Of a stretch of DNA of 64,000 nucleotides, positions 1-64,000 are shown in pieces. A model generated the notes under the pieces. That model did no database searches. It saw only the letters and a list, made by a program, of their open reading frames with translations, and had not been told where the DNA came from. The position numbers and the translations under genes were made by a program. Location of the stretch: assembly GCF_006345805.1 (NCBI RefSeq), contig NC_043006.1, positions 27,652,001 through 27,716,000 of the forward strand. Reading direction: 5' to 3'. The stretch is from Octopus sinensis. Lineage: Eukaryota. The first letter of the stretch is position 1; every line of letters begins with the position of its first letter.

Positions 1-800
1 ATAAAGGGGTGAGTAGCAAAGTTGATCCCAATGGAATTTGAACTAAGATTGTAATGAAGGAATCAGAAGAAATACTGACAGGCCTTTTGGCAGATGCTCT
101 GACAATTCTGCTAGCTTGCTGCCAATGACAACAATAATTCTTTCTGTTATAGGTACAAGGCCTGAAATTTTGGGGGAAGGGGTTAGTCTATAACATCAAC
201 CTCAGTACATGACTGGTACTTATTTTATCAACCTCATAAGGATAAAAGGTGAAGTTGACCTTGACAGAATTTGAATCCAGAACATAAAGACAGACAAAAT
301 GCTACTAAACATTTTGTACATGTTAATGATGCTGCCAGCCTGCCGCCTTATAATAATAATAATAATAGTAATAATCCTTTCTACTATAGGTACAAGGTCT
401 GAAATTTTTGGGGAGGAGGCCATCAACCCCAGTATGCAACTGGTACTTAGTTTATCGACTCTGAAAGGATGAAAGACAAAGTCGACCGTAGCAGAATTTG
501 AACTCAGAACATAGCAGCAGATGAAATACCACTAAGCATTCCATCTGCTCACCACCTTATAATAAAAATAATGATAATAATAATAATAATAGTTTCAAAT
601 TTTAGCACAGGGCCAGCAGATTTTAAAGGAGAAGGGGAAGTTGAGTACATCAAACAAAGTACTTGACTGGTATTATTTTATTGACCCCAAAAGGATAGGA
701 GGCAAAGCTGTCCTTGGCAAAATTCAAACTCAGGACATATAGACAGATGAAATGACACTAAGCATTTTGGCTGGTGTCCTAACAATTCTGCCAGTACGAA
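1..800 (-). mobile_element. Four tandem copies of a tRNA-derived SINE with a Meta/MESC-like core; another copy at 54333-54490
   Basis: Repeated aaggcctgaaatttt..ctggtactta..atcgacc..aaaggatgaaagg..gaatttgaactcagaac units separated by (AAT)n or (GAT)n. The core assignment is from memory. Confidence 0.75.
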
Positions 801-944
801 AATGACGTTTGATGATGATGATGATGATTAAGCTGGCACCTGGAACATAAATTAACATGAGATTATGAAGGAAGGTTTTAAATTAGATCACTTTAAAAGA
901 AGAAGTTTGAATCAAGGACTGTCTCAGATGAGTTTATACCATCA

Positions 945-1390
945 TCATCATTATCATCATTTAGTGTCTGTTTTCCATGTCAGCATGGGTTTGATGGTTT
1001 GACTGGAACTGGTAAGCCAGAGAGCTGTACCAGGCTCTAGCCTGGTTTGACTTGGTTTCTACAGATGGATGCCCTTCTTAATGCCAACCACTCCAAGAGT
1101 GTAGATTTTAGGTGTCACTGGCATGGGTGCCTTTTACATGTCACCAGCACTGGTCATGACTATGATTTCACTTGGTTTGACATGTCTTCTCAAGTACAGC
1201 AAATCGCAAAAGGTTTCATTCACTTGTCATCACCTCTGTGAGACTCAACATTTGAAGATCATGCTTTACCACCTCATCTTGTGTTTTCCTAGGTCTACCT
1301 CTTCCACAGGTTCCCTCCACAGTTAGATCGGCACTTGTTTACACAGCTGTCCTCGTCCATATGCATCACATGACCATACCAGTGTAGTTT
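945..1390 (-). mobile_element. 5'-truncated RTE copy
   Basis: Minus strand encodes LHWYGHVMHMDED..GRGRPRKT, followed by the shared tail and (GAT)n. Confidence 0.75.
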
Positions 1391-1590
1391 TTTTTTCTTG
1401 CACACACCTTCTCCATGAATAACAGTAACACACATAAAAAAAAGTGAAATAGCTACAACTGAAAATCAAATTTATCATAGACTTAGTTCCTTAAGAACTT
1501 ACATCTACAGTATGGTGTTAAAAAGTTACTGGTAGCAATATAAACCTAAAAGAGTATGAAAATATAAAGAAATTATAGTGATATACTTAC

Positions 1591-1663
1591 TGGATCCAAA
1601 CCAATTGGATAAGGCGTGGAGCTATACATGGTCCCAGGATTGAATATGATACTGCTTCCTTTA
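1591..1663 (-). CDS. ATP6V0A1: V-ATPase subunit a exon (KGSSIIFNPGTMYSSTPYPIGLDP); the gene continues beyond the left edge
   Basis: PYPxGxDP motif; aattttcag acceptor and gtaagt donor; 73 nt; its first base completes the CC left by the 2808 exon (CCT, Pro). Confidence 0.93.
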
Positions 1664-2807
1664 CTGAAAATTAACAAATTGCATTTCTAAATAAATGTCT
1701 TCATTGAAGTTTCACTCAGTGCATCTGGAGTATTAAGCATTGAAAACCACATTTTTTAAAAACTTCCCAAACCATCATAGCAATGTGATAATTTTAAACA
1801 TATGTCTCCTTTGTTTCCATTCTCCATGTGTACCAAAAATAGATTTACCACATCAATTTTGAGTTTCATTTCAAGCATGGCAGTGTGGATAAGAAATTTG
1901 CTTCCCATCCAAGTGGCTTCAAATTCAGTCCTTTGGGTAAGTATCTTCTACTATAGTCCAAAGCTGGCCAAAGCCTTGTAAGTGGGTTTGGTAAATGGAA
2001 ACTGAAAGAATCCTATTGAGAGAGGGGGGAGGGAGGGAGAAGAGTGAGAGAGAAAAGAGAAAGTATGTTTGTGATAGTCCATATTGCCTTTGCTTCCACT
2101 AGTTTGAAAACAATTGTTTCCTGATAATGTTGCAGTCCACACTGACAGCATATCTGAGCTGTTTGTTATTCAATAGACTAGGAAATTATTATCCCACTTG
2201 GAAATAAGAGGGGTTTGGCAACACAAAGGATATCTGGCCATAAAAACTCAGGCCCAACATACTCGTCGATACTGGCATGAGTTGGACAGGATTGTCATGA
2301 TTTGGATAATCAGTAGCTGGGAGTCACTGATCCCATAAATTGGTGCTCCTTTAGCTTGGTATTTCTAACCATTTTAAAGAGTGTACAAGGGGCATTATTT
2401 TATAGCAACACTAGAGGGATTGATTAGTCCTCAGTAACACAGGGCTATAAGGACCTCACAGTCCTACATTTTCTCTGTTCATATGCCAACCATTTATCTG
2501 TTTGTACAGAGTAGATTTTTTTGTGGCACAAACACTAGAGAGGTTGTCATGCTTACTAGACCTTTGTGTGTTTCAGTTATTTTTGAAAATAATCAGTAAT
2601 TGAAAAGAATTTAGTAAAATAACTATGTCATTATTAAAATACTGTTTATAACTAAAGGAAAAAATCTAAATCAAATTTATAAAGAAAGATTTTAATTTAA
2701 ACATGAACATTCCAAAATAGAGCATTTGTATGAAATAAGCAGAAGTGGTTTCAGGTGAGTTGCTACTGAAAGGGTCAGTCTTTCAAAAATCAAATTTAAA
2801 TACTTAC

Positions 2808-2950
2808 GGCACAGTTTTGTTAGTATACCATGATGATCCAAATATATTGAGAGATTTTGAAAATACATCATTATACAAGAAACCAGTATATATGGAAAAA
2901 ATTCCCATAAGTAGAATTATATAGCGCCCACCAAATGTGGTATTCCAGAT
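2808..2950 (-). CDS. ATP6V0A1: V-ATPase subunit a exon ([48 protein letters not shown])
   Basis: [27 protein letters not shown] motif; cttttgtag acceptor and gtaagt donor; 143 nt. Confidence 0.97.
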
Positions 2951-3782
2951 CTACAAAAGATTACAAAGCACTTAATAAAAATAATCCAGAAGTTATCAGT
3001 AAATTTAGGAAAAGTGGGCAGTACCAAAACTGCTTGTCCACTTCATTAAATCAAACATTTCTAAATTCAATTCAACAAAGCATAAATTACTTTACTAGTC
3101 ATGTATATTCAGACAAGAGTTTTCTAATTTGGTTATTTTTAATGTCAACAACATTGAGTAGTGAAAATAGTTTCAGGTAAGTTTGCTGAGACAAGTAAAC
3201 TAATATCTAGAATTACTCATAAAGGGTTTCTTTCTCTAGACAAATATATATGTATCAACAGATCTATGCTGTATGCAGGACTGTCTTATCAGCATTATAA
3301 GCTGTCAGGTAAAGCAATACCTGTCTATGGCATTTATTTACTGACAGCAAACCACAGCATACATAGGCCCCCTAGACCTATAGCAGCCAAGACCATCTTT
3401 TTCAATGTAAACCTAACATTTCACTGAATGCAAGAAATTTGAGAAAGCAGCTGTGGCATCAAAGACATTATTGGGCATATCTAGATGAGAAAAAACAGGT
3501 ACCTAAAACAAATGTCATATTCTGAATGAGAGACAGTGTATAAAATAACAGTCAAAGTGGAAACAAAAGGTAAAAAACTAGTTTGAGTGGACTTTAGAAG
3601 ATTAAGTTTCTCCTGATGATACAGTATAGTTCAACGTATGCTACTACAGACATGTATCTGATGATTATGAAGAATAGTTGTTTTAAAAGAGAGGTGTATG
3701 GTTATTATTTAAATTTAGCTACTGGTTAGTTCAGGTATAAAAAAAAATAAGCCAATGGCATTCGTGGTTTACCTTTATATAA

Positions 3783-4402
3783 TACTAGCAGAGAAACCCG
3801 ACCTTGCTCGAGATTAAAATAGTTTATTACTGTTTTACTCATTTTGGTATTCACCCGATTTCATTTGGGTCTATGCAGATCACATTTTAAAAGATGACGA
3901 ATTTTGCCCTTGAGGCAACGCCTTTCAATTGAGCAAACTCAAAGTTGCCATGCAAACTTGCCAGCACTTTTAACAGAGGTGTACAAATTTTCAGCTCAAT
4001 CTGACCACATTTACTAACACTTTTACCTGCTCAACTGCTTGTGAGACAACGTCCGTCCTTTTCACAAATATGTAGCAGACTTACAGAGACACCCGACCTT
4101 GCTCAGGATTAAAATGGCATAGTTTTTCATTGTTTTACTTATTTGGTTATTATAACCCGATTTCATTCAGGCCTACTCAGGCCACATTTTAAAAGATGAG
4201 GAATTTTGCCCTAGAGGCCACACCTTTCAATTGAGCAAACTCAAAGTTGCCATGCAAACGCGCCAGCAGTTTTAACATGTGTGAGCATATTTTCAGTTCA
4301 ATCACACATTATATATATATATATATGTGTGTGTGCATTATATATACATATGTATTCACACACACACACACACACACACACCACACACACACACACACAC
4401 AC

Positions 4403-4445
<43 letters not shown>

Positions 4446-4476
4446 TATATATATATACACACATATATATATAGAT
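3783..4476 (+). mobile_element. Helentron/DINE-1-like (HINE-type) non-autonomous element with internal tandem duplication
   Basis: Starts tactagcagagaaacccgaccttgctcg; unit 3790-4020 is repeated at 4085-4290; microsatellite before a TATATATAGAT end. A related 5' end (tactagcagtatcgcccggcgttgctcgg) lies at about 21610. Confidence 0.5.
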
Positions 4477-4499
4477 ATAAATTATATATATACATAATT

Positions 4500-4828
4500 G
4501 GAGGCGCAATGGCCCAGTGGTTCGGGCAGCGGACTCACGGTCGTAGGATCGCAGTTTTGATTCCCAGAGCGGGTGTTGTGGCAAACCCTGCTGTACTCTT
4601 TCACCACAACTTTTTCTCTCTCTATCTTTCTGTTTCTGTTGTACATGTATTTCAAAGGGCCAGCCTTAACACACTCTGTGTCATGCTGAATCTCCCCCGA
4701 GAACTACGTTAAGGATATACATGTCTGTGGAGTGCTCAGCCACTTGCACATTAATTTCACAAGCAGGCTGTTCCATTGATCGGATCAATTGGAACCCTTG
4801 TTGTCGTAACTGATGGAGTGCCAACAAT
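4500..4828 (+). mobile_element. tRNA-derived SINE
   Basis: A box TGGCCCAGTGG and B box-like GTTTTGATTCC in a tRNA-like head, directly after (TA)n. Confidence 0.75.
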
Positions 4829-4847
4829 ATACATAATATATATGTAT

Positions 4848-4925
<78 letters not shown>

Positions 4926-5455
4926 TATATATAAATTGATACAATAAATATCTGTTATCATGATTGTGCGGTGGTGGTGGGCGATAATAATTCACCGTTG
5001 TAAAAGACCTGTGGTGGGAATATTTAAACTTTTGCAGCTGTCAACGCTTTCTCTCTATAGATACAGACAGACATACAGAGAGAGAGGAGTGACAGAGAGA
5101 TGGCGAAGGCAGAGAGAGAAAGAGAGTGGAAGCTGTCAAATGTCATTATAGAGAGAAATTTGAAGGAAGTGGGGAAAGAGAGAGATTGAAGAAGACATGG
5201 TGATGTCCGAAAGAGAGAAACTCCAAACACATGTCAAAGTCTGGGTTTTGTTGCCCTAGTGACCACAGCTTTTGAGATGGAGATTTCTAACCTAGTCCAG
5301 TCACTTCCTCGCATCATTTTACATGTCACTGTAAATTTTCGCTGCAATCCGAGCAAGCCTACTGCCACTGAACCCTGCATAACCACTAAATGAGACACTT
5401 TCGGCCATTTCACTTTTATATATAGATAAAAATATACATTCATAATTTACTAAGG

Positions 5456-5628
5456 CAGTGCTTTTCAAACTATTTGCTGGAGCAGAACCCCAAGGAACCA
5501 TTCCACTGGCTCGAGGAACCCCTGTGCAATAATTTAATAGGTGAATTAAAAATTACTGCCGATTTTAGCAGTTTTGTAACTTCTTGCGGAACCCTAAGGT
5601 TCTGCGGAACCCTGGTTGAAAACCACTG
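5456..5628. mobile_element. hAT (Charlie-like) MITE
   Basis: TIRs cagtgcttttcaaac / gttgaaaaccactg; perfect 8-bp TSD tactaagg at 5448-5455 and 5629-5636. Confidence 0.92.
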
Positions 5629-6039
5629 TACTAAGGGATCTCCTATGTGGTTACTTGACCTGCTAATAAATAGCAGACAAATTTCAGTTATCTGTAAATG
5701 TATATACATGTGCATATACAACATACATTATTAGTACAACTATGTTGTATAAACAAATCTACTGAGAACATAGATCTCCTACATACAACAATATAAATTA
5801 TCAATGGAGAGAGCCTTTAGATGTTGCTGACAATCTGCTTGAAATAACATACAATTTTTTTTTAAATCATACCCACTCTCATAAAAATTGAAGGACAAAT
5901 TTGTTAATGTATTTTTAGATACTGTATGTATGAAAAAAAAATAAAAGGAATGGTCACATCTAGAATGTCTTTAAATATGACTTGGATTTAGATGAAAAGA
6001 GTAACAAAAACAATGAGCTTGAAAAATGCAAAAAGTTAC

Positions 6040-6179
6040 CTCATTATCCCCTTTTTTGGTTGATAATACTTTTTCCCTCACAATCATCCAAACTGCAAAG
6101 AGGGTCATCAAGAAGCCATGTCCAGCATCTCCAAACATCACAGCAAATAAAAAGGGGAATGTTATAATTGTAAAGGGAG
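6040..6179 (-). CDS. ATP6V0A1: V-ATPase subunit a exon, first TM segments ([47 protein letters not shown])
   Basis: [16 protein letters not shown] motif; cttttctag acceptor and gtaact donor; 140 nt. Confidence 0.97.
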
Positions 6180-7149
6180 CTAGAAAAGATGAGAGAAAGA
6201 AAAGATTATTAAAGATAAAATATACAATATATATTAAACTTCTTCATTTAAACATGAATAAACAATATATACTATACATCTTCAATTATATATGTAAATA
6301 TACATGTGTTATATGCCTTCATTTGAAGATATATAACACATGTACTGCTCAACAACCAGAGTTGGTGTGTTTACATCCCTGGAACTTAGCAGTTCAGCAA
6401 AAGAAACTGCTAGAACAAGTACCAGGCTTAACAAAAAATAAGTACTGGGGTCAATTCATTTCACAAAAAATTCTACAAGGCATGGCCACAGTATAATGAC
6501 TGAAACAAGTAAAAAACAAAAGATGCAATATATATCATACTACTTTACTTAAATATACAATATGCATTATACACTTCCTTATGAAAATATTCAGATATAC
6601 AGTATGTATTATACTCATTCATTTAAATATTTAAATGTACGTAAACATAACAAAAATACTAAGCATAATCAAGGACAAGGAGAGAACTTCTTTGAGGTTG
6701 CTTGATCTACTAGAAATAAATAGACAAGTTTCCTCAAATCAAACCCTACAATTTAAAAACAAAGGAAGGATACATTGGAAATGTTGAACTTAGATACACT
6801 AAAAACAATAGGATAAATAATACCACTAAAAAGTGATAAACTAGGGCTAAACAACAAGTCAAAACCTTCCTTTACAAAAATCATGTAAAAAAAATCACTG
6901 AAAACAATCACAGTAATGGAAACATAGGAATCCAGAATTTCAGGATTTCAGGTCCAGATTCAACCCAGAATGTTTTAAATTCACTCATGGAGTCAGCCTG
7001 ATTCCAAAATGGTATGATATGTTGGACTATGGCCTCTAGGAGTAAAGTTGAAAAAGTGTGACACACTGACACTCACATTTATTATATTAGATATGTTTAA
7101 TACTGGGGAAACTGTATTTCAATTAAAGTGTATTTTCTATATGTGTGTG

Positions 7150-7417
7150 CCGTCCAGACTGGCTTCCGTGCCGGTGGCACGTAAAAACCACCATCCGAAC
7201 GTGGCCGATGCCAGTGCCGCCTTCACTGGCTTCCGTGCCGGTGGCACGTAAAAAGCACCCACTACACTCACAGAGTGGTTGGCGTTAGGAAGGGCATCCA
7301 GCTGTAGAAACACTGCCAGATCAGACTGGAGCCTGGTGCAGCCTTCTGGCTTCCCAGATCTCCGGTCAAACAGTCCAACCCATGCTAGCATGGAGAACGG
7401 ACGTTAAACGATGATGA
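7150..7417 (+). mobile_element. RTE 3'-tail copy
   Basis: gtgccggtggcacgtaaaaagcac..ggcgttaggaagggcatccagctgtagaaa..acgttaaacgatgatgat, near-identical to 30390-30585. Confidence 0.85.
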
Positions 7418-7551
7418 TGTGTGTGTGTGAGTGTGTGTGTAAATGTACACATACACACACACACACAAAGCGTCTGATAAGTCTGATGAGCTGTGGCTTT
7501 CATGGATGCAAAATCATTGGTCACTCTGACCAGACTTTAACTCTAGTGATT

Positions 7552-7599
<48 letters not shown>

Positions 7600-7600
7600 C

Positions 7601-7810
7601 GGGAAGCTTTATGAAAATAAACAAAAGACGAAGGCAGGTGGAAAACAAACGAACAATTGTATTAGTATGGCGCTCAGGAAATATAAATAAAACAAGTCTT
7701 TAACGTTTCGAGCCTACGCTCTTCAACAGAAAGATACACAGAGAGAGAAAAACACAGAAAGAAGGAGAGAAAAAAAATGCGTGCAGTAGCTAACGAATCA
7801 ACATGGCGAT
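7601..7810 (-). mobile_element. Solo 3' terminal piece of the 34010-36065 Penelope-like family
   Basis: Closely matches 34015-34210 (aaataaacaaaagacgaaggcaggtgga..tagtatggcgctcagga..acagaaagatacacaga); ends at (TA)n 7555-7598. Confidence 0.85.
7697..7734 (-). ncRNA. Hammerhead-shaped motif with non-canonical core; second copy at 34109-34146
   Basis: tcttt-CTGTTGA-a-gagc(gtag)gctc-GAAA-cg-TT^aaaga; all three stems present, but position 6 is U in both copies. Confidence 0.45.
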
Positions 7811-8434
7811 ATATACACACACACACACACACACATACAAATATATGTATATGTGTATACACACACATACATATACAACAGGCTTCTTTCAGTTTCTAAC
7901 AAATTTACTCAAAGAACTTTGGTTGTTCCAAGACTATAGTGGACATGCCTAAGGTACCACCCAGTAGGACTGAACCCAAAACTACATACACAGGAAGCTT
8001 CTTAACCACAGAGCCGATTCAATGGACAAAGAATCACAGGAGTCACAGCACAAGCATTCTCACTGAGCGAATCTCCAGTCAAAAACTTTCTGCAAATTGA
8101 GTTAACACTATTTATGACCTTTCAAAATGTATTTTTCTCTTCTCACAAACAACAATTCCAACTTGCCAAACATTGTGTTGTTTGAAGGATTTAAGAACAA
8201 TTCAGAAAATTCATTTTGATACAAAATAATGATTGAATTGCAGATATGCTGAGACCCCACTTTCAAGGGCTTTAGTCAATATCAACAACTTTGGTGCTTA
8301 GTCAAGTACTTGTTTTATCCATCTCTATTTATCAAATGGCAAACTTGACTTGTGTTGCCTCTTTTAGAGTGTTACCTCCCATCTACGAATATATATGGGA
8401 TGGGGTGCATTAGTTACGCATAAACTTTGAAATG

Positions 8435-8700
8435 CTAGTTTACTGTGACTTGGCATACATTGGAACACCTGCTACTGTATTTAGCAACTAGTAAACTTTG
8501 ATGAAAATTTTGATTCCAATTGTGGCCAACTGGTTTTTTTGTTTTGTTTTTTAGACAGAGTATTTCTAGAACAACATTATTCACCATCATTTTGTGATTT
8601 GAGGGAAATCTGGCTGCTACTCCTTGCAAGTAGTGCAATTGTGTCAAGGGGCTTTCACTGGCTCAATATTTAAGTATTTGTTCTTACAGTTGGATGACAC
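8435..8700 (-). mobile_element. Possible pogo/Fot1-like HTH remnant
   Basis: RFPS..M....IL......PVGHNWNQNF recalls the RGFP..VGKNWVxNF CENP-B-type HTH; by-eye similarity only. Confidence 0.3.
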
Positions 8701-8854
8701 CCTTTTTTTTTTTGTTAAGTGTGGAGGAATAGAACCTGTTTTAGTCAAACAAATCAGAGCTAGCAAAGTTAGCAGCTTTCATCAGGGGCATAAGACAACA
8801 GCTGTAGTAAGGTTTGAACTATTCATCATGTGGTTTATTTATATATATGTATAC

Positions 8855-10035
8855 ACCAGGTTGAGTAAAAAATAAGCAACGTTTTGAACCATGAAGAATT
8901 TGTATGGGATTTTTGCAGAGCTTTGAATTTTTTTATAACATTTGATAACCCTAACCCTAATTTCCCAAATGCATCAATAAATTAACACTGATATTTTTTT
9001 TCACCATTGTTGCAATCATCTGAAATGGAACTGTCAAAGCGTGATATTTGAATGACCAGTGAGTGGTCAGCTTGAAAAGGGTTTAAATGATTTCACAGTG
9101 GAGACTTGAGCCTTGAAGATCATGAGTGCAGTGGATACCCATCTGTCATTGATGACGGTCAATTAAAAACTGTCACTGAGAAAGATCCACGTAAAACCGC
9201 TCAAGAACTGGCAAAAAAAAACTTCAAGTTAGTTAGAAAACTGGCTGCAACCATTTGCATGCAATCAGAAAATCAAAAAAGCTCAACAAATGGGTACCAC
9301 ACAATTTGAAAGAAAATCAGAAAATGTGCAGATATGAAATTTGCTTGTCATTTCTTCTCCATAACCAGACTGATACATTTCTCAAACCTATTTTAACTTG
9401 CAATGAAAAGAGCATTATGTACAGTAATAAAAAATGTTCTTCACAATGGCTGGACCAAAATGAAAAACCAAAATTTTCCCTAAACCTGAGCTCTTCAAAA
9501 AGAAGGCTACGGTGACTGCTTGGTGGTGTACTGCTGGACTCATCCCCTATAACTTCCTAAAACCTGGAAAAACCATTACTGCAGAAACATATTGCCATGA
9601 AATTGCCAAAATGAATGAAAAACTACTACTCCTCTGTCCAGACTGGTCAACAGAAGAGGGCCAATCATTCTTCATGACAATTCTCAACCATGTTTCACTA
9701 ATGACATTCCAGAAGTTGAGAGAACTTGCCTACAAAGTTCTTCCTCGCCCAGCTTATTCCCCACACCTTTCTCCTACCGACTACCACTTTTTCAAGCACC
9801 TTGATGGTTTACTGCGAGAGGAGTTAAAAAATCAAACTGATGTTGAAATGAGTTCAAAGAGTTCATCAGTTCCAGAACGCCAGATTTTTATGCTACCAGA
9901 ATAAACAAACTTGTAACTCGTTGGCAAACACGTGTTGATTATAATAGTACTTACTTTGATGAATAAAATTTCCACATTGTTGAAATATATTGTGATGAAT
10001 TTCCTGTTTCAAACATTGCTTACTTTTTACTGACA
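8855..10035 (+). mobile_element. Decayed mariner transposon
   Basis: Imperfect TIRs gagtaaaaaataagcaacgttttgaa / ttcaaacattgcttactttttactg; remnants SLEDHECSGYPS, KWVPHNL, PAYSPHLSPTDYHFF. Confidence 0.88.
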
Positions 10036-10417
10036 CACACACACACACAAAGGATGCCAACCAATTAAATACATCCACCTGGCCTTTGGTTGCCTTTAGT
10101 TCATTGAGTTCACAGTGTTGTAACCATTCAGTTACATGGTTCCTTCCCCAAGAAAATTTTCCCTGCAGACAATCTATCTTGCAGACTGGTGTGACTGATG
10201 TTCAGTTTGAACATACATCCAAATTGAACGTCAATCATATGATCACATAAGTCCAATGAAAATAGGAGGGTCTATAAAGGTCAACAACATTTCCCCTTCT
10301 TCCCCAACTTATCAGAAGGAACAAAAACATGCATGCGCACACATACCCAACACATTTTTCCTAATAAGTTTTGCATGTTACACACATAATTACATAAGAA
10401 AGTATCAATTAATTTAC

Positions 10418-10568
10418 CTGGGTTAACCTCTCTGTATGATGCTACTCCATAAGCATCTACTATAGCTTGGAATGCTTCAGTGAATTTGTTAGTACGGTTA
10501 TAGGTAGGAGGTTCTTGCTTTGTAACCATCCGGTTTAGTATAGATGGTACACTACTACCACTTCTTTC
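10418..10568 (-). CDS. ATP6V0A1: V-ATPase subunit a exon ([50 protein letters not shown])
   Basis: PPTYNxTNKFT and IVDAYGxxxYREVNP motifs; ttattttcag acceptor and gtaaat donor; 151 nt. Confidence 0.98.
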
Positions 10569-11039
10569 CTGAAAATAACAACATTAATGAATAATTAGCA
10601 CATGGAAAGTTTATATCATAAACTGGACTGAAATATATAAATTACATTGAGTTCTTTCACCTAGAAAAATTGTTGGGCCTTTTCTGAAGATGTTGATATT
10701 TATATAGCCTTGCAAGCAGCAAGGTGACCTCATTAATGCTAGAGGTATGAATAAAGCAGCCAGTACAGGCTTTAAGATGGTTGGCATTAAGAAAGGTATC
10801 CAGCCAAAGAAGCCATGCCAAAATAGACACTGGAGCATGAAACAGATCAGATCTTGTCAAACTGTCTTATCCAAGGCAACAGGGAACATGGATATTTAAA
10901 TAATGATTAATGATGAATTTCTCCATACCTTTGGAAATAGTTGAACTCAGTTCATTGTTCTAATGACACTTATCAATTATACATAATACTTCTGCTGTAC
11001 CTTATCATGGTAACATTTTTATAAGTCTGTTAATAGGAG

Positions 11040-11460
11040 AGGTACAGTTCCCATGCCTTTTGAAGATAATCACAGACTGGTAAGATTTGTATAGTGATGA
11101 TAAGTTTAGACATCTATGAAGTGGTGCTTGTGGGAAAACATGAGCATGGGGGTGCTATCCAACTGGGTTATTTTAAGAGGGAAGAGGACAAAGTATTTAA
11201 CACAGAATTTGGGAGCTAAGACACAGTAGGAAATGGGGGCTCTCAGGGTAGCAAGATTAGTTCAAGGGCCATTGTAAAAGCAATAGCAGAAAGAGAAGAA
11301 ACCATGTGTCATCTGTGAGCTGATGGTTCAAACCTGCTGGTGACTGAATCTTTGCCAAGCTGTGAAATGGCCTTCTTTTGGATTTGGTCTAGAATGTCTG
11401 TGTGTAAAGCAGCAGCAACACTGGCTATAGATGTGAAGAGAACTCCAGTGTCAGTCTTAT
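11040..11460 (-). mobile_element. Old CR1-group LINE 3' remnant; similar piece at about 40260-40435
   Basis: Minus strand ILDQIQKKAISQLG..AHR..FYNG; 40260-40435 gives SLCLFYYYYNGLCCSE. Heavily decayed. Confidence 0.5.
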
Positions 11461-11776
11461 TTAAACTTCATAGAAGGTAAACAACCGATCAGAGCTGAAG
11501 TAGTTTTTAGCTCTAAAAGTACTCCTAGTATTTGTTATGCAATTTTGTAAGACTACTATGAGAGACCATTGTTTATAATTAGATGAAAAAAAATCAATAT
11601 AAGTTAAATATTTTTGTCAGAAAGCCAGCTATCAATCTATCGACAGAATGTCATTGATTCTGAATTTCTTTATTTTTATAACTGGCTGCAAATTCAGAAC
11701 TTTCTGCAAACTGTATTAGACCTCCATGCAGTGATTATCATTCATTTAATTTTGTATATATATATATATATATATA

Positions 11777-11852
11777 GGGAAGCTTTATGAAAATAAACAA
11801 AAGACGAAGGCAGGTGGAAAACAAACGAACAATTGTATTAGTATGGCGCTCA
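11777..11852 (-). mobile_element. 76-nt terminal fragment of the same Penelope-like family
   Basis: Identical to 7601-7676; (TA)n on both sides. Confidence 0.85.
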
Positions 11853-11909
11853 TATATATACAAGAATTTTACACATCAACACTTGCTAATTACAAGAATA
11901 GTAACTTAC

Positions 11910-12122
11910 AGTTCCTCGACGTAAAGCTTGCTGTATCCGATCAAGATCAGCAACTGGACACCAACATTCAGCAATGAGACACTTCTGTGTGACATCCAAG
12001 TTGAACATATTCAAAGTGTGGTAGATTGCTTTGATCTTCCTCACTTTGATGAACCACACTTTAATATTCTTGGCTGCAGCTACCAAAACTCGGTGGCGAT
12101 GATCTTGAGTCTGGCCAAGAAC
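11910..12122 (-). CDS. ATP6V0A1: V-ATPase subunit a exon (VLGQTQDHRHRVLVAAAKNIKVWFIKVRKIKAIYHTLNMFNLDVTQKCLIAECWCPVADLDRIQQALRRGT)
   Basis: WFIKVRKxKAIYHTLN and KCLIAExWCP motifs; ttcttcttag acceptor and gtaagt donor; 213 nt, after a 100-nt intron. Confidence 0.98.
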
Positions 12123-12222
12123 CTAAGAAGAACACATCAGAAAAGTCATATAATTTAAGCTGAAACACAAACATTGTTTTGAATAAATTGGTTGAACAAC
12201 AAAAATAAAATTATATCCTTAC

Positions 12223-12316
12223 TGTGTTGAGATCCTCAATTCGTGTTATTACTCCCATGGCCATTTCTCGTCTTTCAGCTTGAGTCTCCGGACACGGGTA
12301 TAGAGTGGCTCGGAAC
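12223..12316 (-). CDS. ATP6V0A1: V-ATPase subunit a exon ([31 protein letters not shown])
   Basis: FRAxLYPCPET motif; acaacag acceptor and gtaagg donor; 94 nt; phase matches both neighbours. Confidence 0.97.
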
Positions 12317-13479
12317 CTGTTGTAATAAAATATTGTAGATATACATAATTAAATGCTACATGAAATGGATTATGAAATGTAATGCTAAGAGATGAATTAT
12401 TGTTGAAGAAGATTTTTCCTGAGAGAAAATGTCTACATAGACATGCTGTGTTAAAAACAATATGTATCAGAATGAGACAAACATTGTCCCAGCAGTGACC
12501 CATGAGAATGCCAGATATGTTTCAGCTTCCTTGAGCTTTGATAATGATGAGTACTTACTAGTGACATGCCTACATAAAATCTGTTCCCTCCGATGTATAG
12601 GAAACAGCGAATAATACAGTCACCAATATTGCAGAAAGCTACCAGGTTGAATAAAGAATCTACTAACAATTTTCATTACTAGATATTCTTCTATTTCCAC
12701 AAATGTGAAGTAATGGAAATTATTATACAATACTTTCAATTGGTATGCCTTTAAAAAAAAAAACCATTCCTCCTGATGATCTTGTTCTATATATAGAATG
12801 CTCTTACAAAAGAATTCAATTTCTATTCCCTCTCAGACCCAAAGTTTATATTCTCACTAAAGCTCATGTTCTTGTACCTTCAGAGTTTGCTCTGGTACTC
12901 CATCACTACCTTACTTTTATCTTCTCAACTACTCCCACCCACCTCTGTATAGAATACAGAGTAGCCATGTATCTCCTCTATAGCAAGACAACTGTACTTG
13001 TCACTTTATCTTACTTTAGTCTATCAGTATCCAGTATAAAGACACCTTCCTCTCTCAAATACTCCCCACTTAGCAGTGAGAACTCTTTCCTTTTTCTCTT
13101 TCTTTTTTCTTTTTCAGTCTTGCAAGTTACTTAGCAATGTCACTAGTGCCAGTGGCATGTAAAAAGCACCCAGTACTAAAATCACCATCTTTGATAACTT
13201 TTTAGTAAATAAATACGTTGGTTGTCTTTATTTCTTGTGCATTCACTCTATTGGTAATGCAGCCCACACTCATCATTCTCTCAGTTATTTGGCCCACAAT
13301 GAGAAAAGTTTGGTAACCTCTGATTTAGATTGATGATAGAACTTAATGCTGTCAACAAAATTTGATTCCTCTCTGTAGTTTATATATAGGTATAGCTGTG
13401 TAGTTAAGAAGCTCACTTTGCAACCACATGGATTAATTAATGAGGGAATTAAAAAGGCGATGAAACTGAACATCACCCA

Positions 13480-14125
13480 ACTTCAGACACCTAAGGAAAA
13501 AGTTAATGAAAACACATTCCATTCATTAACACACACAGTCCTGGAATAACCAACAGCTTTCACACCATAAAATCAAACTTACCTATACTCCTACGAAGCC
13601 CCAAAATGAAAACTCTGATTGAGAAAACACCTGACAGAATAGCAGATGCCAACCAAAAAATCTTAAAAACACTTCACAAGGGCAGAATTCAAATCAAAGA
13701 ATGAATAGGATTTCTTAGTAAAAGAATGTGGAGATAGGAGATGTGGAACACGCAACAATATCAACAACTTCAAATACTTGGAAAATGGTTCCCACATAAA
13801 CTTCAAGTGTGGATCCCTTGTCAAAATAAATGCAGATATGAACTGCAAAACAAAAAACCTCATATACTGCATTACCTGCCCAAACTGCAAAGAAAATTAC
13901 ATAGGCGAAACAAATAATTCCCTCTGCCAACATGCAAGAATCCACAGGCAACATATCCGACAAGAAGAATTACACAAGATTCCATTAAGTAATCATCTGG
14001 AAATATGCAGCGACGGAAAATTCTAAATTCTTCCCTTTTACAAATATGCACAAGATGATTCACAATACCAAAAAGCAATGGAACTACATTTCATCAAAAA
14101 ATTTTCTCCAAAATTGAATGTTTGA
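13480..14125 (+). mobile_element. Penelope-like GIY-YIG endonuclease remnant
   Basis: MNCKTKNLIYCITCPNCKENYIGETNNSL..R..H; ends FIKKFSPKLNV stop; in-frame stops present. Confidence 0.8.
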
Positions 14126-14519
14126 AGAAAAGCAAGAGATAGTACATTTTGTAAGTATTATACTAATGTTCTCTAATGCAAAATCATGGAACAGAAAGAG
14201 GTGTGATCGAAGTTACACAGTATAAACATTAACATGTTCCCAACCACACACACAAACACAGAAACACACACTTTTCATCAAGGGATTCTCCCTAAAATTG
14301 AATGTTCGAAGGTGAAGTGGAGAATTTGAATTCTTTATTCCAAATGTGGCTCATCTCTACAAATGTTCAGAGATATATGTGTAGCATTGGGATGTTCTAG
14401 CTTTCATCATCATCATTGTTTAACGTCCGTTTTCCTCCTGGCACGATGTGTATGTGTGTATGTATATATATATATGTGTGTGTGTGTATATACATGTATG
14501 TATGTATGTATGTATCTAT

Positions 14520-15373
14520 CTGACTACATATCCAAAAGCAACTTCAAGGGGTTTGAGTTTGAAACATCTGTAGACAAGGAGATAGTGTTTCTTGGCAAGT
14601 CCATGAGCCTCGAGGTTGATGATGGGGACATTAACAATCTTGTCAAGGAACACTCAGAGGAGCTGATGACAGATGAACTCCTGCAGCTTCAGGAGCAGCA
14701 TTAGGATGAGGTGGAAGAGATTGATTCCCTGGAGGAGGACAGTGTAGCAGAGAAAGCTATACCTACGAGTAACACAAAAGCAGTTTTGGCAAAGTGGCAA
14801 TAAGTTTCTGATTTGTAGAAAAATATCAACCTGAAAAAGTAGCTACAGGTGATGCAGCTGCTTTATTTAATGAGACAGCTCATGTGCATTTTCCTAACAT
14901 TTTGAAATGCAGGAAAAAGCAGACTTCTCTTGATTGCTTCACCTGCAAGTGTGAAAAGTGAAGAAAGTGTGTTCAAAAAGCCTAAATTAAGCAAAGTGAG
15001 AGAGAAACCACCAGAAATTGTTCATCCTGAAGTCTCAATGGAAGAGATTCTCCTTCCAAACAATAATACTCCTCCTCCCCGCTCCATCATCTTCCTTGTG
15101 CACAATTTGTCCCATCATTAAGGTAATTAAATTGATAAAACCAGTTTACATATTTCTTTTGCATTCTCTTTTATTATGTTTTTATAATTGTCATTTTCCT
15201 TGTAACTGCACCTTGTCTGTTTTAAAACCCATAAAAAATTATTTTGGTGGGCTGGAATGGATTAATTCTATTTTAACTAATTTCAATGGGGAAAACTGAT
15301 TTGTAAAATGAGTAAATCATAAGACAAGCTCGGACATAGAATGAATTAAGCTCATACTGCAAGGTGTCACTGC
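14520..15373 (+). mobile_element. Tigger/pogo-like transposon 3' remnant
   Basis: FKGFE..EIVFLGKSMSLEVDDGDINNLVKEHSEELMTDEL resembles the Tigger transposase C-terminus; ends caaggtgtcactg. Confidence 0.7.
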
Positions 15374-15384
15374 ATATATATCAT

Positions 15385-15700
15385 CCTCATTTAACCTCTG
15401 CTTTCTATGCAGGTATGCTTTGAATGGTTTGACAGGAGCTGGCAAGGCCAGGAGCCGCACCATGTTACATAGACTGTTTTGGCATGGTTTCTATGGTTCG
15501 ATGCCCTTCTTAACACCAATCGTTTACAGAGTGTAAACGGGTGCTTTTTAAGTGGCACCATCATCAGTACCTTTTACACGGCACTATCACCAGTGCTTTT
15601 TATGTAGCACTACCCCCAGTGCTTTTTATGTGACATCAGCACCAGTGCTTTTTATGTGGCACCAGCATCGAGAGGATCACCAAATACTTTGCAAGACAAA
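15385..15700 (-). mobile_element. RTE 3'-tail copy, inverted relative to 17440-18087
   Basis: Reverse complement of the tail, with repeated gtgcttttatgtggcacca units. Confidence 0.7.
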
Positions 15701-16032
15701 AACACCACAACAGGAAGTGGGAGGAGTAGTATTGAGGGGGATGGCCTTGAGCCAGTTAAGATCTATATGTATGTGTGTGCATGTCTTTATGCCTGTCTGT
15801 CCACCCTACCACTGCGGTAGGTGCAGGTTTGTTTACATTCCCCAATTTTAGCATTTCAGCAAAAGAGACTGATAAGTACTATATTTTTTAAAAATATGTA
15901 CTGAGGTCAATCTTTTCACCTAAAACCCTTCAAGGCAATGCCCCAGCATGGGGCCACTGTGTAATAACTGAAACAAGAAAAAAATAAAAGATAAAAATAC
16001 ATATGAAAATTGCAATGCATTTTGAAACTTAC

Positions 16033-16115
16033 CCTTCACAGATTTTTCGCACTCTTGACTTAAGTTGATCTCCTTGGAAAAATACAATAAACACAGACTT
16101 GTACACATGATCTCC
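16033..16115 (-). CDS. ATP6V0A1: V-ATPase subunit a exon (GDHVYKSVFIVFFQGDQLKSRVRKICE-G)
   Basis: KSVFIxFFQGDQLKxRVxKICEG motif; tttttatag acceptor and gtaagt donor; 83 nt. Confidence 0.97.
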
Positions 16116-16356
16116 CTATAAAAAAACAATCAAAATATCAAGAGTATAAAAATATTTTTTTATATAGTCCACGATAAATTAGGGAAATAATATAATTTAT
16201 GATTACTTTTATGTAATCTTTTAACACAATTTACTGTACAATTTTTTCTAAAAACCAGAGCAGTTTGAAATTAAACTTTGAAGTTTTAAGTATGAAGTTA
16301 AATTTTTGTTATCTGACATTTAAATTGAACTTCACATGCATATACATATACATATA

Positions 16357-16515
16357 GGCACAGGTATGGCGATGTGGTTAAGAAGTTTATTTTCAAATTA
16401 CATAGTTTTGGATTCAGTCTCATTGCATTGCACCTTGAGCAAGCTTTTTCTGCTATGGCCTCAGGTCAACTACAGGTTTGTCACTTGAAACTGAAAGAGG
16501 ATTGTCATATATATG

Positions 16516-16552
<37 letters not shown>

Positions 16553-16710
16553 ATGCATGAGTTTGTGTGAGCAAATTTGTATTTCCTTTTGTCTTTACAT
16601 ATGTTTGCTGGTTGTAAACAATGACCTCTCTGTTTATGCTGACCATTCACTTGCAGTCCACAAGCAAAAATATGTCTGTTTGGTCTTCTTGATATGCCTT
16701 GACATGTAAC
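16357..16710 (+). mobile_element. Same SINE family, older copy; partial copies at about 1890-2090, 6330-6525, 7870-8010, 15700-15980, 22450-22720, 32278-32460, 58420-58790 and 62200-62360
   Basis: ggcacaggtatggcgatgtggttaagaag head, gaaactgaaag then (TG)n. Confidence 0.7.
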
Positions 16711-17439
16711 ACAATCTTTGTAAACCAAAGGTTCATTCAAACAGTGTTGTTTTTTTCCATTTCTCTGCACAGCTACCTCCAGGCTGTTTTTTCTTCAATA
16801 CATTAGGAGGTTGCTTAAAAACAACTTTAACTTATTGTGTAGCCGATCTCACTGTTGCCAATGAGAAACCAACTACAGAGCTTGTATACAGTCTCTAGAT
16901 CTGCCAGAAATAGTACACAATTCTACAGGTCACCTCCTACTGTCTTAAAAAGGAAGGATACAATAGGCAAAGGTAGTCCAACATAATAGTATGAACGAAA
17001 ATAAGATTAGATGGTCATGGCTAGAAAACCTATGATCACATTAGAGTTGACTTAGGACCAAACAACAATAATTCAAGCCATGTTTCTTTTCCTAAGATGA
17101 GCAGAATTATTACATGCAGTTTCTATTGTGTGAAATATACTCTTCTATGGAATTCCTACTTCTTCCAACACTTTATCACCATTCTTCTGTGGATGAAGAA
17201 TATTGTTCTTCTTCCTTCCACAACGATAGAACACAACTTCAAAGTATTTCACATTAAAAAATATATAAATATTGTAAATAGAGACTTAACAAACTGTATA
17301 CAAATACGGTCAACAGTCTCCATTCTGAACAAATGCCGTGGAATTTTTATTTGGCTCAAAAGAAAAAAAGTTTTTCTCCAAATAGATTGTAACTAATATT
17401 GCATACTGAAACCTTTGGAGATATGCTGTAATTGAGAAG

Positions 17440-18087
17440 ACGCAGAAACTAAAGCGAGACCACAGCCATGGCTGATGCCAGTGTTGCAGGTCTGGCCCAC
17501 TTAAGAGTACCCTTCATGCATTGGGCAATATGATATGCTTGAAAAGACCTGTTGAGTCAAGTAAAAACAAAATCATAGCTGTGGCCAGTGCCCCCTGACT
17601 GGCTCCTGTTCCAGTGGCACATAAAATGCATCAATGCCAGTGTCCCCTAACTGGCTCCTGTGCTGGTGGCACGTAAAACACACTGAACATGGCTGATGCC
17701 AGTACCCCTAACTGGCTCCTATGCCGGTGGCACATAAAAAGCACTATCCAAACATGATCAATGCCAGGACCATCTAACTGATCCCCATGCCAGTGGCATG
17801 TAAAATGCACCATCCGAACATGGCCGATACCAGTACCCCCTAACTGGCACTTGTGCTGGTGGCACATAAAAAGCACTATCTGAATGTGATTGATGACTGG
17901 CTCCTGTGCCGGTGGCACATAAAAAGAACCCTGGTTGGTGTTAGGAAGGGCATCCAGCTGTAGAAACATTGCCAGATCAGATTGGAACCTGGTGCAGCCA
18001 CTGGCTCTCCAGACCTCAGTCAAATCGTCCAACCCATGCCAGCATGGAAATGGATGTTAAATGATGATGATGATGATGATGATGATA
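17440..18087 (+). mobile_element. RTE 3'-tail copy with a tandemly expanded 60-70 bp module
   Basis: About six units gccagtacccc(t)aactggctcctgtgccggtggcacataaaa..., then the standard tail and a long (GAT)n ending about 70 bp from an exon donor. Confidence 0.85.
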
Positions 18088-18155
18088 ATTGTTAGTCATT
18101 ATCCAAAAAATCTGCCAGCAATTGAAAATGCTGTAAGACATATAGAAATACTTAC

Positions 18156-18282
18156 AGTGACAGGATCTTCCAAAGGTGGCTCAATTTCTGCTTGTTTTAG
18201 GAAAACATTACCTCGGCAAACTCTCCATAACATTCGTTCAAAGGCTGGGATACGTTCACGATGAATAACACCAGCCAAGAAC
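18156..18282 (-). CDS. ATP6V0A1: V-ATPase subunit a exon ([42 protein letters not shown])
   Basis: Hallmark [14 protein letters not shown] motif; ttattcag acceptor and gtaagt donor; 127 nt. Confidence 0.97.
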
Positions 18283-21200
18283 CTGAATAAATGTATATAC
18301 AACAATTACAATTATCAAATGTCATCATAAAAAGAAAGCTTAAATAGTAATAATTCAGTAAAGTTTAAATTATTTATTTATATAATAATAAATATTCCTT
18401 TTCTTTATAAAATAAATATTATAAATCAAATATTTATTGTCTATTAACTAATTTTTCATTTAATACTTAATAGAAATATATATTCACAATCAAATCCTAT
18501 AACAGCAAAATTTTGGTTACAAATGGAATGTGATTTTAGACCCAACTGTGGACTGTTATCTGTCATTTAAAACTTGTTGATCACCAAACTTAAGACAAAT
18601 ATTCGCCATTTAAGTAAATCTGTGCAATCACTTCACAAACAGTATGAGGATATCTCATTCTATTCAGATATGTAGGAGAGGAATTTAGATAAGTAAATCA
18701 ACTCCAGTACATGTCTAGTTGTTGACCCCAGCAAGAATTCAGAAATATAACATCAAAAGAGACAAAATATAAATACTGTAATATATTTAATGAAATCTTT
18801 ACCATTTCATCTACTTCCTAATGCAGAATATTTTTCTCCTACTTCCCACAGATAATCAGTTAATCAATTGAAATTAAACTTAATCTAAATATATCTTAAA
18901 GTAAATTCAATTTCAAAAGATTCTGCTATTTCTCCAAACACACAAATAGCTTCTTTTATTTCATAAAATCTACATATTGGTTTCTTTCTAAATGCAAAAG
19001 GTACATATTGTAAGAGTTAAAATAAATCTGATTGCTTATAAACTAATATATTATAGATATTTACTATCCATTTTATAGATCCTAGAATGATGACACACAG
19101 TCAAAGCAAAAGATCGTTGATATAATTCCACATTAAACAAGCAAAATTTTCCAGGATCTCATCTAAGAAAAAAACTGCAACAAACTTAGTTTTATGGATT
19201 ATTTGAATGCTAAGCCTAGTCTATTTTATTTCATCCAAGGAAAGAAGAGTGAAGGAAGATATGGTTATTCTTTCTTGTGATGCCTATTTCATTTCTTTAT
19301 TTTGTCAAGCAAACATATTTATCAGTAGCAATTATAAATAGTGAGATATGAACTGATTCTATTTCCAAATAACATGACTAAATTAATTAAAAACCAAACT
19401 AGCCAGTAAGCTATAATTTATATACTGAAATAATAGTTCTATGTAGCTTCAGATAAAGTTTCCATTGACAGACATGCAGATCAAAAACTGGCCTTTATAG
19501 ACCATGATTAGAAAACCATTGTTATATCATAGTGTATACTGTTTCACAATTATGAGAAAGTAATTACCAAAAAAAACAAAAAAACACTTAAGATATTTTA
19601 ATACACAACTAAGCATAATGCCTTTTATAAAAAGATACATATGTAAAATTTTATCATTTATCCAAAATAACATGTTTGTGAACCATTGTTGTATAGAATC
19701 ACTTTATGTTAAATGTAATATGTTCATAAATATTTAACCTGTCAAAGTAAAGCTATGTTGTCCAGGACAAAATATTGGATATTGTGACAGAATACTAGAT
19801 TAATATCAACATAGATTATTTAGAACACTATCAAGATGTTCATCTTTAAAAAAAGGGTAAAAATTGAATCTGATTAAAAACTGCAAGTCAGTGACATAAC
19901 TATGTAGCAGCAATAAATAATGAAGGAGTTGGTTTCAATATCATAAACAATATCAATAAATGCCTGACAATAATTTACTTAATTAAATCATTAATTAATC
20001 TTATTTTAAGGTACCACTGGAGACATCTAGCGAGAGAAACCATGTCAGAAAGCGGCATGATGTGAACTTTGCAAATCACATCAGAATAAATGTGGGCGGT
20101 AACTTTAAGAACAGATACAGGAATAGAAGGGACTCTTTAGTCCTCCTATACAGGGCAAACTCTCAAGGGCTGGTGGCATGATAAAATACATGGTGATGAT
20201 GATGTTGACAACAATCATGACGATAACAATGTAGACAATGATGATGACTATAATGATGATAATGATGATGACCACAGTAACTGAATCCCACTATATTGTG
20301 GTTATTTCATGCATGAAAATATTGGAACTAATAAAACCCATCTCTTTAGTAGCCATTAATCCAGATTAAAAGATAATTAAACTAACACAATGTTTCTTAG
20401 ATTAAAAATAAAGAAACATTGTTTTAGGCCACTATACATTCAATACTTGTAACAACACAATTCATGAAGTATTTATATCTCAAAACTGATTGTCCCTGTT
20501 GCTAAAAGTTACACATTATTCTATAATAATTAAAGAAAAAACAGGATTTTCTATTCTTTTTTTGTTTTCTACATTTTTAATGAAGTCATACAATTTGATA
20601 GTGAACAGCATCATTACAGTAGTATGATGATCCCAATAAAATAATTTGGGACTAAAGACCAACGTGGGGCTGATGACATTCTGCAGATGTCATCTGCGGA
20701 AAAACATGCACAGTGAAATGAAATTGTATTAAAAATCTGCATAATAATTGTCATTTCTTTAGCAAAAAACAAAAAGCAAAAAAGCTGGAAATTTACACAC
20801 ACACATACCTATATATAATTGGATATACATATAAATCTGTACCTGTCAAACCTTCCCCAGCATTTTCATAACATCCATATCTCTCTCACTCCTCTAACTA
20901 CAGTACTATTTCTTAGTACTTAACTAGCAGAACTGCACGTATTCCTTCCCACTTTTTGTTACCAGTAACTCCTCTTCTTGGAACCACTTCCTTTGCCACC
21001 CATCCCACACTCCAACATCATCCCTTATATATGTCCTTTGAATGCCCATTTCCCCTAAACACCCTTTCACCTTAACCATCAACACCCCTTTTTGCAACTC
21101 ACTATATTCACCCCTAGGTATTCCTGACCTCTGTCTCTATCACTGTGCATCTTTTGTCACCCCAACACTTCACCTATTTCACACCAGTTCACAGTTTTAT

Positions 21201-21567
21201 TATGCTATTGTTCTCCACCACCCTCACTATCACTTCCTCTTTTTTTATATATTACCACCTATTGCCTCATAAGAATAAAATTTATGATTTATGTCATTTT
21301 TCGTTCCCAACTTTGACCCTTCATAAATCCAAAATTTTATTTTAGAATTTATGGGAACAACAGTCTTTGAAGACTCATATTGTCATTGAATGCTCGAAAT
21401 GAGGAGTAGATAGACAGTCAACAACTGATGGAGGGTCCTATCTCCGTGTTAACTTGTCCAGTTTTCCATTTTTCCTCATTGTTTATCTACTTCACTTGTT
21501 TTTCCCTCGTTTGTTTACATATTTCATGCTAATTGCACTGTTGGTAATGTTCTGTACCCATATATGC

Positions 21568-21605
<38 letters not shown>

Positions 21606-22201
21606 TATATACTAGCAGTATCGCCCGGCGTTGCTCGGTTTTGTAACGGAAATAACTATATAAGCATTTTTAGAGAGTTACTTCCCTTATATAACCCGAT
21701 TAAAATTAAATCGAACTAAAATTAATTCTATTTAAAAATATAGTCACTCATCAGGTCTAAGATAATAAACAATAAAAAATAATATTAGAATAAATGTACT
21801 TATCATAACTTATACTAATTATCATCTAAATATATTTTTAAAAATACATGTATTAATTATAAATAATCGAAAAGCATTTAACAATATTTCTTAAAATAAA
21901 AATATAACTTATCTTGAAGGATTTTCGTTAATTATAGATTTAAATGTAAAATGTCAAACTTAGCATTTATAAGTAATATATCATGGGAAAATATGGCGAA
22001 AATAGAATTTATAGAACACCAAGATAAAAAACAATAAAATAATTAAATAAATATATGTATATCATCTTGTAAGAAATATACAAGATAATATTATACATAT
22101 ATTTGTTTATCTAATTATCAATAATTTATTAATTATTAATAACATATTACTAGATATTATATGTATATTTATTTTTTTAACTATTTCATTGTTTTTTATC
22201 T

Positions 22202-22284
22202 TGGACCTGATGAGTGACTATATTTAAACTGAATTGATTTTACTGTTATCAGTTAGAAAATATAGCCACGAAACATGTATAGTC
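22202..22284 (+). ncRNA. Hammerhead-like motif with long stem II
   Basis: CTGATGA (22207-22213); gtgactatattt pairs with aaatatagccac (one mismatch); inner aactga/tcagtt; GAAA (22270-22273); palindromic CATG then TA; stem I gac/gtc offset by 2 nt. Confidence 0.55.
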
Positions 22285-23932
22285 TTTTTACTAATTATAT
22301 ACTATTTATTATTTTGTACTTTAATTAGTTATATGTTTTTATCATATATTTAATTTTTTTTCTATGTGGTATGATTTGATTATATCATTGTTGAATTGCT
22401 ACATGGTGGTTCTTCTCTAATTTATATACATACATATACATATATATATATATATATACTATAGCCTCAGGCCAACCAAAGCTTTGTGAGTGGATTTCAT
22501 ACAAAGAAACTGAAAGAAGACTGTTGTATATATGTGTATATTTGTGTGTGTGTGTGTGTGTGTGTGTTTATGCTTGTACCCCCACCATTGCTTGACAACT
22601 AATGTTGGTGGGTTTACGTCCCCATAACTTGGTGCTTCGGCAAAAGACACCAACTAGGCTTACAAAGAATAAATCCTGGAGTTGATCTGTTCGACTGAAA
22701 CAAATAAAAGAATAAAAAACTCTGCTACTTTCATCCAGAGCAACACTGGGTATCTCTGCCAATCCTATTATAAATTTCAGTGATGTTCCTCTGTCCATTA
22801 CATTTTTATGTTCATTAACTCCTCCTAGACCATTGGCGCAAGGACAATGAAACTCAAACTAGCAACTCCCTTAATTCCAGGGAATGTCCTAATGGGGCCT
22901 ATTTTTTTAAGAGTCCCATAACTGGAGCCCAGCTAACTCCGCTATTTTTACTATATTTTAAACTAAATACATGGCACTGATGACCAAATCAGAGCAATGA
23001 CAATGAATTTCATACCATGAACTTCCAGGGAGTATCGTAAGGATGTTCAATTACTGAAGAGCCACTTAAATGGGGCTCCACTGACCCCATTATGTTTACT
23101 GTATTTACCTTGTTCTTATGCTTATCGATTAAACTATGAACAGCATCAGTGCTTAGCATATTTGCAGAAATAAGTTTGGCCATTCTAAATACCTTCACAT
23201 ACATTCAAATCAAGCTAGAGTTATAACAGGTACGTTTCAAGTGTGGTAGCATGGATATTTATATATATACACACACACACACACATACATGTATATGTAC
23301 ATATATATATAAACAAAACAAAAAATGGAACAAGAATGTAACAGGCAACAACAAAACATTCAGACAGTTAGAGGATACAAAAAAGGACAGGAAAAAAAAG
23401 GATGGGTCATTCAGAGCTTTCAATGTTCAGTCAAGTACCAGATCATCTTTGCAGTTTCGGCCGGTTACTCTCGAAACTGCTCTAATCTGGCTGGCCCCAA
23501 GAAAATCTAAGCTAAGAGCACTAGATTCTTTGGAAGAAAGCAAGTGAATATATACGAAAACAAGGACAAAACAAAAAAATAAAACGGAGAAATGGTACAC
23601 ATTTACAAATACAAACAACAGGACATTAGCAACAGGTGTCTTTCAACTAAGGACGAATTAAATTAAGCTGGCATGTGTGGAAATGAAGCCTTACGGCAGG
23701 AACATAGAAGATGAAAGTCATGGGAAGGAATATAAGAGATGCTACACATATCGTAGTCAAACCATGAAAGAAAAGTAAGGCTTGGCTGAACACCAACCAC
23801 GTGGAAGGAGAGGAGAGAGGTAGTGGGTAGAGGGATTAAAGAATTAGGGAGGGACGAGAAAGACAGAAAAAAAGAAAGGGACAGAATAAAAGTAAAGAAG
23901 GAGGGAAAGTGATGAGAATGAAGAGAAGGCCA

Positions 23933-23972
<40 letters not shown>

Positions 23973-24092
23973 AGTAAAGGTAATAAACCTCCTTCAGGGA
24001 TCATAAATCCAATGAAAATACTGTTTAGTTACCAATCTATAGAAAGATAAACTATAAGGTAACCATATAAACTGTGGTTCATGCATATATAT

Positions 24093-24240
24093 GTGGTTGG
24101 CGTTAGGAAGGGCATCTAGCTGTAGAAACATTGCCAGATCGGATTGAAGCCTGGTGCAGCCTTCTGGCTCGCCAACCCTCAAACTGTCCAGCCCATGCCA
24201 GCATGGAAAGCGGACATTAAACGACAATTATGATGATGAT
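24093..24240 (+). mobile_element. RTE 3'-tail copy
   Basis: gtggttggcgttaggaagggcatctagctgtagaaa..cggacattaaacga..gatgatgat. Confidence 0.8.
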
Positions 24241-24670
24241 AATTATTATAGATAAGTATGATATGACATTATTATATATCTATATATACATGCATTTTTC
24301 TGCTTCCTTTTTTCCTTTCTCTTTTTCTCCTTCTCAATACCCTTTAATATTATATTAATCTTTTTTCTTTTATTTAAGACACAAAATATACACTACCTGT
24401 TCCCCTACATTCAATAGTGGAATTATTATTTTATATTTTATATTCATAAATACACGAGTTTTTCTGCTTCCATATTTCCTTTTTCTTTTCTCTTTCACAA
24501 TACCCTATGATATTAATCTCTTCATTTCTTTCTTTAAGACATATAATAATAATACCTTCTCCCCTAAATTAGATTGGTTTCTTCGGTAACCAGCTCTTTT
24601 AGTATATTTACTATCAATTAACAGATTCATAGCTGTTATCTCAACATGTATTTCTAATTGGTATATCCTT

Positions 24671-24760
24671 ACTACCTCTGAAGAGATTTGTCTTATAATG
24701 ATTTTAATTTTATAAATTAATTATTTTGAGATTTCTGAAACGAAACAGCTGTCAGAGATG
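24671..24760 (+). ncRNA. Degenerate hammerhead-like motif
   Basis: CTGAAGA at 24678 and GAAA-CAGCTG-TC at 24742-24753 (palindromic stem III, GUC triplet); stems I and II eroded. Confidence 0.4.
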
Positions 24761-25118
24761 TTGTCATATTTTACAATTAATAAATAATTTTATTAATTAC
24801 CTCTCCATTTTCTCTTTATTCTTTACACACACATACACACACATATATGTATGCATACAGATATATATATATATATGTATACATGCACATATATGCATAT
24901 ATATATGTATACATACACATATATGCACATATATATATATGTATATGCATATATATATATATATATTATATATATATATACTTACACGTATATGCATATC
25001 TACATATATATAGTTACACATATATGCATATATTAACATACACATATGCAAATTTCATTGGATGTGCAATGTCAGTGTGCATGTTCAAGAGAGCATAAGC
25101 ATCTTGAGAGAAAAGTCA

Positions 25119-25803
25119 TAGAAAAATCAGATGTGGTGTACAAGAGACACAACTGCACTGGTACAATGCTATGATGCAAATGGACGAGGAACCTATGGTA
25201 GAGGTAGACCCTGGAAGACATGGAATGAAGCAGTGAAGTACGATCTTTGAACTTTGAGCCTCACAAAGGCAATAATTAATGACCAAGACGTTTAGCGATG
25301 TGATGTGCTTGAGGGCACCCATCAAGCCAAGTGCACCTGTGTTGGTGGTATATAAAGAACACCTTTCGAATGTTGGGTCTTACAGAGGCGAAGTGGTTTA
25401 CTTCCTTTCACACGTTGGGCCTCACAAAAGCAAAATGGCTGAGTTCCTTCCGAGTGTTGGGTTTCACAGATGCATGACCGAGATTTTGGCACTATGTCAT
25501 GCTTGAGAAAAAGGATCATCAAGCCAAGCAAAATTGCAATCATGGCAGATACCGGTGTCATGCAATTGGCACCTGTGTTAGTGACATGTAAAAGCACTCT
25601 GGTGTCATGCAAATGTTACCTGTGCCAATGGCACATAAAAGCACTCATTACACTCTCAGAGTGGTTGGTGTTAAAAAGGGTATCCAGAAGAAGAAAACCA
25701 TGCCAAATCAGACTGGAGTCTGGTGTAGCCTTCCAGTATGCCAGTCCGATCAAACGATCCAACCCATGCCAGCATGGACAACAGACACTAAATGTTGATG
25801 ATG
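25119..25803 (+). mobile_element. 5'-truncated RTE copy (ORF 3' end plus tail)
   Basis: atcagatgtggtgtacaagag and ggtagaccctggaagacatgg match 29970-30120; shared tail ending aatgttgatgatgat, then (TA)n. Confidence 0.8.
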
Positions 25804-26216
<413 letters not shown>

Positions 26217-29200
26217 ACTTTCTTCTTCAATTTCAACTCCCGGTCGATGCCCGCAGCAAGTTCTTAAAAATTTATCTTACTATTTTTATTCATTGTTACT
26301 ACGTTTATTCATACATTGATAACTTGATTCGTCTTACCCATCTCACTCACTACGAAAATTTAACCTTTTAGGCTACTTTCAAGCCTTCGCCATAACTTGA
26401 TTTATCTTTCCTATCTCTCTCTCTACGAAATTTAACCTTAGGCTACCTCAAGCCGTAATCCCATCTTTTCCCATCTTTCCGCCATTGGCGGTGCGCCCGC
26501 CCCCCATCCCCACCACCAATACCGATGAACACTGTTCTCACCCCCACCACCAATACCGGTGAATACTGTTCTCACCCCCACCACCAATACCGGTGAACAC
26601 TGTTCTCACCCCCACCACCAATACCAGTATACCCTGTTCTCACCATCTACACCGGATACGCCCTACTCATCTACACCGGATACGCCCTACTCCCTCCTCC
26701 TCCCCCACTACCCCTTCTCCTCATATGCTTTCACTGTGAAAAGACAAGCTGCTAGCGCCATAGCTCATCAACTGCCCACCGATCTTACGCTTCCTCCTGA
26801 CACTGCCTCAATCCGACCATCCCCTTTTAGTACCCTCCCGCCTCGTAATATCCTACATTTTTATTTCTTACGAACCTACACCAACCCTTTCTGCCATCGT
26901 TCCTCCTTACCCCAACCTTCCCCACTGGTTGCTCCCCATTATTACCCACCTCAACTTGACCCCCCCTCCCCAACTCAACTCTAGAATATCTGTATTTCTT
27001 TCCTCTACCTAATTACGTTACTCAGTGACGATAACGAATGTCCACTGCTAACACCAGCTCCTGCCCACGGCGTGGCCAGGTTGGAAGAGAGATCAAAAGA
27101 AAAATACCACGAAAACTATCACCACCACAACAACCCTCCTCTTCTCAGGCGCCGAATCCCCCCCGTCCCCCCACATCTCCTTCCCAGTTTTCGGAGTTGG
27201 CACTATCAATGTTGGTACATTGACAGGCAAGTCTAGTGAGATTGTAGAGATGCTAGAGAGAAGACAGGTTGATGTATGCTGCATACAAGAGGTAAGATGG
27301 AGAGATGCTTCGGCTAGGGTCCTCACGGGCAAGGCACTTAGGTACAAACTCTACTGGCAAGGTAACGCGGAAGGTGTAGGGGGTGTACGCATTCTCCTTA
27401 CGGAGGAATGGGTGGATAAGGTCATAGAGGTTGTCAGGGTTTGTGATAGAGTGCTTAAGCTCAGGTTGGTCCTACAGAGTGGCACAGCTATGATTATCTC
27501 AGCCTATGCCTCACAAGCGGGACTACCAAATGATCAGAAGGACAACTTTTATGATACCCTTCTGCAGGCTACTTCAAAGACTAGTAACAAGGACCTCATC
27601 TTTGTAGGTGGAGATTTTAATGGGCATGTTGGGCGGGAATCGGGTATCTTCACTGGGGTACATGGTAGCTACGGTATTGGCACCAGAAATGATGAGGGAA
27701 CTAGACTGCTGGAATTCTGTGATGCATGTAACCTTTCAATCTGCAACACTAACTTCAAGAAGCCAGTCTGCCACCTTATAACTTATCAGTCAGGAGACTC
27801 CGCTAGCCAAATAGACTTCATCCTCACCAGACAACGGGATGCAGGGTTGCTCTTGAATACAAAGACCCTCCCGGGTGAAGAATGTATCCCTCAGCATAGA
27901 CTAATCATCAGTGACTTTAAGCTTGAGGCCAGAAGGACTCCAAGAAACAAACCAATCCAGAAAAGAAGGATTTGGAGGCTAAAGAACCCTTCGCATGGTC
28001 AGAAATTTAGGGACATACTCATCAAGAAATTTGATGAGAGGGAGGAGGAGCTTCAGACGTCAGACATAGAAGGTAGCTGGGAATTCCTACGGGACAGCTT
28101 GTTGAGTGCCACAGACCAAGTCTGTGGATGGTGCAAAGTCCCTTCCAGACCTAGAATTACGTGGTGGTGGAATAGTGCAGTAGATAAAGCCATCTGTGAA
28201 AAGAGACGGGCCTGGAAAGCCTGGAAGGATGGGGGCAGCAGGGAACTGTACCAGATAGCCAAAAGGGAGGCTGGGCGGCAGGTATACATTGCCAAAGATG
28301 TAGCAGAAAAGAAGAAGTCTGCCAATGTCCAGCGTCGCGAGGATCAAAGAGCTGAACTATTTCGGATTGCCAGACAGTGTGTCAGAGAAAATAGCGATGT
28401 TATAGGAGAGAAATGTGTCCGCATGGATGATGGGGCACTTGCTTTTACTACTAGTGAAAAGAAAGAGGCTTGGAGAAGCCATTATGAAAGACTGCTGAAT
28501 GAGGAGAATGAATGGGAGGAGGAGAGCCTGCCAAATGTTGACCCAGTAGAGGGACCAGCTACCCGAATAGACAGCTCCCTTGTAGATAAGGCAATTAAGG
28601 ATATGAAACCAGGCAAAGCCCCTGGCCTATCAGGAATCACTGCTGAGATGCTTAAAACAGCTGGCTATGTGGGCTATGCCATAGTCACCCGCATTGTAAA
28701 CCAGGTAGTTCACAATGGAGTCATACCCAATGACTGGTGCAGCAGCACCATAGTCAACTGCTACAAGGGTAAGGGTGATGCTCTAGATAGAAATAACTAC
28801 AGAGGTATCAAACTGTTGGACCAGGTGATGAAGGTCTCAGAGAAGGTCATAACCAATCTCATTAGGGAGAGAATTTGTTTAGATGAAATGCAGTTCGGTT
28901 TTTGTACCAGGTAGAAGCACCACTGATGCTATATTCCTGGTCCGACAACTGCAGGAGAAGTACCTAGCTAAAGATAAACCCCTCTACATAGCTTTTGTAG
29001 ACTTGGAGAAAGCCTTTGACAGGGTTCCCCGTTCCCTTATCTGGTGGTCGATGCGGAAACTGGAGATTGAAGAATGGCTAATAAGGGCTGTACAGGCTCC
29101 ATACAGAGAGGCTGTCAGCAAGGTTAGGATTGGCAACGAATATAGTGAAGAATTCCGGGTAGAAGTAGGTGTGCACCAGGGCTCAGCCCTCAGTCCCCTT

Positions 29201-30585
29201 TTATTCATCATAGTCCTTCAGGCAATAACAGAGGAATTCAAAACGGGATGCCCCTGGGAGCTCCTCTATGCCGATGACCTAGCTCTCATAGCAGAATCAC
29301 TACCGGAACTAGAAGAGAAATTTCGGGTGTGGAAGCAAGGGTTGGAATCAAAGGGCCTTAGAATAAATGTAGCAAAGACCAAAGTATTAGTAAGCAGCAA
29401 GAGGTACTCAGCACACATCCCCTCGGGTAGGTGGCCCTGCTCAACCTGTAGGAAAGGTACAGGTAGAAACTCCATAAGATGCACCCAATGTAAGTTATGG
29501 ACACATAAGAGGTGCAGCAACATTAAAGGGAAATTAACAGATAAGATAGCTTTCATGTGCGGCAGATGCACAGGGACAATAGACACAACAGACACTCAGA
29601 AAACAGATTCCATCACACTCCAGGGAGAGAAACTAGAAGTAGTTGATAGTTTCCGCTACCTGGGAGACCAAGTTAGTAGCGGAGGTTGATGCACAGAGAG
29701 TATCACCACTAGAATACGAATAGCCTGGGCAAAGTTCAGAAAGCTCCTACCCCTACTGGCAACAAAAGGTCTCTCCCTCAGAGCAAAAGGTAGATTGTAT
29801 GATGCATGTGTGCGAACTGCCATGCTTCACGGTAATGAAACATGGGCTGTGACTGCAGAAGACATGCGTAGACTTGAAAGAAATGAAGCTAGCATGATCC
29901 GCTGGATGTGTAGTGTCAGTGTGCACGCAAAACAGAGTGTAAGTATCCTGAGAGAAATGCTGGATATAAGAAGCATCAGATGTGGTGTGCAAGAGCGACG
30001 CTTGCGATGGTATGGTCATGTGCTGCGGATGGATGAAGAGAGATGTGTGAAGAAGTGCCACTCCCAAACAGTTGAAGGTATCAGGGGGAGAGGTAGACCC
30101 AGGAAGACATGGGATGAGGTGGTCAAGCATGACCTCAGAGCATTGGGCCTCACTGAGGCAATGGCGAAGGACCGAGATCTCTGGAGATATGCTGTGACTA
30201 CAAAGACCCGGGCCGCTTTCTGCAGCAATTCCACATACCCCCTACCCATTCTAAGTACCCCGGATCCCCAAAGTACCCTGGATCCCCAAAGTACCCCGAT
30301 CCCCAAAGTACCCCGGACCTCGTTGCCCCCGTGCCGCTGACACGTTAAAATGCTCGAACCGATCGTGACGATGCCGGACCCTCCGGCCCCTGTGCAGGTG
30401 GCACGTAAAAAGCACCCAATCCACTCACGGAGTGGTTGGCGTTAGGAAGGGCATCCAGCCGTAGAAACTCTGCCAGATTCAGACTGGAGCCTGGAGCGGC
30501 CCCTGGCTTCCCAGACCCAGTCAAACCGTCCAACCCGTGCTAGCGCGGAAAGCGGACGTTAAACGATGATGATGATGATGATGAT
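26217..30585 (+). mobile_element. Near full-length RTE-clade non-LTR retrotransposon (APE endonuclease, RT, PHD insert), recently disabled
   Basis: APE motifs GTINVGTL, CIQEVRW, GDFNGHVG, QIDFIL and SQHRL-like PQHRL at about 27196-27920. RT motifs FVDLEKAFD, HQGSALSP, YADD (29267-29278) and FRYLG. C-terminal GRGRPRKTW. 3' tail ends in (GAT)n. Flanked by (TA)n on both sides. The 5' boundary is approximate. Confidence 0.93.
27038..30340 (+). pseudogene. Disrupted single ORF of the RTE element
   Basis: ORFs 27220-28914, 28883-29689 and 29795-30340 join after removing one T in ggtttttgta at about 28900 (restores QFGFVPGRS) and reading through TGA at 29687. A probable third frameshift lies in the C-run at about 27160, after ATG 27038. 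Confidence 0.85.
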
Positions 30586-30593
30586 ATATATAT

Positions 30594-30651
<58 letters not shown>

Positions 30652-30901
30652 GTATATATATATATACATATAGTGTTGGCCAACGGTCAACTCACAGTAA
30701 ATTAAAATTCCATAAATACTATCTGTAATTTCATATTGACTCGAATGGAAAAATGTGTCACTCAAGAAGAACTTCAGTTTGAACTATTTCCATGATGTTT
30801 CATATTTAGATGCTTTTGATAAATCCATTCAGTTTTTAAACATAAGTAAATCTTGGAATTAAATGGTTTTGATTTACCATCAGGTGACTTTTGGCTAACC
30901 C

Positions 30902-30941
<40 letters not shown>

Positions 30942-30947
<6 letters not shown>

Positions 30948-32185
30948 TTGGACAAAATAATGGAAACACCTAGCATCATAATTTTGGAATATCTATAAAA
31001 TCGTCAAAAGCTTGTTTATTTTTATGTTTCTTGATTTATTATTAGTGTTGCTTAATATGTTTTGCTATAATTGCTGTTTCTTTTCAGATATCATCAAAAA
31101 TGGGTAATTAAAATTCATTAGGATGACAGATCTATCGGACTTTCAATGAGGTCAAACTGTTGGTGCTCGTATGGCAGGTGCTAGCATAATGAAAACAGCC
31201 AAAATGTTTGGTGTATCAAGAAGTACTGTCTCAAAAGTAATGACAGCATTTGAGAAAGAGAGAAAAACCTCCTCAACGAAACAAAACTGCAGAAGAAAAC
31301 CTAAACGTTCAGACAGGAACTGACTCTTACGCGAATTATTAGAAAAGATCTCAAGATTACTACAGAGCTTAATGACCACCACAAGAACCCAGTTTCCACA
31401 AAAATTGCTTGCCAGGAGCTGCACAAAGCTGGATTTCGTGGGAGGGCTGCAATCAGAAAACCACTACTTTCAAAAATAAATGTTGCAAAGCATTTAGAAT
31501 GGAGTGAAAACCTACAGAATTATCCCTAGAGCAGTGGAAGAATGTTATTTTCTTGGATGAGTCATCCTTTACCTTATTTCCAACCACTGGCCAAGGATGC
31601 ATGTAGAGACAGCTAAAAGAAGCATTTGATCCAGGCTGCCTTCATCCAACTGTTAAATATGGAGGAGGATCTGTGATGATCTGGGGGCTATATCTTGGGA
31701 ATCCATCAGCCCAATGGCTTTCCTTCATGGCAGAATTAATAGCCAAGACTATTTAAGCATTTTATCTGATCAAATTCATCCTATGGTTGCAGAACTGTTT
31801 CTGGAGGGAAACGCAATCTTTCAGGAAGATAATGCACCAATTCACACAGCTAAAGTTGTTACTGAATGGCATGAGAAACATTCTAGTGAAGTTGAACATC
31901 TTATCTGGCCACCACAGTCCCCAGCACTCAATATTATTGAACATTTACTGTGCATTTTAGAAAAACAAGTAAGGAGTCAATATCCTCCACCATCATCACT
32001 ACAAAAGCTGGAAACTGTTTTAGCTGAAGAATGGACAAAAATTCCTTTGGAAACAATTCAAACTTTGTACGAATCCATACCTTGTAGAATTCAAGCTGTA
32101 ATTACTGCCAAAGGTGGTCGTACCCCATATTAAAATAAATTTGTTTGAAATTTTAAGGTATTTCCATTTTTTCGTCCAACCCCTG
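30942..32185 (+). mobile_element. Full-length decayed Tc1-like transposon
   Basis: TIRs tagggtttggacaaaataatggaaa / tttccattttttcgtccaacccctg; FQEDNAPIH and WPPQSPALNIIE; inserted between microsatellites. Confidence 0.9.
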
Positions 32186-32201
32186 TGTGTGTATGTGTGT
32201 G

Positions 32202-32273
<72 letters not shown>

Positions 32274-32438
32274 TATGGGTGCAGGTGTGGCTGTGTGGTA
32301 AGAAGCTTGCTTCCCAACAACATGGTTCTGAGTTCAGTCCCACTGCATGGCACCTTGAGAAAGTGTCTTCCACTATAGACTTGGGCCAACCAAAGCCTTG
32401 TGAGTGGATCTGGTAGACAGAAACTGAAAGAACCCTGT

Positions 32439-32506
<68 letters not shown>

Positions 32507-32749
32507 GAAAAATACACCAATGAGTGACAGGACATCACCAACAAGTGAATAATACGTAAACACACGAGAGAAAAGTACAGGACAAAATACTAGAAGATAA
32601 CCCCTCATCAGTTGTTGGTTTGCTTATTACTCCTATTTCATGCTTTTAATGAAAATATAGGGAACTTCATATGACAGCAGCATCCACAAATTTTAAAAAT
32701 GTTAAATTCATGAAGAGTTAGACCTTTGAACAAACAAATGTCTAATATA

Positions 32750-32903
32750 TTGGGTTGGTGCATAATTATTGCAGCTTTTTTCAACAAATTTTATTCAACA
32801 AAAACAATAACAACATGTAACAAACACATCTTTAAATGATTATTCCGGAACATATTCACCATCTACTTCAATTAATGCTTCCCATTTGCTTAGCAGATGG
32901 TCA
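32750..32903 (-). mobile_element. Mariner 3' end remnant
   Basis: TIR ttgggttggtgcataattattgc after TA; minus strand encodes SKWEALIEVDGEYVPE stop. Confidence 0.7.
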
Positions 32904-33056
32904 GACCGTCATTTGATGGATTTCTTGCCTGGAGACCGTTATTCTGTCCCTCAAGGTTAAACTAGTTTGACCTATGAGGTCTCCACCACACCCTCCAGAT
33001 TTGAGAACATAGATTAGTTCTTCTACATATATACACACATATATATATATATTAAT

Positions 33057-33272
33057 CTTTTACTCTGTTACTTGTTTCAGTCTAAGAGTGTGGCCATGCT
33101 GTAACACTGCTTTTCAGTTGAAGAAATCAACACCTGGACTTATTCTTTGTAAGCCTGGTGCTTATTCTATTGATATCTTCTGCCGAACCGCTAAGTTACG
33201 GGGACATAAACACACCAACATCAGTTTCTAAGCGAAGGTGGGGGGAACATAGAAATAAATACACACACATTA

Positions 33273-33312
<40 letters not shown>

Positions 33313-33470
33313 GTATAGGACAGACATTTTCAGTTTCCATCAACCAAATCCACTTACATGGCTTTGGTCAGCCCAAGGCTATAGTAGACACATGCCCAAG
33401 GTGCTAGGTAGTGGGACTGAACCCAGAACCATGTAGTTGGGAAGCAAGCTTTTAACACACAGCCACACCC
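33057..33470 (-). mobile_element. Same SINE family, full length
   Basis: Reverse complement of 46422-46822 with internal (TA)n. Confidence 0.82.
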
Positions 33471-33499
33471 ATATATATACACATACACATGAGGCAAGT

Positions 33500-33970
33500 G
33501 ACATTGTTGTCGTGGCCTCATCAGTGGCAGTACCGCATGATTGACACTCGTGCCAGTGCTGCCTGACTGGCTTCCATGCTGGTGGCATGTAAAAGGCACC
33601 ATACAAGCATGGTCGATGCCAGTGCCGGTTGACTGGTCCTGTGCCAGTGGCATGTAGAGAGCATTATTCGAGTGTAGACATTGGCAGTGCCGCAGCACTG
33701 GCTGTGTGCTGGTGGAACATGAACAGCAGCATTCAAGCATGGTCAATGCCAGTACCGCCTGACTGGCAGTACTGTGCCAGCGGCAAAGAAAAAGCATCCA
33801 CTACACTCTCGAAGTGGTTGGCATTAGGAAGAGCATTCAGCTGTAGAAACTTTGCCAGATCGGATTGGATCCTGGTACATACTACTGGCTTGCGAGCCTT
33901 CACTTAAACCATCCACCCCACACCAGCATGGAAAGCAAATGCTAAACGATGATGATGCTGATGATGATGA

Positions 33971-33975
<5 letters not shown>
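33500..33975 (+). mobile_element. RTE 3'-tail copy with 4-5 modules
   Basis: Repeated gtgccagtggca/gtgctggtggca modules, shared tail, (GAT)n, then (TA)n. Confidence 0.8.
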
Positions 33976-34009
<34 letters not shown>

Positions 34010-34011
<2 letters not shown>

Positions 34012-36065
34012 ACGTGAAGGTTTACGAAAATAAACAAAAGACGAAGGCAGGTGGAGTACAAACAAACAAATGTATTAGTATGGCGCTCAGGAATAGAAAT
34101 AGAACAAGTCTTTTACATTTCGAGGCTACGCTCCTCGACAGAAAGATACACAGAAAAGAAACAAGGAGAGAAAAAAATGCATGTAGGAGCTAATGGTCTA
34201 TCATGGCATTCTGACTTCAGGCAGAGGTCAGACGTTAGACGCTAGAGGGATAGTAGGGGAGATAACAGGGTCAAGTGACTTCCAAAACGAAGGTGGCCCC
34301 AACACGAAGGTGCGTGTGTGTATAAGAGAGTATGTATGTGCGTGTGAAAGGGGGCTGGTGGTCTGAACGTGTGTATGTATGTGTGGGTGTGGAGATATGG
34401 AGATATGGGGATGGGTGTGTGGGTGGTGTGTTGTGATATATGTGTATGTATGTTTAGGTGTAAAGATGTGGGGATGGGTGTGTGGGCGGTGTGCTGTGGG
34501 TCGTGTGTTGTGATGTGATGTGTAATGTCGTATGGTGTAGTGTAGTGTGGTGTGATGTTGTGGGGAGGTGGGGGTGAGAGTGGGGAAAGCCCATGTGGGG
34601 TGTGGGTTCGGCTGGGGGTTGGGGTAGAGTGAGGGTTGTGGGGAGAGTGAGAGGGGGAGAGAAGAGAGCGGAGGGGAGGGGAGGAGAAGGAGGGGCGTGG
34701 TAGGGAGAGGAGGAGGAGGAGAGAAAGAGAAGGAGGGAAAGGGAGAAGGGGAGTGAGGGAGCAGAGAGAAAGAGAGAAGGGGAAGAGGGAAGAAGAAAGA
34801 AGAAGAGGGAAGAAGGGAAAGAAGGGAAGAGGAGGGAAAGAGAGTAGGGGTGAAAAGATGAAGGACTGAAGAGAAGTAGGAGTCGGGGGGAGGTTAGATG
34901 AAAAGGGGGAAGAGTTGAGCCCAAATGGTGTAAAAGAGCGAAGAGAGAAGATTAATCCCTGTTCACGGCACAAGCGGTAATCCGGATGGCCTCTGTGCAA
35001 GGACAATCCGAACACAGACAGGTGTTGCAAGGAGTGACCAGTGGAGCAGAAATGGCGTGAGACTGGTGTGTCATTGGCGAGGCGGATATCTTGGAGGTGT
35101 TCCGCGAACCGGTCAGCCAAGCGGCGTCCCATTTGTCCGATGTACAGGGAATGGCAGAGGGAGCAGGAGATGCAATAGATGATATTGCTGGAGGTGCAGG
35201 TGAAGGAGTCGATGATGCGATAGGGTCAATGATGGGTGCCGGTGAGGAGGGTGGTGTTGGAGAGGTAAGGGCAAGTGTGGCAATGTGGGCGGGAGCAGGG
35301 GAACGAGCCAGGTTGGGAGGTAGGGTCAGGGAAGAAGCTGTGAATCAAGAAGTCTCGTAGGTTATGGGCTCGTTTGAAGGAGGGGAGGGGTCGGTTAGGG
35401 AAGAGGTGTGAAGTGGACGAGTCGGACTGGAGATGCCGGAAAGCTCGAAGAATGGTGCGTTGGAGAGGTAGGGTGGTGGGGTGGTAAGTGAGGGGAAAAG
35501 GGAGGCGGTAGACTGCAGGGCGGGTTCGGGGGGGGGAGCAGATGCACGATCTACGGAACGTGCTCTGGCAAGGGCGGTGTGGATAGTGGTGAGGGGGTAT
35601 CCACGTAGGATGAAGTGGCGAGCCATGAGTTGAGACAGTCTCAAAGTCATGGTCGTCATTACAGAGCCTACGTAGATGGAGGAATTGGGAATAGGGGATG
35701 GAAAGCTTGGTGTGTTTGGGGTGGGAGGAAGAGAAGTTTAGGTATGAGTGTGAGTCTGTGTGTTTGTAGTGAATGGAGGTGGTAAGAGTGGAGTGATGAA
35801 TGCTGACCAAAACGTCGAGGAAGGAGACAGAGGTGTTGGAGATAGTACAGGTGAAGTGGAGGGCAGGACGGAAGGATTGAACGAAAGAGAGGAAGGAGTC
35901 TAGATGTTCACGGGAGAGTGAGGTGGCACCGATAATGTCATCAATGTAACTACCGTATAGTTCAGGAGTGGGACCAGTGAAACTAGAGAATATTTGGGCC
36001 TCAACATAGCCAAAGAACAGGTTTGCATAGTTGGGGCCCATTCGCATTCCCATGGCCACTCCCAA
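34010..36065 (-). mobile_element. 5'-truncated Penelope-like element (RT plus GIY-YIG endonuclease, Neptune-like linker) with 3' pseudo-LTR
   Basis: [20 protein letters not shown] (35937-35948), SFLDV, YKHTDSHSYL..SSHP..SIPYSQFL; linker CSRPHCHTC; GIY-YIG NIIYCISCSLCHSLYIGQMGRRLADRFAEH. Frameshifted. Both ends abut (TA)n. Confidence 0.92.
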
Positions 36066-36342
36066 TATACATATATATATGCACATATATATATATATAT
36101 ATATATATATGCATATATATATATATATATATACATATATATGTATATACAAATATATATAGATATATATATATATACATATATATATAAATAAAAATCC
36201 ATATGTACATATACACATATATACACACATATATATACATATATACACATATATACACATATACACACATATATACATCTATATATACAGATACACATAC
36301 ACGCACACACACATATATATACAAACACAGACAATGTATTCA

Positions 36343-36376
<34 letters not shown>

Positions 36377-36428
36377 CATATACATATATATACATACACA
36401 TATATATACATACATATATATACACACA
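36066..36428. repeat. (TA)n/(CA)n microsatellite tract
   Basis: Directly visible; separates the Penelope 5' break from a SINE tail. Confidence 0.9.
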
Positions 36429-36623
36429 TTCTTTTATTCTTTTCAATGCTTCAGTCATTCGATCATGGCTATGCTCCAGCATCACCTTTACTCAAGCAAA
36501 TCAACCCCAGAACTAATTCTTTGTAAGCCTAGAATTTATTCTATCAGTCTCTTTTGCCGAACCACTGAGTTACGGGGACGCAAACACATCGGCTCTCAAG
36601 GGATATTGGGGGGACAAACACAG

Positions 36624-36677
<54 letters not shown>

Positions 36678-36803
36678 CACAGGTTTCTTTCAGTTTCTGT
36701 CTACCAACTCTACTCACAAGGTTTTGAGGTGCCATGCACCGAGATTGAACTGAGAGCCATGTGGTTCATAAGCAAGCTACATCCCACACAGCCACTCCTG
36801 TGC
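36429..36803 (-). mobile_element. Same SINE family
   Basis: Head, internal (CA)n(TA)n and tail all recognisable. Confidence 0.8.
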
Positions 36804-37454
36804 GTGTATATATATATATATATTTATATAACAAAGTGGAGTTGTAAGGTACCACACATATACACAAGTAACCATTACTTAAATTTAATCTTAAAAAACT
36901 TTGCATGTGCATAGTTTTTCCTTCCCCAATTGTAAACACTGCTTAAGTAACAAATTTTTAATGCAAGTAAGTGACAAATTTCTTTTTACACATAAAACTG
37001 CACACAGAACACACTAAATAGTGACATGAAATTACCAGAAGCTGTATTAACGTATTACTGCATATCTTATTCAACAATTTAAAACTAAGAGAAATACTCA
37101 AAACAATTATTTCATTGTTTTTTTTTTTTAATTCTATATACAAAAAAAAACTTTGCTTCTTCATGCACATTAGAGACTTATAGCATTAAGTTGACAGAAA
37201 ACAAATCTGAACATAAACATTTCAATAGATAGTAAGAGAAATGGCTTGTTTTCTTCTAAATAAAGTCAATTTATCAAGTAATGCCAACTTACTGATGAAG
37301 TGTATCATCTTATTTGGTCATGTTAAAATTGCAAATAACAAAAAAATTTACAAAAACACTCAGAAATAAACACGATATAAGCATAGTGAAGAATATGCAA
37401 ACCTGTCTTGACATTGAGACAAACAATTGTTAAAGACAGATGAAGGTGACATAC

Positions 37455-37540
37455 CCCAGAGGAGACTGCTGGCGCTCCTGATACTTTGCAAGATGGTCAC
37501 CCACTAATGCTTGGTCAGCATCATCAATCAACGAGTCAGA
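37455..37540 (-). CDS. ATP6V0A1: V-ATPase V0 subunit a, alternative linker exon B (SDSLIDDADQALVGDHLAKYQERQQSPL-G)
   Basis: Acceptor cttcatttgcttaatactag, 86 nt from phase 0 to phase 2, donor GG|gtatgt. Acidic linker ending in PLG, in frame with the next exon. Confidence 0.8.
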
Positions 37541-38185
37541 CTAGTATTAAGCAAATGAAGAAATTGACATAAATTTTCTTCATAATCATTTAAGATGTTA
37601 ACTGGTTGATAAACACACATTTAGTCCATACATAATGATTAGATTTACAGTCTGAAACATGCTTTTTTTTTTCTTTCCTTTTTTTGTTTGTAAAGCTACA
37701 CAAAATTACACACAACAGGAGAGAAGAATCCTCAAAATGAGAATTAAAATGAGGATTTATGGGCTGAAGAGAGGGAGGAAAAAAGAAGAGAAAAATGAGA
37801 TGGATAAATACAAAAGTATACAAATCAGAAAAAGCTATAAACTTATGATGTTCAAAGAATTCTTCTTAATACACAAGTTTTTAAACATAATTAACAAAAA
37901 AATTGATTCATTCTACCTCCAGCAACAGCAACAATATATTCAAATAGATAAATGAAAGGCAAAAATATGTCAATCATAAAAATATATACAAGAAATGAAA
38001 TCTGAAAAAAGAAAAGTTAAATGAAATTTCAAAAATTTTTTTCTATTGAGAAGGACATTTTATTAGAGATAAAACCGCATTAAATACATTATATAGAAAA
38101 GTTGCAGTATTCTAACAATGTACAATACCTTTTTTTTGTAAGTAATAATGTAAAAGTAAATCTATAATTGAAGATGTTTGAATCT

Positions 38186-38227
<42 letters not shown>

Positions 38228-38910
38228 TAAATATATTACTAATATTTAAAGCAATTTTATCTTCCTGCAGCACAAACAGGTTCAATAAATGAGCCAATGT
38301 TCAATTCTAAAATACTAAATCTAATTAATGATTACTGGGTATCTAATCACTCTCCTCCCTAAGTAGGCTTAGTGGGGTCACCAGTTTAGTCACTAATGAT
38401 TTGACCATGCAGCAAGTTGTACTGGATTAATGATCTGCAGTGGAACTTAGTCTGTGACCAGGTTGCAGTTGGTGGGATGAAAGTTTTGACACCAAATAAT
38501 ATTTAAGTGAGGTTAACAGTTTTTGTGTGTTTTTGAATGGCTAAAATATGTCATCCACACTATAATTGCTTTAGTCTCAGCACTTAGTCTCAGATCAACT
38601 CATTTGCTAGGAAAGTGCATCTCAGAAAATAATGATTTGCTTTGTCAGCAACATAACATGACAACATTTTCTGCAAAGTTGGTTAACAATTTTACAAAGA
38701 ACATATGTCAGTCCTTCATTTTCATGCCCACATGAGAATGTTGATGAGAAATAAAAAGATGATTCTGTTTTAGCATTTCTATGAGAAAACAAAAACACAA
38801 GGAGAACTCAAATTCAGCACTACAGATTAATGAGATATTAATTTTACAGTGTTATGACATTGCTTATGACATTGAAATATTCCAAGCTAATGTTACAAAC
38901 ACCTGCTTAA

Positions 38911-39126
38911 CCCTTTAGCATTTAAACTAGCCATATCTAACCCAAATATCCCACCTGTTTTATGTTCAGTCTGGCCAGACACAGCCTCTCTAACACTACA
39001 ATGTCATTGTAAAAATAAATAATTACATCATTGAAATCTTGAAGCTACGAAGTAATGCATCATGAATTCAAAATAATGTGAATAAAAAAGTATTACATTT
39101 GGCACAGTAATCTGAATGCTAAAGGG
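38911..39126. mobile_element. piggyBac-type MITE
   Basis: TIRs ccctttagcatt / aatgctaaaggg; TTAA on the left and gtaa on the right. Confidence 0.75.
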
Positions 39127-42100
39127 GTAAAGCTAGGTTGACTGAGTGGTTGAAATTAAAACTCTTAGTCAAGAATCCAGCATAAAACCAATGACAGAAT
39201 AATGTTGTCTTCTCAGTTGATTGATCAATACTTTATTATACTTTGCCATTCTTAGGTTTTTCAGCATACATTCTATTGATAATTATTATCATTAGTATCA
39301 AGGTTTAATTGTTTCAGTAGGAACAAAGCATGTGTAGTTGCTCCTAATACACATCATCTTCAAGCAAGATTGTCACCTGTGATGAAATCACATTGTTGTG
39401 TGACTCTTAACCATCATGGTTTTCCTTAACTGAGGATTACTGAGTGGGCTCAACGTTGCAACCTATCAGAATTCTTGTCAAATATAAAATACATCAATTA
39501 CTTATAGTAGTGAATTGTACTCTTTTGATACTTATTAATAGTTAGGTAGATTTAGTCATGTAAAGACATCGTGTAGTACAACAAATGTCATGAGCCAATG
39601 ACCTTTCATCAACAGGCATGTATCAATTTACTTAACCAGCTGCAGCTTTCATAATCAATGTCGATTACTTGATATTGATAGTAATTATAGAGGAAATAGT
39701 TCCTACTAAGATGGTAACACTACTACTAAAACTGAAACCTCTGTAAGAATATAAAGAAGTTAATATGAAGCAGTTATATTTTTTCAGTGGTTAGAACACA
39801 ATTGCAGTTAACAAATATTAGAAATTGAGTGATTTATTCAGTAATTTTAAGTATTTGCATAGTTTAGTATAATCAACCAATTTAGCAATGGAAGTTCCAC
39901 AAAAAACGAGAGAAGGAAAATGAAGTTAGAATATAATGTCACCAGAAAATAGCTTCTGTTAATGTTATTAGAAGACATAAAAATATGTATAAAATAATTT
40001 GTTTACCATAATTTTATTGATTGAATGTTTAAATGTGTGCATTTTTGTTACCATGATTATAATTTTGGAGGCTATTAACTTCATATCTTAATATTTATAT
40101 TTTTTTAATATCTATTTTAAGATTTGTAGTCAAGAAGAACAGGCTACACTTATGTTGCCTTCAAAACTGCATATTGTCTGTAAGTCAATGACTGCATCAG
40201 AATGTGGATTGGAAAAAGATTTAAAATATATTATGTTCTAGGGAAGAAAACTTAGCTGTAATAGTTAGTGTAGGGCTTGGATGAAGGACATAGCATATCT
40301 GACAAGAGGAGATGGGTATGTTAAACTGGTTTGGAGTGAATGATATGCAAGTAGCTGGCTCTGAGCAGCAGAGGCCATTGTAGTAGTAATAGAAAAGGCA
40401 GAGTGAGTTGGCGATTGAGTCTCTACAAATATTTATTTATGGAAACATACACACATAAATGTAGATATATATTCACCCACCAATATATGTATGCATGTAT
40501 GTATATATTATCTGAAGAATGTCAAGAGTGTTATGTAAACATCAGAATAATCACAAAACTATAGTTGATATTCTGAATGTATTTAATATGCACATTTAGA
40601 GTTGTTAATGTACAATAACCATTACATAATACTACCCTCTTCAGTCAGTATTTCAAAATATTATATACACACACTGATAGACAGATAGAAAATGTAGATA
40701 TTGAAAATTATTATGTCTGTAAAATTAAAAAGACATAGTTTTGGTACAATCTTATGATTCTTAAACTATACAAAAGGAAAATTATTTATAGATTTTCTTC
40801 AGCTTATTTAATAATAAGGAGTAAGTCTAAGGTAAAAGATTAAATTTTATATTATATGTATAATGTAAATGCTTACTTAATAATTCTGCAACAAGTAACA
40901 GATATAATTGGTTGCAAGTATTAATAATAACGTTGTTCAAACTAAGAATTCTTAGGACTTATCCACACTTTCACTTTTGTTTTACTGCCCATAAAAGCAT
41001 ATAGCATTTGAAACATCAATATAAATGTTTTATTCAGTAGATTATACTCAATTCTTTACTTTCTTATCTTTATATACTCCATTTGAACATATATATCACT
41101 TACATTCACTTACATAAATTGCATGAATCTTACATATTTGAAAGAGCCTGAAAATGGTTTGAGCATAGTCCCTCCTTCACCGGTAACTTATTTTCTTACT
41201 TATCAAATACTGGAATTGCTTACATATTTAATTAATGAAGAACACTGCTTTTAGATAACAGCTGGATTTAGTCACACTTGACATTTATGGAGTTCTCTTC
41301 AAACAAGGCTTGAAAAAAAAAGGACTGAATGATTGAAAATGAAGTCCAAGTTAATATGAAAATGAACTATAAATATATAGTGGATTTCTCATATGTTTTT
41401 TGAAACCTGTACTTTAAAAGCTTAATGAGAGAAGGAAGAGTATGAAGGTCATGATTGGCTACAGGACCTCCATGACCAGTGAGGAGTGAAAGATATCCTC
41501 AAACTAAAGCTCTGACCCAATCGTTTATAACAAAGTGAAGTCCACTTTAACAGGACCTCTATTACAAGAGAGGGATGAACCAGACCCAATTACTTACAAC
41601 AAAGTAGAGTTCACTATATAGCAAGCAAATGACAAAAAAAGTTTCACTGAGTACATGCTCTAAGGAAACATTAAATATCTCTAAGGTGAGTACAAAAAAT
41701 TCAACATAATTAAATCATGTAATGTTCATGTCTTTTCCCTATAAATGAAATGAAATTACTTGGTAGCTTATTTTCTTTGTCTCCCAAACTTTGGTGTCAT
41801 TCACCAACAGCTAGAACATTCACAGGTAACAAATAATCTTTCTAAATAAATTTTATCAGACATTATACACTAAGTTCGGCCTGAAAAGAGAAACAGACCT
41901 ACTGACAGGACTAAAACTTTGTACCTTTCACTTGCCAGGTGACTGAGTCACTGCTTTGTAGATGCAATCAGTAATAAGGTTATAACAAGTCTGCTAAAAT
42001 AATTATTTAAATCTGTTAATGAAGTTCCAAAGTAAAGTATTTACCCAACTGATGTGATAATTGCAAGGAGTCCTTTATCAGCAGAAACCTTACTCAAATG

Positions 42101-42372
42101 AATAACTAAGCATCTTTCATTGAACCGGTAACCATGTTAAATAATATTGATCATATAAACATTGGATCAAGCCACATGACACTAAATACACACACATACA
42201 TACACACACACAAAACATGTTACAATGATTTCCTAGCAAGCGATATGGTTTGAGTCACATCAGTGGGCTTGTTTCTCTTTTTTGTCACACATTGCTGTTT
42301 ATGATGTCTAATAGTAGATATAAATTTAAGTCTTACCAGACTACTTATAATGTCAAATAGTGTGTGTGTGTG

Positions 42373-42447
<75 letters not shown>

Positions 42448-43779
42448 GTGTCTTACCATTAAATCATGATCTTTCTTTTTGCTTTCATTAATTTCTTATG
42501 TTAAGAATTATTCCTATATATAGTCTTTGATAATAGAATAAGCCCTAATGTTTAAACAACAAGCAAGTGGTAAGAAAGGCAATAGAAATAATGTACAAGT
42601 ACAACATCCTTTGCTATTGCACTATTGATAATAACCAAAGAGAATAAGGAAAATAAGACACAGCTCCACTTTCATTTACTAATGCTTGCTTTTGATTTTT
42701 GGAATTGCTTTTTTTTTTTTCTAGGGGAAACTTTAGATAATAATCTAAACATAAAATCAGTTCCACTTAAAACCATTTTTTGAAGAATTTTTTTAAAACA
42801 GCTATTCATAAAACAGTAGTCATAGTGAATCTAAATACATGCATAAATTAATTTATATTTAAAAAAAACAAACATCATTTCTGCTTTCCAGCTCAAGTTA
42901 TTGTGAGACTAAATTTAATATTTTGATTTGGGAAAAAATTATGAAAACATAAGATGGACTGACAGAATTTTTATAACATCAAGCAATATATTTTGCATTA
43001 TCGTTCAATTGTTACCCTAAATCCTGAAAATTCCATCTCCTCATGTCATGTCTTCGACCAGCCTAACCCTGATCTCTCTCTTCCCACTCTCTCGCAGTTC
43101 TGTTAACCACTTGCTTCTCCCAACACCTCACCTCTTCTCCCCCCACCCCACCCTATATATATACTAGCTCATTCAGATTCCCCTACCTCATATTTTAATA
43201 TCTTGCTACATGGAGTAGAAATCAGAAGATATTCAGATAAGCAACTTGGTTTTCCAAGCTAGCACACACATCAAAAACTTCTTTTACAGTGCAAATTGCA
43301 ATTACTTTATTATTTCATTTCATTATCTATCTATGTAAACAGAAGTTTTGCCTTCTGTACCATATGTTTAGAGAAAAAACTTAAGATCCCTACACTCAAT
43401 CCAACTCTCTCTCTCTCTCTCTTTCACCCTTCTCACTCCCTTTCACGCACATTTATTATTAATATTTATTCATTCATTTACCTAATTTTGTCACACACTG
43501 GCTCACCAAAAACTGTTGGTTATAACTCTAGTTAAGAATGCAAACACCCAATTCTATCTCATTATTATCATTATTATTATTATTACTATTCTTCCACACT
43601 GGCAGCCAGAGTGTTTGCTGTTTTGCGTTGTGCCTGCCCTTCCCACCACCAACATCTGTACCGGAAGTCTTTATCCTTCGACCTCTATCAGATGTCTTTC
43701 CCCTGAAAACCTCCAAAGGTTAAATGCTCCCCATCTCCTATGCAATGTAGTGATTATGTAGCACATGAAATGATGGTGT

Positions 43780-44660
43780 AGTGTATGCAGTTTGAAGGCT
43801 ATTGTATATTTATAAGTTCTGCCAAATGCGAGCTTTCTTTTCAGATACATGATGCTGCTCTCCCACCCATCACAGATCCTCACGGGTCCACACCTTCCAT
43901 ACCCTCAGAGTTCGCACACAATGTTGGCACATTGGAAGGTAGGTCCGGTAAGATTGTTGAACGGAGACATGTAGATTTGTGCTGCATCCAAGAAGAAATG
44001 TGGAGAGGAAGTTCTGTTAGGTTCCCCACCAGCAAAGAACATAGGTATAAGATTTTCTGGGTAGGGAACACTGATGAGGTTGGAGATGTGGGTATACTTC
44101 TTGCAGAGAAATGGGTGGATAAGGTAATCGAGATATTCAAGAGTCCATGATAGAATACTGAAGCTTAGATTAAGGCTGCAACATGGATTAGCAACCATTA
44201 TCTTCGCTTATGCCCCTCAGCAAGGGCTACCTGATGAACAGAAAGACCGATTTTATGACTACCTTGTTGACAAATGACAGTGACCTTCGCTTTGTGGCTG
44301 GCAACATCAATGGACATGTTGCACTATATGCAGAGGTTTTCCACTATATGCTGTGGTTTTGGGTCCCGTAATGATGGGGAAAACAGGCTGCTGGAGTTCT
44401 GCAATGCAAATGATCTCATGGTTTGTAATAATAACTTCAGGAAACCTGCCATTCACCTTTTTACCTAAAGGTCTGCACGACACACTAGTCAAATTGACTA
44501 CATCAAAGCCAGGAAACAGGAAAGATGGCTGCTCATAGATGCCAAAACATTCCCAGGTGAAAAATACACACCTCAAGACACATTAGTAGGTAGCACCAAT
44601 ATGATCAGGACTAAATGGATGCACAGAAGATAACAAGCATGGAAAGGAAGAGTCAGGAAG
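43780..44660 (+). mobile_element. Degraded RTE-type LINE 5' part (APE domain)
   Basis: HNVGTLEGRS..VDLCCIQE..KIFWVGN..VGILLAEKWVDKVIE parallels 27200-27450 and has several frameshifts. Confidence 0.85.
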
Positions 44661-44944
44661 CTTCTAGCAACGTTATTTTCTGCATCCCCTGTGCTTTCTG
44701 CCAATCTCTGTACATTGGTATATATATACATTATATACCTATAACGTATATATACTTCCTATGCTTTACATTACAAATTTTAATAATTACTGGTATTTTT
44801 ATATTTTTATATATTATATGTGTAAAGCATAATGTGTTATACATGTATGTATATTGTTATAATGGCTTTTAAAACAAATACACATAATATAATGTCTAAA
44901 AATTGATGAATACCACCTCTTGATCCCCTCAATTTTCTTCTGGC

Positions 44945-45159
44945 TAAATATATATATATATATATATATAGTATGTATATACATGACATGTACATAATAT
45001 ATATATGTTGTGTATATATATATATATATATATACATGACATGTATATAATATATGTTGTGTATATATATATATATATATATAATATATATACATGACAT
45101 GTATATAATATATATATGTTGTGTATATATATACATGACATGTATATTATATATATATG

Positions 45160-45199
<40 letters not shown>

Positions 45200-45912
45200 C
45201 ATATATTATATTATATATCTGTACAAAGGCTGCGCCAGGCCCCTGTTGAACCGTCCAACCCATGCTAGCATGGAAAATGGACGTTAAACGATGATGATGA
45301 TGATGATGTATTATATACATATATAGTATGTGTATATATATATATATATAATATATCATATATACATTACATGTATGTAATATATATAGTATATATATAT
45401 TATATGTATTAATATATATAGCATATATATATATGTGTGTGTTGAATTCGTGGTAATTAGTCTATATTTTCGATATGGATTATATATAGGTTATATATGG
45501 ATTATATACTTATATTTTTTCATTTATACTTTAATTATTTAAAAGTATTATTTTTATATTTTAAAATTTTGATTTTTTAGATTGGAAGTCCACCTGAAGA
45601 TTGTCGATCAAGACAAGAAACGATTGTAGTGGCGGTTTTTTTGACTATTTATTAAATTTTATGTATTGATTAAGTCTTTCCTTGTTTGTTTTGCAAAATA
45701 GTGGTTTTGTCTCAAATAATATTTTATATAGTATATATATAACATATCTGTATAATGTATATATATATATATATAGTATATATATATCATATCTGTATAA
45801 TGTATATATATATTATATATATATATATATATATAATATATTATATATATAACATATCTGTATAATGTATATATTATATATATAACATATCTTTATAATG
45901 TATATATATATG

Positions 45913-45952
<40 letters not shown>

Positions 45953-45964
45953 CATATCTTTATA

Positions 45965-46019
<55 letters not shown>

Positions 46020-46028
46020 ATCTTTATA

Positions 46029-46081
<53 letters not shown>

Positions 46082-46092
46082 ATCTTATAATG

Positions 46093-46142
<50 letters not shown>

Positions 46143-46176
46143 TATATATATAGATATATATATATATATAATATAT

Positions 46177-46218
<42 letters not shown>

Positions 46219-46420
46219 ATTATATCTTTATAATGTATATATATATATATATATAATATATATATTATTATATATATATATATATATATATTATGCATCT
46301 GTATAATATACATATATAATATATATATTATATATATAGTATATATAATATATTATATGTAGAAATTATATTTTATTTATATATATATAGTATTTATAAT
46401 ATATAGTATTCATATTATAT
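44945..46420. repeat. Compound (TA)n / minisatellite tract containing short insertions
   Basis: Units tacatgacatgt..gttgtg(TA)n (about 4 copies) and aacatatct(g/t)tataatg(TA)n (about 8 copies). Confidence 0.9.
45590..45632 (+). ncRNA. Minimal type I hammerhead ribozyme motif
   Basis: ccac-CTGAAGA-ttgtc(gatcaa)gacaa-GAAA-cgattg-TA^gtgg: stem I ccac/gtgg, stem II ttgtc/gacaa, intact CUGANGA and GAAA core, GUA cleavage triplet, near-palindromic stem III. Confidence 0.78.
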
Positions 46421-46421
46421 A

Positions 46422-46822
46422 GGCACAGGAGTGGCTGTGTGGTAAGTAGCTTGCTTACCAACCACATGGTTCCAGGTTCAGTCCCACTACATGCCATCCT
46501 GGGCAAGTGTCTCCTACTATAGCCTTGAGCCAACCAAAGCCTTGTGAGTGGATTTGGCAGACGGATACTGAATGAAGCCTATCATATATATGTATATATA
46601 TGTGTATGTGTGTTTGTATGTCTGTGTTTGTCCCCCCATTATTGCTTGACAACCGATGCTGGTGTGTTTATCTCTCCGTAACTTAGCAGTTTAGCAAAAG
46701 AGACTGATAGAATAAGTACTAGGTTTACTAACAATAAGTCCCAGGGTCGATTTGCCTGACTAAAGGCAGTGCTCCAGCATGGCTGCAGTCAAATGACTGA
46801 AACAAGTAAAAGAGTAAAAGAC
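46422..46822 (+). mobile_element. Full-length tRNA-derived SINE with internal microsatellite
   Basis: Head ggcacaggagtggctgtgtggt..ggttcagtccc, core gggcaagtgtct..ctactatagcc, (TA)/(TG) block, tail ending gactgaaacaagtaaaagag. Confidence 0.88.
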
Positions 46823-47093
46823 TAAATATATATATATAGTACAAATATTCTAAAATTATAAACATAATTATATTATATATATATTATATACTACATATAG
46901 TACATATATATATATAGTACAAATATTCTAAAATTATAAACATAATTATATTATATATATATTATATACTACATATAGTACATATATATATATATATATA
47001 TATGAAGAATAAAATATTTTGAATGACACAACAATGCACTATAAAACACAGAATGGACTATAACGATTGTTGTAATTTAATCATCTATAGTCT

Positions 47094-47132
47094 GATATGA
47101 TATTTCGGCATAAATTTCCTTCTTCAGATATC
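47094..47132 (-). ncRNA. Minimal hammerhead-like motif
   Basis: Minus strand gatat-CTGAAGA-a-gg(aaatttatg)cc-GAAA-ta-TC^atatc; 5-bp stem I; stem II shortened. Confidence 0.55.
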
Positions 47133-47139
47133 CCTACAA

Positions 47140-47540
47140 ATGGATTTTATGGGACTCTGTAGAAAAGCTCCAGCTTTGTGAAGAGTGGGTTTTACAACAG
47201 GATAACGACTCTAAGTACATGGCGAAGTCTACCAAAAAATGGATTGTCGATCACAATATAAAACTACTAGAATGACCAAGCCAGTCACCTGACTTGAACC
47301 CCATTGAAAATTTGTGGCATTATTTGAAAATTAAAATTCATTCAAGAGCCCCAACGTGCATTGCAGATTTGAAGAAAATTTGTCAAGAAGAATGGGAATA
47401 AATTCCTTAAGAAACATGCGAGTCATTGATTAAAAACTACAAGAGATTGGTTGAAATGGAACTGAATAATGGTTATGCTACAAAGTATTAAATAAGAATT
47501 ATCAGTTATTTATATTCTGTACAAATACTTTTTTCACCCC
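47140..47540 (+). mobile_element. Tc1-like 3' fragment
   Basis: [35 protein letters not shown] stop, followed by a TIR-like end. Confidence 0.85.
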
Positions 47541-47852
47541 TAAATATTTATAATTGTATATAAATTCCTTAGTAACTATAATTTATTAGTTTCTTTTGCA
47601 TATTCTTAGTTTATGTATGTATATGCAAATATAGTATTGGTATATCCAATTTATGTTCATTAGAAATTTGATAAATAAATAATTTTGACATGTACGAATA
47701 TTTATTTCCCCCCACATTATATATAGTACATATTTCCCCCATACATGTGTGTATATATTATATATGTACATATGTGTGTATATATGTATGTACATATGTG
47801 TGTGTGTATATATATGTATGTACAAATGTGTGTGTGTGTGTATATATATACT

Positions 47853-47995
47853 ACACTCATGGAGTGGTTGGCGTTAGGATCCAGCTGTAGAAACTGCCAG
47901 ATCAGACTGGAGCCTGGTGCAGCCACCTGGCTTCCCAGACCCTGGTCGAACCGTCCAACCCATGCTAGCATGGAAAATAGACATTAAACGATGAT
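47853..47995 (+). mobile_element. RTE 3'-tail copy
   Basis: ctacactcatggagtggttggcgttagga..gacattaaacgatgat. A shorter copy lies at 45220-45305. Confidence 0.8.
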
Positions 47996-48000
47996 ATTAT

Positions 48001-48314
48001 TTTCTTGTATTTGTTTCAATCATCTTGACTGTGGCCATGCTGGAGCACTGGCTTTAGTCAAACAAATCGATCCCAAGACTTACTCTTTGTCAGCCTAGAA
48101 CTTATTTGATTGGTGTCTTCTTCCGAACTGCTAATTTATGGGGATGTAAATACACCAACTTTGGTTGTCAAGTGACGGGGGGGGGACAAGCACAGATACA
48201 CTGACACACGCACACACACATATATGTATGTGCGTGTGTGTGTGTGCATATATATGTGTGTGTATATATATATATATATATATGCACACACACACATATA
48301 TATATGCACCCGCG

Positions 48315-48348
<34 letters not shown>

Positions 48349-48510
48349 CATACACAATGGGTTTCTTTCAGTTTCCGTCTACCAAATCCACTCACAAGGC
48401 TTTGGTTGGCTTGAGGCTACAGTAGAAGACACTTGCCCAACGTGCTATACAGTGGGACTTAAGCCGATACTATGTGGTTAGTATGCAAGCTACTTAACAT
48501 GCACCCACTC
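48001..48510 (-). mobile_element. Same SINE family
   Basis: Full architecture with about 160 bp of internal mixed microsatellite. Confidence 0.8.
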
Positions 48511-49579
48511 TGGTAACAATATATATATATATATATATATAGTGTGTGTGTGTGTGTGTGTGTATTAAACATTTAAAATTGATTGGGCCTTCCATGACAA
48601 GTTTTACTTCATCAACTTTTTCAACCAGTCGAATAAGTCAATAAAGAGAATCTTGTATTTACTTGAATGACTTCTCCAATGTGACCAATTAGAAAATATT
48701 TTAAACTACCTAGTCTAATTACATGTCTTGCTGAAAGGAACAAATAAGCAGAATTCATACATGGATGTGAAAATATTAAGAATCATTAAAAAAAAAACTT
48801 TTAAAATCATATATAAAATATAATAGACAATATTCAATAAGATTATAATACCCTTCAGAAAAACAAAACAAAAATATATACTTTTTGTTAGGTTAAAAAT
48901 AGACAACATCCTGTCTTTTTTTAAATAATATGCATCAAGACTTATCTATTTAAATAACTTCAAATGACCAAAAAAATAAAAAAGCAAGAAGCACATGAAT
49001 AAATATCAAAGATACAATATTATATATTCACAACAATAATAGACAAAACACAACATCAAACAACAAATAAATTCTACAACTAATGCTCTACAATAGTGCT
49101 GCTAATACTACTACAGCCACCAACACCACAACCACCATCAATGCTTAAGCAATCTATATATAACTTTTGCATTACATCATAAAATAGCACATTTGACAGT
49201 ATATTAAAAGGGACTGGAGGACAGGATAGACTATCATAGAAACTCAATAACTGCGACAAATGTGGTTTCAAAAGACACAAATTTCCAAGTAGAACATTCA
49301 TTGATATCTAAATATGTTATACCATTCACCAATATGATTATTCACATGATGTCTTCAGTGTAACAATGTACCAAGTTGATGCTAAAACTAAAAATAGCAG
49401 CTGCTGTTGTATCTCTTCAAATTTTCAGAGTTAAAGGATTTTAAAAATTATGATTGTTAAAAATGTAATACAATAAGACAAACAAGAAATAATGACGAGA
49501 GACTTGATACTGAACTAGAACTTAGTGTAAACTGAATGCATCAAATGGAAAACACAATAGTAAATACAGGCTCAGTACA

Positions 49580-49925
49580 TAAAGGGCTGATCTCTAATTG
49601 TGGAGGGAGACTGTGGAAGACATGGGACAAAGTGGTGAGAAAGGAGCTTCAAATGTTGGGCCTCACTGAGGAGATGACAAAAACCAAGGCTTCTGGCAAT
49701 TTGCTGTGCTTGAGAAGACATGTCAACCTAAGTAAAATTGTAGCCATCCATACAGGTATGTATTTTACAACTATGTCCCCCACTCCCTCTCTCAGTTGAG
49801 GTCTTTGTCTTGCAGGCTCACAGATGCTGGTGTCATGTAAAAGACACCTGTTTTGGTGTCATGAAAAAAGCACCTGTACCAGTGTCACATAGAGAAGCCC
49901 CAATGCTGGTGCCACAGAAAAATAA
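49580..49925 (+). mobile_element. Old RTE 3' fragment
   Basis: ..KTWDKVVRKELQMLGLTEEMTK resembles 30100-30180; followed by repeated gtgtcatgtaaaa..cacctg modules. Confidence 0.6.
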
Positions 49926-50079
49926 CTTCCAGATATAAATTTAAAATTTATTTTATGTAAAGAGTAACTGATACTAATTACTTAAATCATGTTTTTTGTT
50001 TTTTTCATCCATCCATGCATCCATCTTTTCTGCTCACTATTCCTGGAAGGCTTGTGGTGCAGACACTTCCTCCATAGGG

Positions 50080-50370
50080 TTCTATTAAAAGCAACCACCA
50101 TTAGACTTTCTTTTATGATAAAATATAATATTCAGACCCCTGGGACTCATAAGATCAAAGCTTAACCTGATTTCCATGGTATATAAATTGAGATTATAAT
50201 GCTCCCCCTTGAATGGGATGCAATACAATGCAAAGTTAATTTCCCAACTATTGTTGGAACTCAATGAAGTGTCTCGCTTAAGAACACAATGCACTACCTG
50301 GTCCAGGAATCAAAATCAAAACCTTACAATTGTAAGTGCAACACCTTAACCACTAGGTCATGCACCTTCA
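50080..50370 (-). mobile_element. tRNA-derived SINE with CORE-like segment
   Basis: Minus strand ggtgcatgacctagtggttaaggtg..ttgattcctgg..gtgttcttaagcgagacactt. Confidence 0.6.
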
Positions 50371-53063
50371 CTAAACTTTAAAAAAAGAAAAAAAACACCC
50401 GCTTTTTAATTAGTTAAAAAAAATTATAAATAATAAATTACTTAATTTAAAGACAAAAATTCTTAATTGCAGCACTAGATGTTAATCAAAGAGAAGAAAG
50501 AGATGTTAAACATATATTCCTTAGTAAAGTATTTTAACATTTTAAAATATAAATTTAGAATAACTAGAATTTTCAGAATTATCTTTGTATAATTTTATTG
50601 TTTCTAAATGAAAGAAAGATGGGATGAGATTGAACAGCTTATAGCAAGCAATTCAGCTGAGCTGAGTTGCAAGTTCTTACAATTATATTTGAAATATTGA
50701 TTTCTTAACAAAGCTCTAGGTCAAATTTCTTTATAAAGAAGGTTGTATAATTAATTGAACCAACTTCAATATATCATAAGTAATGGTTCTATCCAGATGT
50801 ATTTGCATTCAGAAAAAACAAATATTCTAGAATATGTAAAGCATTTAGTCTGGTGCTGCAATATTTATGCCTATTCCATCTTCCTTTATAAGAAATATGA
50901 GGCTGATTTGGAAATGAACAAAACAGTTATACACAAGAAATATTGGTCTTCATAAGATACTAATTAAAACAATATTTTTGTACATGTTACTCATGAAGAG
51001 AAAACAAAATGATGAAAATGAAATGTAAAGATAAATGTTGTGAGATGAGAAGACGAAAAATCAACACTGCTATTGTTAATATAAGATACTATTTTCAAAT
51101 GACAGCGAAGAGCAACAGTTTTTTCAAACAGACTTCTACTTCTCACAAAAAATCTCTAAATCCAATCCAGTTGGAAACTAAACTACTTATAAGAAATCAC
51201 AGTTGCCTCTTGAGAGCTGAGACCTAATCTAAATCAAAATGTTATTAAACCTTTTCATACCAACCTACCTGAAACTGTTCTCTAGTTTTATGGTACAACC
51301 TCCATGTTTTAAAGTGATCTTAACTAAAACTTTTCTTCAAAATTTCATGTCACTTTATATTCCAAACACCAGCAGAATAATGACAATTATTTTACTGAAT
51401 TTTTCAATGTTTTCAAAACTAACTGAAACAAGTAATTGTATGTCAACAAAAATAAGGTAACAAAAGGTTAATCTAATTGAGCAGCAGCCAAAATAATTAT
51501 GTAACATATGCATACACCCTTCACTGACCCTCACTTAAAACAAAAACAGAAAACATTCAGTCCACTATTTGCATATTTTGTTATTCTGTCACTAGTTTTG
51601 GTCACTGGACTGTGGTTATGCTGAAGCAAGGCTTCTAATATATAATTGATTCTACTGATCCCAGTTTTAATCAACTGGTATATATTTTATCAACTTTGGA
51701 AGGTTGAGAGGCAACATAAACTCGGGAAACATTTGAACTCTGAACATTAAAGAACATAACCAAATACCTTAAGACATATTATCTAATGTTCTACAGTTAT
51801 GTGATCTCTTTGCCATATCCAAGGTTTGACAATCTATACAGCAATTTTACAGAATATGTTTATGAGATGATTTTAAATATTAATGTTTACATCAAAAACA
51901 GGAACATCATCCTCATCATCATTATCATCATCCTCTTCTAATATTCACTTTCCATGCTAGCAAACATTGAATAAATCATCATGGTCCAAGTTAGTTTTTA
52001 TTCAGAATTACTGCCTTATAGATAAGTTGGAGGAGTACATCTTGCTCACATATTCCATTTTTGGCATAGTTTCTATAACTGAATATCTTTTTTATTACCA
52101 ATCACTTTACAAAGTGTACTGGGTGTATTTTATCATGGCACCAACACTAGAGAGGTAGTCATGCACTTTACAAGGCTAGAGAGTCCTCTTGACTCTAAAC
52201 TATCTTTGTTCCCCATCCACTTTACAGAGAATACAGGATACATTTTGTGGTACAAACTCTAGCAGTCACCTTGTCCCCTGCAAGACTAAGAAATTTTCCT
52301 TACTTTATGATGTCTTCATTTTTTCAAGGTAAAAGTGACTGAGAATGTGAATAAAAGAGAGTGGCAACCAAGATAGTCAAAAAGAAAGATTGAATGTAAT
52401 GGAATAAACAGAGTGAGAGGATGGTAGAGGAAAGAGTGATAGAAAAGAGAGACAATGATATCAGATGTTGGTTATTGGTAAGGAGATTGAATAGAAAACA
52501 GTATGAGCTGCAAGATGAGATAGTAATAAAGATAGTTTCTTGCAAGAGAGAGAGAGAGATGGGGAGGATAGCCAAAGACATACAGGTATTGTGAATGGTA
52601 ACTGTCAATGAGGCATCACATGGAATAGAGAAATGACTTTTCTGTGGTTTTTTAACAAGGCTCTATAACAATTTTAAGTTAATATACCCTTAATAATTAT
52701 TATAATCTATTATAATCAATTTACACATTCCCGATACATTTTATATAAACTAATCTTATTAACTCCAAGGACGATGAAAAGTCATCTATGGTACACTTTC
52801 AACACAAAAATTTAAGACATCAAAGTATCATAAAAGAATCTAGTCCAGCTCTCTGATCACTGCAAAATCTAACCTGCCCTAAAATCCAGGGAAATGGCAA
52901 ATAGAAATAAATATTTGATATGGTTCAAGTACAACCCGGGTACTCTGCATAAAAGCATGTGCTACATAGGATTTAATAAATGTATCAAAGTAATGATGTT
53001 AACGTTGATATATAAAACAATAAGGCAAATATTCAAAATGTAATAAAATGTTCCATTTCTCAC

Positions 53064-53173
53064 CCTAATTTTAATGCCAGGCCAACTTGATAAAAAGTTT
53101 CATCCATCAGTAGCATAGTTGACTCCTCATTATTGCCAGAATCATGCAAATTCAGATTGTGATTGGATTCAGC
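53064..53173 (-). CDS. ATP6V0A1: V-ATPase V0 subunit a, alternative linker exon A (AESNHNLNLHDSGNNEESTMLLMDETFYQVGLALKL-G), candidate mutually exclusive exon
   Basis: Acceptor caattttactag, 110 nt open frame from phase 0 to phase 2, donor GG|gtgaga. Ends in LKLG, which joins FLAGV of the 18282 exon like the conserved LG-FVAGV junction of a subunits. Not in the ORF track. Confidence 0.82.
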
Positions 53174-54856
53174 CTAGTAAAATTGATATCTTAACTTTAA
53201 CATGTGTGGATAGATGTCCATTCCCTTGGTTTTACACGAGTGATTAGTAAGGAAATTACTGTTAGTGAAAGACTATATGTATAAAATCCCTACATGAGGA
53301 GTAATATAAAGGTGGGGAGAAGATGAGGAACAGTAAAAGAGATTTGAGTAGCTTTCAAAACTTCTTTCAATGTCATATCAATAGCCAGTATAGATACATT
53401 TGTCTTTACAGAAATATTTCAAACAAGTTTAATTAATTGCAAAACAAACTCTTTTTTCAATGGATATTGTAAAATATATAGATCAAATTATGTGACCATG
53501 ATTTGATGTGATTTTTTTTTAGGGTGTCATTTCTATTGTAGTCACTTACCTTTTGGCCTTATTAGACAACTATTCTTAGCTTATAACAGAGAAAACAGTT
53601 TAAAAAATAATGTTAGAAAATACCTAACAGTTGGCTCTGTCTTTACTTCTTTCCTTAACCAATAAGCAGGAAACTATTTTTATTTTTTATAAATTATAAT
53701 GATACCTCAATTCTTTTCATCATGACTTTCTGAATGAAAAGCAACCCTGTATGTAACCTTAAAAATAATATGAAACAGCACAGGACTAGTTTTTGTATGA
53801 GAGGAGATACAGATAACAGAATCAATATGAACATCACTTTTTACCATTTTTTATTGATAGGAGAATTTCAGGTAAACTCAACACTAGCATGAAGTGAACT
53901 TAAAGTAGACAGATATCAAATCTAGACTAGGATGAGACTAGAGGTGTGTGTGTGTGTGCGTGAATTTGTAAATGAGAAAAAGTCTTCATTTGTTTGAAGA
54001 ATCATAAATGTAAAACTAACAGTCATGATTCAAAAAGCTTCAGCTTATAATAATAATAATAATCATCATCATCATAATAATAGCAAAAAAAAAAAAGAGT
54101 GTCATTCTTTTTTTTTTTTTTTTGCTTCTGGAGGAGTTACCTCAATCCTATAAAATATTACCAAAAATGAAGTAGATTGACAAGTTTATTTTTTGAACCT
54201 GTGGAAGGCACACTAGATACTGAAATATTCACTTAATAACAATGACACTCTTCCTTTTTTTGCTTCTGTATACCTACTGGAAGAGTTACCTCAATCCTAT
54301 AAAATATTAATAATAATAATAATAATAATAATAATCCTTTCTACTATAAGCACAAGGCCTGAAATTTTGAGGAGAGGTATAGTCGATTACAACCCCGGTG
54401 TTTCACTGATACTTAATCTATCAACCCCAAAAGGATGAAAGGCAAAAATTAATCTCAGTAGCACTGAACTCAGAATGTAAAGAGCCATTAGACATGCTTT
54501 CATAATTCTGTTAGGTTCAGGCCAATGTTTTATTTATTTCCCCAGGATTCTGAAATGACTTTTGTTCAATTTTACCAAGAGTCAATAAAATAAAAAGTTA
54601 TACTCTAGATCAATTCAACTGGAAGAAAAACTGGGCAAGTGCTTCATCAAGAGATTGATAAATTTTGTGTATATATGTGATGAAACTAGTTAGATGTTTA
54701 GAGTGCTCGACATATAATTTTGATTACATTCATTAATATTAAATAAAGAAAAATGTTCAGTTAATAATTACAAGTTCGTCAACCATTTTAGACAAAGAGG
54801 AGAAGAGGTTATATAGTATTAATTCTACATGACAAAAACAATGGGCAAACCATTTA

Positions 54857-56074
54857 TCAGGTCGTCCCATAAGTTCTGTCCAAATTTTGAATAAAGAAAA
54901 CAAGTGATCAAATTGTTATGCGTAATTGAAATTCAATTATCAATGTACTTTCCCTGATTATCTATGACTTCCTTCCATCTATTTACAAGCTTTTTAATCC
55001 CATCAATGTAAAACTCTTTTGGTTTCAAAGCGAAGAACTCTGAAATGTCAGTTTCGACCTCCTCATGGCTTGCGAAAGTTATGTCCTCCAAATGATTCTG
55101 TAAACTACAAAACAAATGGTAGTCTGAAGGAGCAAGATTGGGAGAATAAGGTGGATGTGATCTTTGCAGTGTGGGGTCACACATTGTCCTGATGAAACAT
55201 CACTCCTTTCCAATTCACTAAAGCGGTTCTTTTTCTTCAAAGCTTGGTTCAAATGCTCTAATTACTGAGAGTAGACTTGAACATTGATTGCTACATTAGG
55301 TGGTAACAATTCAAAGTGAATTATTTCTTTGCAATCCCACCAGATAGAGAGAAGAACCTTTTTCCCATGAAGTTCCCTTCATGGTTGTGGTTGAGCTTTT
55401 TCCCTATTTTGATAGAAGACCCATTTTTTTATCACCAGTCACAAGTTTATCCAAAAAGGGTGAAATCAGTTTGCAAGAATGGAGAGAAGAGCAGATGTTA
55501 ACTCAAAATTTGCAGTTGCTTTCGGACAATTCATGAGGTACACATTTCCCAAGTTTAGGAACTTTTCCAAGTTATTGAAGATGACGATGAACAGTTGTAT
55601 GGTTTGAACTAAGCTTTACTGCCAATTTTTCAACTGATAATGCAGGATTTTCTTTAAGTAATGCCTCAAGGAGCTTATCATCAAACTAAACTAGACGTCC
55701 TGTTCGATCTTCATCTTCAAGGCTGAAATCTCCACTTCTGAATTTTTCAAACCATCTCCTGCAAGTTCTTTCATTCAAGCATTCTTTCCCATAAACTGAG
55801 TGTATGTTTCAAGTTGCTTCAGCTGCAGAGTTTCCTTTTTTGTACTCATAAAGTATTATGTGCTTTAAATGCTCTTTGGATACTTCCATGTTAGGAAGGG
55901 TTTTAATCAAAGAAATTTTAATTCTATTATTCTGTAAAATAATATTTAATTAGTTTAAATGTACACAAATGCATAAAAAATAATTTTAAATTCCATTAGA
56001 CAGTCTAAAATACTATTAATTTTCATTCAATTTTCATAAAGGTAAAATCAGATAGAACTTATGGGATGACCTGA
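54857..56074 (-). mobile_element. Full-length decayed mariner transposon
   Basis: TIRs tcaggtcgtcccataagttctgtc / gatagaacttatgggatgacctga with TA on both sides; transposase remnant HPPYSPNLAPSDYHLF..GIKKLVNRWKEVIDNQGKYI. Confidence 0.93.
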
Positions 56075-57589
56075 TACAATATCATTTATCAATAAATATT
56101 AGAATTCTCATAAGTGAATAATGTAAGCTTATGATATAACATGGTGGTGGTGTCAGATAGCTACCCAAATCTCCACAAACCATGCAGCAAAAACAAGCAC
56201 AGAATACAACATTTAATCTATATAATGCAATAGTAAATTTGAAAAATGTAGTTTGTGGTAGAATTTATACACACTCACAAAAACACAAAATTTTTACATT
56301 TATGAAAAAGGTAAAACATTTATTTAAAAACATGATAATTTGTTAAGTGACTGACAAAGAAAAGAAATGAAAACAAATGACTGGTGACTTATCAAATTTA
56401 CATGGAGAAGGTTTATTTTTGATTTCTGTAATAAATATTTGTGAAAATCAAAATCTGAGAACTTCAAGTAAATTGTAAAATATCTGAGCATGACAAACAT
56501 TATTGATGTAAATGAAGGTCATTTTACATTTATTTTAGTTAAATTTCCTACAGTTGAATATTGCTTGTACATATCTTTTATATACACCCACCCCCACATA
56601 CACACAATATGACACTACATAATCCATACAATCCTATTTCTTCTACCACTACTACAACAGTCTAAGATCTTTTGAAATTGCTTGCAGTACACCATATCCA
56701 TTTAAATCCATTTGTAACATCTATTTCTTTCATCAATTATCCCTATGTACCACACCTTCCAGGTCACACACTCCTCAATTCTTCTTCACTAGAATTACAC
56801 TCCTTTGAAATTTGAAATTTCTATTGAACAATGGTCTTCAACAATTCAAATCAAACATTAACCACATGAAGCATATCCAATTAACATTACTTAATTGCCC
56901 AAGATGAATAAAAAAATTAGTTCTGGTTTATCTTCTTTCCTACATTTTGAACAAAGTAGAGCTACATTAGATACCAAGGCAACTATACAGTCGACATATA
57001 AATCTGTATTTTCAATTTCAGAAATTAATAGAAATTTTACTACAGGGATTTTTTTTCTTCATTCATGATGCATAACTTTTCTGTGACTTTCTTAATAAAA
57101 ACAATAGTGGTAACTAGAAAATTAATATAATTGATTTATAATTTGAATTTTGGGGGCAGCAGTCATTTGTGTTTTATCTACTTCTGCTACAGTCATCTAT
57201 ATTAATATCACCTCAGCTACCGTCTTCAATGTTGATAAACACCTCTGCTACAGAATACTTTTCCTGTGGTCAGTTGTGATAAAATCTGCTCAGATACAGC
57301 CAGCTTTAGAACGGTCTGTTCTACTGTTTTGCTGTGATCAGTTTTGCAGTTAGATAATCTGCTCCAGCAAATGTATTTTCAACAATTTAAATTGCTTGAA
57401 TGGTATACGTAGTAAAAAGAGAATTTCAGAGAGGTACATCTGGCATGAAAGAGTTGGTCTAACAGTTTAAACATATCATGAGGGAGAGAGTAAAATATAT
57501 TGATAGAAAGATGAGTAAGTAGGTGTGGTAGCTGCTTCATGCAACTTAGATTTAGGTAGATGTCATATAGCCAGAAGGTAAAGAGAAAA

Positions 57590-58398
57590 AAAGAATATAG
57601 TAGTATTTGCAGGGGATATCATAGGCAACTAGACTGGTATTAAGTTCATCAACTCTGGAGGAATACTTGAGGCAGATGGAATTAAGCATGATGATATGAA
57701 AGAAAAGACAGTATTTGCAGGGATTGAGAAAAATATCAGATTTAAAGTTGAATACCAGAAACATAATTTTGGTAATAAACTTATGCAGTCACAGTGGTTT
57801 GTTATTGAGCTAGAATTCTGAAGTGGGGAGAAGTTGAACTAAAGGAGTTAGACAGGAAGACAAGAAAGTTCCTGACCAAGCATGGAGCCCATCATCCTTG
57901 TGTAGATATTCATGACCTATACATGAAGACAGCAAATGGAAGAAAGGGACTGATAAGTGAGAAAAACTGTGCATATTGAACATGGGGACAACACAAAATG
58001 AAGAAACCTTGTTAGTGGCAGTTAGAGACAAGGGTATATCGGAAACAGGAAAAAATAAACAACCACTGTAAGACCCCAGATTTTGCAATTCTCTATGATA
58101 GCAGAGCTGATATCAGAGAAATTGAAAAAATTAAGAAATACCAGGATCTAGCCAAAGAGCTGAGGAAACAGTGGAAGACCAAGACAATTATTCCTGTAGT
58201 AATTGGTGCACTTGGCACAACACCCAAAATGCTACCTAAAAGACTGAAAGAAACTGGAATGGAAATTTGCATTGTCAACCTGCAGAAAAGTACCATCCTA
58301 TATTCTGCAAGAATCCCAAGAAAGATTCTTGAGATTTGAGGAGACTCATTGTTGCCAAACTTTAAGATGAAAAACCTGCTAACTAAATTAACATGCAC
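57590..58398 (+). mobile_element. R4/Dong-like non-LTR retrotransposon 3' remnant with restriction-like endonuclease
   Basis: GILEADGIKHDDMKEK, ELDRKTRKFLTKHGAHHP..LYMKTANGRKGLIS, EIEKIKKYQDLAKELRKQW..IPVVIGALG..LQKSTILYSARIPRKIL; (AAT)n tail. Confidence 0.8.
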
Positions 58399-61300
58399 TA
58401 GTGAAATAATAATAAACCTTTACAATTGGCACCTTGGGCAAATGACTTCTACTATAGCTTCAGGCTGACCAATGCCTCGTGAGTGGATTTGGTAGAAGGA
58501 AACTGAAAGAAGCCCATCATTTATATTTTTATATATATTTATATTATATATATATTATATGTATATATATATTTGAGTGTATGTCTGTGTTTGTCCCCAT
58601 ACCATCACTTGACAACCAATGTTGGTGTGTTTACATCCCCATAACTTATCAGTTCAGCAATAGAGACTGACAAAATAAGTACCAGGCTTACAAAGAATAA
58701 GTCATGGGGTCAATTTGTTTGACTAAAGGCTGTGCTCCAGCATGGCCACAGTCAGATGACTGAAACAAGTAAAAGAATAAAAGAATCCTAAATTCGTATT
58801 TTCATTCAAATACACAACATCCACTCAGTATTAAGTAGGACACTCTCTCAGATAGAGAGACAAACAGAGAGACTGACTGACTATTTGTACATAATATTAT
58901 TTAACAAATAGGAGCTTCTAAATGATCACATACTATATCACTCACAGAGATCAGAACCCAACAAAAATTGAAAGATTGCCCATGATGCATCACAAATATT
59001 TATAGAAGACTAGACTTTGATAAAAAGGGGAATATACAAAGGAATTCTAAGAGATAAACTTTTGTATATCCCTACGTTTAAAAGAGAAGGGCAGTAAACA
59101 AAATTTTAATTCAATATCTTAGATTTCCCAATCAGATCAACAAATATATACAATATAGAAAAATTAAAGCATACATGCATACTGAATTCAGGGCAACTGT
59201 AATTAAATGTCCAGCTTAAAAAATACAACCAGTATTTACAATGGAATTACTCATAACTTGTAAGTCAACAGATGACTATCTTATTCACTTTAATAAGATA
59301 CTTTTGCCTTAGATACTATTTTGGACAATGTTATTAATTTAGTAAAAACTATTTTAAATTAGCATAATTAAAACTGAAAAATTACTTTTTTTTAAAAAAT
59401 TTTATTATATCTAGTTTCAGCTCACGAGCTGTGGCCATGCTGGGGCACCGCCATTTAGAAATTTTTTTAAAAAATAAAGTTGAGATGCAAAATATTGTTT
59501 TGTGTGATTAAACAGGATTGTGTTAATTTTCATTCATTGTTAAAAAAAACAATTAGATCTTAGTATTATATATTATATCATATACAGTTAAACTGTTACT
59601 TTGAAAGCAAAATATAATTAGATGGTATAAAGAAGACATTAGTAAGAGAAAACAATAAAGCATATTTGAAAAAGCTTTGAGATTTTTAAATTGTAATAAT
59701 ATTGAAAGCAACACTTTAATCAACATAAACATTTGTAAATTATCACGCATCAAAATGTTCAAACAATTTTTTTTTTTACTTACATCATTTTATTACTCAT
59801 TTAATAAGACTCAATTTTTGTTAACAAATCTCCAAAAAACATTCCAAAACATATTGGCATATTATTTTTGTACAAAACATGAATAAATGCATAAACTATT
59901 TTATTAATTAACTAATAAAAGAGAATACAAATGCTAAAAATCATTATCGTACACATTTTCCCTATAAAAGCCAAAACAGGTTCTTGCACCCACCTAGAAG
60001 GAAAAGGGTAATATCACACATTACCAAACTTCATCCTGATAAGATTACTGGAATTAAGTTACTGACTCCCAGAGCAAGAAAGAAAAAGCTGAATTTTAAA
60101 TAAGTAAGACATGAACTACTGAACAACCAGTTCTAAAGTTGCTGTTCAACATGTATCAGTTTTGGTGCTTTATTAACTTGGCACCACTGATTTCACAACT
60201 TAGAACCAATCTTCAAGTGAATTAAAAGTCAACATCCAGTGCTCCTTCACCACTCGTCAGGCTGTAAAGCAGGTTAGAAAAGCAAACTGAACAATAGTAA
60301 ACAGTGAAGTGGTTTACAGTTTCAGGAGGTCTGCAATGGTCAATATACGTCTCAAAAATATAATCTTATGCATATTTCTTGACTCATTACTTTTAAATTC
60401 AGAGATGAGATGCAGTCCACCTCACAAAGACTTTTTATTCTCTTCTCTTACCATTAATTTTCAAATCTATTTGTGTCACTGAAAATATTTATTTTCATGT
60501 AAACAATGAATATATTTTTACTTTCTAGCATGTTTATTGATTCTTAGTTTCATATTTTGTTTTTAACATAATATTCAAAACATCCTTCAATCATCACAAT
60601 AATGTGCACAATTTGTTATGCGTGCAGTATGAGCATTCATTACTATATATTGAATTATCAAACAGCAAACAAAGTAACCATTGATCTTTTCTAGGCTGAT
60701 GTGGGTTGTGAGAGTTTGCATAAAATCCCTTTATTTTTTTGTTATTTCTTTAATGAACCATAACACTCTAATATCTTATGTAATTACTTCACTTTAAAAG
60801 CTTCCAAGTCTTCTTCTTTACTAAGTTTTCTTTACTTACTCTTTACTAAGCTTGGACAAATTTCTCTCTCAAAAATGCATCTATACTCATGACATGTACA
60901 AATCTACAATTGTTTCTCAATTATAGTTAACATTTAACATACCAACTGTTTTAAATTTAATCTATATTTAAAACTAATGTTAGGTATTCAACATATTATA
61001 CATCACTAATCCCTCTCCTGTCAATATAAGTCTTCTATTTTCATAGATTAAAATTCTCTAAAATACAACATATTGTTAAACCAATCTATCCAGCCCCTAT
61101 TTACAGCACTTTTGTCATCTGATATGCATCATCCATGTACATTATATTTCCAAATACTATATAGTTGTTACTTTCAAGTATACTGATTACTTTTCTCAGT
61201 TTATTTGTACTCCATTGGTACTATACAGTCAATAATAACACTTAACTCATTCTCTTATTACTTTTGATACATACATCATAGAGTCTTTATTTCCTCTCAT

Positions 61301-62348
61301 ATCCTAGTAAAACTTTGTTGACAGGTTCTCACAGGAATAATTATGTATCCAATATAATGATAGTAGTCATAACTGGTTCAATTGTTAGTTTTGCCTTACC
61401 AATTAAAGTTAAAGAGTGAACACAGTGTATAGTGTCACAACTGCATTGTATTCACTCAAACTAGCTGCCACTTACAGGTACCATAGAGAAGCACAGCTTA
61501 TCACTTTAAGTAAAAAGTCTACTATGTAATGCCAATCTCCAGTTATTGTAAGGGTTATTGAAATCTATGCAATAGCTCTGTTGTCTTAGATGTAAATATT
61601 TAAATCTAGAGAATATAATTCCTGTAAGGAACTTATGATGATAGTGCCAAGTTAATATCATACTGTTTGACATATATCAATTCAATATGCTCATAGAACA
61701 TTTTATTGCAATTAGAATAACTATGTACTGGGAATTTAATTCCCATTTTCTGTTTGGTATGGCCAACATTGTTTTACTGAACATATTCAATATTTTTATT
61801 GAAACTTTAACCACAGATACATATTAGTTTATTAACCCAACTGAGAGAAACAGTAAGTTGTTTTAGTTTCCAGAATCATAACAGATAAAGATAAATTCAA
61901 TCAATAAAATTAATCTATTATCTGAAAAATAAACACATAAAAGAAGTTTTGGTAACATTATATTTACTCTTCATTGAAAACTTCATAGACAAGTATGCCT
62001 GTTCTCATCTGTGTTAGTGTATGTGGACACATCATCATAATCATCATTTAATATACATTTTCCATACGAGTAAAGGTTGGACAGTTCAAGAGAATCTAAT
62101 GAACAGGGGGAATGTGTCAATAGGTACAACTGTATTCAGAAGGGTCAGATTTTCTATCAAACATGCTATGCTAAAGATTTGACTGTACATGAGTTTTATG
62201 GGTGTGTGGTTAACAAGTTCACTTTGCAAGCATGTGGTTTTGGATTCAGTCCCACTTCCCAGCACCTCAGGTAAGTGTCTTTTTATATAGCTCCAGGTGA
62301 CCAATGCCTTGAGAGTGTACTTCTAGATGGAAACTGTGTAGAAGTCTG

Positions 62349-62389
<41 letters not shown>

Positions 62390-62939
62390 TATATATATAT
62401 ACACACACATATATATATATACATATATATGTAGATCGATAGATAGAAAGATAGATAGATAGGTAAAGATATACATAGGAGTGTTAAGTGTGTGTGTGTG
62501 CGTGCGTGCGTGCATGCATATATATTCCCAGTAATGAAAATGATTATGTTGAGGGAGCAAATACATCAAAGTTTTTATGTGTTGAAAAAGCTGAATTTTT
62601 TTATTCAAATGATGTACAAGAGATAGATCTGATTCGTAGGAATGTTGATTCTTCTAAAGAAAACTATGATTCAAACCAACTCAATAATGAGGTGGCAACA
62701 GAACCAGCTGAAGTTGTTGTCATTGCAGAAAAAATGATGGGATTATTTCCGGACAATAGAAACCATGGTCCAACAGAAGAAAATGTACTGCCTCAGTGAA
62801 ATAATACACCACCACCTTCTTTGGCTACTGGTACTGGCTTTCAGTCAACTAAGTGATGCTGAATTGATTCTCTAACAAAACCAAATCACCTTCAAGAAGG
62901 TGATTCAGAATACAATGAATCTTGGACTACCTCTGTTAA

Positions 62940-63156
62940 CCCTTTCATTGCCATATTTTGAGATGCTCTGTGTTTCTTTCAATTATTTTAAATATAACAA
63001 AGAATTTAGTAAAATGACTTAGTTATCATTCAGCTAGTGTTAGGAACATAAATTGTGACTAAGATCTAGTGGAAGATTTTAATTCAAAACTTATGAAAAC
63101 AAGATATTTGTACTACAGAGCCAGAGCTGGTTTCAGCCGGGTTAGTAATGAAAGGG
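62940..63156. mobile_element. piggyBac-type MITE, second family
   Basis: TIRs ccctttcatt / aatgaaaggg; flanks ttaa and tcaa. An older relative lies at about 2560-2775. Confidence 0.7.
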
Positions 63157-63355
63157 TCAAACATATACCAGCTTCTCTTAAATGTGGTCACCTGTTGTGG
63201 TCACAGGAAAACTCTGTGAATAAAGCCAAGAAGCAACTGGAAAGGGATGATATATAAATGTGATATATGTACATATATATATGTATAGAGTGTTTGAAGT
63301 GATGTGCAGATATTGTATATTAAGAAAAAGGAGGAAGTCAGAATTTTGGATAATT

Positions 63356-63398
63356 GTTTATTAGCGCTTTCATCCATTCAATAGGACTCTTCAGAAAC
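63356..63398 (-). ncRNA. Minimal hammerhead-like motif
   Basis: Minus strand gttt-CTGAAGA-gtcc(tattgaat)ggat-GAAA-gcgc-TA^ataaac; palindromic AGCGCT stem III; stem I imperfect. Confidence 0.6.
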
Positions 63399-64000
63399 GT
63401 ACATCTATATATGTATTCATGTCAACGAATGTATGCCGATCTTTCTTCTTTTTAAATTTCAATTCTTATCCTTTGACAGGTTTTATTTTCTATCTTTTAT
63501 TATTCTAATTTCTGTTATATGTAGCCAGACCCATCTGCAGGTTATAACCCCAGAATTATTCTCCTGTCTGTCAGAGCACCTACATACTATGAGAGAGTAC
63601 AACAAGCCTAGAGGAACTCAGTATACAATATCTGTTATACCAACCACCTGAGGAGACACAGACTGGACTGATTGATGCAACACAACTAGATGCACAATAT
63701 CCTACCCATAAGAAACAGCTGCATTATGGGTTGGAACAACAGTTGCATTGAATAAAGATTTGTATCAAATCCATTTTCTGTTTCCCTCATCGATTATAAA
63801 CCAAATAAACACTGCTGAATTCTTGATATAGATCCAGTAAAAATTATACTATAACTGTGGATGACATCAAGTAGCCCAAACGGTGAATGTGCTTCAATCA
63901 GCATACTAATAGACATATACCCAAAATCGAAATAATTATTATATATGTGTGTACACACGTCTACTATAGGTATATATGTTCTGTAAAGAGCCTGATTACA

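Follow-up and report, generated by a model that had tools for sequence, protein, structure and literature searches.

Two frame-incompatible linker exons in an octopus V-ATPase subunit a gene may encode alternative isoforms

Can one gene for V-ATPase subunit a supply the linker of its N-terminal cytosolic domain from either of two alternative exons? The question is raised by a stretch of 64,000 nucleotides of Octopus sinensis DNA, hereafter the window, in which a first-pass annotation had proposed two such exons, here called A and B. Subunit a sets the location and the regulation of the V-ATPase, and variants spliced at the same linker distinguish neuronal pumps from others in both worms and mammals.

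The window contains the middle part of a subunit a gene on its minus strand (Table 1). A tblastn search of the window with a human a1 sequence returned seven collinear exons that match residues 170-479 of human a1, with 63-88% identity per exon and 78% identity over the 310 spliced residues. Membership of subunit a (V_ATPase_I, PF01496) is indicated by homology over the N-terminal cytosolic domain and the first membrane helices, and the database proteins nearest to this gene carry PF01496. The best match in a representative protein library without a cephalopod entry was 75% identical, and the protein encoded by the exon that is the shared joining target of A and B is 100% identical to P0067, from a related species (Logan run SRR11869384). 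Protein searches with short queries returned only fragments of <190 aa, none of them from the source or close species and containing A or B; a chimeric query of full length, whose two ends were human, placed only mammals on top and served for the comparison of mammalian isoforms. The gene runs on past the window start, beyond the last exon in Table 1's constitutive series, and a search of the 64-kb window did not find the exon that precedes the linker (..ELTELKHILRKTQxFF[DE]E), the upstream exon.

Table 1. Features of the subunit a gene and of its introns, in window coordinates
Feature	Position	Strand	Remarks
Alternative linker exon A, AESNHNLNLHDSGNNEESTMLLMDETFYQVGLALKLG	53064..53173	minus	110 nt, phase 0 to phase 2
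Intron between A and B	37541..53063	minus	15.5 kb
Alternative linker exon B, SDSLIDDADQALVGDHLAKYQERQQSPLG	37455..37540	minus	86 nt, phase 0 to phase 2
Intron between B and FLAGVI exon	18283..37454	minus	19.2 kb; contains mobile elements
DDE transposase relic	31714-32133	plus	in intron 18283..37454
Non-LTR retrotransposon	27220-29689	plus	in intron 18283..37454; opposite strand to gene
Constitutive exon, shared joining target of A and B	18156..18282	minus	(G)+42 residues; splice-site reading, tblastn
Constitutive exon GDHVYKSVFIVFFQGDQLKSRVRKICE(G)	16033..16115	minus	tblastn and splice-site reading
Constitutive exon	12223..12316	minus	(G)+31 residues; tblastn and splice-site reading
Constitutive exon VLGQTQDHRHRVLVAAAKNIKVWFIKVRKIKAIYHTLNMFNLDVTQKCLIAECWCPVADLDRIQQALRRGT	11910..12122	minus	tblastn and splice-site reading
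Constitutive exon	10418..10568	minus	20 residues+(A); tblastn and splice-site reading
Constitutive exon	6040..6179	minus	(A)+27 residues; tblastn and splice-site reading
Constitutive exon	2808..2950	minus	26 residues+(P); tblastn and splice-site reading

Read on the minus strand, exon A has the borders ttttactag/GCTGAA...AAATTAGG/gtgaga and consists of AESNHNLNLHDSGNNEESTMLLMDETFYQVGLALKL plus GG, and exon B has the borders taatactag/TCTGAC...CCTCTGGG/gtatgt and consists of SDSLIDDADQALVGDHLAKYQERQQSPL plus GG. The AG/GT borders, the 3n+2 length, the GG end and the in-frame join to position 18282 that had been claimed for both exons were thereby confirmed. At that position the sequence reads tttattcag/G TTC TTG GCT..., and the first exonic base is the third base of a Gly codon, which is followed by FLAGVI. 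Both A and B lie upstream of this single FLAGVI exon and align to the linker of the homologues; they have equal phase, and their lengths of 110 and 86 nt are indivisible by three. Inclusion of both exons breaks the frame, as had been proposed, with a stop four codons into B, and skipping A and B together leads to a stop in the next exon. Since an early stop follows from both or from neither, a productive mRNA would carry exactly one of A and B. The phase-0 start of the two exons was inferred from seven homologous loci, because the upstream exon lies outside the window: all seven have an upstream exon whose end, ...GA[GA]GAG/gt (FF[DE]E), is in phase 0, and a FVAGV exon with one base of a Gly codon at its start (phase 2).

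Such features are common in this intron. Between positions 18283 and 64000 of the minus strand, 988 candidate stretches have AG..GT borders, an open frame and a 3n+2 length, and 57 of them end in GG. With 926-988 stretches of the same intron having the mechanical features, splice and frame features alone prove nothing, and it is homology that decides.

Homology was assessed against foreign loci, which are contigs of ENA metagenome assemblies; the sources are ERZ26052287, ERZ25069863, ERZ26273219, ERZ25069866, ERZ26052378, ERZ26222911 and ERZ25067556, together with JGI contig Ga0099808_1042625. Exon A resembles a conserved linker exon, "AEHHH..GLLGEEG..ALKLG", in five invertebrate genomes (L008, L009, L010, L012 and L014), where it measures 107-122 nt and is always 3n+2. 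Against profiles of these A-type exons, exon A ranked first among the 2766 open reading frames of the window, with an E-value of 6e-4 in one search and 7e-3 in another. Its global alignment score was 43.0, versus 3.4 for the best unrelated candidate, and none of 5000 shuffles scored as high; it shares 16 of 37 residues with the exon of L009, which is of equal length. We read exon A as the ancient canonical 'AE..' form of the linker, which appears in most of the relatives examined and is collinear with the mammalian linker.

Exon B resembles a different exon, "S[DE]HSVLEDAQQALAD..QLG", of three other genomes and of one spliced, transcript-like contig; these B-type exons (L007, L011, L013 and the spliced contig L002) measure 86-95 nt. 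It ranked first among the same 2766 open reading frames against the B-type profiles, with weak E-values of 1.3-2.3, so that the support for B comes from the rank, the anchored global alignment and the shuffle test. With the exact borders proposed, B was at the top of 926 candidate exons, with a global score of 31.5 versus 6.0 for the best unrelated one (0/5000 shuffles). The B-type exons lie at the same position and in the same phase as the window's B, are of similar length and share with it the motif S[DE](H)S.[LI][ED]DA.QAL..D...LG; they have 9-14 identical residues of about 30, and with the exon of L002 the count is 14 of 32. L002, a single contig from a metagenome scan, begins inside the intron upstream of its B exon and joins this exon directly to the FVAGVI exon in an otherwise fully spliced open reading frame. 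Taken on these comparisons, exon B appears to be a second, independently conserved form of the linker.

The statement that the two exons share no obvious sequence holds for the DNA but not for the protein, where 8 of 38 aligned positions are identical. For each exon the next-best scorer among unrelated candidates was the other exon, which could reflect an exon duplication or simply the acidic composition and the terminal LG that they have in common.

The layout of the window recurs elsewhere. In L007 and L013 the B exon lies downstream of an A-like exon, the order being upstream exon, 131-nt AELLRFD.. exon, B exon and FVAGV exon. The AELLRFD exons of these two loci are identical at 24 of 44 residues, and a blastn comparison of L007 with L013 aligned nothing outside the constitutive exons. 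On the other hand, no recognisable B exon was found in the A-type loci L009, L010, L012 and L014, and there was only a doubtful candidate in L008; the pair of A and B is thus not universal. Two distinct a-subunit loci, L012 and L013, occur in a single ENA sample, so that alternative exons may exist side by side with paralogues in relatives, although the two contigs could stem from different organisms. In a contig from Manduca sexta (L015) no linker exon was found in the 1.6 kb upstream of the FVAGV exon.

Within the intron between A and B, a tblastn search with the human a1 sequence gave no further subunit a exon. The annotation had offered 41880 as an alternative to 37540, and this had to be abandoned: an acceptor-like cag is followed by GCC GAA CTT AGT GTA TAA, so that the frame is closed by a stop after five codons and cannot code. 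A third exon was considered at 42093-42019, where LLIKDSLQLSHQLG resembles the end of the AELLRFD exon of L007 and L013, but it was also rejected, with an E-value of 1.6 and without phase-compatible splice sites. RBFOX (TGCATG) and CELF-like motifs near A and B did not exceed their expected frequency. At the DNA level, the foreign loci align to the window in constitutive exons and simple repeats and in nothing else.

The annotation had stated that alternative splicing at this linker is already known, and this is borne out by exons 4a-c of Caenorhabditis elegans unc-32 and by the AELHHQQ segment at the linker start of mammalian a1. In unc-32, exons 4a, 4b and 4c are 155, 107 and 122 nt long, all 3n+2, and mutually exclusive (PMC3627589 Table 1), and which of them is included depends on the tissue, 4b being the neuronal one (PMC3627589; PMC3585155). 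The gene belongs to the same protein family as the one in the window and has its alternative exon cluster in the N-terminal cytosolic part; as with A and B, the 3n+2 length of every alternative exon means that single inclusion alone keeps the frame. The worm exon 4 presumably encodes exactly the linker of A and B. The two genes also differ, since unc-32 has three exons separated by introns of a few hundred bases, whereas the window has two exons 15.5 kb apart; besides, unc-32 has a second alternative cluster, 7a/7b, and known splicing regulators, UNC-75 and ASD-1/FOX-1.

The mammalian gene ATP6V0A1 (a1) varies at the same junction, by the seven residues AELHHQQ between ..QFFDE and MADPDLLEE..RLG/FVAGVI. 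Poea-Guyon et al. 2006 are said to have tied a1 splicing to neuronal expression and to sorting to nerve terminals. The A-type exons, that of the window included, begin with AE(H/S/L).H.. and line up collinearly with AELHHQQ and the linker that follows it (13/37 and 16/38 identities). In mammalian a1, however, a short insert is in or out while the rest of the linker is constant, whereas in the window two complete linkers would swap; no B-type sequence was found in the mammalian isoforms examined. Inside each of the foreign A-type exons, a conserved cag comes right after AEHHH.Q (L008 7312, L009 6314, L010 9197, L012 8848, L014 7521). No AG follows the equivalent segment in the window's exon A, where the first in-frame internal AGs, at 53125 and 53122, are possible alternative acceptors, and an optional 7-residue segment of the mammalian a1 type, as a separate small exon or through an internal acceptor, was not found in this exon. 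With the upstream exon outside the window, the assignment of the acceptor of A is provisional.

These observations have to be weighed against readings in which the two exons do not give two isoforms. It seems unlikely that exon A, the canonical type, is the only one used, B being either a relic in decay or a frame that is open by chance between borders that look like splice sites. The number of mechanical candidates (988), the weak profile E-values for B and the lack of a recognisable B exon at most foreign A-type loci would all agree with such a relic, but B is both the top open reading frame and the top candidate exon against the B-type exons of four other sequences, at a score that none of 5000 shuffles reached. 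Its frame and both of its splice sites are also intact within an intron of ~35 kb that holds mobile-element insertions, and a B-type exon is in use in the spliced contig L002.

That same contig, in which the form expressed by a relative has the B-type linker, could be taken to mean that exon B alone is used and that A is what is left of the canonical exon of the ancestor; the pyrimidine tract at the acceptor of A is also poor (atatcaattttactag). We consider this very unlikely, as A retains an open 110-nt frame, AG and GTGAGA borders, the 16/37 identity to the L009 exon of equal length and the E-value of 6e-4, and the acceptor of B (taatactag) is equally weak. Weak acceptors are typical of regulated exons. 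Both exons could also be spliced with one of them mainly yielding unproductive transcripts that include both and tune expression, instead of a second isoform. The stop reached after four codons of B when A precedes it would suit such a role, but both exon types keep their amino-acid sequence between genomes that blastn fails to align in the introns, and this conservation fits protein-coding use and not a mere stop-carrying cassette, which makes tuning by unproductive transcripts highly improbable as the main role.

Considering this, we put at about 0.8 the probability that the variable acidic linker can be encoded by either A or B, with exactly one of them in each productive mRNA, giving two isoforms. 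The earlier proposal that one gene makes two a-subunit linker isoforms has strong comparative support in that two frame-incompatible exons are conserved elsewhere, while their use in octopus is something that we infer. Under the proposed scheme, the linker of the N-terminal cytosolic domain, between ...KTQxFF[DE]E and GFLAGVI, would come from A or from B; one exon alone would give an in-frame mRNA, and mRNAs with both or neither would meet a stop within a few codons and would be expected to be lost to nonsense-mediated decay. The resulting isoforms of subunit a would differ in a 29- or 37-residue linker alone. If unc-32 and mammalian a1 are a guide, cell type probably decides between A and B, and the outcome may affect the targeting or the regulation of the pump; a neural-versus-general split of the two exons, which had been suggested as an example, would likewise be drawn from analogy. 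The further suggestion that the two isoforms fill the role of the vertebrate paralogues a1-a4 is a hypothesis.

The layout is already known from nematode unc-32, and A and B would be a further case of it. As genome annotation the finding is useful and unsurprising, and both isoforms would probably appear in automated gene models backed by RNA. Conservation in other invertebrates would suggest that the linker switch is old and not a nematode peculiarity. More tentatively, and with the odds rather against it, A and B may represent an ancient animal switch of the V-ATPase a linker that predates the split between the octopus lineage and the other invertebrates examined and may go back to the same ancestor as the unc-32 exon-4 cluster and the insect-type linker ..SDSLTRALIQEE.., which is present in P0297. 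Were this so, choosing between neuronal and general pumps through the linker exon would be older than much of the diversification of bilaterians, and in vertebrates, after they gained paralogues, a mere remnant would survive, the AELHHQQ insert. If the two-way linker switch of the octopus gene is real, it would offer a simple testable handle on isoform-specific targeting of the pump.

A central segment of a V-ATPase subunit a gene lies on the window's minus strand and was detected by tblastn with a human a1 query. The seven exons recovered are collinear, run from 18281 to 2828 and correspond to human a1 residues 170-479 with 63-88% identity per exon, and once their splice borders had been set by reading the sequence, the spliced 310 residues were 78% identical to human a1. 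The best match in the representative library is 75% identical, and the nearest database proteins carry Pfam PF01496. The N-terminal exons are absent from the window, with no similar ORF in 53174-64000, and tblastn of the window with upstream-exon peptides from homologous loci (the constitutive exon 5' of the linker) gave only noise.

Exons A and B encode the same protein segment, and the borders, lengths and splice sites claimed for them in the first-pass annotation were borne out by reading the sequence (see the table). Inclusion of either one leaves an open frame into the FLAGVI exon, the constitutive exon that follows. The claim that both together break the frame also holds, since A followed by B runs to a stop after ...LKLGLTR, and skipping of both ends in VLGWCYSS and a stop. 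The acceptors of A and B are weak and similar to each other (..tactag/), while those of the constitutive exons are pyrimidine-rich; weak acceptors fit regulated exons. Mechanical criteria alone are no better than chance: 988 AG..GT, frame-open stretches of 3n+2 length lie upstream of 18282 on the minus strand, 57 of them ending in GG. Because such candidates are so common, the case for A and B rests on homology.

Features of the window and of the homologous loci (L002, JGI metagenome contig; L007-L014, invertebrate loci from ENA metagenome assemblies)
Feature	Source	Position	Strand	Details
Exon A	window	53173-53064	minus	110 nt; ttttactag/GCT GAA ... TTA GG/gtgaga
Exon B	window	37540-37455	minus	86 nt; taatactag/TCT GAC ... 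CTG GG/gtatgt
Next (FLAGVI) exon	window	from 18282	minus	tttattcag/G TTC TTG GCT
Non-LTR retrotransposon	window	27220-29689	plus	in B-to-FLAGVI intron, antisense to gene
DDE/mariner-type transposase relics	window	31714-32133, 9512-9904	plus	Pfam DDE_3 and Transposase_1 matches
DDE/mariner-type transposase relic	window	55949-54936	minus	mariner-like text; piece tested without Pfam match
A-type exon	L008	7288-7400		
A-type exon	L009	6293-6402		
A-type exon	L010	9176-9282		
A-type exon	L012	8830-8936		
A-type exon, second copy	L012	7788-7897		
A-type exon	L014	7491-7612		
B-type exon	L007	8511-8605		
B-type exon	L011	1419-1507		
B-type exon	L013	9378-9463		
B-type exon	L002			in spliced contig
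AELLRFD exon	L007	6152-6282		131 nt
AELLRFD exon	L013	3502-3632		131 nt

Homologous loci were obtained from several sources. Eight (L007-L014), on big contigs, were entered through protein fragments in which the FVAGV exon, the counterpart of the FLAGVI exon, is translated on into the adjoining intron, and 10 kb was fetched on each side. Their downstream exon structure is that of the window in L007-L012 and L014, and the L013 contig stops at that point. The upstream exon ends FF[DE]E/gt in phase 0 in all seven loci containing it, and the FVAGV exon begins with the third base of a Gly codon in 8/8; these two features back the phases assumed in the first-pass annotation, and the frame rule is common to every homologous locus examined. 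A scan of JGI metagenome contigs gave L002 (Ga0099808_1042625, 2303 nt), 85% identical to the window over 316 residues, whose frame is unbroken from the linker through the subunit a stop codon and which therefore derives from spliced mRNA. Its linker, SDHSVLEDAQQALADDDTLLVSEHQRPPLQLG, is spliced straight onto the next exon and is preceded by intron-like sequence full of stops, ending ctctgactcag. A Logan contig (SRR11869384) shares 85% DNA identity with window 19609-18088 over 1.5 kb comprising intron and the FLAGVI exon, whose protein is identical in the two, and thus comes from a related species.

Two kinds of linker exon recur among these loci. A-type exons conform to AEHHH.QAMHEPG..(D/E)(T/H)(V/L)G(L/M)LG(E/D)E....GQAL(K/R)LG and measure 107-122 nt, all 3n+2, with GT donors and an AG acceptor at every start except that of L012 8830. 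B-type exons (86-95 nt) follow S[DE]HS[VI]L[ED]DAQQALAD..QLG. L007 and L013 also share a conserved exon that lies after the upstream exon and before B; it starts AELLRFD.. and ends ..LLNDD.L..L...LG, is of equal length in both, has 24/44 identical residues and a gtgaga donor in each, and blastn of the two loci aligns constitutive exons alone. With their B exon, these loci therefore have the layout of the window: upstream exon, A-like exon, B exon, FVAGV exon.

Profiles built from the foreign exons alone were searched against all 2766 stop-to-stop window ORFs in six frames. The A profile placed the exon A ORF first, with E 6e-4 (7e-3 when five foreign exons made up the profile) and the next ORF at E ~1; the B profile also placed the exon B ORF first, yet at E 1.3-2.3, narrowly above the runner-up. 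In global alignments anchored at the exon borders and run against 926 mechanical candidates, exon B with exactly the annotated borders scored 31.5 against four foreign B exons, the top value, followed by two shorter versions of B, exon A (6.2) and the best unrelated candidate (6.0). With the five foreign A exons, exon A reached 43.0, and no unrelated candidate exceeded 3.4. None of 5000 composition-preserving shuffles per peptide attained the observed score (z ~5 for B, ~9 for A). We conclude from these comparisons that A and B are both homologues of independently conserved linker exons, and the core interpretation of the first-pass annotation, two alternative linker exons in one gene, probably stands.

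Both exons keep their open frame and consensus splice sites within ~35 kb of intron bearing mobile-element insertions, which is hard to explain unless both are in use. The retrotransposon ORFs include endonuclease (Exo_endo_phos), reverse transcriptase (RVT_1) and PHD domains. Around it, a block at ~24000-36000 has 38-45% GC, compared with ~32% elsewhere, strong GC skew and numerous TA/CA microsatellite runs.

Several further observations concern other candidate linker exons. Between A and B, the coding strand has a short ORF at 42093-42019 (minus), reading ..FLLIKDSLQLSHQLG with gtaaat directly after it, that is similar to the final part of the AELLRFD..LLNDDSLATLSHHLG exon (E 1.6). It was rejected as a usable exon, having no phase-compatible acceptor and a donor in phase 1, and could be either a third linker exon that has decayed or a chance resemblance. 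In L008, the interval from the A exon to the FVAGV exon contains a candidate third kind at 9535-9608 (VEAGGASSVSSTELTQRPGNATNLG, 74 nt, 3n+2, ag/gtaaaa), seen in one genome only, that recalls the ..QEGGGASDSLTRALIQEE.. linker of the representative protein P0297. L012 has two A-type exons in tandem in one gene (ADLRYDTQAMSDQVL..HKLG and AEHHHQAMADPAMADE..LRLG), which may be a different alternative pair in that organism. In L010, just 5' of the real FVAGV exon (10025-10150), its opening 30 codons recur twice (9479-9568 and 9903-9992) as incomplete and slightly degenerate copies, which may be pseudo-exons or the result of local tandem duplication.

The arrangement of the pair is of an already known kind, seen in C. 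elegans unc-32, exon 4 of which we take to encode this very linker. Its exons 4a, 4b and 4c (155, 107 and 122 nt) are mutually exclusive and all 3n+2 (PMC3627589), the phase class of A and B, and the choice among them is tissue-dependent, UNC-75 driving the neuronal one (PMC3627589, PMC3585155). In database sequences, mammalian a1 isoforms either have or lack an AELHHQQ insert at the junction of QFFDE and MADPDLLEE. The A-type exon of invertebrates is collinear with this insert plus linker, so exon A is the canonical exon and exon B an additional alternative. All foreign A-type exons have an in-frame internal cag just past AEHHH.Q (L008 7312, L009 6314, L010 9197, L012 8848 and 7812, L014 7521), at the boundary of the optional mammalian segment; splicing there would drop 7-10 residues with 3n+2 length retained. 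Window exon A, in contrast, has no AG at that position. L012 8830-8936, without an AG at its AE start (aacatgg/GCC), may use the internal cag as acceptor. One ENA sample holds two subunit a loci, L012 (A-type exons only, 19x coverage) and L013 (A-like plus B, 7x), which could be paralogues or come from different organisms, and the suggestion that splicing replaces paralogues is supported neither way.

TGCATG and GU-rich motifs are not enriched near the exons, and nothing there points to particular regulators. A TGCATG (RBFOX site) lies inside window exon A at 53149-53144 and at the same offset (25) in the L009 exon, in both cases arising from codons for (L/M)H(D/E); further copies 108-288 nt 3' of several alternative exons are not above expected frequency. 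Transcripts with both exons or neither would be removed by nonsense-mediated decay, and the cell would pick A or B via regulated splicing. This choice would change the acidic linker of the N-terminal cytosolic domain, a domain that in yeast and mammals harbours information for targeting and regulation.
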